NCBI RefSeq assembly: GCF_000143415.4
Contig: NW_003314310.1
Span: 676,611 to 740,610, forward strand
Source: Selaginella moellendorffii
Taxonomy: Eukaryota > Plantae > Lycopodiophyta
Length of the DNA stretch: 64,000 nucleotides
Direction of reading: 5' to 3'
Part shown: one piece after another, positions 1 through 64,000 of the stretch
Position numbering within the stretch: the stretch's first letter is position 1
Layout of the letters: every line of letters starts with the position of its first letter
Program-made: the position numbers and the translations under genes
Notes under the pieces: model-generated
Seen by the model: only the letters and a program-made list of their open reading frames with translations
The model's database searches: none
What the model was told of the DNA's origin: nothing

Positions 1-119
1 GGAGGAGAAATCTGAGAAGAGGATTCCATTCTGGAGTAATCGCTCCTTGGCTGCTGCCATTGCCTCTGGAAGAGCGCCACAATGGCTCTCACTCGCTGGT
101 GGAGATACGCGCAGCTCAT
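1..119 (-). CDS. 5' end of a probable gene running off the left edge of the window (product unknown)
   Basis: Minus-strand ATG at 119 opens MSCAYLHQRVRAIVALFQRQWQQPRSDYSRMESFSDFSS, which reaches base 1 without a stop. TATA-like GATATAAA lies ~70 nt upstream (190-197). Too short to assign a family. Confidence 0.35.
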   Translation of the reverse strand, partial: MSCAYLHQRVRAIVALFQRQWQQPRSDYSRMESSSQISP

Positions 120-559
120 TGATCACTTCTATGATCAAATTCGATCCCCTGGAAGTCGAATGCTCTTCTCCTCTCGGGAAACCTGCGAGTTTATATCCCC
201 GGTTTGTCGGGATGCCGGTCAGGGGCGATCGATCGGTCGACGATGATGCAACACTGCGGCATCAATCACCGGGACGAAAGGATGAATCTTTGGATTGGTC
301 CGCTTGTCGGACGATCCCAGCATTGTTCCAAATCTCCCAGAAACAACGAGCTTAAATCCAAGCTAGCATTCCATAGCCGTGATACTTCCCGGGCCAGCAA
401 AGGTACTTCTCCGTGCGCAGGGGAGGACTCCTTGTCGTACTGCCTTGGCTGCTTGATCACAGAAAAATGGATCTCGGCGAGAATCCTTTGTCCGATCGCG
501 CGGCTTTGTTCCAAAACAACGCGCGTCAATCCAAGAATCGAAGCCTTCCGTTCATCCAA

Positions 560-655
560 CACGTCAGCCCTAACCGACACGCAAGCCCTAATTTAGTCAC
601 GTCAGCCCTAACGGATCCGACGGCTCTTGCTCTTGCTATCGATCCGACGGCTCGC
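560..655. promoter_or_regulatory. Clustered repeated promoter-like motifs in the divergent intergenic region
   Basis: CACGTCAGCCCTAAC occurs twice, GCCCTAA three times and GATCCGACGGCTC twice. These carry ACGT-core and telo-box-like CCCTAA motifs. Confidence 0.35.
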
Positions 656-1353
656 GATCTTGTTGACAGAGAAAGAGAATCTTTCAGATGAGAGGATCAG
701 GATACCGCATTAGTTTAGGCTAAAATATCTCCGTATTATCTCGTTAATCTCTGCATTATCGGTGTGGATGAGAAGAAAAAACAAAGAGAACAAGGGATAG
801 ACAATCCAGTGCGAGGGGACCCATTTTTCGGTGAAGTGTTTGGAGACACGCCGAGGTAAAGCAAAGGGCAAGCAAAGAAGAGATCGCAAGCAAAGCTTTG
901 GAGCGAGGGCGAGCGAGGGCTATGGCGAGCGAGTCAGTCGAGTGTGGGAGAATTTGTGGGCGGCGGCGCCGCTCCTCCCAGCCCGCGCTGTGGCGTTGAG
1001 TTGGGTCGCCGGGGAATGGGTGATTCTTCGCTGCATTCTTTGATTTCGGTGCTGCCCTGATCATGTAGAGGTAAAATTCGCTGTGCCTGCTTTGGGGATT
1101 TTTATCTTTTTTCTTGTTTGAGGGAGGGATGCATTGCGTGGTTTGGGCTGTCTAGAGGTTGGTCTCGTTTCATCTTTGCTTCTCTTTCCTTCCTCCGAGA
1201 AAAAGCTTGTGTATATAGTAGTCCTTGTACAGTTTTTTTTCTTTCTTTCTTGTCTATCTCTTCGAGGTTTTCTTGTGAATCCCCCTCTTTTTTTCCTCTT
1301 TTCTTCTTTCTTTTTCCTCTCTTTGCGATTGATTCCGGAAAGGGCAAACCAAT

Positions 1354-2962
1354 ATGTGCTTGCTTCTCGGCTATGGCAAATCCTTCAAGGAATCCCTCAA
1401 AGCTTTGGAAGCTGACATCCAACATGCCAACACACTGTAAGTTTCTCTCGAGCCTTAAAAACATGGTTTTGATCCATCTCTTTTATCTTCCTCGCGCTCG
1501 AGCTCGAGCTTATCTATCTTACACCCAAAACAACAAAGAAGATAAAAAAATTAAAAATTCCTCAGATAGTTGGCTTGCTTGTCACCTTGCGTTCTTGTCC
1601 CGTAACGATCATGCAATCGTTTTCGATGTCGTGTCAAGTTTTTTTCGAATCTCTGCATACTTTTCTTCCCTTTGTATTGAAACTAAGCTGTATACACTTT
1701 GTGTTCTTGGTTGCTTGCAGGGCTCTAGATTATCCTCGCGAGTACGATGGCGTCTGCCTCCAAATGCGGCTATCTTACAGCCCCGCCGCGCATTTCTTCC
1801 TATTTTTATTCCAGTGGGCCGACTGTAGCCTCGCTGGTGCTCTCGGCCTCCTCCGGATTCTCATCTACAAGGTAGAAGTTTGGAGAGTTTCCTTTGATCT
1901 TTTGTTCCGAGCGGTGCTTCTTGCTTGGATCAATCCGACTGACTTTCGCGCTCTCGTCTCTGTTTGATTAGGTGCTGCGTGATGGAACCACGACAATGTC
2001 AACTTACGAGAGGAAAGCTAGCTTGAGAGAATTTTACGGTGGGTGCTTTGTCCCTTTTCTCTCCTCTCTCTTGTGTGTGTGTGTGTCTTTCGAAAGTATC
2101 TTCTAGTGCCAGTAGTGCCAGTAGTCATTGTCTGCAAGTAGTCTCGGTCTACCAAGATGGAAAAAAAAAGGATTTCAGGATTATTTTATCTGGGATCTGA
2201 TCTCATCTCTTGTTTTTCTTGCCATTCTTTACGATGCAGCGTACATATATCCATCTTTTTTATCTGTGATCTGATCTCATCTCTTGTTTTCTTGGTTTTT
2301 TTTTTCTCGATGCAGCGTACATATATCCATCGCTGCAGCAGCTTCCGGCCGTGCTGAGCGAAGCAGAGAATTCCAAACAAAAATCAATCTGTATAGAGCG
2401 GTCCAAGAAGAAGGAGGAGGAGCGGCTGGCTCTCTCCGATATCGACCTGGAGAGAGAACACGAGTGCAATATTTGCATGGAGACTTCGGAGAAGATCGTA
2501 CTCCCCGGGTGCGGGCATTCAATGTGCATTCAGTGCTTTCGAGACTGGTAAGTTACGTCTCCCTTTGTTTATTCTTGTTACTCGCTCTGGTCGGTGTTTG
2601 ATCCCAAGCTGTAGATCTGTTTGCTTTCGTTGTTTTGTCTCTTTTTCGTACAGTGTCCTTACGACTCTAGCTAGTGGAAGTCTTGATTCACTTGGTTGGA
2701 AGTCTTGCTTTGTGTTTTGCTCAGAAAGGTTTTGATCGTTTGGATTTGCAGGAACTTGAGGGCCAAGTCGTGTCCCTTCTGCCGTGATAGCCTGAAACGC
2801 GTGAACTCGAGGGACTTGTGGATCGTCACGGACAATAGCGATTTGCAGGACATGGTGACTTTCACCCGGGACAACCTCCAGCGACTTTACATGTACATTG
2901 ATAAGCTCCCACTGCTCGTCTCCGACAGCGTCCTTGCTGCTTACGACGCTCACTTGAAGTAA
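1354..2962 (+). CDS. AIRP2: AIRP2-like C3HC4 RING E3 ubiquitin ligase (5 coding exons: ~1354-1436, 1721-1871, 1972-2038, 2316-2547, 2752-2962)
   Basis: Spliced translation reads KSFKESLKALEADIQHANTL-ALDYPREYDGVCLQMRLSYSPAAHFFLFLFQWADCSLAGALGLLRILIYK-...ERKASLREFY-...CNICMETSEKIVLPGCGHSMCIQCFRDW-NLRAKSCPFCRDSLKRVNSRDLW...LYMYIDKLPL. This is the hallmark sequence of the plant AIRP2 family, with canonical GT-AG introns. Confidence 0.92.
2184..2331 (+). repeat. Tandem duplication (~75 nt unit) of the 3' splice-site region of AIRP2 intron 3
   Basis: TTTTATCTG(G/T)GATCTGATCTCATCTCTTGTTTT...CGATGCAGCGTACATATATCCATC is present at 2184-2255 and again at 2258-2331. Confidence 0.9.
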
Positions 2963-3370
2963 AAATCGCTCGAGCAAGCAAGCAAGGAACACGACGATGG
3001 TCGAGCTTGAAGAGGAAGAGGAAAGAAAAAGTAAAAAACGAAAAGCAGAAAATCGCAGCAGCCATTCTAGTGGAGTGAAAATTTCTTATGAAAAAACTTG
3101 CTTAAGAAATAAACCTCTACATTGTATAGAAGAAAGAAAACTTGTGGAAAGTCAACTTGACCCGATAGACAAGTCGTTCTTTCTCCTTTTCTTTGTCAAA
3201 CTTTCTTTTCACGCAACTTTTGACGAGAGATCCAAATCTTGACCGTTCTCAATTTGTGGCACATTTCGCTCGTAAAATTGGAGAAGCGCTCGAGCGATCA
3301 GTGGCTATGGCGCATATCTCTCAAAAATAAATAAAAGGCTTGGCTGTAGAAAATGTCGGAGGTGTGACAA

Positions 3371-4168
3371 ATGGACTCGGGCCGGCTGACGGATTCCACA
3401 TTGCAGACGCAAGCGACGAGAAGCAGCAGACGAGGCAAGCTCAGGAGCTCATCGTCGCCTTCTCAGGTAAACTTATTCTCTCCCGGGATATGATCCTCGA
3501 GTGAAAATTTCTAGATAGATCCACCATCCAAAGTTCTTCCTGGGTTGAATCTGTGAGAAGCGAGGCTCCTGGGCAGGAAGATCACGCAATTGGGTCTCGC
3601 GGGTTCCAATCCGATCCTCGAGATCGTGCCCCCATCGTGCCTAATCCCTCTCAGTGGATCGAAGTTGGGTGATCGTGTCAAGAAGGAGAGTAAAGTTTCC
3701 TATAATTCTTTCCAGGTGATCCGGCGGTGCTTGGTCAAGCTCAGGAAGTTGTCAAGCTCGTGGAGGTGGAAGCTAATGAGGCGGATGGATTGGCTGCTAA
3801 CGCCGCGCAGGAAGTCGCAGTTCCGGCGATGGGGAGGGCCATCGCCAATGCTGGCGAGCGAGCTGTCCATGGAATCCATGGCGACGAGCTACGAGCATCT
3901 ATCGAGCTCGCAAGTGAGCAGGATGTGGAGGGAGGCCGACACGATCGAGGTGCCGGTGTCGAGATTTACGAGGCAGAGGTTTTTCGCGAGGCTGATTGAG
4001 TTTTGCCAGTCGAGAGGGAGCAGTAGTGGCAGCAGCAGTGGCAGCGGGAGTTTTAGCTCCAGCTCGGGAGATTTGAGCAGCGTGAGCCTGGAGGAGTCGC
4101 CCAGCAAGAGGAAGAAATGGTGGCGCATGGATACGGAGAAAAGATGGCCCGTGCAGGGCTGGTGCTGA
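3371..4168 (+). CDS. Small basic Ser-rich plant protein with C-terminal RWPVQGW motif (2 exons: 3371-3466, 3716-4168)
   Basis: ATG 3371 MDSGRLTDSTLQ...SSSSPSQ joins in phase 0 (CAG|GTAAAC ... TTCCAG|GTG) to VIRRCLVKLRKL...KRKKWWRMDTEKRWPVQGWC*. The terminal D-x-x-x-RWPVQGW motif recalls an uncharacterised plant protein family. Confidence 0.65.
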
Positions 4169-4434
4169 TCAAATGCTTGGATCAACTTGGCAGCCTTTTG
4201 CTAAATTTGCCAAGAGAATAAATGCAACAGTTGGGCATTTTACAAAACTGATTTGCATAATTTCATGCTTTTGTAAATGGTTTAATTTTTCATTTTTGTG
4301 TGGAAAAAAAAAAAATTATAGTAAAAAAGATATTATAGTAAAAAAGAATCAAATGCAACAAGATGCTGGTATATTCTTCAAATGAGAAGCCAATGGAGAA
4401 TAAATATTTTTTAATTTTTTTAATAAAAAAGTTA

Positions 4435-4500
4435 TGGAGATGCCAGGAGTTGAACCCAGGCAAACAGAGCTTTGTCGCTTGATATAACCGCTACATCTCC
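4435..4500 (-). ncRNA. tRNA-like element (tRNA-Ala-derived, D/anticodon region remodelled), copy 1
   Basis: Minus strand GGAGATG-TAGCGGTTATATCAAGCGACAAAGCTCTGTTTGC-CTGGGTTCAACTCCTGG-CATCTCC-A. It has a 7-bp acceptor stem, a T-arm with B-box GGTTCAACTCC, a discriminator A and a T6 run 4 nt downstream. Confidence 0.6.
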
Positions 4501-4567
4501 CTTAATTTTCCATACACTAACAGAATGTTCAATATATTAATCGAATTGTCCTCTCCATTAAAACATC

Positions 4568-4998
4568 AGAAGTTGTCCAGGGAGGTTGGCATTTGCAATG
4601 AAAAGAACTGCAAAGTCGCAAGTCCCCTCCTCCACATACTCTTCTGCCTGTTCCCTGCTTAATAAAAGTCATCGTTAAGTTTGAGTTTGACTGTTTGGAG
4701 AAATCTAAGAGGCGAGCCTCACCATTCCTCCGTTGATCATGAGCGTTCTTCTGGAAGAACTGAAACGCGTCCGTCTCAAAGTTTGGCTTGTAGTACTTGT
4801 AGTATGGATCGTAGTTGAGGCTGGACATGCAACCGTAGGCAAGATCTCCTTCTCCATACGCAAGCTGATCTAGAGAGCCATCCTCTGGCTCGATCCATTG
4901 AATGTAACACCGAGAGAAGCAAAGAAGAGAAGAGATTGTGTGGATCCTCCAGCCCCATTTTATACTTGGTGTCTTTGGTGACGTGCCGATGACGTCAA
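4568..4998 (-). pseudogene. Inverted, internally deleted copy of the adjacent OYE gene (promoter and 5'UTR fused to remnants of the last two exons and their intron)
   Basis: Minus strand encodes EPEDGSLDQLAY-GEGDLAYGCMSSLNYDPYYKYYKPNFETDAFQFFQK with indels relative to 6790-7190. 4905-4998 is the reverse complement of the OYE promoter (TGACG pair, TATAAAATGGGG, GATCCACACAATCTCTTCT...GCTTCTCTCGG). Confidence 0.85.
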
Positions 4999-5075
4999 GG
5001 CCATGGCAGCGTGGCAAATGGCATCCTTCGTTTAGGGCTGTTTGCGCGCGCATCTCTCTTTCAATTTCTTCTTCT

Positions 5076-5369
5076 ATGGCGGCCAGATCGCTGCCCGTTG
5101 GAATGGCGGTATCAGGCGGCCTCACGCTGCTCTACTTGCTCAAGAATCGCCGCCACAGGCCCGACGATCCCCGCTTGGGGCTGAAATGGGTGTCGAGGGC
5201 GGTGAGGCGGATCGATTGCTATTGCTCCGCCATCCTGGACGAGTTTGAGGAGTGGGGGATCCGGCTGGAGCTGTTGGCCCTGATTGGGATCCTGGCATTT
5301 GCGGCATACTTCTTCTTCTTGAACGAGGAGAATCCCGAGTGCTGTCAGCTGCCGCCCAATCTCTTCTAG
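5076..5369 (+). CDS. Small orphan membrane protein (~97 aa, two hydrophobic segments)
   Basis: MAARSLPVGMAVSGGLTLLYLLKNRR...WGIRLELLALIGILAFAAYFFFLNEENPECCQLPPNLF*. Codons are GC3-rich, the leader is pyrimidine-rich, and an apparent 3'UTR intron runs CAG|GTAAGC (5429) to TTTCAG (5547). Confidence 0.5.
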   Translation: MAARSLPVGMAVSGGLTLLYLLKNRRHRPDDPRLGLKWVSRAVRRIDCYCSAILDEFEEWGIRLELLALIGILAFAAYFFFLNEENPECCQLPPNLF

Positions 5370-5676
5370 AGTGGAAGAATCCCGGCAAAAACTGAGAATC
5401 ACTTGCCTCCAGAGCCGCTCTGATCCCAGGTAAGCAATTCTTTTGAGTCATCCGTGCAATTGGATTGGTATTTTGTGATTCCAGTGAGCAAAGAAGCGCT
5501 CCGAGAAGTCCATAGCTGGGGCAGAAAATTCTATTTCGTTTTTCAGGTATGTGAATCACGAATCAAGAGAGCATTGAGCTACCACATAAAGGCTTGATCT
5601 AGCAACTTGGAGTTAACATTGAGAGGCTAGAGAGCACCAAGAGTGACGAATCCCCCGCGGGCAATGGAGGACGAAG

Positions 5677-5760
5677 TGACGTCATTTGCACGTCACCATG
5701 ACATGGGGAAGCTATACGAAGTCAAAGGAAAGCACGAAGTGATCCTCTGCTGAATATAAA
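5677..5760 (+). promoter_or_regulatory. as-1/ocs-like paired TGACG (TGA-bZIP) element plus TATA box of the OYE gene
   Basis: TGACGTCATTTGCACGTCA at 5677-5695 and TATAAA at 5755-5760, ~80 nt upstream of the ATG at 5842. Confidence 0.6.
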
Positions 5761-5841
5761 ATGGGGTTGAGTTCTTCTGCAAGATCCACACAATCTCTTC
5801 TTTGCTTCTCTCGGAATCGCCCACCGCAGTTTCTCTAGTCA

Positions 5842-7266
5842 ATGGCTCCTCCATACAAGAGATTGCTCGAGCCAGTCCTGGTGGGCGATTCGCAGCTCCA
5901 GCACCGCGTCGCCATGTCTCCTATGACGCGCCTGAGGAACCACCCGGATCTGGAGGCTCCGGGAGATCTCAATGTGCTCTACTACTCGCAGAGATCGTCC
6001 AATGGAGGCCTCATCATCAGCGAAGGTATGCTAGAGCCTAGATCGTTCGATCGATGTGAGGTCGATCTCTCTTTCAGGGACATATCCCACCCCGGACTCT
6101 CGAGGCTACATACGAATGCCCGGAATATGGAGCCCCGAGCAAATCAAGGCCTGGAAGCGAGTCACCGATGCTGTTCATGCCAAGGGCGGGGTGATCTTCT
6201 GCCAGTTGATGCCCGCTGGTCGAATTTCCCACTCCTCTCTCCTCCCAGACGGGATGCTCCCTGTGGCGCCATCCGCGGTAAAACCCAGCGGATTGGTCCA
6301 CGTCAGGGAAGGGAAGGTAAAATACCCACGCTCGTACTGGATGTGGTGAAAGTGAGAATCTCTGTCCAGGTCCCGTATGAAGTTCCAAGAGCTTTGGAGC
6401 TCGAGGAGATCCCCGCGGAGGTGGACAAGGTCGCGGCGGCTGCCACCCGTGCGATCGAGGCAGGATTCGACGGCATCGAGCTGCACAGTGGTAATGGGTA
6501 TTTGATGCAGCAGTTCCTGGCCAAGGAGACGAATCTCCGGACGGACGAGTATGGAGGGAGCGTTGAAAACAGGGCACGCTTTGTCCTCGAGGTGACTTTC
6601 GTTGACTGGGCGCGCTGACCGTGGTTGACTCGGCTGTGGGCATTTGTTGACCAGGTTGTGGATGCGTGTGCAAAGGCAATTGGATCGCACAGGGTTGGGA
6701 TCAAGCTCCAGCAAGGTGGGAGAAGAGTTTTACTTTGTCGATTTTGATTCAATGATCCTTGTGGAACTAGGTGTGACATTCAGTGGATTGGTCGAGCCAG
6801 AGGATGACTCTCTAGATCAGCTTGCGTACCTGGGTCCGGAGTTGGAGAAGCGAGATCTCGCCTACGTTTGCATGTCCAGCCTCAATTACGATCCATACTA
6901 CAAGTTCCTGGGCCTGGACAAGCCAAACTTTGAGACGGACGTGTTTCAGTTCTTCCGGAAGCACTTCAAGGGAACGCTCATGATCAACGGGGGAATCCAG
7001 CCACAGAAGGTGAGCCGCAGTGAAACTCAAAGTTGAGAATGTTAACGATGACGTTGATACAGGCAGAAGAGTATGTGGAGGAGGGGACTTGCGACCTCGT
7101 CTGCTTTGCAGTTCTTTTCATTGCAAATGCCAACCTCCCACAGCTCCTGGCGGCGGGCCAAGAGCTCAACATGGGCGGCTGGACAACTTCTACATGGTAC
7201 AGTAGGGATCCCATGGATGATCCCAAAGGATACACGGACTGGCCACTTGTTGAGGCTGCTCTGTAA
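5842..7266 (+). CDS. Old Yellow Enzyme family FMN-dependent ene-reductase (OPR/NemA-like), 6 exons
   Basis: Motifs [105 protein letters not shown] and the C-terminal KGYTDWP. Introns are short GT-AG. Confidence 0.93.
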
Positions 7267-7376
7267 TTTACTCCACATTTAAAAGATGTCAGCATTTGAC
7301 CAAATTATCTAAATTAATTTGGATGTGTTTCAGTTCTTCCGGAAGCAAATGCGCTCTAATTTAACAAAAAAAGCTA

Positions 7377-7442
7377 TGGAGATGCCAGGAGTTGAACCCG
7401 GGCAAACAGAGCTTTGGCGCTTGTTCTAACCGCTACATCTCC
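7377..7442 (-). ncRNA. tRNA-like element, copy 2
   Basis: Minus strand GGAGATG-TAGCGGTTAGAACAAGCGCCAAAGCTCTGTTTGC-CCGGGTTCAACTCCTGG-CATCTCC-A followed by TAGC-TTTTTTT. It is 62/66 nt identical to the 4435-4500 copy. Confidence 0.65.
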
Positions 7443-7593
7443 GCTAATTTTCTATATACTAGCTTTTTTTGCTTAATTTTAATTATTATAGTTTCTGCCC
7501 TAATTTTTAACAAAGACAAACATTTTTGCCAACCTAACGACAGGTCCACTATGGTCAACGAAGATAGTACTAGGCGGTTGTATAGAAGAATTA

Positions 7594-9406
7594 TTACTTG
7601 ACCGCGAGCTGCTGCTCTCTGTCCACTGACGCCGGCGGCACGACGTTCTTCCAGAACCAGTGCTTCCGCCACACGTTGATCATCTCCTCGATGGGAACGT
7701 TCATGGTCTCGGGCAGCAGGAAGAAGACGTAGAGCGTCATGATCGCCTCCCACGCCGCGAAGAAGAGGAAGATCCCAAACTTGAAGGCGCAGAGCATGGC
7801 CAGGAAGCACTGGGCGATGGCGAAGGTGAAGAGGAGGTTCACTGCGACGGTGATGCTCTGTCCGGCGGAGCGAGTCTCGAGCGGGAAGATCTCGCTGGGG
7901 ACGAGCCAGCCGAGGCCCCCCCACGACCAGCCGAATCCGAGAACGAAGAAGCAGACGAGGACGACGACGAGCGCTGAGTTTTGCTTGGAGAGGGACTCCT
8001 GGCCTTGGTACTTGACTGCCAAGATGATCGCAATGGCAACCTGGAAGCCAAGAGCAAAGATCAATCCGTGCTTGCGAAAGTTGGATGAATGGAAAAACTA
8101 GAAAGACAAAGAACTAGTTTTACCTGGCAGACGACCATGAGAACTCCTCCCAGCATGAAGAGCTTCCGACGTCCCCATCTATCCACAGTGGCGATGGTGA
8201 GCAGCGAAGCGAAGACGATCACGGCACCCGTGAGAACCGACGAGTAGAGCGAGGCGCTTCCTCCAAAACCGAGGCTCTGGAACAGCACCGGCGCGTAGGA
8301 GAGGATGGAGTTGATGCCTGTGAGGAGCTGAAACGCAGGGAGGAAGAAGGCCATCACCAGCTGAGGCCGGCTCCTCGGCTTGAAGATGTTTCTAAACGGG
8401 TGCTTCACCGTCTTTGCAACGTCGCTGGCCTCCAACAGGTCCTGGTACTCAGCTTCCACGCTGGTGGTTCCACGGATCTTTTCCAGAATGGCCTTGCCTT
8501 CCTTAAGATGGCCACGCTGGACGAGGCTGTTTGGTGTCTCCGGCAAGAACAGGCCCCCGAAAGTCATCAGAGATGCTGGAACTGCTGCCAATCCTAGCGA
8601 AAGCCTCCACCCCCCAGGCTTTATGTTTTGCGTTCCATAGTTGACGCAGTTGGCAATCAGGATTCCTAGAGTCGTGGCGAGCTGGAAGAGCATGTTTAAG
8701 CCTCCCCGGAATTTCGGAGGAGCCATTTCCGAGAGGTAAACCGGCACTGCCTGCGTGAAAGAATTGACAGCCAGCTTTAGTTCTACTTTCGCACGGAAAG
8801 AGAAAGAAATGTTTGTTTCACGTGAGTAACATACCTGGTTTCCAAAGCCAACCCCCACTCCCAGCATGATTCTCCCGATGATTAGCATTGCCAAGTTGAC
8901 CGCTCCAGCGTTTAAGCCAGCACCGATGAGAAACGCGCAGCCCCCGATTAGAATTGTCGGCTTCCTTCCAAAAACTCTGGTCGTGTAGGAAGCTCCGAAA
9001 GTGGCAATCAGGCCGGCAATGTAGAGCGAGGACGTGAAAGCTGCGAGGCCCTGATTGTCATACTTGCAGTAGTGGTCGTCGGTGGAAGCGGTCGGGCTGT
9101 GTTTTCTCCGGTAGACAACTGGGAAGAACTCCTTGAGGAATGGATCCATGGAGGTCACACCTCCTGCAAGATAAAAATCCCATTTTCGTCTAAGTACCAT
9201 CTAACAAAATACGTTTTTTGTCCAGAGACTGTATATATGAGAAAAGGGGGAAACAGAAAATGACCCTTACCCGAAATCCCAATATCATAGCCGAAGAGAA
9301 GCCCTCCACTGGCAGCGACGATACAGGCAAGGACAACATAGATGGTAATCCTGGCCTCGTAATTGCTAGCTCGCTCATCAGCGCCTATGAAAGCAGCTCC
9401 AGCCAT
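7594..9406 (-). CDS. STP7: MFS sugar transport protein, STP7-like (4 exons)
   Basis: Motifs [121 protein letters not shown] and [15 protein letters not shown]. The Q-hydrophobic-LTG variant and [16 protein letters not shown] are typical of the STP7 clade. Confidence 0.93.
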
Positions 9407-10013
9407 AGCCAATATCTAAGTAGGGAGCAAAAATATTGTCAACAGAAAAGGGAATGGAAGATAGGACGAGCTCTCTCTCACTTTTTGTCCTCCCAAAACG
9501 AAATCACCTCGTCAGCCTTGAGTCATGCTGTCGAAAGAACTAAGGAAAAGGAGAAGAAAACTCTGGACGACTTTCGAAAAACTCCCTTCCTCAGATGCGG
9601 GTGACCCTGAAGAACACAGCGTGAGAAAAGCAATAGAAAAAAGAATAAAGCTTTCCTGCAGTGCGGTGCGCTCCGTCCTGCTGCGATCTCCACCGATGCC
9701 GGAGATTAAGTTAAAGTAGTCCATAAGATAATGCGAAAACGCGAATCTTGGCGCTCATGCAAAGTTTGAGCTCTGCCTACGCGCGACTTTTCCACTAGTG
9801 ATTCATCTTCTCATCTTTTTTTTCTCTGGCCAAAGACCCTGTTTGCATGCCAGCGTTCCTAAGTATGGAGAGAGAGAACTGTAAGAACGAGCGAAAATAA
9901 GCAAGAGGGCGAGGCTACCTCTAGGAGATAAGAGACCGGATGGAAATAGGAAGCCCAGCTTCGTACATTTGCTTCTGGAAAAACAGCTTAATGACAAGCT
10001 GGAGCTGTGAGAG

Positions 10014-13000
10014 CTAACTATTCTCCCAAACACTTGGTGCCAATGATCTGTTGCCTGCTGTTGTTGCTGTGCCAAATCGCGGCGGCTGCGATGGAGAGAG
10101 GTAAGTCCAAAAGCTCCGGCAAATGAATTGGTTGCTCACGGCTGAGAGTATAGCACCTGTTGTCTTGCTTGTAAACCTGTGGCTGGAGTTGTAAACGTCG
10201 TCTTCCAGGATGGTGTAGAAGCCGCTGGCACCGCCGGTGTTGTCGTCCAATCCGGCCCTCCACGAGTGGCAGCCCTTGCAAAGGTGTCGAATTGCCCCGA
10301 AGAAGAAGCAGGTTGTGGTGACGAGGAGGCCAGCGAGCAGTAGCGTCCGAAAGTGAAGTTCCCACCATGGACGGACTGCTCCGTCGCCTGTACACATGCC
10401 CTCCCCGTCGCCTTCGCCGCTGAACAGCGTTCGGTCCGAGCAGTCAAGTCGGGCTCCACAGGCGCTGTTGTATGACTCGCAAGCCGAGTGACAGACTCGA
10501 AGTCTGTTGTCACCATCCATATCGCATCTCTGAATTGATATCTGTGTAGCCAAAGGAACAAGGAAAGGAGATCTCTCAGCCACAAACGAAAAGAATTGCT
10601 GGGAACCTTACCCAGCATGCAAGTCGCTGAGCCGCGGCAGCACAGTAGCCATTATCAAACATGTTGAGAAACGATCGGCCGTTTGGTATGAGGCGGTTGT
10701 AGTTGGGCATTACAACCGCTGCTTCCAATTGTTGCAGGATGCTGGCTTCACTGGGTGCACAATGCTGGCCACGCGCATCGCCACTCAGTACGTCCCCACA
10801 CAGGGACAAACTGGGAATGAGTGCACTGCTGTTTTGGCATGTGTAACCGGCGTAGTCCGAGCATCTAAACTCGCACACTCCATTGTCACACACACCACCA
10901 TGTAAACTGCATTGTTCGTCGCAGCTAGCTGCAAAGCAAAAGGGAAGTTAAAGAACACTCTTTGTCGTTACATAAAGCTAGAGCTTTTATACCTGTTGAG
11001 CAATCCAGTCCTGTATATCCAGTTTCGCATTCACAGACGCCAGATGACGAGCAAGTTCCGTGACTACTACAGCCATCCGGGCATGTTCCTGATAGCCATC
11101 AATGTCAGAAAAGAGGCAAGGATGAAGGCACGAGGCATTTCTTACTTGTGCCGCAGTCCTCGCCGTCATATCCAAGAAAGCAGCTGCATTTCCCTTGAAT
11201 GCACTCGCCATTAAGATTACAGCCATTAAGGCACTCTCCAGGCATTGAGCGCACCTCATCACACAGCTCCGAATAAGCTGGACATATCAATTCTCCTGCC
11301 ATAGTTTGGAGGGTTAAAGCACCAACCAACACCATCAAGTCAACTCGTACCATTGAAATTTGGAAACTGAATGGGACCACCTTCCCGAGGACAAGATTTC
11401 CAAAAGCTATCCACCGCAACCTATAAAACGGTATATCAAACCATATAAATATCTTCTTGAATAAAATGCCCACCTCCAATCTATCCCCTACACATCGGTG
11501 TTGGTAACAACCATTCCCCTGAGTCAAAGTTCCTCTCACAAAACCCGTTCGAACAAGGGATGATGCCATGCATCTGAAACATATATCCAGAATTATTAGA
11601 TTCCAAGGAGAAAAAAGACTATTTGCCTTGAATCATGCCCGCGCATTTCGCCGAGCATCTTATCAGGTACACGAGCACTGTTGACATCGGTGCATGAACC
11701 GTCAGAATAGGCAACAAAATACGCACAATAATCTGCCAAGGAAGATTGTCCACCTGAGAAGCAAACCAAGGAAACCATGAAAAAACAGAAACCGAGCAGC
11801 TTGGATCACTTGCCTTTGTTGGGCTCCAAAAAGTAGCGCGCCCAATTCGGAAGGTCGCCCGAGTATCTAACTATTGGGCAGTAGCCTTCGGCCTCTCTAT
11901 TATATGTACAACCTGAAGAGTGTGTTGAGTTACAAAAGTACGCTCCCTTCCACTGATTACACGGAGATGTCAGAAACGCTTCTCCTTGACTTCGGCCCCA
12001 GTCAAGCTGCTCTGCCATGCTGTAGTTTGCGCGATACCAGCCACTATCTTCTAATAGTGCTAGTGTCATAGCAGAGACGACTGAACGAGTATCGACAGAG
12101 CCTGTCATGATCTCATTCATAAGAAGCCGTTTCTCCCAATGCGAGCCTGCAAAGCGTAAAGTAAAATCGAAATTCACTCGAACATAAAGAAATACCTGCA
12201 GTGCCCCTCCCCCCTCCATCTTCGAGTTCCAACCCGCCTATTTCAGTGGAATAAGCCTGTAACAAGTCTGTACTTAGTACTAGAACCATGAAAAGGAAAC
12301 GATACCCCGTAGTGTTGGCGAGAATGCATCACTACACGGGGAAGTACAACGCGTGTAACAGCTCGTTGTAACTTCGAATCGTAAGACTGGACAACCACCT
12401 GCAATCACAAATAAGTTTAAAGATCAAGTCCCAAAAGTTATAGCTTTTGTATTACCTCACTTCTCCTGCGTTTCCGCTCATCGCGAAAATGAGCGAACGC
12501 ATGAGGATCAAACCCAAGAACATGCATCACCTAATAAACGGCCCAGTTAAGCTTCTTAAAGACAGGAAAAACACGACACAAACCTCGTGAATCAAAGTGG
12601 CAGACAATAAAGTTTCCGCCTCGGCAGTCAGATGCCTTGGCGCAACATTGACATGACCTGCTCACAAAAGCACAACGTCAAAAACATCAAGCGGGAAAAT
12701 AGGCATGCTACCAGCAATAGCTCTTCCCCACTGATCGCGTTCACACGCAACTGCCCATGCGAGCGTGTTACCAGTGGTAGGCCTCGTCGTGACAAGTAAA
12801 ACTAAATCGGCTTCCCAGACACCCTCTGGAAAGACAAAGCTCGTAAAGAACTCCAAAGCAAGAAAAAGCGTAAACGCGTACCATCAACATATTGCCGGGG
12901 CAATTGCACGCCACCATCCTGACCACACGCTGAATACCCACTCAGCCTTAAAGGTCCTTTCACGGGCTCAACCGAGAGTGTTCTTCTAAACCATGAAGCA

Positions 13001-13727
13001 GTTTCGCCAAGAGCCTGCTCAAGTTGGGAGCTCACACACAGCCACTTACATCGAATGCTTTACCTCGTGCAGGCGCTGCTTTTTATCCTCCCCGGAGATG
13101 TCATCAACTGTGCAGTTGTACCAACAATCGCCATAGACAGGAGGATCGGCTCGGGAATTACAGAACGGCACTTTGTGTCCGTCACCCGAAGGAGGCTCAC
13201 CAAGCTGCAGGAGAGAACGCGTATAAAAAACGACCTCTTTCGCATATAAAAAACACACCTTGACAATGTCTCCGACTTTTCTGCAGTCTCTGTCAGGCGA
13301 ATGGCCAACAGCGTCGTAATTCAAGAAGATCCGGATTGGTCGCCGCCCATCTAAGCTCAGCTCGTCCAAGCTCATCAATCTCCGCCCCGTCGCAGCTTCC
13401 TTGTTGTTGCGCCCATACATTTGCGGAGTGACTGTGTACTCTTTCAATCCATAGCGCCTTCGCTGCTCTAAAATCTCCCCGTGGATACACGAGTGAGACT
13501 GCGGGGCACCAATCTCCTCCCGATGCTTCCCGCCATAACCCAGCTTACTCGACGCGGCAGAAATCCAGCCGAGAAGAAAAAAAGCCTGGAAAACATGACA
13601 AACCAAGCTGTCAGCTCGGCCCAGCAAAGCGAAGAAACGAAAGAGAGAAGAAACCATGTACCTCAATAAGAAGAAGTTTCCAGAGGAGCCAACGAGCTTG
13701 GAAAGGTCCAGCATAGTAGACCTTCAT
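10014..13727 (-). CDS. Leishmanolysin-like (peptidase M8/invadolysin) zinc metalloprotease with Cys-rich/EGF-like C-terminal region and a TM segment, many exons
   Basis: HSCIH propeptide Cys-switch-like motif, ADLVLLVTTRPTTGNTLAWAVACERDQWGRAIAG, HE|VMHVLGFDPHAF (HExxH split by an intron at ~12585/12530), ELEDGGG..GSHWEKRLLMNEIMTGS, TLALLEDSGWY and SSLADYC. Predicted start MKVYYAGPFQARWLLWKLLLIE|AFFLLGW at 13727. Confidence 0.9.
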
Positions 13728-15869
13728 TGCACTCTTTGCCGCCTCCTCCTGTGTGTGAGTCTCAAGCTACTACACCATCATAGACACCCACGATTCAACC
13801 CAATCTTTGGATCGAGCTGACAAAATCTGGGCTGGGAGCTGCGAGGCTTTGATCCGTGGCAGCGTCTGGAAGCCATAACGAGCTACGCCTCGCCCTGCCC
13901 CTAGCTAGAAACCCCTGGCTTGCTTCACGGCAACGCATTTGCGCCCCAAACCGCGTGGAAATCTACCATAATCTCGGCGACGAAGCCATCCCACCATTCC
14001 CCGAATGTCAGCAAGCAATGCCGCCAGCTCCGGCGACGCCGGACACGACCCCGGCCAAGACTCCCTGGAATCACACCCACATTGTGCTTACGCTGGCCGC
14101 ATCGCCAAAACCCCAGCTCCGCCGCACGGCGCCGCCGCACAGGACTGGCGAATGCGAACCCTAGAAGCCGCGGGGCGAATCCCTGGATCGAGGAGGAGCT
14201 GGGGCGATCGCGGCAGCGGCACTGGCGGCCGGATGGACAGTGAAAAGAAAGGGATGGAAGAAAACGAGAAGTAGGGCCTCCACACCCTGTGCGCTGCGCT
14301 GTGCGATGAGCCCTGCCCCCTCTGCGAGTAAAATAACAAGAGGCTGGAGCCTCCCTGTGTGTGGATTGTGTGTTATGTGAGAAAATTACACCAGTGCGCC
14401 CTTCCCTTTCTATTCTATGGTATTCGCAAAGCAAAGCCCGAGAGCTCTAACTGGATTGGAGAGGCGGGCGTGAAGTCCGGGGGCAAAAAAGCGGATCCCC
14501 CGTAAATAGTGAAAACGCGCGCCTTTAACTTGCCCTTCTTTTCCTTTTAACCTACCGGGTGAAAAATCGCTACCAATGGGATTGGGATTTTTGGGATTTC
14601 TCCTGTCCCTCTCCATGGTTTGTAAACATGTCTCTCTCGCTCCATGCGGAGATTCCTTTCTTCTGTACGCGATAGATTCTTTTCCAGTCCAAAAGATTCC
14701 CTCCTTGTGTTTCCTTGTTTGATTTTCTCCAGTCCAATTGACTACATCACTCGCAGAGGACAAACAAAACGCGAGGAAATTTTTGAGAGATGGAATGGAA
14801 AAAATCGAGCGTCCAGAAACACCAAACTTTCCTGACATCATCTTCCACCCAGCAGCGAGCAGCCGAGCGACGATTCCTTTGTTTTGGATTTCTTCGATCT
14901 CTCCGATTTCTCGCCTCCTTATCTTAGTAGTAGTGTCGCGCTTTGTTTAAGTTGAAAGAACGAGCGCTTCTCCTGCGGTGTCAACGCGTCACATGGACAG
15001 CCTCTTGGGCTCTTTGTCCGTGTCTCTTTCTCGGGCGAATTGATGCTCCAATCCACTGAAAGATCGTAGCTTAAGTGAGTAGCACTGCTCGTTGGAGCTC
15101 TAGTTTCTTTGCTTGATCCAAAGAGCGATTCCACGTACTTGGCTCACTGAAACGATCGCGATCAGTAAATAGCTGTTAACACTGGAAAACAACGAAGACA
15201 CACAGTGGAAGCCAGAAGCAAAAAAGAAAGGAAAAGAAAGACAAGCACTTGGAGCACGACGAGCGGGGCACACACACAAACGCCATGGAAGGCAAGTATA
15301 GAAATGGAAAAATCAGTCTTTCCTTGCAGAAAAAAGCCTGTAACCGTCTGCCATGCATCTCGTACACAAAACCAGGACTCACGAGTTTGGTATACTTACA
15401 TTTCATTCTTAGTCTTGCACGATATTGAAAGTGTATGCGCACGAAATCATCCTGTGCGAAAAGTTGGAGTCCGTGGCAAGAACTTCGAGCGCATATCACT
15501 CGGGGATGTCTTTCACATTTGTTATCTCCGAAAGAAGCTTCTCCACCAACCTGTGAAGCGTGAGAAAAAACAAAGTCTCGTCTATACCTCTCGTTAGTTT
15601 TTCGTTGCTGAGGTGAAAAATGTGGTCCCATATCGAATCTGCCAAGTCAGTCAAGGTTGGAGCAAGAAATTATCGAAAAAGGTGATTTACCTGGAGTGTA
15701 CTTCCTGAAGACGCTGTGGCCTGCGAAAAGAAGAAAACGAAACTGATAAGTTACGAACTACCTCTACGGTTTCCTCGAAGAACAGAAACAGAACAAGACA
15801 ATCAGTTTCGGTTAACGTCGACTCAGCAGTTCGATGGTACTACCGAACTTACAGGCTAGAATCTATGTT

Positions 15870-18800
15870 TCACTTGGTTTCAGTGCCCAATCCCTTCTGC
15901 ACCAACGCCAGTACTTGGTGTGCTAAATTCTCCGAGAACCTGGTTGAATAACGCTCTAAAAGGCCTTCTATGTCAACTGAAGAACGAGCTACATCAGAAG
16001 CACCAAGTGAAGCAGCAGTGTTTGGCCTTGATAAAAGCCCTGGAACGAAACAAAAGCCGCACGTAAAGCATAGAAATGCAGTACAAGAGCACTCACCGTT
16101 GTCTGAGGTTGGAGTATCGGCTGCTCTTTCACTAGTGGCTGTCAAAATACCGCGAGTAGATAGCTGGTTTGCAAGGTTCTGAATCTTCTGCAAAGCGTCA
16201 GGGAGTACGCTTTGATAAGACTGAGTAAGTCTTGCCGCCAAGTCCAAGTTCGAAACGCCAAAGTTGTCCACCGGAAACTCTTGCAGCTCGGAAAACAGGC
16301 TTGTCGCTCGCTCAGCAGCCCGTTCCAGATCTTCCAAAGCAGCAACATATTCACACTCTGGTCGTGGTAGGCATCCGCCAAATTCGGGTACCGCTTCCAT
16401 CATTTCTGAGAAATTAAGCATTAGAAAAACTGTTTTGTGAAGCTGACATCTTACTCTGTGGACTCGTGCACATATCAGCCAAGTTTCCAGGAGATGAAGG
16501 AGCGGACTCAATAGTGGATGCAGTTCCGCAAGAGACATCCTCAGCTTCAACCATAGGTCTCTTGGGTGCATCTAATGGACGCATTTTATAATCATCTGGT
16601 TGTGTTGTTTCTTCTGGTTCGTAGTTGTTACTGCTCAAGTGCTTAGTTGGAGTGCTTTGGTTAGTGGTATCTTCCAAAGGCCTCTTCTCCGCTTTGCCAC
16701 CTTCGCACACAGCCATCCCGAGATTTACTAAACGTTCACGCATGCGTTGAACCTCCGAAGCCATTTTATCCTGATAACATGACTTTTTTCAGCAACATCT
16801 ATCAGGGATACTAGCATACCTGACGCTCTTGAAGCTTCAGACGCTCACGCTCAGCTGCCAATAAGCAACCTGGGTTACTAGTGACGTCATCGTCCTCTAA
16901 TAGAGCATCCTGATTTTGTACAATAGGTGTTCTAGTTGTCCGAGCAAAAAACCGTGCAGATAGACTACTTCGAGTTGAAGAGTTAGCCTGCCATAAGCGT
17001 ATTAAGACGAGTAAAAATGAGCTTTCCACATTTTCTACCTTGGCAGCCGATGTGAGCTTGTCGAAATGAGCACTGAAAAGATCCCTGCGTGGACTAGAAT
17101 TTTCGTCCCAGCCATCAGTGTCGTCGCCAGGAGAGACATTACAGTCCATTGGCGAGCTACTGCAGTTTTTAACTTCATCTCTCCCACTGTCTATGCCGAC
17201 AATCTGGTCGCCGGCATTTTTCCCATTGTCCAAAGCATGGTTGCCACCATCTTTTCTGGGCGTGGACATAACTGTTTCTTCAAAAGTGCCCAGTCCTCCG
17301 CATTTCGGACCTTCATATTCCGGAAGGCATACAACTAAACCATCTTCCTGTTCTTCCGCACTCGAAGCAAAAGTTGTTGTAATGACTCTAGAACCAAAAT
17401 GGTGAGCTGCCTCATCTCCGTGACCTGTATCTGGCAAAAAGTCCATTTCATCAAAAAAGACAGTGTGCACAGTTTTCCACTGCGTCTCCTTCCTACAAAA
17501 TAAGTGAAGTTAGAATGTTTTGGTAAACGAAAAGCTCATATATACCTTGGCGGGTCTCTAGGACTAGACATGGGGCTCCCATCAGTTTGTGAATTTAATG
17601 AGCTTTCTGGCGTGCTGTCTTGATTTGTTACGCTATTTTCCACTGAAAATCGTCTGCGGGCACCAAATCCGCTCACATGAATGGTTGCAGGAGGCGTTTC
17701 TTCTCCCGCCTCCGTTGCAAGCTTGTAGCCGTGATTTCCGACTCTCTGCAAAAGTTGGCCATGTTAGCTATGGAAGCACAACAAAATACAGCACCTCGAC
17801 CCATCGTGACTCTGCAGATTGAGCATTTTCTTCTGGATTATCCGCAGTGGTTCTTTTTGAGCTTTCACTGTTCTCTTCCTCCACCTTCGACTGCGCCCAA
17901 GATGGCAGCTTTGAGACGCTGAATTTAAAAGAAGGTTCCTCGTTTGTTGCAAGTGCTGGATTTTCCTGAGCTGAATCCACGAGGGACAACCTGATCAATG
18001 ATGTTTTGCTTGTTCTCAAGCGACCTATCTGTGACCGCTTCAGTGCAGACTTCAAATATCTTGGCGGCGGTTGAGCTTCTGCTTGAGAGATCAATTTTCT
18101 TCTCATAGTCCGAGACATGATTGGAGGAAGCTTCCAGATGAAAATGCAGCTGTCACCACTGACCTGAAATCAATCTCCCAATAGAAAGAAATATTAAGAA
18201 ACACGAAACACTTACTGAAATCAAATGCTTGCAGTCGGGTAGCCAAGACATGCCAGTAATTACTTCAGCATGTCCCGATGCATGCGTTAGTAATTCGCCG
18301 CTTGCAAAATCATAAAGCCTTATACACTTATCCGAGTGCGAACATAGTACAAAGGTGCCGCTAGGGTCAACTCTAACCTGAAAGAAAACATGAGCCAGGA
18401 CCAACTTGAAATTATGCATTACCTTGATTGGTTCACCGAAGTCGGATTCAGGTTTAATATTTCTCACTGGTTTTCCAGTAGTCAGATTCAGAATGTTCAC
18501 TTTCTTGTCCTGAAGCAGCTAAATATCAGAAACGAGTATACAAAATTGATATGTAACACCTGTTCCGCCGTGACCACGAACTTCTCATTGGGATGTAAAT
18601 CCATGTCGTATATCGTACCACGCAGAGCAACTTCTTGATGATAGCGCGAACTTCTTGTGCAACCGTCCTTCGATTCAATGTGACGGAAAACAACTGATCT
18701 GAAAAAAAAAAACAGATAATAAATATGCACAAAACATCTTAAGCAGTTACTTATCGGCGCTGCAGCTAAGTAATCTTGTCCCTCCACAAGCAAACTTTAC

Positions 18801-21158
18801 TCCAGTGATAGACGCGGAATGATCATCCAAAGTTTCTATGACTTCAAAATTTCTGTCATAAAAAATACTTATCATTTTAATATACTGAAAGAAAACTTAC
18901 TTAACTCACCGATTAACGTCGTACATGTGAACTAAACGGTCTCTTCCTCCAGATGCTAGAAGCGGCATTTGTTCTTCCGATCTTGTTTGAAATCCAGCAC
19001 TGAAACTTAACGACAAAATTTCGGCGTCATGTGCTTCCTGCTCGGATCCACCATGATGTTCACAATGAAACCTATAGGGTAAGCCATCATCAGCCATTAT
19101 AGGAAGTACTCTACATCAAGCAGACAAAAGGAATCAACTAAGAATACATTCTCTAACAGAAAACCATAACAAATATTCAAAAGTACCTGGAATGAAACCA
19201 TTTCAAAAGTCATCAGGTCGTAGACACGGAGGTTGCCGGAGCGGTCTCCTGACGCCAAATACTTCCCATCGGCGCTCACGCTTATAGCTCGAAATCCTTG
19301 AGAAGAATCCTGAGAATCAACATCCTGCTCAGAAGGCCTTAAGATGTCCTTCACATCTGCAAGGAGAAACGTGCTAGATTTAAAACTGCTAAAGCTCGCA
19401 AACAATGCTTACCAGTGTATAGAACTCCAAGAATGTCTTTGCAATAAACATTTGCTGATTTTGAAGCAACTGCCTGAGATACGTCCTTATCCGGGCCAAC
19501 ATTCCACAAACGAATACTCCCATCCGCTGAGCATGTCGCGAAGCATTCACCGCCTACGACATTTTCCTTGCCAGCATTTGACTTGAGAGCGTGAAACTGA
19601 GGAACGGAGGTGACATCCCAAATGCAACTCGCGTGACCGAGGAACGTCCGACATCGAGAAATCTAGTAGGAAGCTCGCGTTAGAACTTCTGCATCGGGCT
19701 CTCAACTATTATTGTCTGACCTTAGAAAAATCGCGGACGTCCCATACGTAGAGACTATGATCTCCATAGACAACAGCTGCATCAATCATCACGTTAGAAA
19801 AGTACCGACCATGAATCCATCTCCATCAGTACCAATTCTGTCACCACTGGCAATGAAAGAGCAGGCGACAGCGTCCGGAAAATTGATGCCATGCACACGG
19901 CCTACTGAGAGAGCAGTGCACATGTTGGAGTCTGTAAGCCCATGATATCCATATGGTGCCGGCCGTGGAAGTGTAGCAGCATATGCAAGAGTCCCAAGCG
20001 CGAACAATCTCACGATTCCATCGCTACAGGCGCAAGCTACATGTGTTTCCGACACAGCCAAGTCAAAGCCACGGCGAACCTGTCAAATAATCTTAGACCC
20101 ACAGCAGAATATAAAGCATTGGAAAAACCTTGAGATCGACCCACTTCTCGACAGCTATTCCCAAGTGTAGAAGACACAAGATACCTGTACAAGATGTGGT
20201 CAGAACAGAGAACAACTTCGACGTCCAAGAGGTACAGACCTGCATTTGTCAGGACGTATATGGGATGTATATTAGCAGACTGCGCCGCTGGATCTTTCGA
20301 CGATGAGATCGACACGAAGGAACCATCCTTCTGGCTACCCAGGTTGATAGCTTTGCCTTCGAGTGTGGAGCCGTTTGCAGCCGTCGGGCGAGCTCGTCCG
20401 CCTTGTACTACTGACCATTGCCGGAGATGCTTGATACCAGCTGTTATGAAGAAGCTCCCGTCGGACGCATAGTGGACCGATGATACAGGAGATGAGACTG
20501 TACTCGTTCGAGTTTTAGAAAGCAGTGTCCCGCTTCTCCATTCCCAGAGACAGAGAAATCCGTCGTGTGGAACTCCAACAGATACAATGTGCCTCCCTGT
20601 GGAGACATAAGTAAGCCTAGATTGTCATGCTGAGAAAAATGCATGCGTACCATTGGGAGAAAACTCGACACAAGAAATCCCAATCTTGTGGGTTTTGAGC
20701 TCGATCATGCATTGTCCACTGATAGAATCCCAGATAATTACAGCAGGTTGGTGCCCCGACTGAAAGGAAGAAGTTAATGAGACATTAAGAGCTTCTAAGT
20801 TAAAAAAAAATCCAGTGAGTGAATGAATACCTCTCCAGCAGCGACGAGTTTTCCCCCGTGGTAAGAGTAGGCGACGCATGACACTGCCTTTGGAGTCCTG
20901 TTGGCGATCAAAAACCGCGACTGCGTGTTCGTCTTGGGGTTGTAGATCACGACCACGCATCCAGCAATGTAGGCGACCTCGCCAGTAGCTGCATTGGTCG
21001 CTAGACCGCTCGCATTCGTCACAGTCAGTCCAATGACTCGCTCCAGCTCGATCTGCCAGCGAAATATTGAGACAACACAAGAAATCTCTCAGCTGGAAAG
21101 CAAGCCCTACCCTGCCATTGGCGTCTGTCTTCTTGATCTTCCGCCGGAGCAGCCTCAT
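15870..21158 (-). CDS. WDR62/MAPKBP1-like WD40-repeat protein, multi-exon
   Basis: LERVIGLTVTNASGL...GEVAYIAGCVVVIYN, AAGE|SGHQPAVIIWD, ACACSDGIVRLF, GFRAISVSADGKYLASGDRSGNLRVYDL, EAHDAEILSLSFS, LASGGRDRLVHMYDV, DDHSASITGVKF, GTIYDMDLHP, DPSGTFVLCSHSDKCIRLYDF and GHAEVITG, followed by a long low-complexity C-terminal region. Confidence 0.9.
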
Positions 21159-21309
21159 TCCCGGAAGAACTAATCCAGTGCTGAGCGACCAAGGCGAAAG
21201 ATCTCAAGGCGAGCTTGGCGAGATCATAGAGCACCAATGGCAATGCCCTAGCACGCCGCTGAGCAAAGAAACCAGAGAGGAGGGAAGTAGGGCTATTTCA
21301 AAATGAATG

Positions 21310-21432
21310 AACATTACGGTGGACATTCCGAAATTTCGGGATCTTTCCATAACGGTATCCATGAAATCCAACGGCGGAGCACGCATTCCGCTAGCTAGAA
21401 CCGACGGCTGTGGGAGTTTGAGTTAGGGTTTA
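21310..21432. promoter_or_regulatory. Shared bidirectional promoter with MSA-like AACGG elements and a telo-box
   Basis: CCATAACGGTA (AACGG 21351-55), ATCCAACGGCG (AACGG 21370-74), near-matches TTACGGT and CGACGGCT, and TTAGGGTTT at ~21423, all between head-to-head ATGs at 21158 and 21438. Confidence 0.45.
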
Positions 21433-21437
21433 TAGCG

Positions 21438-21948
21438 ATGGAGGGAGGAAGCACGCGCATGGGCAGCAGATCCTCGACGCGGCACGGCCCCGGATCGGTA
21501 GTGTTTCAGGGCCCGGTGAGGAAATGGCGCAAGTCCTGGGCACCGATCGTCACTACCTCGGCGACGCATGCGAGCTCCAGGGTCCTGCTCTACAAATGGA
21601 GCCCGATCTCAGGTTTCTTGCCCCAATTTCCTTGCGGACTGAGCTGGATCGTGTGTGATTGACGCGCAGTGAGCAAAGACGATGCCGCGGAGGAGCAGCT
21701 AAACTCTCCAGCAATTCGATTTGTTCCTGTGAGTTCTTCTACTCGCATTCCATGCATTTGGAAATCTCTTCCATGGCTGCTGCTACTGCATAGATCATCG
21801 CTAAAACCAGTGAGAATGTGTCCAGGTCTCCGTGATCCTCGCAAGAAAAATGGAAGAAGAGAAGCAAGAACGAGAACAAGAGCTGGAAGAAGACGATGAC
21901 GCTGGCGGCCAAGCCGATATGGACGAAGACAAAGATATATCCTCCTAG
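21438..21948 (+). CDS. BDH: BCL7-domain homolog (plant BDH, SWI/SNF-associated), 3 exons
   Basis: MEGGSTRMGSRSSTRHGPGSVVFQGPVRKWRKSW...VLLYKWSPIS|...IRFVP|VSVILARKMEEEKQEREQELEEDDD...ISS*. This matches the plant BCL7-like pattern RSSTRYGP.TVF.GPVRKWKK.W...LLLYKW.P...F.YVP plus an acidic tail. Confidence 0.85.
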
Positions 21949-22061
21949 TTTTAAAGGATGTATGTACATAGTTTTTGAGACTAGATAAGGGGCGAATATC
22001 CTCCTTCTCTCTTGTTTGAGTACTAGGGTTTTTAGTGTTTCTCGGGGTTTTCTCGAGCGCA

Positions 22062-23655
22062 ATGGGGCGCAGCCGGAGCCGGAGCTACAGCCCAAGAAGC
22101 CGCAGCCCTGGGCCGCGGCGACGGAGGTATGCCGATGATCCTCCAATGCGGCGCGGCGATCGCGAGTGGCGCCGCTCTCCTCCTTGCAGCTTGCTCGTCC
22201 GAAACATCCCGCGCGAGGCCAGGTGAGGGATTTTTCGAAGGGATTTCGATAGATTGCGAGGGGTTTCGATGGGAATGGATGACGGATGGAATCTTTTTTC
22301 CAGGCCCGAAGAAGTTCGTGTGCCATTCGAGAAGTTTGGGCCTGTCAAGGACGTCTATCTCCCGAAAGATTATTATTCCGGGTACGTGACGAGTTCTTTA
22401 GTTATTTCCTCTTCGTTGTCTCGTAGTTGGAAGTCCCTTTTCTTCTTCTTTCTTTCGCTGGTTTCCTTCATTTTTATTTTTTTTTCAAATCTCAATGTTC
22501 CCTCCCATTCTCCCTCCCTGTATTGCAATGCCGGCGTAATAAGTCTGCGAGTGTGCTACAGGATTGAAGAGAAGTGGCTGATAAGAGAGTTTTGGTAGAA
22601 GTTTTGCATTTGACGTTGGATCCAAGACCCTGAGGCTTAGAAGTTCTCTGAAGTATGCCAAAGTTTCCTATGAGCCTGTGTGCATTGAAGATTGATGATG
22701 GGTGATACCTTTCCTCCTTCCAAGATTGAAGACAGTTGCAATGATCGCCTATATTGTAAGGTATGGTCACAAGACAATCTTGTGCAGGCCTTATGATAGG
22801 TGAGTCTTTGCATAACGTGTGATATTGTTTGCAACCTTTTCAATCTTTTATTTTTTGGTGTGATTAACTCCTTGTGGTGTACTGACGCTTGCTTGTGGAT
22901 AATGTGGGTTACAGGGAACCTCGTGGTTTTGGTTTTGTCCAGTTCATAGAGCCGGGCGATGCAGCTGACGCTAAGTTTAATATGGATCACCAGTTGTTAG
23001 GCGGACGAGAAATTACTGTTGTTTTCGCCGAGGAAAACAGAAAAAAACCGTCTGAGATGCGGATAAAGACAAGGTGCGCCTCGTGAAAGTATAAAGTCTT
23101 AAACTTTTTTTCTTTCAGTCGGAGTGGGAGCTGGAGCTCTGGTCGTTATGGTGGAGGTTATCGCAGAAGCCCGCCTAGATCTCCTCGGCGTTACAGATGT
23201 GAGTGAACATTATGATCCTCATTTTGTAGCTGAGCTTTCTTGTTTGATGTAGCTCGCTCGAGGTCTCGGTCGCCTCGGCCTCGAAGGTATCACTCGTCCA
23301 GGTAAACGTTCAAATCCAGACTTCCTGATATGGATTTGAGATTGTAGTTTGTACCTTAGGGATGCTCACGAACGATACGGAAGGTCCCCGAGCCCTCACC
23401 ACCACCACCACCAGAACAATATCCGTTCTCCCTCGCCCAGGAGAGAAACGCGGTCTCGGCATCGGCCATCACCGGGAATCTCTGACCGTGGTCCAAGTCC
23501 TAGTCCACAAGGCAACGGGCATGGTTCTCGAAGGTCCTTAAGTCGAAGGTACACTGAGCTTTCTTTCTTTAGTTTGCTGAAGCCATATCTTATTTGGCAG
23601 CCCGTCCCCGGTTATGGCTGCAAGACGGTACTCACGCTCTTTTTCAAGGGACTAA
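22062..23655 (+). CDS. SCL: SC35-like (SCL subfamily) SR splicing factor
   Basis: N-terminal RS/SP extension, RRM SLLVRNIPREAR|PEEVRVPFEKFGPVKDVYLPKDYYSG|EPRGFGFVQF...GREITVVFAEENRKKPSEMR, and C-terminal RS-rich exons ending ...RYSRSFSRD* at 23655. Confidence 0.92.
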
Positions 23656-24002
23656 TGCGAGGGCTCAACTACACGGCACCTTTATGTACTATTTGTGGCA
23701 GCACCACACGGGATTTACTTTGGCTTGGTGATTTTTATTGATATTCTTGTCTTAGACTGATTTTGGATGTAATTTCTTCTCAGGAAAGAGTATTTTCCAA
23801 CCTGTCTGCGAGCATTTGAAATGATGGCCTGTGCGCGCATTTATGCACCGGGAACGATGTCACGATTCCATTTATTCTTGACAGGCCTTATCAACAACAC
23901 TGGCAAAGCAGCCTGGGACGTACTTTGTGGAGCTACAACGCGCTAGAGCTAGTGCGCCTGAGCATTTAAACCCGCAGCTAGGCCTCACTGAGGAGAACAA
24001 AA

Positions 24003-25274
24003 ATGTGTCCAAGGTTGGCTACGTTTCTTGCACTGCTTCTTCCCGCTTTTGTTCGTTCTGGTTTTACTGCCGAAGTTCCTGCCTTGTTTGCATTCGGTGA
24101 CTCCTTGGCAGATGTCGGCAACAACAACTACCTTGTCACTCTTGCGAAAGCGAACTTTCCACCTTATGGAAGAGAATTTGACACCGGAAAACCAACTGGG
24201 AGATTCACCAACGGAAGGAATCAAATCGACTTTCTTGGTATGTTTTTGTGACTTTAGATGCTGGACTGATGTTTCCTTGTCTGGATACAGCGGCAAGGTT
24301 GGGATTGCCATTGCTGCCAGCGTTCATGGATCCGTCCACTAAAGGACTTGCGATGCTCAGCGGGGTCAACTTCGCTTCTGCTGGGTCTGGGATCCTCGAT
24401 ATAACGAATATCAATGTTGTAAGTCTTCTATATTCGAGCCTAGAACATTGCTAGATCACGGTAGTTTGTCCAGGGCCAGCTGATTCAGATCACCGAGCAA
24501 GTGCAAAACTTTGCGAAAGTAAAGGAAGAACTGGTTTCCATGGTTGGCTCAGCCAATGCAACCGAGATGCTATCCAGGTCTCTCTTTTGCATTTTCACAG
24601 GGAACAACGACTATACAATGACATACCCGTTAACTGGAGCTGTTTCCAATCTGAGATTTCAGAACACACTCCTTTCCAAGCTGCTGGAGCAAACCAGAGT
24701 GAGTGTTTTTTCTTCTCTTCTGTGATTTCTCTGACACTCGAGCCTCAGGAACTTTACAACTTGGGAGCACGAAAGTTTGTGATCGCTGGGGTTGGAGCGA
24801 TGGGTTGTGTTCCTGCGCAGCTCGCCAGGTATGGCAGGAGCTCGTGCGTCCACTTCCTGAACAATCCCGTGATGAAGTACAACCGTGCTCTTCATCGTGC
24901 GCTCACCGCTCTCAACCACGAGCTGCCAGAGGCTCACATCGTCTACTCGGACCTGTACTACCAGATGATGTCCATCGTCCAAGATCCCGCTCCATTCGGT
25001 GAGTCACAGAGTTCCCAATTTTTTTCCCTAACGAAGAAAAGGTGGAACTTTTCTTACAGGAATAAAAAACGTGAACGATGCTTGCTGCGGTGTGTTTAAG
25101 CAGATACAAAGCTGTGTTCCTGGGGTCCCCGTTTGTAATGACGCCTCCGAATACTACTTCTGGGACGCCTATCATCCGTCGAGCCGAACTTGTGAATTCC
25201 TGGTGGAGATGCTCTACGACAAGGGGCCACCTTACAACTTCCCATTCAGCGTCGAAACACTGGTTCGCATCTAG
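24003..25274 (+). CDS. Secreted GDSL esterase/lipase (5 exons)
   Basis: Signal peptide, VPALFAFGDSLADVGNNN, PTGRFTNGR, GVNFASAGSGIL, GNNDY, LYNLGARKF, GCVP, ACCG and YYFWDAYHPS (catalytic D-x-x-H). Confidence 0.94.
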
Positions 25275-25579
25275 CTGCATTCTTTCATACGTTTGGTCGA
25301 TCAAGAACCGAAAATCGTAAGACTTTTCCCTTTCATTTTGTCTCTCTTTTTGTGTGGCCCACCAGCCACTAAGGCAATTGCTGTGATGGCTTCCTTTTTG
25401 GCTATGTCAATTGGGAGTTTCATTGGACCAGCAGCTTTAGAAGTTGGAGGTTCCTTTTTGACTCGATTATTTCTGGTACGGTCGATATTTATATATTCTC
25501 ATGTTTGTATACTCTATTTGCAGAACCCGATCTACAAAGTTCGCAAAACTCTATTGAAAAAAGAACGATCCGATCGAAG

Positions 25580-26660
25580 CTACTTCTTCTTTGACCCGAA
25601 AACATCATTAAGTGCTGTCTGCGAGCTCAAGGATGCTCTGAGCAGTTCCAGGACCTGGCAAGAGAAAGAAAATGGAGATGAGAATCAGTAAAGCAGGCGG
25701 ACGGAAGGTTATAAAACACAAGCAGAGGAAGAAACGTACCTCTGGAACTCCCACACAGACTTGGCAACTTTGTAAGTCCTTCAGGCTGTCAAGCTTGAGC
25801 TTGCTGAGAAGGATGACCCCGGTGATGGACGAGAGCGGCAAAATCTCGAGGCTGTCGGTGATGATGAAGGTCCTGTTCTTCCTCACGTAGCCAACCTTGT
25901 CCTTTCGCCGCGGTGTACCAGCAGCAACCGGAGTAGTCGGAGTAGCAACTGGCGATGGCGGATACGAGGCCTTGGGCTGGATGAGCTCCAGCTTGTGACT
26001 CATCGCAAACTTGCAAACGGGACAGATCTGGCCGGGAAGATCGATGACAAATCTCAAGCAGCCGTGGTTACAACACTTGTAGTAGACAATGCTTCTCTTT
26101 GGAGTGGTGCCACCACCGCCGCCGCCGCCACCTTCAATTCCAGCAGCAAAGCTCGGCTTGAGAAGATCGATGCTCAACTCGGGGCTTTCTAGCGGCTTTG
26201 GAGAGACGAGCGGCTCCTTGTCGACGTAGAACAGCGACTCGTCCAGATCCAGGAGGCTGCTGTAGATGTTAGCGATGCCACCGCTGGGCTTGGATCCGGC
26301 GCCGTCCCTGAGCAGCTTCATGGCCGTGCCGATTGGGAGCGTGAGGAAGCTAAGCAGCAAGTCGACGAAGTCCTTGCCGGCCTCCATGTAGAGGATGAAG
26401 TTGTCGGCCTTCCGGTAGAGCAAGGTAACTTTGATCTTGCTGCTACTGACGCTGTTGGTGGTAATGCTGGATCCATAGCTGCTGCTGCTGCTGGAGCTGC
26501 AAGTGCTGCTCACTTCGAGCTTGTCGAATTGCTCCTGGAGGGACAATCTCTGCTCGGAGGAGCTGTGCCGGATCACCACTGCTCGATCCTGCTGCTGCTG
26601 CTGCTGCTGCGGCATTTCTTTTTCTCTCCGGCGTTCTTCCGTCCTGTCGGCCTTGCACAT
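25580..26660 (-). CDS. DUF674 family plant protein (2 exons) with N-terminal polyQ/polyS
   Basis: EAGKDFVDLLLSFLTLPIGT, IANIYSS, central YYKC..C....C..C motif, GYV...TFIITDSLEILPLSS, and last exon VLELLRASLSSQTALNDVF..KKK* after the intron at ~25655-25739. Start is at 26660 or 26615. Confidence 0.88.
26590..26610 (-). repeat. (CAG)n microsatellite encoding polyQ
   Basis: About 7 CTG units on the + strand, translated QQQQQQQ. Confidence 0.8.
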
Positions 26661-28639
26661 TGATTAATCGAGGAGAGCGAATGGAAAACTCGCAGCTAGT
26701 AAAAGGCCAGAGGAGACAGGGAACTAAACTTTTCGAAAAGGATCACCACCTAGCGATCCCAGTCCCGCCTAAAATTAAAGCTTTGATTCACAGTGGAGCT
26801 CAAAGCTCGACCTCTTGGCTCTCACCTTTCCTAATTTTCTTGGAAGACTAAAGGCAAAGAGTGTAGTTTTTGTAGCAGCGCAGAGGCTTTTGGAAACGCG
26901 GCATTCAAGGTTTTGACAAGGAATGCTTCCGCTTTGTACTGCGTCCTTCGTCTTCCTTCTGGTGGGCGGGCGAAGTTTCAAACGGGGAGGAAAAGATAGA
27001 AAAGTTTGACCCTCCGAAATTCCTCTCCGTCTGTCACACGTTTTTGGAATGGAGAAACTATTCTCGTTTCTTGGCCCGAGTCACGGCACTTGGCATGCTC
27101 TGTGGTTTTGTTCTTGTTTCCACAGCTGGAACGCATGATCTAGACCAGCTCTTTTTTCTTTCACAGGAATTTTCGCAGCTATAAGCACCGTCCTTTCACT
27201 CTTTGGAGAAAGGTGACGCAAGACTGACTTTGTGGGAGCGTGTAACTGATGATCTCCTTCAGGTGCTAAAGCAGCATCTACCCTTTGAGAGCATATTGTG
27301 AAAAAGCTGTAAAATTAAAATGATAACCATTTCAATTTTGATTTTTAATCTAAATATGTTTTGAAGGAAGTTCCTAAAAATAAATCTCTATCTCCTTTCT
27401 TTTTCATTGACAGAAGTCTGCAATCTGGAGCAGACGTTGATTGCAACGTCCGGCTCTACGTGTCCGGCAAGCTCTTAATGTCGTCCTTCTCTGTCTCGTA
27501 CAAAACACCTCACGGACAAAATCCCTCCGGAACATGACAATCGTTTGTCCGTTTTCGACTCCATTTGCGAATGTAAAGTCCAGGATGCACCTTGAAACAG
27601 CAAGGACCACAGCACTTGCATTAAACTTTGGGGTGAAAAAGAAAGAACAGCCGCAACCTAACTGTTCGGACGAGCACCATCAAACGAAAGAGAAAACTGT
27701 TCCGGGAATTTTTTTATCGCGGAGAACAAGAGACTGAGAGGACTGTCGCTCCCGTTTGTACTTCTCAATGATAACTACGAAGGAGGTGACAGTCTCGGCC
27801 ACGCCACTCGGAGATGATCAAACACTTGCAATACATGCTGAGGAGGACAAAAAAAAAACTCGCTCCATTTCTGGCCACGTCAGGGTTTAGGTTTCGACTT
27901 GAAGGGACACGATAAGCTCTGGAGAAGAGATTGAAAGGTAATAGACTCACATTCGAAGCTTGAGTTCGTTTTCAGTTACGCGCCAAACTCGTACTCGGCA
28001 ATCGCGGCGCGCATTCGCAAGAAGAATGGCTGATCGAGAGGTGCACTCAAGAAGAGGCTTTGCACATCAGACATGACTGAAAACACTCGACGAGGTTGGA
28101 GCTACCGAGAATGGGTTCACTTTCCCATTCTTCGGGCTTCGAGATATGCAGCTTCATCGCCTGGAATGAAACTGTCCCTCAAGAGTTCTACCAGGTGCGA
28201 TCAAATCTTCGTTGCTCCGGGTCGAACAGGCATGTACACAACGATTGCAACATGTCGAAAATGGAGGACAAGCATGCTGTTGTGACTACGGAAGGTCCAA
28301 CCACATCGGATGCTCAAAACGAGCATGGTCTGCCGAACTGGGAATGCCGTGGGTGTAGCTGCTTTGCACGACGATGGTCTTGGCGGCACACAGGCATATG
28401 AGGGTAATTCCAGCGCAGCCTCAGCATCAGACACGACGGTGTTGAGGTGTATCAGTTCAGGCGGGGTAGTCACACTGTTCTCCGGTCGAAGCGCTTTGTT
28501 CTGGAAGACCGATAGCGCTCCAAAGCGAGAGGAAGTCGGGGATTGAAGCCCCTGGCTGCCCGACTACTAACAAGCAGCAATTTGCCCAGCTAATGCTGGA
28601 CAATGTGAGCGAGCACACTTCCTCCATGAATCTTGAATA

Positions 28640-29150
28640 GTGAAATGGTCAACCAACTTAAAAATGTTTGTTTTTGACGATTTTATAGTGAATGTAGAAT
28701 TTAGATTGTCAAAGTGGTATCACACAAAAGATATTAAAGATGTTTATACAACAATTTTCAATTATGAGTTTTGGAAGAATATTTCTTCTTTACTAGTTAT
28801 AATACCTTTTATTTTGATCTTGCCAATTGCAAAGATGTAATAGCAGCATTGATGTATGAAATAATGTATTGTATGATAAAAGGATTGGAGTTTGTAACTC
28901 ATGAGGCTTAATGTGGATAAAATTGAAGTGTTTTAGTTAAAGACTAATGTAGAAGGAAAGTTTGATTATTTATGATGCATAAATGGGTTATTTATCATTT
29001 TATTGCCAATTGAAAGAGAAATTAGAGCAATTTAATAGGAATTTGAAAAGGTATCAATTAAGACTTATTGGCAAAGGAGAAAAGAAATTCCTAGGAGTTT
29101 TACAAGTATAAAATGCTAAAGCTGAAGAAGTTAATGCTTACAATCCCTAA
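28640..29150 (+). mobile_element. Possible highly decayed hAT-like transposase remnant
   Basis: Abrupt AT-rich block. SKWYHTKDIKDVYTTIFNYEFWKNISSLL resembles the '..V...I....FW..V..L' segment of plant hAT transposases, followed by stops and frameshifts. Confidence 0.25.
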
Positions 29151-29845
29151 ACTTGTATCATGAAAGAAGACACCTATCAGCTCGAAGCACTAACTTACGT
29201 GGCATTTCTTTCTTAGACAACTGGAACCCATAGCATTGTGTGCTGCAAATCTGAAGAGCCAGGTGCTGCATACATTTCCCACTGAACATTTTGGATTCTT
29301 GGAAAAAACTTCAGATTTCTGCATGTAAGGCAAATTGCACTAGACAAGTGAGGAGAGCAGGGCCATGCCAACATGCCAATAAGAGAGCAGGATCTTGCAC
29401 TTGACAAGGTGAGGTTTGTGGCTGCTGAATTGCCTGATGCCTCTGCTTCTGGAATCAACAAGCACTATGGCCTTATACTCTGGAGCTCAAGGACTTTTGT
29501 CCAGGAACTAACGATGATGTTTTTTCCCTTTTCTATAGTGGGGTGTGATGTGTGACAAAATTATAACAGTCCAAATATTTTACTTAGTGGGGATCTTAGC
29601 TCTTCTGATGGTGCAACAGCCTAGCATTGGTGGCCAATTACCAACTAGTACTGAATAAGGTACTGGGTCTATGTTTAAAGTCCAATAAAAAACCAAAATA
29701 AAGGAAACAAATTATAAAGTAGCTAACGGAATGCAACTCACTTTCTTTTCAAATTGCTAAAGCGTTCATGCAGCTCAGTTGTTCTTGCAAAACATTTCCT
29801 GCTGCTAACTTTCCTGCTCAGAGATTTTTAGGGCAGACTTTCTTC

Positions 29846-30799
29846 TTAAACTTGCTCCTTGAGCTTCTTCTTTTTCTTGGACGAGCTCTTCCAAGAGCCC
29901 GCCGTCTTCTTCTCCATCGTCACCGGAGGAGAGGTTCTCGGAGGACTCTCAATCTTCTTCTTCACCACCAAAGGATCGAGCTTTCCAACGCCCGATGGCC
30001 TTGTCTTCTTCCCGAAATTCACGTCGATCTTGAGCGGGAAGCTCGGCTTGGACTGATAGATTGGCAGGGCAAGCGAGTCCATCGTCTTCAAGTGGAGCGC
30101 CATGATACTGTCCCATTTCTTGGGCATCAACCCCGCCACCCCGTCGATCACCGCCATCAAGTTCTCCACAATCTCCTCCCTCGTCTGTGAGATCCTGGCC
30201 ACCTTGACAACGCTGCACGATCCAGTCGAGAGGAACAAGAAGGTGGAGCTGCAAACGCTCTCAAACTGGCTCTTCCACTGCCCCTTGGAGAGGTCCACTG
30301 GAATGGGGATCTTCTTCTTCTGGTAGAACGCCTTGCCGAGGGCCTTGGAGAGGAAGGGCTGGATCCTCCTGTCCACCAGGAAGAGATCATACGAGCCACA
30401 GAGCTTGCGCTTGGATTCGTGGCTCGCGAAGTCCTTCTTCATCTTGGAGAAGCCCAGCACCTTGGAAACCCTGAGACCCTCCTCCGCGATCTTCCTCTTG
30501 GCCTCCTTGCGCGGCATCCCGCGGCTTAGGTCGTTGACGATGAGGCAAACCTCCTGGCTCCCGCCCGCCTCTATCAGCGGGTGTGGGATTGGAATCCTGT
30601 GAGGGCGCACCCGGGCGCTCTCGGGGATCTTCCGGAGAGAGATTACCAGATAGAGGAGCTGATCCTCGTCCAGGAGACGAATGCGCTGCTGATCCTTGGC
30701 GCCCGCGACCCATCGCAGCAGCGCGTCCACGGCCTTGCCGATTCGATCGCTGTCCACCCTCAGCTCCACGCCGCTAGGGCCGCCGCCGCGATCCGCCAT
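29846..30799 (-). CDS. RSL1D1: Ribosomal protein L1-domain-containing protein (RSL1D1/Utp30-like), single exon
   Basis: IGKAVDALL, PHRIPIPHPL, VCLIVND, KRKLCGSYDLFLVDRRI...LGKAFYQKKKIPIPVDL, TGSCSVVKVA, EEIVENLMAVI, LHLKTMDSLALPIY and a Lys-rich C-terminus. Telo-box at 30839-30847. Confidence 0.92.
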   Translation of the reverse strand: MADRGGGPSGVELRVDSDRIGKAVDALLRWVAGAKDQQRIRLLDEDQLLYLVISLRKIPESARVRPHRIPIPHPLIEAGGSQEVCLIVNDLSRGMPRKEAKRKIAEEGLRVSKVLGFSKMKKDFASHESKRKLCGSYDLFLVDRRIQPFLSKALGKAFYQKKKIPIPVDLSKGQWKSQFESVCSSTFLFLSTGSCSVVKVARISQTREEIVENLMAVIDGVAGLMPKKWDSIMALHLKTMDSLALPIYQSKPSFPLKIDVNFGKKTRPSGVGKLDPLVVKKKIESPPRTSPPVTMEKKTAGSWKSSSKKKKKLKEQV

Positions 30800-30871
30800 G
30801 GGAAGAACAGTATATCCTTGCAATATGCGCTCTTTGGATTAGGGTTTCGGGGGGTTTAAGCTTTGGGCGCG

Positions 30872-33800
30872 ATGTCTTGCGGCCAGGCGCAGCTCGTCCA
30901 ATCGCATTTCCAGCGCCAGCCGAGGTATTCGCTCGATCTCCTCGCCGCGGATCGTAATCTCGTGCGAAATTTGTGTTGTAGCATCGCTCCGGGGGAGAAG
31001 ACGCGGAGAGCTTTTTGTCCGGCCGCTTTCTCGGGTATGGATTCCTCTCGATCGAGTTTGGAAAAGGTTCCTTCTTTCCTCTTGTGAGAATTTCTAGTTT
31101 GTTTTGCAGCTCAAAGCAAGAGCGCATTCTCGTCCGCAAGCTCTCGCATTTTTGGAGCTTTTCCTCGTGGTGTAGCCTCCAAGCAGCAGCAAGTAAGGAT
31201 TTTTTCTATGAAATCTTTGGTTTGGTCTATGGCTGATGGTTTCGTTTTTTTTCCTCACAGATTGTTCTGGGAAGCGATGAAGCTCTTCCCGAAATGCTTC
31301 ATTACTATCGACGCCCGTTCCTTTCATCAAATGCTACCGCTCAACTTCTCAGAAAGGTGGACATTTCTTTGCGAGTGGGAATCTGTGTTGCATGATCTTG
31401 ATAGCGTCATACAGGTCCAATCTGACGTATCAGGGGAAGTTCTATCCATTGACACGGAACAGGTTATTCTTTTATATATATATGCTACAGTGTCTGGCTA
31501 ATATGGTGTTACTTGAAAGTGTTATAACATATCGCTGAAGGCGCCTCTATCAGAAGCCAAGCTTAAACATCTGAAATGGCTTCTTCAAGAAACTTTTGAA
31601 CCGGAGAACCTTCTCTCGACAAGTTCTCTGTCTGAGAAATCCGACAGTATGTAATTAGCGTACATTGTACTTTCCTTGCAACTAACTTTACGTTCAACAG
31701 GGGCTATACTGCTTGAATTTGGACCTCGACTCTCATTTACTACGGCCTGGTCCGCGAATGCCTTGTCAATCTTCAAGTCCTGTGATTTGCAGGAAATTGA
31801 TCGTATTGAGAGATCTCGCAGATATCTATTGAATCTGAGTCCTGGCACCTCTCCTCTAGATGAGCTACAAATAAATAAGTTCAGTTCCATGGTAAGCTTG
31901 CTTTGTTTTTCTCCTTTTTAATAACTTTTCTCACTCAGGTTCACGACAGGATGACTGAAACCGTATATCCAACACCATTAAGCACATTCAAAATAAATGT
32001 GGTTCCGGAACCAATATATTTTATACCGGTCATGGAGGTGCGTTATTCTCCTTTCCACTGCACTTGTTTATATGTTCTTTCTTCTTCTTTTAAGAAAGGA
32101 AGGCTAGCTCTGGAGGAGATAAATAAATCGATGGGTCTTGCGTTTGACGAAGATGACCTTAAGGTAGTGTCTGCAAATGCTAAAGAGGTTCTGAACAGTA
32201 CTGTGCTGTAGTATTACACAAAATTATTTCAAGTGGATATCAAACGGAATCCCACCAATGTGGAACTCTTTGATATTGCCCAATCGAACAGCGAACACAG
32301 CCGACACTGGTTTTTCAAGGTGTGGAAAGCATGAGTTTTCTCTGGCTTGTAACTTGCAATTATGTCTACAGGGCGAACTGGTCATTGACGGAAGGGCCAT
32401 GCCAAAGTCTCTAATGGAACTTGTCGCCGATACGTTAAAAGCAAATCGGAACAACTCTGTCATTGGGTTCAAAGATAATTCGAGGTACGGTGATGTTTCT
32501 ATCCTGCAAAAACCTGGCTGTAATTGAAACAGTGCCATTCGGGGATTTCGTGCTGAAGTGCTCCTTCCGTCACGTCCTGGAATTCCATGTGTTATCGTAC
32601 CCGTCACAAGGGACTTATGTATCCTTTTCACTGCTGAAACTCACAACTTCCCTTGCGCGGTAAGGTACAGTTCTTTGTGCAGCTCATGGAGATTAATGTT
32701 ACAAACAGGTTGCGCCTTTTCCGGGAGCCGAAACTGGTGCTGGTGGTCGTATTCGCGATACGCATGCAACTGGCATAGGTTCTCTTGTTGTTGCCTCGAC
32801 AGCAGGTTACTGTGTAGGAAATCTGCAGGTTTGCATTAATTTGAGTTTGTAGCATGGAAAACTTAACATCAGCAAACGTTTTTAGCTTGAAGGAACGTTT
32901 GCTCCCTGGGAAGATTCTTCATTTGCTTATCCTCCGAACTTGGCTCCTCCTCTTCAGGTACTTCCTTCAAATGCCTTTGAGCTGACATGACGTGCACCTT
33001 TTCTTCTAGATTCTTATCGATGCGAGTAACGGAGCCTCTGATTACGGTAACAAGTTTGGGGAGCCTCTGATTCAGGTAACAATGCTACCCTTCCTTTAGC
33101 TGTTTAATGATTCCCGCTCGCTCAGGGATACACTCGTACTTTCGGCATGAGACTGCCTAATGGTGAACGGAGGGAGTGGCTCAAGCCGATAATGTTCAGT
33201 GGAGGAATTGGTCAGGTCGGTAAGACTCCATACATAATAAAAATAAACCAACTCTGTTGATGCAGATCGATGAAAAGCATTTGAAGAAAGAAGATCCAGA
33301 TCTTGGCATGCTTGTTGTTAAGGTAGCTTTTATTTGTCTTTCTTTGCTTTTCCTACCTGTAACTTGTAGGTTGGCGGTCCAGCATACCGAATTGGGATGG
33401 GTGGGGGAGCTGCATCTAGCATGGTAAGGAGCTCAGCCTTACACATTACCTTAAACTATTATGTGTTCCAGGTTAGTGGCCAAAATGATGCCGAGCTAGA
33501 TTTCAACGCAGTCCAGCGAGGAGATGCAGAAATGGCACAGAAACTTTACCGCGTAATTCGCACCTGTGTAGAAATGGGCGATGGTAATCCGATCGTTAGC
33601 ATTCACGATCAAGGCGCTGGAGGAAACTGTAACGTTGTTAAAGAGATAATATACCCCAAGGTAAGCTCACTCATTACTTCCCAGGCGTAACTGGATTATC
33701 TGTGAATCTTAGGGAGCAACAATTGACATAAGGTCTATTGTTGTTGGTGACGAAACAATGTCAGTTTTAGAAATCTGGGGTGCCGAGTACCAAGAACAGG

Positions 33801-36698
33801 TAGATGTCATTTTTGTTTTCCTTTCCAGATCGACTCACGTTGTTTACATGTGTGAAGGATGCTTTATTGATTAGACCAGAAAGTGAGGCTTTACTGCAGT
33901 CTATTTGCGACAGGGAGCGTGTGTCCATGGCTGTGATAGGAAAAATCAGGTACCGTTCTCCATTTTATCACTCATTCGTATTGATAGTTTTCAAAATATG
34001 TTTTAGTGGCGAGGGAAAGATTGTTCTTATAGACAGCGCAGCCCAGAAACTAGCTGAAGCCAACAATGTCTCCCCACCTCCGCCGGCGGTTGATTTGGAC
34101 CTTGAGAAGGTAGAACGTTCGATTTTTTCTTCTTGTCGTTCAGCTAGCATTCATGTCTCAGGTTCTCGGAGACATGCCACGCAAAACATTTACTTTTGAT
34201 AGGAAACCAGTAACTTGTGAACCTCTAGATATTACGCCAGGAGTCTCGGTGAGGGATGCCTTGAGACGTGTGCTCAGTTTACCATCAGTGTGCTCGAAGC
34301 GTTTTCTAACGACAAAGGTTTAAATACTTTGGATAACAGCTGGTCGTCTTCTAAACATTTGCCTTGTGCAGGTTGATCGATGTGTCACCGGACTGGTAGC
34401 TCAGCAGCAAACTGTTGGACCCCTGCAGCTCCCTTTGGCGGACGTTGCAGTCATTGCTCAGGTGTCTAGTGATAATCTTGTTGGCATCTCACGTTCTGTT
34501 ATTCCAGAGCCATCTTGATCTCACCGGTGCTGCTTGCGCTATTGGTGAACAACCGACCAAGGTAGATTGAAAATTCTTTACTTTTTTCTGAAGACAATTT
34601 GCAGGGACTGCTGAATCCTGCAGCCATGGCTAGGGTGGCGCTTGGAGAAGCTTTGACGAATCTTGTTTGGGCTAAGGTACTCTCATCTTGATTGTTACAA
34701 CACCTTATGATGTGTATAAGTTCGCAGGTTACCGCTTTGAAGGATGTCAAAGCAAGCGGGAACTGGATGTACGCTGCAAAGCTTGATTCCGAAGGAGCAG
34801 ATATGTACGATGCTGCCGTTGCTCTTCGCGACGCTATGATCGAGCTTGAGGTCGCAATAGACGGTGGAAAGGACAGCTTGTCAATGGCTGCTCAAGCAGG
34901 TGGTGAAACCGTCAAGGCACCCGGGAATCTCGTCATTAGTGCGTATGTGACTTGTCCAGACATTACACTCACCGTCACCCCTGATTTGAAGGTACTGAAA
35001 TTCAGATCCCTTTCATTCAAATCCGATTACTTGCTTCTTCCAGTTGGGAGATGAAGGTGTTCTTTTGCACATTAATGTTGGGAGTGGCAAAGGTCGTCTA
35101 GGAGGTTCTGCACTGGCCCAAGCTTTTGATCAGGTCTGAGACAAACTGTGTTTTTCTTTCCTTGCTAACTTCCACTGCAGATTGGTGATACTTGCCCGGA
35201 CGTTAATGCCCAATATTTAAAACGTGCCTTCAATGCGACGCAGGTGATCTTGTCATTCATCGCTTTTCTTTTTGAAACCATGTGGATTTTACTGCGGACA
35301 GGACCTTATTGGCAAGAAACTTATTTCTGCGGGACATGATATCAGCGATGGTGGAGTTATAGTTTCATTGCTAGAAATGTCTTTTGCGGGCAATTGTGGC
35401 ATTGAAGTAGACATTCCCGCTTCAGAACCGGACACAGCGGCTTTCAGCGCGCTCTTTTCGGAGGAACTTGGACTTATTTATGAGGTTGGCCAAAGTATTC
35501 ACGTTTTATTAACTCACTTCCTCCTGTGCAGGTTCATCGCGGCAACTTGGGCAAAGTGATTGAAGTTCTTCATAGTCACGGAGTAGTCTGTGAAGTATTG
35601 GGACGTGTGAGATCAGAGCCGACAGTAAAACTCTCCGTCAATGGTAAACTATACCTTGACGAGCCGACAGCGTCTCTGCGGGACACCTGGGAGGAGACCA
35701 GTTTTGCTTTGGAAAAGCAGCAATGCCTCGAGTCCTGCGTGAAAGCTGAGCAAGAAGGGCTGAGTTCGAGGACCACTCCACTCTGGAATCTTCCTTCACT
35801 GCCCACAAAGATCAACAAGCAAGCTCTGATGTCGACGAAAAAGCACAAGGTCGCTGTTATCCGCGAAGAAGGTAGCAACGGTGACCGGGAAATGGCAGCT
35901 ATGGTTTACTGTGCGGGATTTGATCCCTGGGACGTTTCCATGTCCGACTTACGGGACGGGAAGGTTTCTCTAAGCGACTTTAGAGGGCTGGTCTTCGTCG
36001 GCGGTTTCAGCTATGGAGACGTCCTCGACTCCGCCAAAGGCTGGGCCGGAACTATACGATTCAACAAGTCTCTTCTTGACGAGGTAAAACGTTTTCTTCT
36101 CTTTCGGGAGGTCTAGCAAAGTGGTCTTGTCTTGCAGTTCCAAAAGTTTTATGATCGTCCTGACACCTTCAGCCTTGGAGTTTGCAACGGCTGCCAACTT
36201 ATGGCTCTCCTGGGCTGGGTTCCCGGAGTGAAAGACGTCGGCGGCGACAAGTCACAGCCCCGGTTTGTCCACAACGAGTCGGGACGCTTCGAGTGCCGCT
36301 TTGCGTCGGTTACCATCGAGCAGTCCCCGGCCATCATGCTCAAAGGCATGGAAGGCACGACGGTGGGAATCTGGGTGGCCAACGGCGAAGGCCGCGCATT
36401 CTTCCCTCAGCCCGAGATATTGACGGAAGTTCTCGACTCCAACCTGGCCCCGCTGCGCTACTGCGACGACGCTGGAGAGGTGACCGAGCAGTATCCTTTC
36501 AACCCGAATGGATCTCCGAGAGGTGTCGCGGCCCTGTGCTCGCCGGACGGGAGGCACTTGGCGATGATGCCTCACCCGGAGAGGTGCTTCATGATGTGGC
36601 AGTTCCCATGGTACCCGAGGGAGTGGCAGATCGATCCGGCGGGGCCGAGTCCCTGGCTCAAGCTCTTCGAAAACGCTCGCAACTGGTGCCAGAACTAA
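30872..36698 (+). CDS. PUR4: Phosphoribosylformylglycinamidine synthase (large single-chain PurL/FGAMS) with predicted organellar transit peptide, >25 exons
   Basis: EFGPRLSFTTAWSANA, RNPTNVELFDIAQSNSEHSRHWFF, IGFKDNS, AETHNFPC, GAETGAGGRIRD, DYGNKFGEP, KPIMFSGG, DFNAVQRGDAEM, IHDQGAGGNCN, GGKDSLSM, HDISDGG, REEGSNGDREM, GGFSYGDVLDSAKGW, SLGVCNGCQL (catalytic Cys) and MMPHPER. The in-frame spliced N-terminus from ATG 30872 is Ser/Ala/Arg-rich. Confidence 0.95.
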
Positions 36699-36864
36699 AA
36701 AATATGAGGAGAAAAATTTGGAGCTGAATCTCTAGAGATAAAGCAGTCCCTGGACAGCATCAAGATCTTCACTGCGACCAGCTTGTGGCAATGTTGATTG
36801 GAAAAAAAGATGGTTTTGATAGAGTGTTAGAAGAAACATTCATCCCAAGCCTGGCGCTTCTTTC

Positions 36865-37659
36865 TCACTTCTTCTTTTGGGTGCTTTTCTTCTTCTGGTC
36901 TTTGCCTTGGGGCTTAGCGTTGGTCTTTTCTTGTTTCCTCGGCTGGCTAGACGGCTTTACGCTCGTCTCCAGGAAAGCGTGGACCTCCTTTCTCCGCTGC
37001 TGGATCATGGCGATCGTCCCCTTGTTAAACTCCTCCCGGAACTCGTTAAACTCCTTTCCAAAGCAGCCATCGCCAATGCAAAACAGCCTCTTGAGGAGCG
37101 GCGCCACGACATGCGCGGTGCACACGCCCTGCAACAGCGGCGCCGACTCAAACTTGCGAGCCACGGCCTCCGCCACGCTAGCACCGCATGGCGACACAAA
37201 GCTCTCGAGCAGCGAGCTCTCCTGGGCGGTGAAGTAGAGCGGGGACTTGAGCAGTCCCGCGGCGGTGGGAAGCAAGTAATCAATCCTCTCCTGGGCACCT
37301 CTTGCGTGGTCGTAGTCCACCAGGTCCGCCACAAACGCCAGGAGCTTGAAAAACACCTTCTTGCAGCCGGACGATCGGAGCTGCTGCTTGCATGCGACAT
37401 GCTCCTGGTGTGAGCTGCTCCAGGACGTGTAGAGCGCCTCGAATCCGCTAGCCTGCGGATTGCCCTGGAGGAGATGCGAGCTCCACAGCGCCGGGGTCAA
37501 GGGCAGTGGCGGGCTGCTCGGAATGGCCAGCTCGTCCAGGCAAACGCCCTCTTGGTGCTGCGTCTCCACGTACTCGAGAAGCCCAGTCGGATCCAATCTC
37601 ACATCGCTGATGTTGATCGAGTGTGGCGCATCTGGCTCCGAAAACACGTACCTCCACAT
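36865..37659 (-). CDS. Orphan/hypothetical protein (264 aa, single exon, Lys-rich C-terminus)
   Basis: Uninterrupted GC3-rich ORF with ATG start and two telo-boxes (AAACCCTAA) 40-100 nt upstream. No recognised domain. Confidence 0.65.
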   Translation of the reverse strand: MWRYVFSEPDAPHSINISDVRLDPTGLLEYVETQHQEGVCLDELAIPSSPPLPLTPALWSSHLLQGNPQASGFEALYTSWSSSHQEHVACKQQLRSSGCKKVFFKLLAFVADLVDYDHARGAQERIDYLLPTAAGLLKSPLYFTAQESSLLESFVSPCGASVAEAVARKFESAPLLQGVCTAHVVAPLLKRLFCIGDGCFGKEFNEFREEFNKGTIAMIQQRRKEVHAFLETSVKPSSQPRKQEKTNAKPQGKDQKKKSTQKKK

Positions 37660-37683
37660 CCTTCTCCTTCCTTTCGCCCCTCA

Positions 37684-37760
37684 CCCTTTTCAAAAGTTTA
37701 GGGTTTATGAAGATACCAACGATAAAAGTATATCCCCTTTTCAAAGGTTTAGGGTTTGTA
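37684..37760 (-). promoter_or_regulatory. Duplicated telo-box unit upstream of the orphan ORF
   Basis: CCCTTTTCAAAAGTTTAGGGTTT and CCCCTTTTCAAAGGTTTAGGGTTT, ~50 nt apart. Confidence 0.55.
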
Positions 37761-37895
37761 GCGTGGAAAGTGATGGAAATCCTGGAACGATTGTCTTTCT
37801 GGCATTGTAGGACCAAAACCAACAGGTGAACGTGGAGCTGTGGAAGGACGGTTTGCGATGTAGCCCATGCTCCTTTCCCATTATGACTTCCAAAG

Positions 37896-40296
37896 CTAAG
37901 AGAGCGCTCCAGCCTCGGCCTTCTCCATGGACAGCCTCTCCACGCTAGTATGAGTCTCGGACGCGTCGTCCACGAGCTGGCGAGCCTTGTCCACCTTTCC
38001 AAGCTTCCGGAGGCCCCTCACCACATTGATATACGTGAAGGCATCGGCCGGGAAGCCAGCGTCGGCCATTCTCTCCACAACCTCGCAAGCGTCCTCGGCT
38101 TTCCCTGCCTTGCACAGCCCGTCCACCACCATCTTGTGCATCACGAAGTCGGGCTTGCACAGGCTCGTCTTGAGCAGCTCCAGAGCCAGGTCCTCCAGAC
38201 CGTTCCTCGCCAGCCCGTCCAGCAGCGAGTGATACAAGACCGTGTCCGGGAGGACGCCTCGCTTGACCATCTCCTGGAAGATGGCGTGAGCACCGGCCGC
38301 CTGGCCGCTCCTGCACAGCGCCGTGATGATGATCGTGTAGGAGAAAACGTCCGGTGTGCATTTGGCCGCGACCATCTTGGCCAGAAACGTGATGGCCTCG
38401 TCGATACGTCCTGCCTTGCAGAGGCCGTCGAGGAGGGTGTTGTAAGTCACCAGGTCCGGCGTTGATCCCCTGGCTTTCATCGTCTCCAGGTGGCTGAGAG
38501 CGTAGTCGACTTTGCCGGCTTTGCTCAGGGCGTTGAGGATGGAGGCGTCCGTGAAGGAATCTGGAAAAACTCCCTCCTTGCTCATCTCTTCCAGGAGGTC
38601 GCAGGCCCGGTCCAGCTTGCCAAGCTTGCAGAGTCCGTCGACAAGAGCGCTGTATGTCACAACGTCTGGGGACAGGCCGTAGTTGGCCATTTCGTTCACG
38701 AGCTCCTGAGCCTCGTCCAGCTGCTTGGCTTTGCAGAGGTTGTCCACCATGATGTTGTACGTTTCCAAGTTGGGAGGGCAGTAGAACTCCTTCATGCTTT
38801 TCATTCTCTGGAACAGCAGCACGCCGTCTGGGAGCCTCTTAGACTTGCACACCGCGTGGATCAGCGTGTTGAAAAGCTCGGCACTCGGCGGATGGTTGCG
38901 AGAGATCATCTCCTCGAAAGTTTTGCACGCCTCGTCTAGCATCCCGCTTCTGCATAGATGCTCAATCATTTGGCTGTACGTCGCAGCTAGCGGAGTTACT
39001 CTCTTGACCGTCCTGAACAGCTGAAATGCCTCTGGAACCTGGAAAAAAAACAAGAAAAAGATCAGTAAAAGTTCCAGAGGTGAGTTGGGTGTTTCTTACC
39101 TTGTTTCCCATGCAAAAGCAACAGACGAGGGTGTGCAATGTTGACGAGTCGATTGGAACTCCCCTCTCTGTAAGAAACGCGAAGAGCTCCAAAGCATCGG
39201 ACAGTGATATCAGCTGGCCTTCCTCCACAGTCACTCTTTTGCGACCGAAGCAGCTTCCCACCATCTCGACAAGCAACTTCTGGGCCTCCTCGGCATGGCC
39301 TTTCTTGCAGAGAATCCCAATCACGGTGCTAAACGCCACAGCATCCGCCTTACTCCCCTTCGTGACCATCTTCCGGCAGCAGTCGCAAGCCTCGGCCACC
39401 CGGTTCGCCTTGCAAAGCCCGGTCACGAAGGAAGTATACGCTACAAGGTCTGGAACACAGCTCTTCTCGACCATCTCCTCCCACAGCCGGCAAGCCTCGT
39501 CCAGCCTCCCAGCCTTGCAGAGCCCGTCGAGAAGAGTGCTGTAGCTTATCACGTTTGGCTCGCAACCAGCCTTGGCCATGTACTCAAAGAGCACGAAAGC
39601 CTCGCTCATCCTCTCGCCCGAGCACAGCCCCTTGAGCAAGCTATTGAAAGTCACCACGTCCGGAACGCAGCCACCACCGGCGCTCATCGTCTTGAAAATC
39701 TCCAGAGCGTCGTCCACTCTCGACGCCTTGCAGCAGCCATCGATCACGACGCTGTAAGTTATCACGTTGAGCTTCACTCCACTCTCGCGTAGCTGGCCGA
39801 GGAGCTCCTTGGCCTTGTCCAGCTCCCCGGCCTTGCAGAGGCCGCGAAGAACAATGCTGTAGGTGAAATCGTCGGGAGGATAGCCACGCCTTTGCATCTG
39901 CTGGAACTTCTCATAGGCGAGCTGGCCAGCGTTTGCCTTGGCTAGAGCGTCGAGGAAGCAGTTATACGTGAAGACCGAGTGCTGGTATCCCTTTTGCCTG
40001 CCCAGCCAATCGAAGAGCCTCACGATCGTGGAGATCTTCCCCAAATGCCGCAAAACCTCTCCCACTACTGTGTACCTTCCAAGCATCCCATTCCATCCCC
40101 CGATCACCCGATCCAAATCGTCCTCGTCGCCGGCCTCGCGCAGCAAGCCGATGATCCTGGCCGCCACCGGCGAGCACTTTGGAGGCGAATACACTTCCCT
40201 ACCAGGATTGTGAGCCGCAGCCTTGGGAATGCTCGTTCTCGATCTCACCTCGCTGCTCAAATGCCGGCTCCCAGGCGGCGCAATCCGGCGCCACAT
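37896..40296 (-). CDS. P-class pentatricopeptide repeat protein (~18 PPR motifs, one intron 39039-39099), likely organelle-targeted
   Basis: Tandem 35-aa motifs such as DVVTYSALVDGLCKLGKLDRACDLLEEMSKEGVFP and NVISYSTLLDGLCKAGRLDEACRLWEEMVEKSCVP. Arg/Ser-rich N-terminus MWRRIAPPGSRHLSS. The two ORFs join in frame via AAG|GTAAGA...TTCCAG|GTT. Confidence 0.93.
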
Positions 40297-40499
40297 AGAG
40301 CGCTGATCATCGAGGCCCTCGATCCGAATCAAAATGCGGACGAACGAGACTGGGCATTCTCGTGTCCCTGATAGTTTGCGTTGCCCTAGAGTTTTGGCGC
40401 AAAAGCCCTAAACCCATACCAAAGAGCCCTAAAATCCGGCATTTTGGCGCCATGTATCGGCGTCAAGGAGCTTCACTCACCGCTACCCGGGTGAAGGGT

Positions 40500-40815
40500 C
40501 GTTAAGCTCAGTAGCGTGGTGGATTCTTGGTGGACATGTTGGTGGCCTGCTGAATTTCTATGGAAAAATTTGTGAGAGTCCACCGCGCTCGATGCTTGCA
40601 CGAGATGGCTGGACAGGGATGTACTTGCAGCTCACAAGAACACGGACAGGGATTTCTTTGCATTTTCGTGCCCGACAGTATGATTTTTTATGTGTGCAAA
40701 GCGCGGTGGCGAGTTTTCGACCAGCAGGATTCAGCTTCTGGAATGTATGTTCATGGGATATGCAAAAGGTGGTGAGCCTGAGCGAGCTCTCGAGTTATTC
40801 TCGTCCATGCATGGG
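40500..40815 (+). pseudogene. Degenerate PLS-class PPR gene fragment
   Basis: Frameshifted remnants ARWRVFD, FWN and GYAKGGEPERALELFSSM. Confidence 0.6.
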
Positions 40816-42554
40816 AAGATTGGATGGAAAATGCAGCTTGGGTTTCATTGATGAAATATCTCATTTCATGGAACATCAAGATCAAAGCACACTTTAAAAG
40901 CACACTTAAAGAATCAAAAGCATGTAAACTTGTGGAAGTCTTGCATAAACACTACAAACTCTTTCTGATTGGATGCTTCACTGGATAATACTCAAAGCAC
41001 GAACTTGCTTCATCTGATAACCAAAAGCCTCCAGAGAGAAGAGTTATTCCATCCAATTTTGTTACAACCAAGCATTCAGGGTTTGGAGTAAAGATGTTTG
41101 GCCATTCTGGGAGAATTCCTAGTGCTGGCATTTATAAAGTTCCTATAAGAATTATGGAGTTCAGTAGACCTTTGGATGCATCATTTTTCCAATTATGGCC
41201 TTTATTATCATTGGATATATTAATTTCATCCAACACTTGTCTCACACATTATTTAATTATTGCTTATACTGATCACTTCTAATGATTAGACACTAAATTT
41301 CTCGTCTTTTTCTCTGTAATCTCTAACCATGTTTCTCTATTAGAACTATACCATGCCCCATTTAATGTGTTCCACCACCAAGTCCTCATAAGATCATTGT
41401 TGGTGAGCCAGAGTTTACTTAAATTGGACCTCTCCAACTCAACAGCTTTAATGCAACTCTCATCTTGTTGGAAGTTTTTACAATGGTGTTACGCTTGGTT
41501 GTTTTCTCCAGCACATTCAATTTGCTATCAGTACCCATTCCATTGCCAATTATCAACCATCCTACCACTCGCTCCTCACTACCTCTCACAATATAAACAT
41601 TGGCTTGGTGATCATGTCAAATCTCAAGATGGTGAGAGAATTTCTCAACCACCTTTTCAACTTTGGTACATCCTCTAGAAGTCCAAGGACATGGTGCTTG
41701 CTCCATAAAGAGCACTAGAGAAACATAAGGAACTTCGTTTCTTATAGTGGGGTTATATATGTGAGAGTATTAAAAGAACTGCATCACCTCCACGCTCTGC
41801 ATCATTGACCTCACCACCGTCCCAATCGAGAGCATCCCCCCCAGCAGCCAAGTCGTGCTGGAGTAACAGCTTAATAAGTGTGTTATATGTAATATTAGCA
41901 CTCACCTCTTAAAAAAACTCATGTCTTTAAGCTATTTCTGTTATATTTGTTAGATATTTGCAGCTGTTATGCTTGAGTTGAACTGTTTGCTGATGTAAAA
42001 CTCTCCAAGAAGAATAGTCTTTGCATATTGATGAAGTCTTTAGTGGCCACAAGTTTCTCCCTCATCTCTTCATATCCAAAATCATTCACAATCTGGGTGA
42101 TATATATAGAAAGTCTAGATAAAATTGCCATCATAAGCTGGAGGTAGTTTTGCTACCTAAAATATCCATCCCTCTAGAAGATCTTATATATTTTATTCTT
42201 TCTTCGTGCTCTAGTATGCTCTTTTTATTGTTACTAAGCATTCTCAAAGCCAAACACCCATGCAGTGATCAAGGAAGCCTGCCTTACCCCTTCTCATCCC
42301 ATACCAATCAAACCTGTGACACCACTGTCAAAGAAGAATTTTGAGCTTCTTCTAATTGGATTCAGGATGGCTTTATTAGTAACAATGTCCTAAATAGAGA
42401 AAAATTAATAGTAAACATTTACAAAAGAAATAGATTGAAGAATATCCTAAAATATATTTGGATGTTTCAGAAACGAAGAATTTTTATTTTTACAAAATAA
42501 TAGTTGTGGTAGTAACCCAAAAACATCAATTATTTTCTTTTAGAGACTTGTAAA

Positions 42555-42992
42555 TTAAATATTACAATTAAACAATACCATTGACATATTTATAGAAGAG
42601 TTTGTCTCCCTAAGCTCATCTCTTGAATATTCTACTTGTAAAGAAATATCACTTAGCGCAATTATACCTCCATAAAATAAACATATATCCCATATATCAC
42701 TAACTGCTTCTATGAAATCCCTAAATATAAATTCATGGGATTGCCTAACCCTGAAAAAACAACCCAAACTTCCAACTCGAGCCATATAATATCCCAGCAT
42801 AGATAAACCAAAAGCAAATCTATACCAAACTAGGTTCACACACCTACAATAGTCTTGATAATTTGTTCCTCTTTGGAATGTTGTAATGCACCTTTGGAAG
42901 TGTATAGAGGAGTATGAATGAGTCTTTTTAATGCAAAAAGAAAAAACAACCATGGCAATAAATACTAATATATGGGATTTTTGAGATTCCAT
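42555..42992 (-). CDS. Small secreted Cys-rich protein, unknown family (paralog A, 145 aa, intronless)
   Basis: Intact ORF in AT-rich DNA with a hydrophobic signal-peptide-like N-terminus. Clearly homologous to 56975-57427 (FQ.CITTF, YC.C, VWY.FAF, VGSLGCFF.VRQ, IW.ICL, SRDEL, MVLF.C). Confidence 0.8.
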   Translation of the reverse strand: MESQKSHILVFIAMVVFSFCIKKTHSYSSIHFQRCITTFQRGTNYQDYCRCVNLVWYRFAFGLSMLGYYMARVGSLGCFFRVRQSHEFIFRDFIEAVSDIWDICLFYGGIIALSDISLQVEYSRDELRETNSSINMSMVLFNCNI

Positions 42993-43779
42993 GCCTATAG
43001 AGATTTAATGGGTTTATAAATTCTTAAATTTATATAACTTTGTCCCGGGACAAATTTGTTGATAAAGGTTTCATTTTTTTTGTTTTTTCTAAATTATTAT
43101 TTGAAAATTAAAATCGTAGTTTCTGATTATAAAATTTTTCGTTCTAGAAATATATTATTTGATGGACTAAATTCATTATCAACCCACTATATATATTTTC
43201 AGCATTTACAGCCAAAAGAAGCTTGGAGGAGCTTCTCTCCTCACAACAAATTTCACCTCTCCTTGCTTCCTCCATTTGACCAATTATCAATGAACTAATG
43301 GATTCCATCAATCCAGAGGTTAGCCACTACTCTAGAATCCAAGTTACAATGAGTGGATCATGAATCTGGATGGGCAAAGTCTATGATCATGGGGCCACCT
43401 TAGACTATATCTTAGTTAATTCTTCTACAATAAGTCCAAGGCAATATAATCAATAGAATTTGGCTAATGCAGCAAAATTGAAGTCACCTTACTTGTACTA
43501 AATAAACTACCTAATGATTATACAAAGAATGCTGGTTACTATAGCAAACAATTTGATGATATCACCTACATTTCAATTGTTTTTAACTTTGCTTCATTTT
43601 AATTGGACAAGAGCACAATAAGAGGGCACTTTTCATGCCTATATAATTGGGAAGTGATCATGGTTTTAGTTATGTTCATTCTCATAATTATATATGATTA
43701 AAATTTTTAACCTTGCCTTACCTTTTGTAGCCTAATATACATACTTCTCTTAGTAGTTGATCTCTTATAAACCTTCTTG

Positions 43780-44300
43780 TCACAAACATTTATGAAATAG
43801 ATAGCTTCATCCATTTATTAGCAGTCTAAAATGCCTTGAAATGCTCTATCTAATTTTCTCTAGCGACTTCTTTTTACTTTTGGGCTTTGGATGTCTACCT
43901 CTATAGACTTCTTTATTAATCTTCTGTATTCTTGAGGATTGATACTGTCTTTATTGTGGTTGATTGGTTTTTCAAAATGACATTTTTCACTTTTATGGAT
44001 TGCTATAATATTATTAGTGATCAAAATCCTTAATTTATTTTCACCTTTTAGCACTAATTTCTTTCTTTCCTCCACATCAAAGGTAAGTTGTCAACTTCTT
44101 ATCATCCTCAAGTTGATGGGCAATTAAAGTATATTATTTAAACACTTAAAGTAATATTTCCCATCAACATGATTGAGTTTCTTCTTTCTAATAAGTTTAT
44201 TTATAACAATTCTTAACACTCTTTGTTATTCTTTGTTAATTATGGCTTTTATCCTCATTAATCATATTAATTAGTCATACCCAAGATGACAAATTACCAA
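43780..44300 (-). mobile_element. Possible decayed Ty3/gypsy reverse-transcriptase remnant
   Basis: AT-rich, stop-riddled region with KSEKCHF...IEVD..P.VK...RAFQG, resembling the gypsy RT 'K.EKC.F...GI.VD...P...K..RSFLG' segment. Confidence 0.25.
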
Positions 44301-45799
44301 CCAAGATTTGTCTTCTTTGTTATCACCACTTGCTCTTGTAACAATTTAAAAAGTCAAAACTTAAGTTTATGCTCTTTCATACTTTTGAGGTTACTTACCA
44401 ACTCAATCTTCCTTCATCCATGGATCTCTAAGTTGAGGAAATTTTATCAATACCAACTCACTTTGTTAATCACCTTCTTGATAATGTGGTGGAGCTATGC
44501 CATACATTGTAAGAATACATTTGATATTCTTGTATCACTAAAGGCATGGGGATTCATGTGCCAGGTTCTGGGCAGCAAGCTCTACGTTCTTGGGATGGAG
44601 CTGCAGAAGGCAAGTATATCAATGTGCAAATTGGAACCATAGTCTTCCCTGCCACGCCACCACTATATGAATTGACATCACAGCTTTGGGAGGGCAATGA
44701 AGGCTATTCTCCATCTGGTGATGGTGATGGAGTAGCAATGCCATTGATTCGTGTGTGAAACGAGTGGAACCACAACATTCGCAACTTAGCCTCCAGGTTT
44801 GCATTCTAAAACCAACTTCGTTTGTTAACTTCACACTCAAATGTTTCTCTGATTCAGGAAGAGTTCAGAGCATACGCTGAGATCATGGCATCCCAGAGAA
44901 TCACATCCCCTTCTTCAGGACAGCTTCTCAAAGGAGGTATGTGCGTGTGTACTCCCTTCTTCCACATTGTTTTCCTTTGAGAGCTTGTTCTCGTCTCTAG
45001 AGCTCAAAAAGCAAGGTTCTTCATCTCCAGTCCAATTTTCAGGCGCTCGTTTCGTTCAAGGTGACATACATTGATTAAGATTCAGGGAAGTCGAAGATTT
45101 TGCAAGGAGACTAAATGCCGACTGGCCCAGCCAAGACTTAGCATCTCGGAGGAATCAAGAACACAGGCTTTGGACGCCGACGACGACAAGCCCAACACAT
45201 ACTTATTGTCAGCCAAAGACACACGAGCTTGTTGGATGATCCCATTTCTAATTTTTCTAGTTCAAATAACTTTTTCTTCTTCTTTGTTTCTGAACAGCAA
45301 ATATTAAAGTTCTCTATGTACGTGTTAATTGAGGAAATATTCATTTAGTGGAATTTGGTTTTTGGATCTGGTTGGATTGCTCGAGTCCCTATTCGAGCTT
45401 CATACATAAAAAGACCACTGGCAGAGATTTTTGTGAAAACATCCAGTTGCCATGTTCTTCAATTTATCCAGATCCCTCACTCGAGTCCATCAACCTCCAT
45501 CCCTCCAGAACACATGTCGATGTCAGGCGGATCTCGGCCATGGAGAAGATCAATGGCTGGTTCTGACTCGAGCCCATCAACCTCCACGGCAGAGCAAGGT
45601 GACGTGTTTGGAAGTAGAGAAGGCCCTGGAGATTCAAGATAAAGATGAGTACCCCTCTTATCTCAGCTCGCCAGTATTTTGATCTTATTCATTGCCCAAG
45701 AAGCAAGTTTTGTTAGTGACTAATGTTGGTTTTAGAATGGGGCAAAAAATGGACCAGGAGTGATGCTTCTTGGGGTTAGGATCCCCAGGCAAGGCCATC

Positions 45800-47060
45800 T
45801 CACAGCACTAGCTTTTCAGCCTTGAGCGCCACAGACACCAGCCCAGGAATGCAGACCTGGAGGCCGACGTCCACAGAGTCACGCTTCGATCCAGCACGCT
45901 GTCAGAGAGAAATGCCTGCTGTGGGGCTAAGAGGGCATCCCAAGAGAACATGTCCTGCTCGGGGAGGCTCGTCAACCTTGCCATGTCGTGCAAACACCCG
46001 TCAAACGCGTCCTTGGCTCGGGCCAGGTCGCGGTCGGCACAAGCGGTGATCATGGCTATCGGCATGGCATCGAACAGCCTTGTGGCGTCATCTATGCAGC
46101 CGCAGTTTGCAAACACCACTAGCATCGCCGACCACGACACGAGGCTCCTCTCGGGCATGCCATCGAACAGGTGGTGGATCAAGCGTCATAGTCGGCGGCA
46201 GTGACACTATATAAGTTCAAGGCATCCAGGGCCTCATCGTCTATCATAGTGGGAGTGGGAGAATTATCAGCAGCTGGCAGCTCAACACATGGCCGCCACT
46301 GATAGTGTCCCATGACGCTGGACAACGATCAAAGATGTCTCAGCTAGTTCCTGGTTTTCTCAAGCCGATCTTACAGTCTTCCTCTGGGAACCTCCACAGC
46401 GTCAACAACGTTTCTCATCGTCTATTCCAGCCACACCAGCAACATTTCATGCCAGGAAGTCACGGGATCTCAACTCTAGACTTTCGAGGACTTGGAGGAG
46501 AGGAGTCGGGAGACAGGGAGAAGCTCTAGAGGCCGCTCAGCCACTAGTATATGGATCGCAAGACTTTCCAGGAACAGCGGCAGCAACGGTTCTTCCTTTG
46601 GCAAACATGAGTGGAAGTCTTGTTCCGGGAAGCGGCCAGGATCCAAGGTTGTTTCAGGAGCAGCGGAGACGACTGTCTGGGCAGCTGGAGATGGATCCCA
46701 GGAACTTCGCCGACGGCATGAGAAGGGAGGATTTCTGAGGCCAACTCTCGAATCGGTCTGAATCTGGGTGTGACGCTAGCGAGGGCCCCGAGCAAATTCC
46801 CCGGGAGCTCAAGCACCACTGTGTAGGCGTAAGGATGCAAGGCGGATTTGAGTGGAGCAAAGCACTATCACCGTCAACACAAAGTGTGTGAATTGCGGGG
46901 CCTCCTCCACAAGCCCCTGCCTCGAGTATGCAGCATGCAGCGTGTTCCACGCCACAAGGTTTTGATCAAACACCTCCTTCCCGATGCCGCCTCGTCTCGT
47001 GGAATCCGCTGCTTGTGGCATATGCCCAGCAAACCTTCACCTGGACGACGCTGCTCACGA
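45800..47060 (-). pseudogene. Degenerate PLS-class PPR pseudogene cluster
   Basis: LFDGMPERSLVSWSAMLVVFANCGCIDDATRLFDAMP, LPEQDMFSWDALL and KEVFDQNLVAWNTLHAAYSRQGLVEEA, with many deletions and frameshifts. Confidence 0.75.
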
Positions 47061-47399
47061 TGGGCTCTGAAGACCTTCCTGGCAGGCCGAATGGCAGTGG
47101 CGTCTCGCGCGGGAGAGGAAACATGTGGGTTAAGTCGATAATAAAATAATGCGAACCCGGTTGCTGAGGATTACGAATCACAAGTCCAAGGTTCGAATCC
47201 TTATCAAAAGAAACTAAAACGCACTGAGAAGAACCACATCAAATTCCCATGGACGCAAAGCCTTGTCGCCCACGAAAGAATGGCAGTGACAAGAAGAGGA
47301 AATTTTGCCTTGTCATTTAAAGGCACAAAGATTCTTTTGGCGCTCGACGGATGGATGCATTTCCTTCGACCCGCGCTCCACAGGTACTGCCACAGATTG

Positions 47400-47730
47400 G
47401 GACAATGCCAGGTTCACAGCACAAACTGTTCAGTAGAGCTCCTTTCAGGGTTGAAATCCTGCGGGAGCTCCAATGATTTAGAGAGGGGAATCGCGCCATC
47501 CAAAGCGGGGTTTGCTCCAATCCCTACACTTCTTGCAGCTTGATTGGCATGTATGGGAGGTGTGGCAGCCTGGTTGAGGCGAGGAGGTGTTTGACAGGAT
47601 GCCTTGCCACAATGTAGAACGCTTTCATCTTGGGACACGCAGAGAACTGGAAGCCTTCTCATGCCAGGGCTCTGCACCTGGATTCCCCTGCATCTTCGCG
47701 GCCATCAAGGCTTGCTCGGCTCTAGCGGCT
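47400..47730 (+). pseudogene. Degenerate PLS-class PPR fragment
   Basis: SLIGMYGRCGSLVEARR-(frameshift)-VFDRMPCHNV, plus LKSCGSSNDLERG and FAAIKACSALAA. Confidence 0.75.
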
Positions 47731-49979
47731 GAGACTCATTGGTGGGAAGATGATCAAACTGAAAGCTCTGGAACAAGGCATGAGAATCCCCTGCCGAGCT
47801 AAGTTTTGGAAGTGACGAGCCCGAGGTCTTCAAGCTCGGACAGCTACAGGAGGTTTAACGAGCTCTTGAGTAGCTGCCACAGCACCCAGACGCTCGTCTC
47901 TGGGAAGCTCACAAGCTACTTTTTGGTGTTTTTTGACACAACTACTTGCAACTTTGTAACTGTATTCATCTCTTTTCAAGGAAACCACAGGGTAGCTTTG
48001 TGTAGATCCTCCGGTTTTGCCACTGCCAAAGTGTAAACTTCCATCTAACGTTGTTCTCATGGCATTGCAAAAACAAAAAGAAGTTAGAGAAACCATAAAG
48101 AAAACTATAGAGAACATAGACCTGGAAGGTTGAAGCCTCTAGCCCTTTTGGGCGTTGTCCAGTTCGTTGAACATACATTTTGGTTAGAATAAACAGTTCA
48201 CGAACCGATGTCCGTTTCGTTGAACAGCAAACAGAACAAACAGTATACGAGTGAGCGTCTTTCACGCTATGATCACTGTGCTTTCATGGAGTTTTCATGG
48301 TCATTGAGGTTGGACCATTGTCATGTACGTCTTCAGCTGGATTGAGGTTCTGAAGATCGCAAGCGACGTTGTTTCTCAGCTCGCAGGTCTTGCGTTGAGC
48401 GCAGCAACAACATAACTCAAAGCGTTGACAATCACGTTGACACAAAATATCTCCAATTTCGTAGCATTATTCTTCTTGGCCGACATGGCGTTTTTCAGTT
48501 CTTATCGTCATTGAGCAGGCGACTTGGCTTGTTCATGGCAAGAAATTAGAACCAATTGAAACACACGCAAACCTGAAGCTAAGTATTGTCAACTTTCAAT
48601 GATCGTTTGTATTGTCCACATCCTTGGCCCATTGTTTTGCACTTTGATTTTCTGAGTTGCAATCATCTTCAAACGTTGAGAGTTTCAACACAAATTCCTG
48701 ATCGCCACTAGCCTTTCTTTCATTGTTGATCATACCTCAGCTCGTTGTAAGCAGCTTTGCTTTCTTTACTCGCTTATTGCTCATGCAAAGAAAAGCCCTA
48801 CCTAAACGAACTTACCGTGCGAAGCAGCCTACCTGGGCAGAGTGGACCAGGCAGCAACCCCAACCCCAACCCCAACCCCAAGACATCTCGTCCGTGACGT
48901 CTACCATCACTGCTCTAGCCCTTCAACAATGAACCCTAAACTTGGCAGCAAAAAAAGGGGAAAACGAAAACAACTGGTCCAAACGAAGTAACTTAATTAG
49001 TTGTCACGGGGATGAGGAATTCTCGGACAGCCTGCTGGATGGCTTGTGGACACTTGTGTTGTACTTTTGGTGGTCCTAAGCAAATTGAAAGAGCACAATA
49101 TCCACCTTGGGGAGAAAGAGCCATGATCATGAATTTGATGTTTCTAGCATTGTGTTCACGAGATTTGATCTTTCTTACTGATTAAACATTTTTTTGGCTT
49201 CATCTTGTGCTATAAAGAACTTTTTAAGATGGGGAAGTGGACTTTGCACAATGTATGTAATGAAAGGTGTCAAAGACACTTTAGAAATTGACTTCAAGGA
49301 GTCAAGATTAAAAATTCCAAAGTGCAATGGTTATATTAATAGAAATTAAAACTACTCGAGAATAAGCAGTGGGATTGAGATAGATAAAGTGTCTTTAACA
49401 GGTTTCATCCACAACACCATGTCTACATCTCCAATCTGCATGAAGCTCGCCAGCAAAATGCATTCCTTGTCCACAGCCGAGTAGGAGTTAAACAATTCAC
49501 AAGCTTCTTTAACGAGTAGTCACAAAACTTGCTTCTTGCCATGCTTGTGAGAGATTTATAACATTCAGTTAGATCATCTGGCAGTCCAGATCTCTTTCAG
49601 TGTCTTTCCTTAGATCATCCGAGCTAGAGTCGACTGGTTCAAGTCCACCTCAAGGCTTTCGGCTGGTGACATGACCTCACACAATGTCTTGGTGTCTAGC
49701 AGCTCATTGAAAAACTTCAAACAGATTTGCTAAAGCTTAAATTAGGGTTATGTTGGAAAAGTTTGGACATAAAAGAAATGGAATGAATTTGCTCTCTTGA
49801 GGTGGAGTAATGGTAATCATTCTTCTTTATGATCTTGATTATAAACGGTTTGCTTGTTAAGAAATATAATCATTTTCCACCTCTCCAATTTCTTGATTAA
49901 TGGCTAGGACTAGAATTCTATGATGGGTCATGCATTCTCCTTGTAATCTTGTGATACACCCAAGTTTTCATTCCTCTAA

Positions 49980-50160
49980 GACAACAAGAGATCCCTTCTA
50001 TTCAAATAGACAACACAGTGTGGAAAGTGGCAAACACAAAGACGACAAGAGATCCCTTCTATTCAAATAGACAACACAGTGTGGAAAGTGGCAAACACAA
50101 AGACGACAAGAGATCCCTTCTATTCAAATAAACAACACAGGCAAACACAAGAGATGACAA
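49980..50160. repeat. 61-bp tandem repeat, two full copies plus a deleted third copy
   Basis: GAC(A/G)ACAAGAGATCCCTTCTATTCAAATAGACAACACAGTGTGGAAAGTGGCAAACACAAA at 49980-50040 and 50041-50101, with a partial copy from 50102. Confidence 0.9.
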
Positions 50161-50684
50161 ACTTGAAACATTATGTAGTTCAAAGAATGGCACCACCATC
50201 TTGTGATCGAGCAAGTGAGAAGTGTAACTCACAGCATGTAGAGTTTGTAAATTCTCTTCTGGCCCCCAGATTTTATAATATTCCTCTAGAATAGTATCAC
50301 AGGACTCAAAACATAAAACAAACAATATCATTTACACCCTAAACCAACCCAGCGAAGGGTAATTGTTTGGTTATAAAGGCCTAGTTCATTTACAAAATTC
50401 TGCAAAAAGTTTTTCCAAATGTCAAAAATTCAATAGGTTACATTCTTCACAAAAGTGTTTGCATTTCATATTAAATACACATGCTGATATGTTATGAAGG
50501 CCACGGACTGGATCTGGAGGACCTCCATCTTCATATAGTGATGCTGGATCCTGAACGCTATCGTCCAAAGAGAGCTCTCCTCTATTTGAAGACGTAGACA
50601 ATGCAAGGAGGAAAAATCATTTTTCAAACAAGATAACCAAAGTTAAAAAGTTTTCTGTTTAGGTAAGGGTTTTTCTGAGTGGAA

Positions 50685-52050
50685 ATGGCGATAACAGGTG
50701 ATAGAGTTGTGAAGCTGGTGGGAAGAGCCCTCCAAGCCAGAGGATCTCCAGGGGAGAGGCCACTCACAGTCCTGATTGGCGGCACCCAGGTAGACCTCCC
50801 TTTCCTCCTCGCCAAGGTGAAAGATTTTGGTGGGTACACCAAGGCCAGTGGTGCCAGGAAGTGGGGCACTGTGGCCACCTCCATGGGCTTACCCCCGCAT
50901 TGCGGCCCCAGCGTCAAGCTCGTCTATCTCAAATACCTCAAGAGCTTGGAGAGTGGCCACATCTTCAATGCAAATGCCACCAAAAATGTGGAGGCTCCTT
51001 CACTCGCATCCACTGCTGCTCTTCCAGAGGCTCTCTCCTATCTGAGAAGATTGGCTCTAGATCCAGGGAATGCCACGCACAGCGCTCCAGAGAATGGTGA
51101 GTTTCGAGCAACTGTGAAGGGGGTCTTGGGCGGCCTCCGGAGGAAAGAGGAAGAAGAACAACACCTCCATCACCACCATGTAGAGGTATAGTGTATAGTT
51201 TAGAGTGTGATCATTCGACTCTCTCACTTACGTGAGTATACAGCGACCAGGACGGCGAGGAGTGAGTTCCATAACTTCCAAGTACAGCCTTCGTTCCTAC
51301 AGGCACGAAAATGGCCAGCTCTTATCGCTCCCGACGACCAAGAAAGTTTCTATCCGCATAGGACCCAACTTCCAAGCTCAAGTTCCTGCCGTTGTGACTG
51401 GGAGTGACGAGGATTCGACGCTCTTTTCCGGTAGAGTAGTGTGGCCGCGAGGGAAGGAAGTCGGCACTGGTAGTAGTAGTAATAGTATTTGCGTGGAGGG
51501 AGGATCATGTGTGAAGCGGCGGATCGAGGAGCAACGCAGGAAGCTGGAGCTGGAGCTTGGAGAGGAAGTTTTTCGGGAGTGGGGATTCAACAAAATGGGA
51601 GAGAGTTTGGTGGAGTCAGCCAAGTGGAGCAGGCAAGAGGAGGCCGAGTTTACTGCTATTGTGAAGGAGTGCTGCCAAGGAGACAAGCTCTGGCCCGAGC
51701 TCCAAGCTTCTTTTGCTGGAAGGAGGAGTCGGGAAGATTTGGTAGACTACTTCTTCAACGTCTTCGTGCTGAGAAAGAGAGCCGTCCAGAACAGGAGCCA
51801 CGCATTTGATGCCGGTTCATGGCCGTCCGGGGGTATCTTGGAAGAGTTTGACAGCGATGAGCTTCTGTCGGAAGAAGTGGCGATCCAAAACTTTAGTTCT
51901 CTTGGCGATGGATTTGGATCGGAGTCCACCCGGCCGGCACTAATCCTCCAAGAGGCTAAACCGTGTGTGAAGCAATGCCAAGTCCCTTACGCAGTTCCTC
52001 CAGCATCTGGTGTTCCTGAAGCAAAGTCGTGTATTAAGTGCTCCTGCTGA
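50685..52050 (+). CDS. ARID/BRIGHT + ELM2 (+SANT-like) domain protein, plant ARID1/ARID2-like (2 exons, intron 51186-51243)
   Basis: ARID: VDLPFLLAKVKDFGGY...KWGTVATSMGL....SVKLVYLKYLKSLE. Linker YLRRLALDPG. ELM2: IRIGPNFQAQVP...VWP. Then LELELGEEVFREWGFNKMGE...WSRQEEAEF and SREDLVDYFFNVFVLRKRAVQNR. Confidence 0.88.
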
Positions 52051-53699
52051 GTAAAAATGAAGGCATTTACAAATTAGAAGTACTTTCTGCAAGAGTATAT
52101 ATTATTTGAATAAAAGTTTGAGGAGTAATTTCGTCCAACTTAGGTTTATATTTTAATTTTTAATGAACCTTTCAAAATTGTTGCGCTTGTGCTATTATTG
52201 AGTAGGTATTCAGCTGCTTGAGCACTTAGCTGATCACGCTCTAGGCACCTTCGATCATACTCGAGCAACAGCTAGGGCGCAGGTGCTACAAAGCTCCAGG
52301 CGGATGCTGACTACCCAGCGCACGGAAGGAAGGAAGGAGCTTGGTACAGGGTGTGCTGGCTCGAGGAAGGATCGATCGGGGGACTCAAGACCTCCTTTTC
52401 AAGGCAACTCTACCCCATAGAACTTTACGCAGTTGGCACACAAACAAACTTTGGGATGACATAAGGATCCAAACAGCACAGTTGAAAATCAATTTGGGGA
52501 GAATCTAAGCTATATTTCTAGACTTTGTGACGGGATGCTTAAGATCATGAATCGGAGAATACAAATGGTGGAATATGTTAGAATATACTTGGTGGGAAAA
52601 TTATAAATAGATGAAATTATTTAAAATTTATAAACACATCCAAAATTGAAATTGAAATAAAAAGTTCACTTATTATACCCAATATCAAGTTCATCAAAGC
52701 TTTGTTGTCAGGAAGCTTTGATACTAATTCTCCTACTCCATCTTTGATCATTAAAGAGAATAAACATAAGCTAAACTGGCTGCTCATTGATGGTGCAAAA
52801 TCAAGCTGCTTCCTTCCCCCACCTTCTTTCACTGTTGAGCTCCCAATACAGCCATGACCACACCCTAACAACTTTTTGTCTTTGTTCCTAGCTCTAAAAA
52901 GTATAAACTTACTGAAGTTGCTGAGCATGGCTTAGGATCGTGGCTTGCTTCTAAGGCTGGAATGTCCAAGAGATGCTGCTAGAGAAATCTGACCAGCTGT
53001 GCTGGGAATGCAGAGTGCACTAAAATTTAAAACAAATACTTGGTAAAGATGTTAAACTCCTGTTTAAAAACAATTCAAGGACTATTTTTCTACAGTCTTC
53101 ACTGGAAATAGAGAGGAAGCCGCTTGGGCATGTGTACAAAATCCTTGTGCAGAAGGGCATGCTTGCCTTGAATTCCACCAGTGGCTAGAGTTGGTGATTA
53201 CTGTTTGCTTAGATTAATCCAGAGAGAAAGCCCAAGCTTATTATCAAACCTGAAGTGGAGGCAGAGCAGGACGACAATTTATGATCCTAGTAGTGACTCC
53301 TCAAGGTCAATAGAAAAAAATGCCCCAAAACTATACAATCAAATCAATTGCATTCCTCCTCTTAGCCAATGTGCTAGTCTTCCATTGGCCAAGTATAACA
53401 TCTACAAAAATTTTCTTTTGACCATATACTGATCCTCTCCTAGGCCTATGATTTGATGGCTGCAAGCCTTTGTTTATTATAAAATATATAAAAGTATTTT
53501 CCCTTTCAGAAGATGAAAAGGTGATGACAATAAGTTAGATATCTATTAGGTGATTATAGATTACCATAAGAAACTAAAACTCTTATATAACCACCAACAT
53601 AATTCTTGATAACCATGACTAAAATAAAACCTAAAATTATAGCAGAAACATTAGTGATTGTAGAATCTTGATGAACTAGTTGCAACTTTATATATAATT

Positions 53700-54565
53700 A
53701 CCAAATGTTTGAACTAAATTCGAAACCATAACTTTGAACTAAAGCAAGGGACTTTAAGAGTTATTATAGTTTATAAAACACCATTGTAGGAACTAATACA
53801 TTCTATCTCTAAGTTTGTATGTCAGCCATCCTCTGAGGCTATTGTTAACTAAAACTCATGATCATTAACAGAATCACCCTTTATGTTTTTCTTTCGGTCA
53901 ACTTCCAAGACCTATGTTAACTTAGACTCACATCCTTCATTCTTATAAAAGTTTTAAAGACAATTTATAAAAGTTCAAATATAAAAGGAAAAGGTTTATG
54001 AACAACAATGCACCCTTTTTTCCAATTGCTTAATAGTTTTGAAATACTTGGGGTTAAACATCTTTGGGTTTGAGTGGTATTGAGTAGGTAACCTCATAAG
54101 AAGTCCAAATTCAGGAGCTTACATTTGGTATTAGAGAGGTCTTAAGTCTAAATTTGTTGGCTAACTAAAGGAATTACATCATATATTGAGATTAATATTT
54201 GGTAGTTTAGTTTTCTCTAGCTGAGTTATACCCGAGGGGTAAAGTGTTAAGAGAGTGGGGCTCTCGGGAAGTTATGACTTTCAGCTTTTATTCATGAAGC
54301 GTGAACTTGTAAAGAAGCATAGTGAATTATAAGCAACTAAAGATAATAACTCATAAGAGTTCAAATATAAAAGGAAAAGGCCTATGAATAATAATGCACC
54401 CCCTTTTCTAATTAGTTAAGAGTTTTAGAAAATAACTTAAAAGATGATACATAGAAGTTTAAATATAGAGGAAGAGGGTTTACTTCATTTTTTTTTCTAA
54501 TTAGTTAAGGGTCTTAGGATATTTAGGGTTAAATGTCTCTAAAAGTCTAAATTCAAGAGTTTTCA
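53700..54565 (+). mobile_element. Decayed non-autonomous LTR element (TRIM-like)
   Basis: Direct repeats AGTTCAAATATAAAAGGAAAAGG..TATGAA.AA.AATGCACCC at ~53971 and ~54357. Both repeat blocks end AAGTC(C/T)AAATTCA(G/A)GAG..T(A/T)CA (54123, 54565). PBS-like TGGTATTAGAG at 54126-54136 and purine tract GAGGGGTAAAG before TG at 54245. The left boundary is uncertain. Confidence 0.45.
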
Positions 54566-56974
54566 ATTCTCATCCAACATTGTATATGGGAGGTTGAACT
54601 CACTCCATTTGTTCTCCACACCTTCCTTAACCCTAAGAAAAAAAAAAGAAAAAAAGTTTTGAAGTATTGGCTTTATTTATATTTACTATACTTATCCTTA
54701 CTCTATAATTTATATTTCACTATCACATTTGTTTGGCCTCACTACATTGGGTTAGATGTTTTTATATAGTTCAGATTTGTTATGAATCCTCACTCCACAA
54801 TCTATGTCATTTATCCTTGCTTAACTATCATACTTGCTTGTCCTCACTCTATCATTAGGGTTAGACTCTTATTTGTCCCCTCTACCCCCTCCTCTGAAGA
54901 AAAAAAAGTTTAAGGTGTCAGAGCAAAAAAGAGAAAATTAAAAACATTAAGGAAGAAATATTATAGAAGAAGAAAAAGTGGATAAAGAAATATCAAAAGA
55001 GTAATTTTTAACTATTGTCAATGGGAAAATAGGGAAATAAGAAGAAGGAAATATGCATAAAGCTTAGATAATAAAGAATCTACTATTATATGAGATTCCA
55101 TCCAAGTAGAAAGGTTGGATAAGGGATATCATGTTATAAAATATTTTAGCCACTAGAAGATAAGGAAGAGACTTATATTGCTCAACTTCTTCAACACACA
55201 ACTCAACACTTGAGATAAGAAAAATAATAGAAAAACTCCTTAGTAGTAGTGGTAAGGTAAAGAGATTTAATAGCACTTATAACCAAAGAAATATACTTAG
55301 CTTGAAACTTTGGTAAAAGTGACTTAACCCTTGGAACAAAGGAATAATGAATATGAGAATTGATCAAAGACTTTACTAACAAAACAAAACAAATTCTCTT
55401 GCTTCACATATATGCTTAGTATTCAAATTAGTATAAAGACAATAGAAATACTAAATTCAACACCAAATTAAGAATGAGAATTATAAGAGTCATAAATTAT
55501 CGACATACAAGGAGAAAAAAATGCTATAAATAAGGAAAAAATTAAAAAATATGGAAGTGGTTCAAGCTAAAATATAAAAAAAGGTTGCAAAAGAGTAGAA
55601 GGCAATAAAAAAAGATTATATGACAAATTGAAGGATTGACACCTAGTTTGCAAAATCTATAATTTGTCCTCATAGTTATTTCTAAAGTAATCAAATTTTT
55701 CATCATTGTCAAGAATCCATTAAATTATATACATCATCTTCCCATAAGCTTGATCCTTGAACATTCTCCAAAAACTGGATTGCATCATTTATAATTTTTT
55801 AGTTGATGTCACAATCACACTCCATATTAGCAAGAGATGAATAACACTATATAATCAAGTCCCATGGAAGTTGGTCATGGCAACACATGAAGAATGGGTG
55901 TAACACTAATATGATTATGCCCTATAACACCAAAAGCTCAATCCAATGGAACAACAATAGCAGCCTCAAATAACAATACTTCTTCATCAATAATGGCATA
56001 ACATTGTAGAAGAAGAGAATGTAATAGAGATTGAAAAGGAAAAACTAATCTAATAACTACAATCCTAGATTTGGTGAAAAACTAACATAAATCTAGATCT
56101 AAAAAAGAATGAAGGAATAAAAATAAAAAGCACCATTTTGAACACTAAACAAAGCATTACTTAAAGGCTTTACCCTTTATAGTATTATGAGTGATGAGTG
56201 AAGATATATCTTACATGAATAAAACCTAATATATATACTTGAGTATGTGGATTTCATATAATCAAAATTACATGCACTAATACAAGGGATTACATTGAGA
56301 GAAAAATTATAAGGGTTCTACAAGACAAGAGTATCAATTGAGGCCTCACTATAAGGCCAACTAAGGTCTTTGTTTGCTTCATTTTCTCAACTCATACAAA
56401 CTTTTTAGAATTGTATCTTGGAAAAAAAAACTCTTTTAAAACTCTTTATGAAGGAGACTCTGTTTCATGTTAAAAATGAGGACCCTTTAGAATAAGTGTT
56501 ACACACTTCTATTTGGAAATCTTAGCAAATAACATGATTTTGTGTTATATATAGTTATGTGAAATGAATATATTCACTTCTTTCTTCTTAACTCTCTAAT
56601 AAATATTTTACTTTATGATTGATAATGCTCTAATTCAGTTTTATCAAGCTACTACTGTCCTAAATAGAGCTATTATCAAATACCAACAAGCTCACAATAT
56701 GTAAAGTCTTATAAAATCTAGATATCATCTACTTTTGACAAAACAATTGCAATATAGGACTCAAAATATCATAATTAGTGATGCTAAAGTATTTAAAAAA
56801 TTTTAAAAATAGAAAGGGAAAGGAAGAAACAAAAATAGAGTAGAAAAAAAAACTTTCTGAATCATGATATAACTTTGTCAACAACTTTGTCTTATTTCTT
56901 AGAATTTATAAGCTTTAATAATTTTAAAACTTTGGTCATTTTTATAGCTATAAGCTTCAATCATTTTTATAGCT

Positions 56975-57427
56975 ATGAAATTTAATTTATCTCTTATAAT
57001 TAAGCTTACTGTTATGATTATTTTCACTTATTGGAAAGATACTTACTGTTACTCTGTTGGATCCTTTCAAAATTGCATTACCACATTTCACATAAGAACA
57101 AATTATGATAGCTATTGTTCATGTATAAGCCAAGTGTGGTATAATTTTGCATTTAGCTTTACACCAGGTATTTATACTGCCCAAGTTGGAAGTTTAGGTT
57201 GTTTCTTTGTGGTTAGGCAATATCATGGATTAACATTTAATGACTTTCTAGAAGCTACAATGAACATATGGAATATATGTCTTGTAAATAATGACTCGGG
57301 AGGTGTTGTTAGACTACATGATGGGTCAATGTGCTTACGAGTGGAGCATTCAAGAGATGAGCTATTAGAGTTAGACTCATATACAAAATCATTGATGGTT
57401 CTCTTTTCATGTGATATTAATATTTAA
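56975..57427 (+). CDS. Small secreted Cys-rich protein, unknown family (paralog B, 150 aa, intronless)
   Basis: Intact ORF with a signal-peptide-like N-terminus. About half of the mature residues are identical to 42555-42992 by manual alignment, including six Cys. Confidence 0.8.
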   Translation: MKFNLSLIIKLTVMIIFTYWKDTYCYSVGSFQNCITTFHIRTNYDSYCSCISQVWYNFAFSFTPGIYTAQVGSLGCFFVVRQYHGLTFNDFLEATMNIWNICLVNNDSGGVVRLHDGSMCLRVEHSRDELLELDSYTKSLMVLFSCDINI

Positions 57428-58177
57428 TTATGTTAATTTCTATAATAAAAATAGTATTAAATTCTAAGAAATGAAGCTTCTGAAGCAATGACAATCTTCT
57501 TTCATAGTATTACTATGATGTCATTATCAATGTCATATCAGTGAGCTATCAGTAGTATATATGTTTAAAGGACACTACTGGATATACATAACTATTATAA
57601 AGACTCACACTAAAGTCTAATTTCCATTTTGTAGATTTAATATAAATATATAAGTAGCTTGAATTATTTTCCATTGAAAATAAGCACTAAGATTCATACA
57701 ATAGCTAGGTTTGGATGTCTTCTTCTGCAGCTTGCCAAAAAAAACCAAAGAACCAAGGGGAGGATTAGATAAAAAGCAATCCTTCCCAATGGAGTTGCCA
57801 AATGTTGAGAAGGGGAGCCTCTCAATGGTGGGGAGAACATTTTCATACTATAAAATCCAGTTTAAACATCTCTTTTATGTGAATTCTTTACGGTAGAAAA
57901 TGGGGAAGAAGGGGAATATACCTTTGTGCCCTAGCATCACCTTATGCCCTAAGAATATTCTGATAGTGGAATATTCTAAGGAATCCTACTTAAAGCTCTA
58001 TATCCTTCTAAAATTAATGTTTTGGCTTTATATTAGATTTTGAAGATGATTGAAAAAAAGTGTTAGTGCAATATAGATATTCGAAAATATAGTCTTTGTG
58101 ATCAAGTTTTATGTGTTCATTTTGCATTTTACAAATTTCAATATTATATATATAGGCATGATATTCAACACTTAGGT

Positions 58178-60872
58178 GGCACAATGGAGAAACAGGCCCG
58201 CGGTTTCGGCTAGAGAGGTCGGTGCGTCAAGGCTGCCCATTGGCTCCGTACCTCTTCCTCATGGTTGCGGAGGCTCTAGGGGCATTCCTGGCAGAGGGTG
58301 AAGGAATCAGGGGCGTGGAGTTACCCAAGGAAAGACAGCAACTCCCCGGAACTCAAACGGTGGGAAGGGACCTGCTCGATAGCGCGTTTGCGGATGATAC
58401 AGCACTCTTTCTGCTAGGTACCAAGGCTAACCTGGACACTGCAAGGGCCAGGCTAGAGGCCTTCAATGCAGCAGCAGGAGCGGCCATCAACTGGAACAAG
58501 TCGATAGGAATCAACTGGGGGGAATCTGACATAGAGGCATGGGGACGCGACATCGACTTTCAGTGGCTACCACCAGGGGAGGACACACGCTACCTGGGAA
58601 TTCAGGTAGGAGGTGAGTTCAAAGCTTCCACGCAGGACTCAGCACTGCTGCGGAGGACCAGAACAGCGATTCAGAAATGGGTGCCACGGAAACTGGGACT
58701 GCCGGCAAGGGTGGTGGTGGCGAAAAGCATCGTGTTGCCGTGTACGTGGTACCACCTCTCAGTATGGCCGGTTCTAGAGACTACACTCAAGCGCATAAGG
58801 TCCATGGTGCGCACGTATGTGTGGAAGGGAGCGCTGGTCAGTGGCCGGACGATGGCCAAGGTGGCATGGCAGTCGACAGCGAGACCACGAGTTCTAGGCG
58901 GCTTGGGGATAATCGACCCAAGCGACATGAGCAAGGCGCTGAGGTACAAAGTCATACTAATGGGCCTTCAACCGGGGGCCCAAGCTTGGAAGCTCTTGTT
59001 CAGGCAGAGCATGCTAGCCATCAGGCCGAAGCATGGATTCGCAAGATTGTGGGATGAGGACCCCCGCTGGATGTTCGCGGAGGGCCAAACACAGGTGGTA
59101 GGGGGAGGCCAGTTGGTCCAGGGTCTCCATCGGCTCTGGAAGTCATTTCCAGTGACGCAGGTCATCCCGAACAGGGCAGAGGACTGGCTGAATCAGCCGC
59201 TATTTTTCAATGAGTTGTTCAAGGCAGGAGACAGGACACTAGGCCGAGAGAACCACTACACCATATGGAGGCGGGTACACCAAGGAGGCTTCAGGACAGT
59301 CAAACAACTAGTTGGAGTGGTAGATCCGGATCCACAGAAATCATCCCGGCGCTTCCAAGTTTTTGGGCCAGGGAAGTGGCGGGACGTGAAGTGGGATCTA
59401 CTGAAGCTACTGCGGGCAGTGACAGAGGCACGGACAGTGGATAAATGGCCAGCAAGAAGACTACACGCTGGGGACTTTGTGGCAATTCAAAGGGAGGAAA
59501 CGTCGGATGGCGAGCAAGTACCACTTGGGAGATGGACTCGAGCATTCACGATGCCAACCCCAGCATGGAATGAGGGGGAGATTGAGGTGTGGTTTGTGAC
59601 AGAACCAGAACAGAACCTCGGTAGGCCTTTTCGTGTAGTGAGAGGCGACACACTCCTCAAGGCAGGGAATCCCCAACAGATGCCGCAGGTCACGGACGAT
59701 GAAGTGAAAGGACGAATCCGGGTTCTAAGACAGACAGCAACTCGGACAGAAGTGGTAGAGTCACCATGCTGGTTAGAAGGAGAGGGACGGCTAGTATGGT
59801 GGAGGAAAGAGTTAATAGAAGACCTGGACTGGGACCCAGCAGTGTGGAGACGCGGGGCGAACGGCTTCTTCACTTACGAGGTCAAGGACGCGCGGAACGG
59901 TTTGATGGTGAACAGGGAATTTGAGAGAGAAGAAATCCCACGACTGTGGCAAAAGTGGATCACGCTAGGAGTGGAGGCGGACCAGGTGATTGACAATACT
60001 ATGGCGTTCTGGAAACTACCGATCCAGGAAAAATCGAAGGTAACCTCTTGGCTCGTGGCGACGAATGGGCTGCCAGTAGGCCAGCGATTTCAAGCGGAGA
60101 ATGCTCGCAAGTGTCCGGAATGCGGGGAACTGGAGACGGTCACACACCTCCTCTGGGACTGTGACGTGGCCAAGGAGACGTGGCGGCAGGTAGCAAAAGC
60201 GACGAGGGAACTAGGGGACAAGCAGGACTTCGAAATTCGAGAAGGGGATGTCACCCAATGGTTTCCAGAGGCAAGGGGACCATGCACAGGAGCAGCTTGG
60301 CGGAAGATCGGGTGTTGGGGACGCTCAGGATGGGGCACCCGAGTTAGGTGGGACGCGGTAGGCGCCGAAGTTGGGACTACAGTGTGGGAGGCCCTTGGAC
60401 GGGCGAGATGGGAGGTATGGCGGGCTTCCGGGGTACAGGCACTCTGGGAGGCTCGGAACCGCAACCACTTCGAAGGGCAGTGCGCTCGGATTTCAGCGAT
60501 CATGGCGATTTGGTGGAGGCTCACACTAGCTGCTATCCGCTTGAGGGATACGCTGCTCCAGGAGCATGGGAAAAACAGGGAGGCACTCACAGCTTGGCGA
60601 CGACTATGGACTCCGTGCTACAGAACTGAACACGAGGGGGAGGTCAAGTGGAAATGGAGACCTTCGGACACGGTAACAAAGGAGGCTCGACGTGGTGATC
60701 TGGCGCTGGATGCACTGCGGAGGCGACGACCACAGCAGCCACGATTGGAGGGCAGCGATCACTACTAGGTGGAGAATTGCAGGACAGCGTAGTTGAGTGA
60801 ACAGCGCTAAGGGATTCTTGCTTTTTTGTATCAGTCCCTAAGGGACTTGGAGAAATGTACATACACGTTGCA
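58178..60872 (+). mobile_element. 5'-truncated LINE (L1/Tx1-like non-LTR retrotransposon) with 13-bp target-site duplication
   Basis: GC-rich island in AT-rich DNA. TCAACACTTAGGT flanks both ends (58165-58177, 60873-60885). ORF2 remnant is intact to its stop at 60768. Confidence 0.93.
58180..60768 (+). CDS. LINE ORF2 C-terminal part (RT domains 4-7 to zf-RVT), N-terminally truncated
   Basis: NGE.GPRFRLERSVRQGCPLAPYLF, FADDT (YADD-type), INWNKS, RYLGIQVG, KVAW....PRVLGGLGI and zinc knuckle CPECGELETVTHLLWDC...W. Confidence 0.88.
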   Translation, partial: HNGETGPRFRLERSVRQGCPLAPYLFLMVAEALGAFLAEGEGIRGVELPKERQQLPGTQTVGRDLLDSAFADDTALFLLGTKANLDTARARLEAFNAAAGAAINWNKSIGINWGESDIEAWGRDIDFQWLPPGEDTRYLGIQVGGEFKASTQDSALLRRTRTAIQKWVPRKLGLPARVVVAKSIVLPCTWYHLSVWPVLETTLKRIRSMVRTYVWKGALVSGRTMAKVAWQSTARPRVLGGLGIIDPSDMSKALRYKVILMGLQPGAQAWKLLFRQSMLAIRPKHGFARLWDEDPRWMFAEGQTQVVGGGQLVQGLHRLWKSFPVTQVIPNRAEDWLNQPLFFNELFKAGDRTLGRENHYTIWRRVHQGGFRTVKQLVGVVDPDPQKSSRRFQVFGPGKWRDVKWDLLKLLRAVTEARTVDKWPARRLHAGDFVAIQREETSDGEQVPLGRWTRAFTMPTPAWNEGEIEVWFVTEPEQNLGRPFRVVRGDTLLKAGNPQQMPQVTDDEVKGRIRVLRQTATRTEVVESPCWLEGEGRLVWWRKELIEDLDWDPAVWRRGANGFFTYEVKDARNGLMVNREFEREEIPRLWQKWITLGVEADQVIDNTMAFWKLPIQEKSKVTSWLVATNGLPVGQRFQAENARKCPECGELETVTHLLWDCDVAKETWRQVAKATRELGDKQDFEIREGDVTQWFPEARGPCTGAAWRKIGCWGRSGWGTRVRWDAVGAEVGTTVWEALGRARWEVWRASGVQALWEARNRNHFEGQCARISAIMAIWWRLTLAAIRLRDTLLQEHGKNREALTAWRRLWTPCYRTEHEGEVKWKWRPSDTVTKEARRGDLALDALRRRRPQQPRLEGSDHY

Positions 60873-61849
60873 TCAACACTTAGGTCATGATAATTTATGT
60901 TAAAGTGAACTTATGTAAACTTGTAAGTAGAAGAAAGTTGATTGAGTCTTGAGAAATTACATTTCTAGACTGAAAGTCATTCTTTTTTTAAGATGGAAAA
61001 TTTTTCTACAAAATTTCTAAGGCTTTTCCAATGGTTGATATATAAATTATTTTTCCACTCAATTCATTTTTGTGTACTATTGCAAACTATTAGAGTTGAC
61101 TTCAATTACCTTAGATCTTAGTAGATAGTTTATATAATGTGGCCTAAAAGGCATGTTAACTTTTGGGGCTAAGGCAACAATTAGATTGAGTCTAAAGTTA
61201 ATATAGAAGGGTGGTTATTTTGCTTTTCTAGTGTAGCGCACCCTAGGCTATATTTAATCTATAGTGTTGAATTGTATTGAGTCTTGAACATGATGATTCA
61301 CTCTTTAGTGATATATTATCTGTAGCTGAGTATTATTAAAGGATTAGTCTTGGATATTGAATAAAGTATCTTTAATATTGTTTAATTTGGTTGCTATAGA
61401 GTTTTGAGTGGTGATTCGCTTTTTCTTTCTTTTAGCTTTGTTTTAGTGTTGATTATATTGAAATGATGCCTTGACATTGACATTATTGATGTTGAGAATG
61501 GAGTGAAATAAGATGTTTCTCCATGAGCATATTGCAAAAGTTATATTTTCCATCTATAATGGTTTAGATAGTGAAGGATCAATTGTGCATATTAGAGATT
61601 GACATTTTGTTTCACTAGTCTTGATAAAAATGGTGTTGATAATTTAGATATAAGTTCACACAACATCTTAGTGTGTAGTGAGATAAAATTTTCATTGAAA
61701 AGCTTCCTCTCCTGCAAAATAAAAAAGAAAGATCTCAAGTCATAAAACCATGACAACAATATGACCTTATTTGACTGGGAAGCAACAATACATACTTGAG
61801 TAGCAATTGGGATAAACTTGACTTGTCCCTAGGACAGCATCCATTTAGT

Positions 61850-62090
61850 AAGACCTTGATGTGCATTCCACCTAGTTGCACTGCAGCCTATGAAGAGAAA
61901 CTTTGCCGTGAAAGATGCCCAATGCGGGCATATGCAATCACCATTGTAGTCCAGGTCACCACGTCCCTCTCCTATAGAGAATCAAAGGTTTTTCTATCCT
62001 TAGCAACACAATTCATTGCAAAAGGCCTATAACAAGATTTTCTATAAGAAGACATTGGGATCCTGAATCAAGTGAAAGACCTTGATTGCC
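61850..62090 (-). pseudogene. Degenerate PLS-class PPR fragment
   Basis: Minus strand reads KTFDSL*ERDVVTWTTMVIAYARIGHL. Confidence 0.6.
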
Positions 62091-64000
62091 TCCAGTCTTA
62101 ACTTTACGAGTTAAAGTTTTTAGTCTAAAAGTGTTATGTTCATTACTTTAGCTATTGCGTTATAGATCATTTTCGGCTCCACTTTAGGACTTAGGGATTT
62201 TTATCTTACAATTATGTTTTTTTTTCATACATAAAAACTGCATTTTAAATTCACAAGTCCAACCATAATAAAAATAATTATTTTTTGGTGATGGATTATC
62301 ACATTCTTTTTCAAAATATGGATTTAAAAAAAATATAAAATCACTTCATAAAATTTAAATATCATAATATCTGCTTTACTGGGGACTTTATATTTTTACT
62401 TAATTTATAATATATTTTAAAGTAACCTTGAGTCTTCTATTCATATATGTGTTAGTGTGCATAGAGAAGAACTTCATCTGTGTGGAGTCTACGATGGCTC
62501 TACACATAAATAACCTTGTGGATAAACAATTATAATTGCATCATCAATAATTTGTGGATGATACTCATAGATAGCTCATATAAATATTACAATAATCTTT
62601 ATCAACTCAAATGTATTAAGTCCACTCAAGTCAATAGCATACAGTCTCTCTCTTTAAAACCATCATAATGGTTTACATGACTAAAATGTTTGTTTAGAAG
62701 AAAACCAGATTTAGAAGAAAGTATTATTTTAGGATATTTTATAAGTAGGATAAATCATTCAGTCAGATTTATCCTACTGACTGAATGATAAATGTTCACC
62801 CTAAACCGGTTTTGGAGCAAATTCTTGAGAAATCTGAATTATGGTGATGGCATTGGTGCTAAAGAGATCTTAGAAGTAAGGAGTATACTCTTAGAACATT
62901 ATGTTGACTCAAGGCTTTGATCAAAGCTTCTTTAGTTTAGAAAACTACTTAGACATAGTTTAAAAGTAGATTTATCCCAAGTTTAAGTCTACTATGTATA
63001 TTGCAAAATCTTATGAGATTTGAATAAGACTCACGAATTGAAAATTTGAAAGCGATTATCAGAAACCACTATAACTATTCGAACTACTTTATGCATAGTA
63101 CAACTAAGTGAATTAGTCAAGGCTCATCTCTTACATATAAAGAGCTGACTCAAACATTTGAGATTACAAACACTGCTTAATGTGAAAGGTGTCACTCTTT
63201 TATAGATTTTGAGAGCACTTATATCACACCTATTTATTTATATATTTGCTTTTTGTCTATGCCTCACTACAAGGGATATAAGGCATGTTTCATGTGATTG
63301 CCCTTGATTCCTCTTTATGGGGCTAGATGTGTGAAAATCTACCCTTCAGATTAGTTGAGTGACACTCAATTGATAGGGGAAACATTCACCACTCTATATG
63401 TGAAACACCCTTTACAAAACGTGGACCACAATTTGTGAAATATGATCCATAGTTGTATGTATGTCCTCACATAAGAGAATGAATATTTTCCATATAGGCA
63501 AAATTATATAAGTACTCTAGTAAAAGTTATAACTCAATTTCCACTTACATCTGGAATGCACAAATCACTCCATGTGCTAATAAAATTTTTGTTAGATGAA
63601 ACAGTTGAGAGGCTTCACACCATAAATGTAGAATAAAGAGCTATAGAGCTTGCTACTAAGCTTAGGCATTAGTTTTGGAAACACTACTACCATCACTTTA
63701 ATCTCTAAAGAACTAGAACAAGTTTAAAGGGGTTTTATCTAAAAAAGTGAAATAGCTATATATACTTCCAGAAATTTTGAAATATATTTCAAAGCTCAAG
63801 GATTTATCATACAAGATTTAGCAAAGATTTATATTGACCATTACTACTTGTTGGTGAAGAGGTTAAAGAGAACTTTTCCTTGAAAAGCAATTTTTATCTA
63901 GATATAAAATAAAGTCTTCCGTGAATTAGTTATTATATGTTTGATATGCTACCTAATGTCATTCCACAAGAAAATTAATCTAGAATAGGCTATCATGTGC

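What the first reader, a model, noticed from the sequence alone, without database searches (positions are those of the whole stretch)
42555..57427. Pair of intact paralogous genes for an unrecognised small secreted Cys-rich protein family embedded in transposon/pseudogene debris
Seen: two intronless ORFs, 42555-42992 (-) and 56975-57427 (+), ~14 kb apart and oppositely oriented. Each has a signal-peptide-like N-terminus. They share the mature core YS..FQ.CITTF...TNY..YC.C...VWY.FAF....G.Y.A.VGSLGCFF.VRQ.H...F.DF.EA...IW.ICL...GG...L.D...L.VE.SRDEL...MVLF.C.I with six conserved Cys and roughly 55% identity by hand alignment. Both frames stay open and indels are in-frame, while the surrounding AT-rich DNA is stop-riddled, which implies purifying selection. 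They are very AT-rich, unlike the GC3-rich genes in the left half. Inference: the Cys spacing does not fit defensin, LTP, thionin, RALF, snakin or kiwellin patterns that I know. The 'G-C-strand...helix-I...C....GG-strand' layout loosely recalls fungal KP4/Ecp2-like secreted folds, so this could be a lineage-specific antimicrobial or signalling family, possibly horizontally acquired or TE-dispersed.
Basis: partly seen in the sequence, partly recalled or inferred. Interest (0 to 1): 0.75.

Follow-up and report, generated by a model that had tools for sequence, protein, structure and literature searches.

The report
Orphan spikemoss secreted-protein gene pair
Two unannotated reading frames in the spikemoss Selaginella moellendorffii are real sister genes for a small, probably secreted six-cysteine protein with no detectable relatives anywhere; one is kept intact on both chromosome copies and the other is decaying, so this is an ordinary lineage-specific gene family and not a fungal-toxin import.

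Summary
Both ORFs exist as described: pA at 42555-42992 (-), 145 aa, and pB at 56975-57427 (+), 150 aa. They are 49% identical overall (E 1e-44) and 56% in the mature part. Six Cys are conserved, and each has a signal-peptide-like N-terminus. The window is Selaginella moellendorffii scaffold GL377614.1, and no gene is called over pA in either haplotype.

Paralog similarity is confined to the CDS plus an 18-nt upstream element. dN/dS is 0.45 (p 3e-4), all indels are in frame, and under simulated drift about 1% of lineages stay open. So the pair was protein-coding for most of its history.

On the other haplotype (GL377568.1), pB is intact, but pA carries a 10-bp frameshift deletion and a CGA->TGA nonsense codon. 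The "intact" pA allele has itself lost three residues shared with pB, through CpG decay. pA is therefore dying.

Both genes lie in AT-rich, CpG-depleted blocks (o/e 0.07-0.2), which explains their composition without gene transfer.

No relatives turned up in Pfam, PDB, 1.84 billion protein representatives, or viral and metagenome contigs. The KP4/Ecp2 idea has no support, and the fold stays unknown (pLDDT 35-43). An NdhH resemblance was tested and rejected.

The scan noted similar-sounding orphan secreted families elsewhere in this genome. Whether they are kin could not be tested.

The parts
56975..57427 (+). pB: single-exon CDS of 150 codons plus stop. This is the better-kept paralog and is intact on both haplotypes.
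   Evidence: ORF list. The hap2 allele at L004 16788-17240 is open, with 5 nt differences in 453 and no indels.
56975..57049 (+). pB signal-peptide-like N-terminus (codons 1-25, ...KDTYC|YS).
   Evidence: Hydrophobic maximum at residues 3-17. Three of the four allelic amino-acid changes fall here (K10M, D22E, Y24H). The cleavage site was read by eye and not predicted by a tool.
57050..57424 (+). pB mature part, 125 aa, with six family-conserved Cys. Predicted secondary-structure order is alpha-alpha-beta-beta-alpha-beta-beta-beta.
   Evidence: Alignments A1 and A3. The secondary structure is the same in both low-confidence AF2 runs. Allelic divergence is 0.4% in the core.
56874..56974 (+). pB promoter-like leader: the shared 18-nt element TTTGTCAACAACTTTGTC (56874-56891) and a TATA-like TTTATAAG (56905-56912).
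   Evidence: Four-way alignment of upstream regions, A4. This is the only non-coding similarity between the paralogs.
42555..42992 (-). pA: single-exon CDS of 145 codons plus stop. It is open in this haplotype only and is eroding.
   Evidence: ORF list. The hap2 allele at L002 4920-5356 has a 10-bp deletion and a TGA.
42915..42992 (-). pA signal-peptide-like N-terminus (codons 1-26, ...KKTHS|YS). The hap2 10-bp deletion corresponds to window 42914-42923 (codons 24-27).
   Evidence: Hydrophobic maximum at residues 7-21. Alignment A2, columns 180-189.
42636..42638 (-). pA codon 119: CAA (Gln) here and TGA (stop) in hap2. pB has CGA (Arg) at the aligned position, so the inferred ancestor is CGA, deaminated on opposite strands in the two haplotypes.
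   Evidence: Alignment A2, columns 474-475. The pB sequence reads TTA CGA GTG.
42783..42797 (-). pA codons 66 and 70: CTG/ATG here and CCA/ACA in hap2. The inferred ancestors are CCG (Pro) and ACG (Thr), matching pB's Pro and Thr.
   Evidence: Alignment A2, columns 307-308 and 319-320, and alignment A1.
42993..43070 (-). pA promoter-like leader: the shared element (TTTATCAACAAATTTGTC here, TTTGTCAACAACTTTGTC in hap2; 43049-43066) and TATATAAAT (43028-43036).
   Evidence: Alignment A4 and the sequence itself.

Best explanation
pA and pB are the two local members of an unannotated gene family seen so far only in Selaginella moellendorffii. They arose by an old inverted duplication. Each is a self-contained, intronless unit: a short promoter-like leader with a shared 18-nt element and a TATA-like box, then a cleavable signal peptide, then a mature domain of about 120-125 aa with six conserved cysteines. 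Most likely the product enters the ER, forms up to three disulfides, folds into a small alpha+beta domain and is released to the apoplast. The inferred role is as a defence or signalling protein, typical of fast-turning-over plant secreted protein families. The family was held by purifying selection for most of the time since the duplication. Today only pB still looks maintained. pA is being lost, with a null allele on one haplotype and an eroded but still open allele on the other. Both genes sit in AT-rich, CpG-depleted DNA, which suggests long-term cytosine methylation. That mutation pressure, and not foreign origin, sets their AT-rich codon usage and drives the decay of pA. Shown here: homology, the coding constraint, the allelic states, the CpG pattern and the absence of detectable relatives. 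Inferred: secretion, disulfides, fold class, biological role and methylation.
For: Homology: 49% identity, E 1e-44. Similarity is limited to the CDS plus about 18 nt upstream. Codon position 3 is the least conserved (0.59 against 0.71). NG86 dN 0.37, dS 0.82, ratio 0.45; Fisher p 3e-4. Drift simulated to the observed distance leaves a frame open in only 0.8-1.4% of lineages. All four to five paralog indels are multiples of three. pB is intact in both haplotypes, and its mature core shows the lowest allelic divergence of the 3.4-kb alignment (0.4% against 4-12% upstream). The pA hap2 allele has a 10-bp frameshift and a nonsense codon. Three TG/CA allelic dinucleotide differences resolve to ancestral CpG codons that match pB's residues. 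CpG o/e is 0.07-0.22 in the AT-rich blocks and 0.19 in both ORFs, against 0.75-1.0 in the neighbouring genes. The organism and the two haplotype scaffolds are identified.
Against: No transcript or peptide evidence could be obtained. Neither ORF, nor anything at least 50% like them, is in the 15-billion-protein collection, and no gene is called over pA in either haplotype's annotation. Heavy CpG depletion is the mark of silenced DNA, not of typical Selaginella genes. pB's allelic differences are 4 non-synonymous to 1 synonymous, and the low-divergence zone continues downstream of the CDS, so present-day selection on pB is not proven. This haplotype's pB has a Lys inside the hydrophobic core of its signal peptide. 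AlphaFold confidence is very low (pLDDT 35 and 43), and the language-model 'recognition' is below the level that 91% of known families reach. The signal peptide was judged by eye only.
Confidence: 0.6

Rival explanations
1. Both ORFs are now dead relics. The family was once a coding gene family but has lost function in this species. pB is open on both haplotypes only because too little time has passed, and the whole AT-rich, CpG-depleted block is silenced DNA.
For: pA is clearly decaying on both haplotypes. CpG o/e is 0.19 in both ORFs, the same as in the surrounding blocks. There is no gene model over pA and no database protein for either ORF. pB's allelic changes are 4 non-synonymous to 1 synonymous, and one puts Lys into the signal-peptide core. 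Low allelic divergence extends beyond the pB CDS.
Against: pB has no indel and no stop on either haplotype, while its upstream 1.5 kb has 10 indels and 4% mismatches. The mature core has 2 differences in 378 nt. Long-term constraint since the duplication is strong.
Confidence: 0.25
2. The ORFs are passenger or own genes of a mobile element or an endogenous virus. That would explain the AT-rich codons and the dispersal.
For: The genes sit in AT-rich, repeat-like, CpG-depleted DNA. A LINE lies 0.8 kb downstream of pB on the same strand. NCLDV-like genes have been reported in this species (PMC4083422).
Against: Paralog flanks share nothing beyond 18 nt. No terminal direct or inverted repeats of 40 nt or more flank either ORF. 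The LINE (58178-60882) is absent from hap2 while pB is present, and it is GC-rich and 5'-truncated, so pB is not its ORF1. There are no relatives in IMG/VR, PHROGs, JGI metagenome contigs or 1.84 billion protein representatives. ORF composition equals that of the local DNA, as expected after long residence.
Confidence: 0.07
3. The family is a horizontally acquired fungal KP4/Ecp2(Hce2)-type toxin or effector fold, or a DUF26/Gnk2-like lectin, diverged beyond sequence recognition.
For: The ESM Atlas feature search for pB lists fungal hypothetical, Hce2 and Kp4 clusters at 0.78-0.88. The predicted alpha+beta element order is compatible with a small sandwich. Earlier scan notes report KP4/DUF26-like low-confidence folds for other orphan families of this genome (not tested here).
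Confidence: 0.05
4. The core of the protein derives from a fragment of the plastid ndhH gene, that is, a nuclear plastid-DNA insert recruited into a new ORF.
For: NCBIfam NdhH hits pA residues 47-99 at E 0.036. The PDB profile search lists NdhH chains at E 1.4. An HMM built here from 97 cyanobacterial NdhH ORFs scores pA at 13.5 bits, which none of 5000 shuffles reach.
Against: pB scores -1.1 bits, reached by 10% of shuffles. The hap2 pA piece scores 5.9 bits against 10.5 for the same span here, because two of the matches (L66, M70) are recent haplotype-specific CpG mutations whose ancestral states match pB. The match does not extend beyond about 50 residues, and Pfam Complex1_49kDa is not hit. 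The hit was found only after screening tens of thousands of families.
Confidence: 0.03

Closest known systems
Under-annotated plant families of small secreted cysteine-containing proteins, such as the DEFL/CRP families of Arabidopsis (own knowledge: Silverstein et al. 2007)
   Same: Short intronless or near-intronless genes. A signal peptide is followed by a compact Cys-stabilised domain. Local duplicates, birth-and-death turnover with pseudogene alleles, location in repeat-rich DNA, and absence from automatic annotation.
   Different: The mature part is much larger (about 120 aa against 30-80 aa) and Cys-poor (6 in 120). The Cys spacing matches none of the named CRP classes. No relatives were found outside this one species, and no expression data exist.
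Fungal KP4 killer toxin (PF09044) and Ecp2/Hce2 effectors (PF14856)
   Same: Size class, a secretion signal, mixed alpha/beta content, and a weak protein-language-model resemblance for pB only.
   Different: No HMM match, no fold match, a different cysteine number and spacing, and no support from pA. Membership was tested at the sequence level and not met.
Other orphan secreted-protein families that this scan noted in S. moellendorffii (s1-392293, s1-421160, s1-361251)
   Same: Same genome. Unannotated, AT-rich, small, probably secreted, a few intact copies plus dead ones, and no relatives in databases.
   Different: The scan's sequence look-up found no look-alikes. Kinship is therefore untested.

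Membership tests
KP4 killer toxin (Pfam PF09044) | Significant match to the Kp4 profile HMM | tested here: not met
   hmmscan against Pfam-A at E<=10 returned no Kp4 hit for the full or mature pA and pB.
KP4 killer toxin (Pfam PF09044) | KP4 alpha/beta-sandwich fold | tested here: inconclusive
Hce2 / Ecp2 effector domain (Pfam PF14856) | Significant match to the Hce2 profile HMM | tested here: not met
   No hit at E<=10. Atlas feature scores of 0.86-0.87 for pB are below the trust line, and pA gives none.
DUF26 / Gnk2 (Stress-antifung, PF01657) | C-x8-C-x2-C motif and a match to the profile HMM | tested here: not met
   The sequence shows C-x13-C-x-C, and there is no Pfam hit. The motif definition is from my own knowledge.
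NdhH / NuoD 49-kDa subunit | Homology shared by both paralogs and extending along the protein | tested here: not met
   pA scores 13.5 bits over about 50 aa only. pB scores -1.1 bits, at shuffle level. Part of the pA score comes from recent allele-specific mutations.
Secretory-pathway protein (cleavable signal peptide) | N-terminal n/h/c regions with small residues at -1 and -3 | tested here: inconclusive
   The hydrophobic core is 14-15 residues at positions 3-21. The putative cleavage sites are THS|YS (pA) and TYC|YS (pB). There is no second stretch of TM strength. No SignalP-type predictor was available.
Functional protein-coding gene | Purifying selection on the reading frame | tested here: met
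   This holds for the history of the pair: dN/dS 0.45, p 3e-4, in-frame indels, and P(open) about 0.01 per lineage. It does not hold for present-day pA.
Functional protein-coding gene | Transcription and translation | not testable with these tools
   No RNA-seq or proteome access. The ORFs are absent from the protein collection.
Transposable-element ORF | Copies share element termini or flanks, or match known TE proteins | tested here: not met
   Flanks are not alignable. There are no flanking repeats of 40 nt or more, no Pfam or PHROG hit, and the adjacent LINE is absent from hap2. Genome-wide copy number could not be measured.

The most novel reading that the evidence does not exclude
pB is a working, epigenetically gated gene, expressed only in a narrow stage or under attack, for a secreted protein with a fold that has no solved relative. 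The AT-rich, CpG-depleted blocks of the Selaginella genome would then act as a nursery in which several unannotated, species-restricted secreted-protein families are born, kept for a while and lost. That would be a plant counterpart of the 'two-speed genome' compartments of filamentous pathogens.
Probability: 0.15. Interest if true: 0.6.

Novelty: new member of a known kind. Interest (0 to 1): 0.3.

Why it matters
The family adds one more sequence-orphan, unannotated secreted-protein family to a lycophyte reference genome, and the two assembled haplotypes catch one member in the act of being lost. The three CpG sites that mutated on opposite strands in the two haplotypes give a clear local record of methylation-driven decay. 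They also show that the odd AT-rich codon usage needs no horizontal transfer. Practically, the result warns that S. moellendorffii gene sets miss small genes in AT-rich blocks, and it flags pB as the copy worth testing. It does not open a long-standing question, and no function can be assigned.

Tried and rejected
1. Homology searches all came back blank:
- Pfam at E<=1 and E<=10, full and mature proteins.
- PDB by sequence and by profile.
- Word-based protein search.
- HMMER profile against 1.84 billion representatives.
- Exact look-up.
- IMG/VR and JGI metagenome contig scans.
- PHROGs and NCBIfam.

2. Structure. AF2 with a 2-sequence alignment of the full protein and a 3-sequence alignment of the mature part gave pLDDT 35 and 43. 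Foldseek against PDB and VIA-wide gave only noise-level rows. No fold claim is made.

3. The ESM Atlas lead to Hce2/Kp4 for pB was not reproduced with pA.

4. The NdhH lead was followed by fetching cyanobacterial ndhH loci, building an HMM and running shuffles. It was rejected as chance.

5. A search for further copies next to an ARID paralog (L005) found none. P0076 could not be located.

6. The idea that pB is ORF1 of the downstream LINE was rejected, because the LINE is missing from hap2.

7. An NCLDV origin was considered. The paper on Selaginella NCLDV-like genes names other families, and there are no viral relatives here.

8. The scan's own index by sequence and by relatives was blank.

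9. Not done: a profile-profile comparison with Hce2, Kp4 and DUF26 alignments, because no tool-supplied sequences of those families were at hand and I did not type any from memory.


Full report
**Observation.** The ORF list shows both frames exactly as reported. pA is at 42555-42992 (-), 145 aa. pB is at 56975-57427 (+), 150 aa. BLASTP aligns them end to end at 49% identity, E 1e-44, and the mature parts are 56% identical. Six cysteines of the mature part are conserved (pB C34, C48, C50, C76, C102, C146), and each copy has further non-conserved Cys. Both N-termini have a 14-15 residue hydrophobic core followed by small residues before a conserved Tyr-Ser. No later segment reaches membrane-span hydrophobicity. 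The ORFs are 31% GC with GC3 25%, like their surroundings (29-32% GC) and unlike the genes to the left (47-57% GC). At the local base composition a 145-codon open frame has a probability of about 4e-6.

**Where this is.** A ribosomal-L1-domain ORF of the window is 98% identical to a Selaginella moellendorffii protein. Exact-protein look-ups place the window on scaffold GL377614.1 of GCA_000143415.2, with L003 100% identical to window 26865-47659. The allelic haplotype lies on GL377568.1 (L001, L002, L004). Genic DNA of the two haplotypes is 98.5-99.2% identical. No gene model covers pA in either haplotype. In hap2, pA lies inside the span of a long PPR gene model. Neither exact protein is in the 15-billion-sequence collection.

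**Is it coding?**
- Nucleotide similarity between the paralogs is confined to the CDS (72% over 220 nt) plus a short upstream patch. The flanks do not align, and no direct or inverted repeats of 40 nt or more bracket either ORF.
- Third codon positions are the least conserved (0.59 against 0.71 and 0.71).
- Nei-Gojobori gives dN 0.37, dS 0.82 and a ratio of 0.45 (0.40 for the mature part). The excess of synonymous change has Fisher p 3e-4.
- All paralog indels are multiples of three.
- When either ORF is mutated at random to the observed distance, with the local base composition, only 0.8-1.4% of lineages keep an open frame. That is about 1e-4 for both lineages together.
- The pair was therefore a protein-coding family for most of the time since it duplicated.
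- A shared 18-nt element (TTTGTCAACAACTTTGTC, identical in the hap2 pA allele and both pB alleles) lies 75-100 nt upstream of the ATG and is followed by a TATA-like box. This is gene-like anatomy. The statistical weight of one 18-mer is modest.

**The second haplotype changes the picture.**
- pB is open on both haplotypes. It has 5 differences in 453 nt and no indel, while the 1.5 kb upstream has 4% mismatches and 10 indels.
- Three of pB's four amino-acid differences lie in the signal peptide. The mature core has the lowest divergence of the 3.4-kb allelic alignment (0.4%), but divergence also stays low downstream.
- pA is different. Its hap2 allele has a 10-bp deletion at codons 24-27 (a frameshift) and TGA in place of codon 119. 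It also carries a 9-bp stretch (Asn-Asn-Pro) that this haplotype lacks and that matches pB's Asn-Asn-Asp.
- Allelic divergence in the pA CDS (2.3%) equals that of its flanks (2.7-3.8%).
- Three allelic differences are TG/CA dinucleotide pairs. With pB as outgroup they resolve to ancestral CpG codons: CCG (Pro66), ACG (Thr70) and CGA (Arg119). pB has the same Arg codon.
- Each of these codons deaminated on one strand in this haplotype (Leu, Met, Gln) and on the other strand in hap2 (silent, silent, stop).
- So the 'intact' pA has also lost three conserved residues and three codons since the haplotypes split. pA is being lost. pB is the only candidate for a working gene.

**Composition.** CpG observed/expected is 0.07-0.22 in the AT-rich blocks and 0.19 in both ORFs, against 0.75-1.0 in the neighbouring genes. 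Together with the double-hit CpG sites, this points to long-term cytosine methylation and deamination. The methylation itself is inferred, not measured. That pressure accounts for the AT-rich codons, so a foreign origin is not needed. It also raises the possibility that the locus is silenced.

**Relatives.** None were found.
- Pfam at E<=10 gives only a sub-threshold DUF4077 hit over the signal peptide of pA.
- PDB by sequence gives nothing, and the word-based search gives nothing.
- A HMMER profile of both proteins against 1.84 billion representatives gives no hit at E<=1e-3.
- IMG/VR and JGI metagenome contigs yield no confirmed locus. PHROGs gives nothing.
- Because annotated S. moellendorffii proteins are in that collection, no annotated paralog exists in this species either. 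Unannotated copies could not be searched.

**The KP4/Ecp2 idea.**
- The ESM Atlas feature search for pB lists fungal hypothetical, Hce2 and Kp4 clusters at 0.78-0.88. These are below the tool's 0.9 line, and the recognition value is below what 91% of known families reach. pA gives no usable hit.
- AlphaFold2 gave pLDDT 35 (full length, two sequences) and 43 (mature part, three sequences). Only the secondary-structure order alpha-alpha-beta-beta-alpha-beta-beta-beta was reproducible.
- The cysteine spacing (C-x13-C-x-C, then three single Cys) is neither DUF26's C-x8-C-x2-C nor KP4's ten-Cys pattern. Those family patterns are from my own knowledge.
- The idea is unsupported, but a fold-level resemblance cannot be excluded.

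**A side lead, tested and dropped.** Profile searches put NdhH (the 49-kDa subunit of the plastid NDH complex) at pA residues 47-99: PDB E 1.4 and NCBIfam E 0.036. I fetched cyanobacterial ndhH loci by a degenerate DNA pattern, extracted 97 full ORFs and built an HMM.
- pA scores 13.5 bits, which none of 5000 shuffles reach.
- pB scores -1.1 bits, which 10% of shuffles reach.
- The hap2 pA fragment scores 5.9 bits against 10.5 for the same span here.
- That difference arises because two of the 'matches' (Leu66, Met70) are the recent CpG mutations described above.
- A similarity that is missing from the better-kept paralog and is partly created by recent allele-specific mutations is chance, not ancestry.

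**Mobile-element and virus rivals.** A GC-rich, 5'-truncated LINE ORF (RVT_1 plus zf-RVT) lies 0.8 kb downstream of pB on the same strand. The LINE (about 58178-60882) is absent from hap2, where pB is present. The segment 57778-62756 is also inverted between the haplotypes. pB is therefore not the LINE's ORF1. The published NCLDV-like genes of Selaginella are other families (PMC4083422).

**Verdict.** This is a real, unannotated gene pair seen so far only in this species, encoding a probably secreted six-Cys protein. It has a clear history of purifying selection. One member is decaying, and the other is intact on both haplotypes but lacks expression evidence. My estimates are about 0.6 for 'pB is or very recently was a functional secretory-protein gene and pA is dying' and about 0.25 for 'both are now relics'. 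Transposon or virus, KP4-like transfer and NdhH origin share the rest. Earlier notes of this scan describe similar-sounding orphan secreted families in AT-rich blocks elsewhere in this genome. Whether they are the same family could not be tested.

Noticed in passing
window 57778-62756, compared with L004 17570-19863: The two S. moellendorffii haplotypes differ by an inversion of about 5 kb just downstream of pB. In this haplotype the inverted segment carries a 2.7-kb, 5'-truncated LINE (58178-60882) with an open 848-codon RT ORF at 58222-60768. The LINE is absent from the other haplotype.
   Followed up: partly
L002 1584-9814 (hap2), compared with L003 922-3114 and 7364-9764 (this haplotype): The public annotation models the PPR region inconsistently. 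In hap2 a single 929-aa gene spans 8.2 kb, and that span swallows the pA pseudogene. In this haplotype there are a 779-aa PPR gene and a separate 360-aa model on the opposite strand over PPR-like fragments (window about 44.5-46.7 kb).
   Followed up: no
window 42000-44000, 52000-58000 and 62000-64000: AT-rich blocks (29-37% GC) have CpG observed/expected of 0.07-0.31, against 0.75-1.0 in adjacent gene DNA. Allelic divergence reaches 4-12% with many indels, against 1-1.5% in genes. This is a sharply two-compartment landscape on a 10-kb scale.
   Followed up: partly
window 49978-50160: Three tandem copies of a 61-nt unit (98% and 70% identity to the first) lie just upstream of the ARID gene.
   Followed up: no
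window 50679-52050: An ARID-domain gene (SELMODRAFT_404866 on the other haplotype, 434 aa) has 54-55% identical paralogs on GL377642.1 and on this same scaffold. No pA/pB-like ORF accompanies the GL377642.1 paralog.
   Followed up: partly
window about 19800-29285, compared with L001 11519-20954: Left of the ribosomal-L1-domain gene the two haplotypes stop aligning by megablast. The L1 gene is modelled as 317 aa on one haplotype and 436 aa on the other. This suggests a larger structural difference or an annotation discrepancy.
   Followed up: no
window 43041-43056 (-): A perfect 16-nt palindrome, TTTGTCCCGGGACAAA, overlaps the 3' half of the shared upstream element of pA on both haplotypes. pB has no counterpart.
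   Followed up: no
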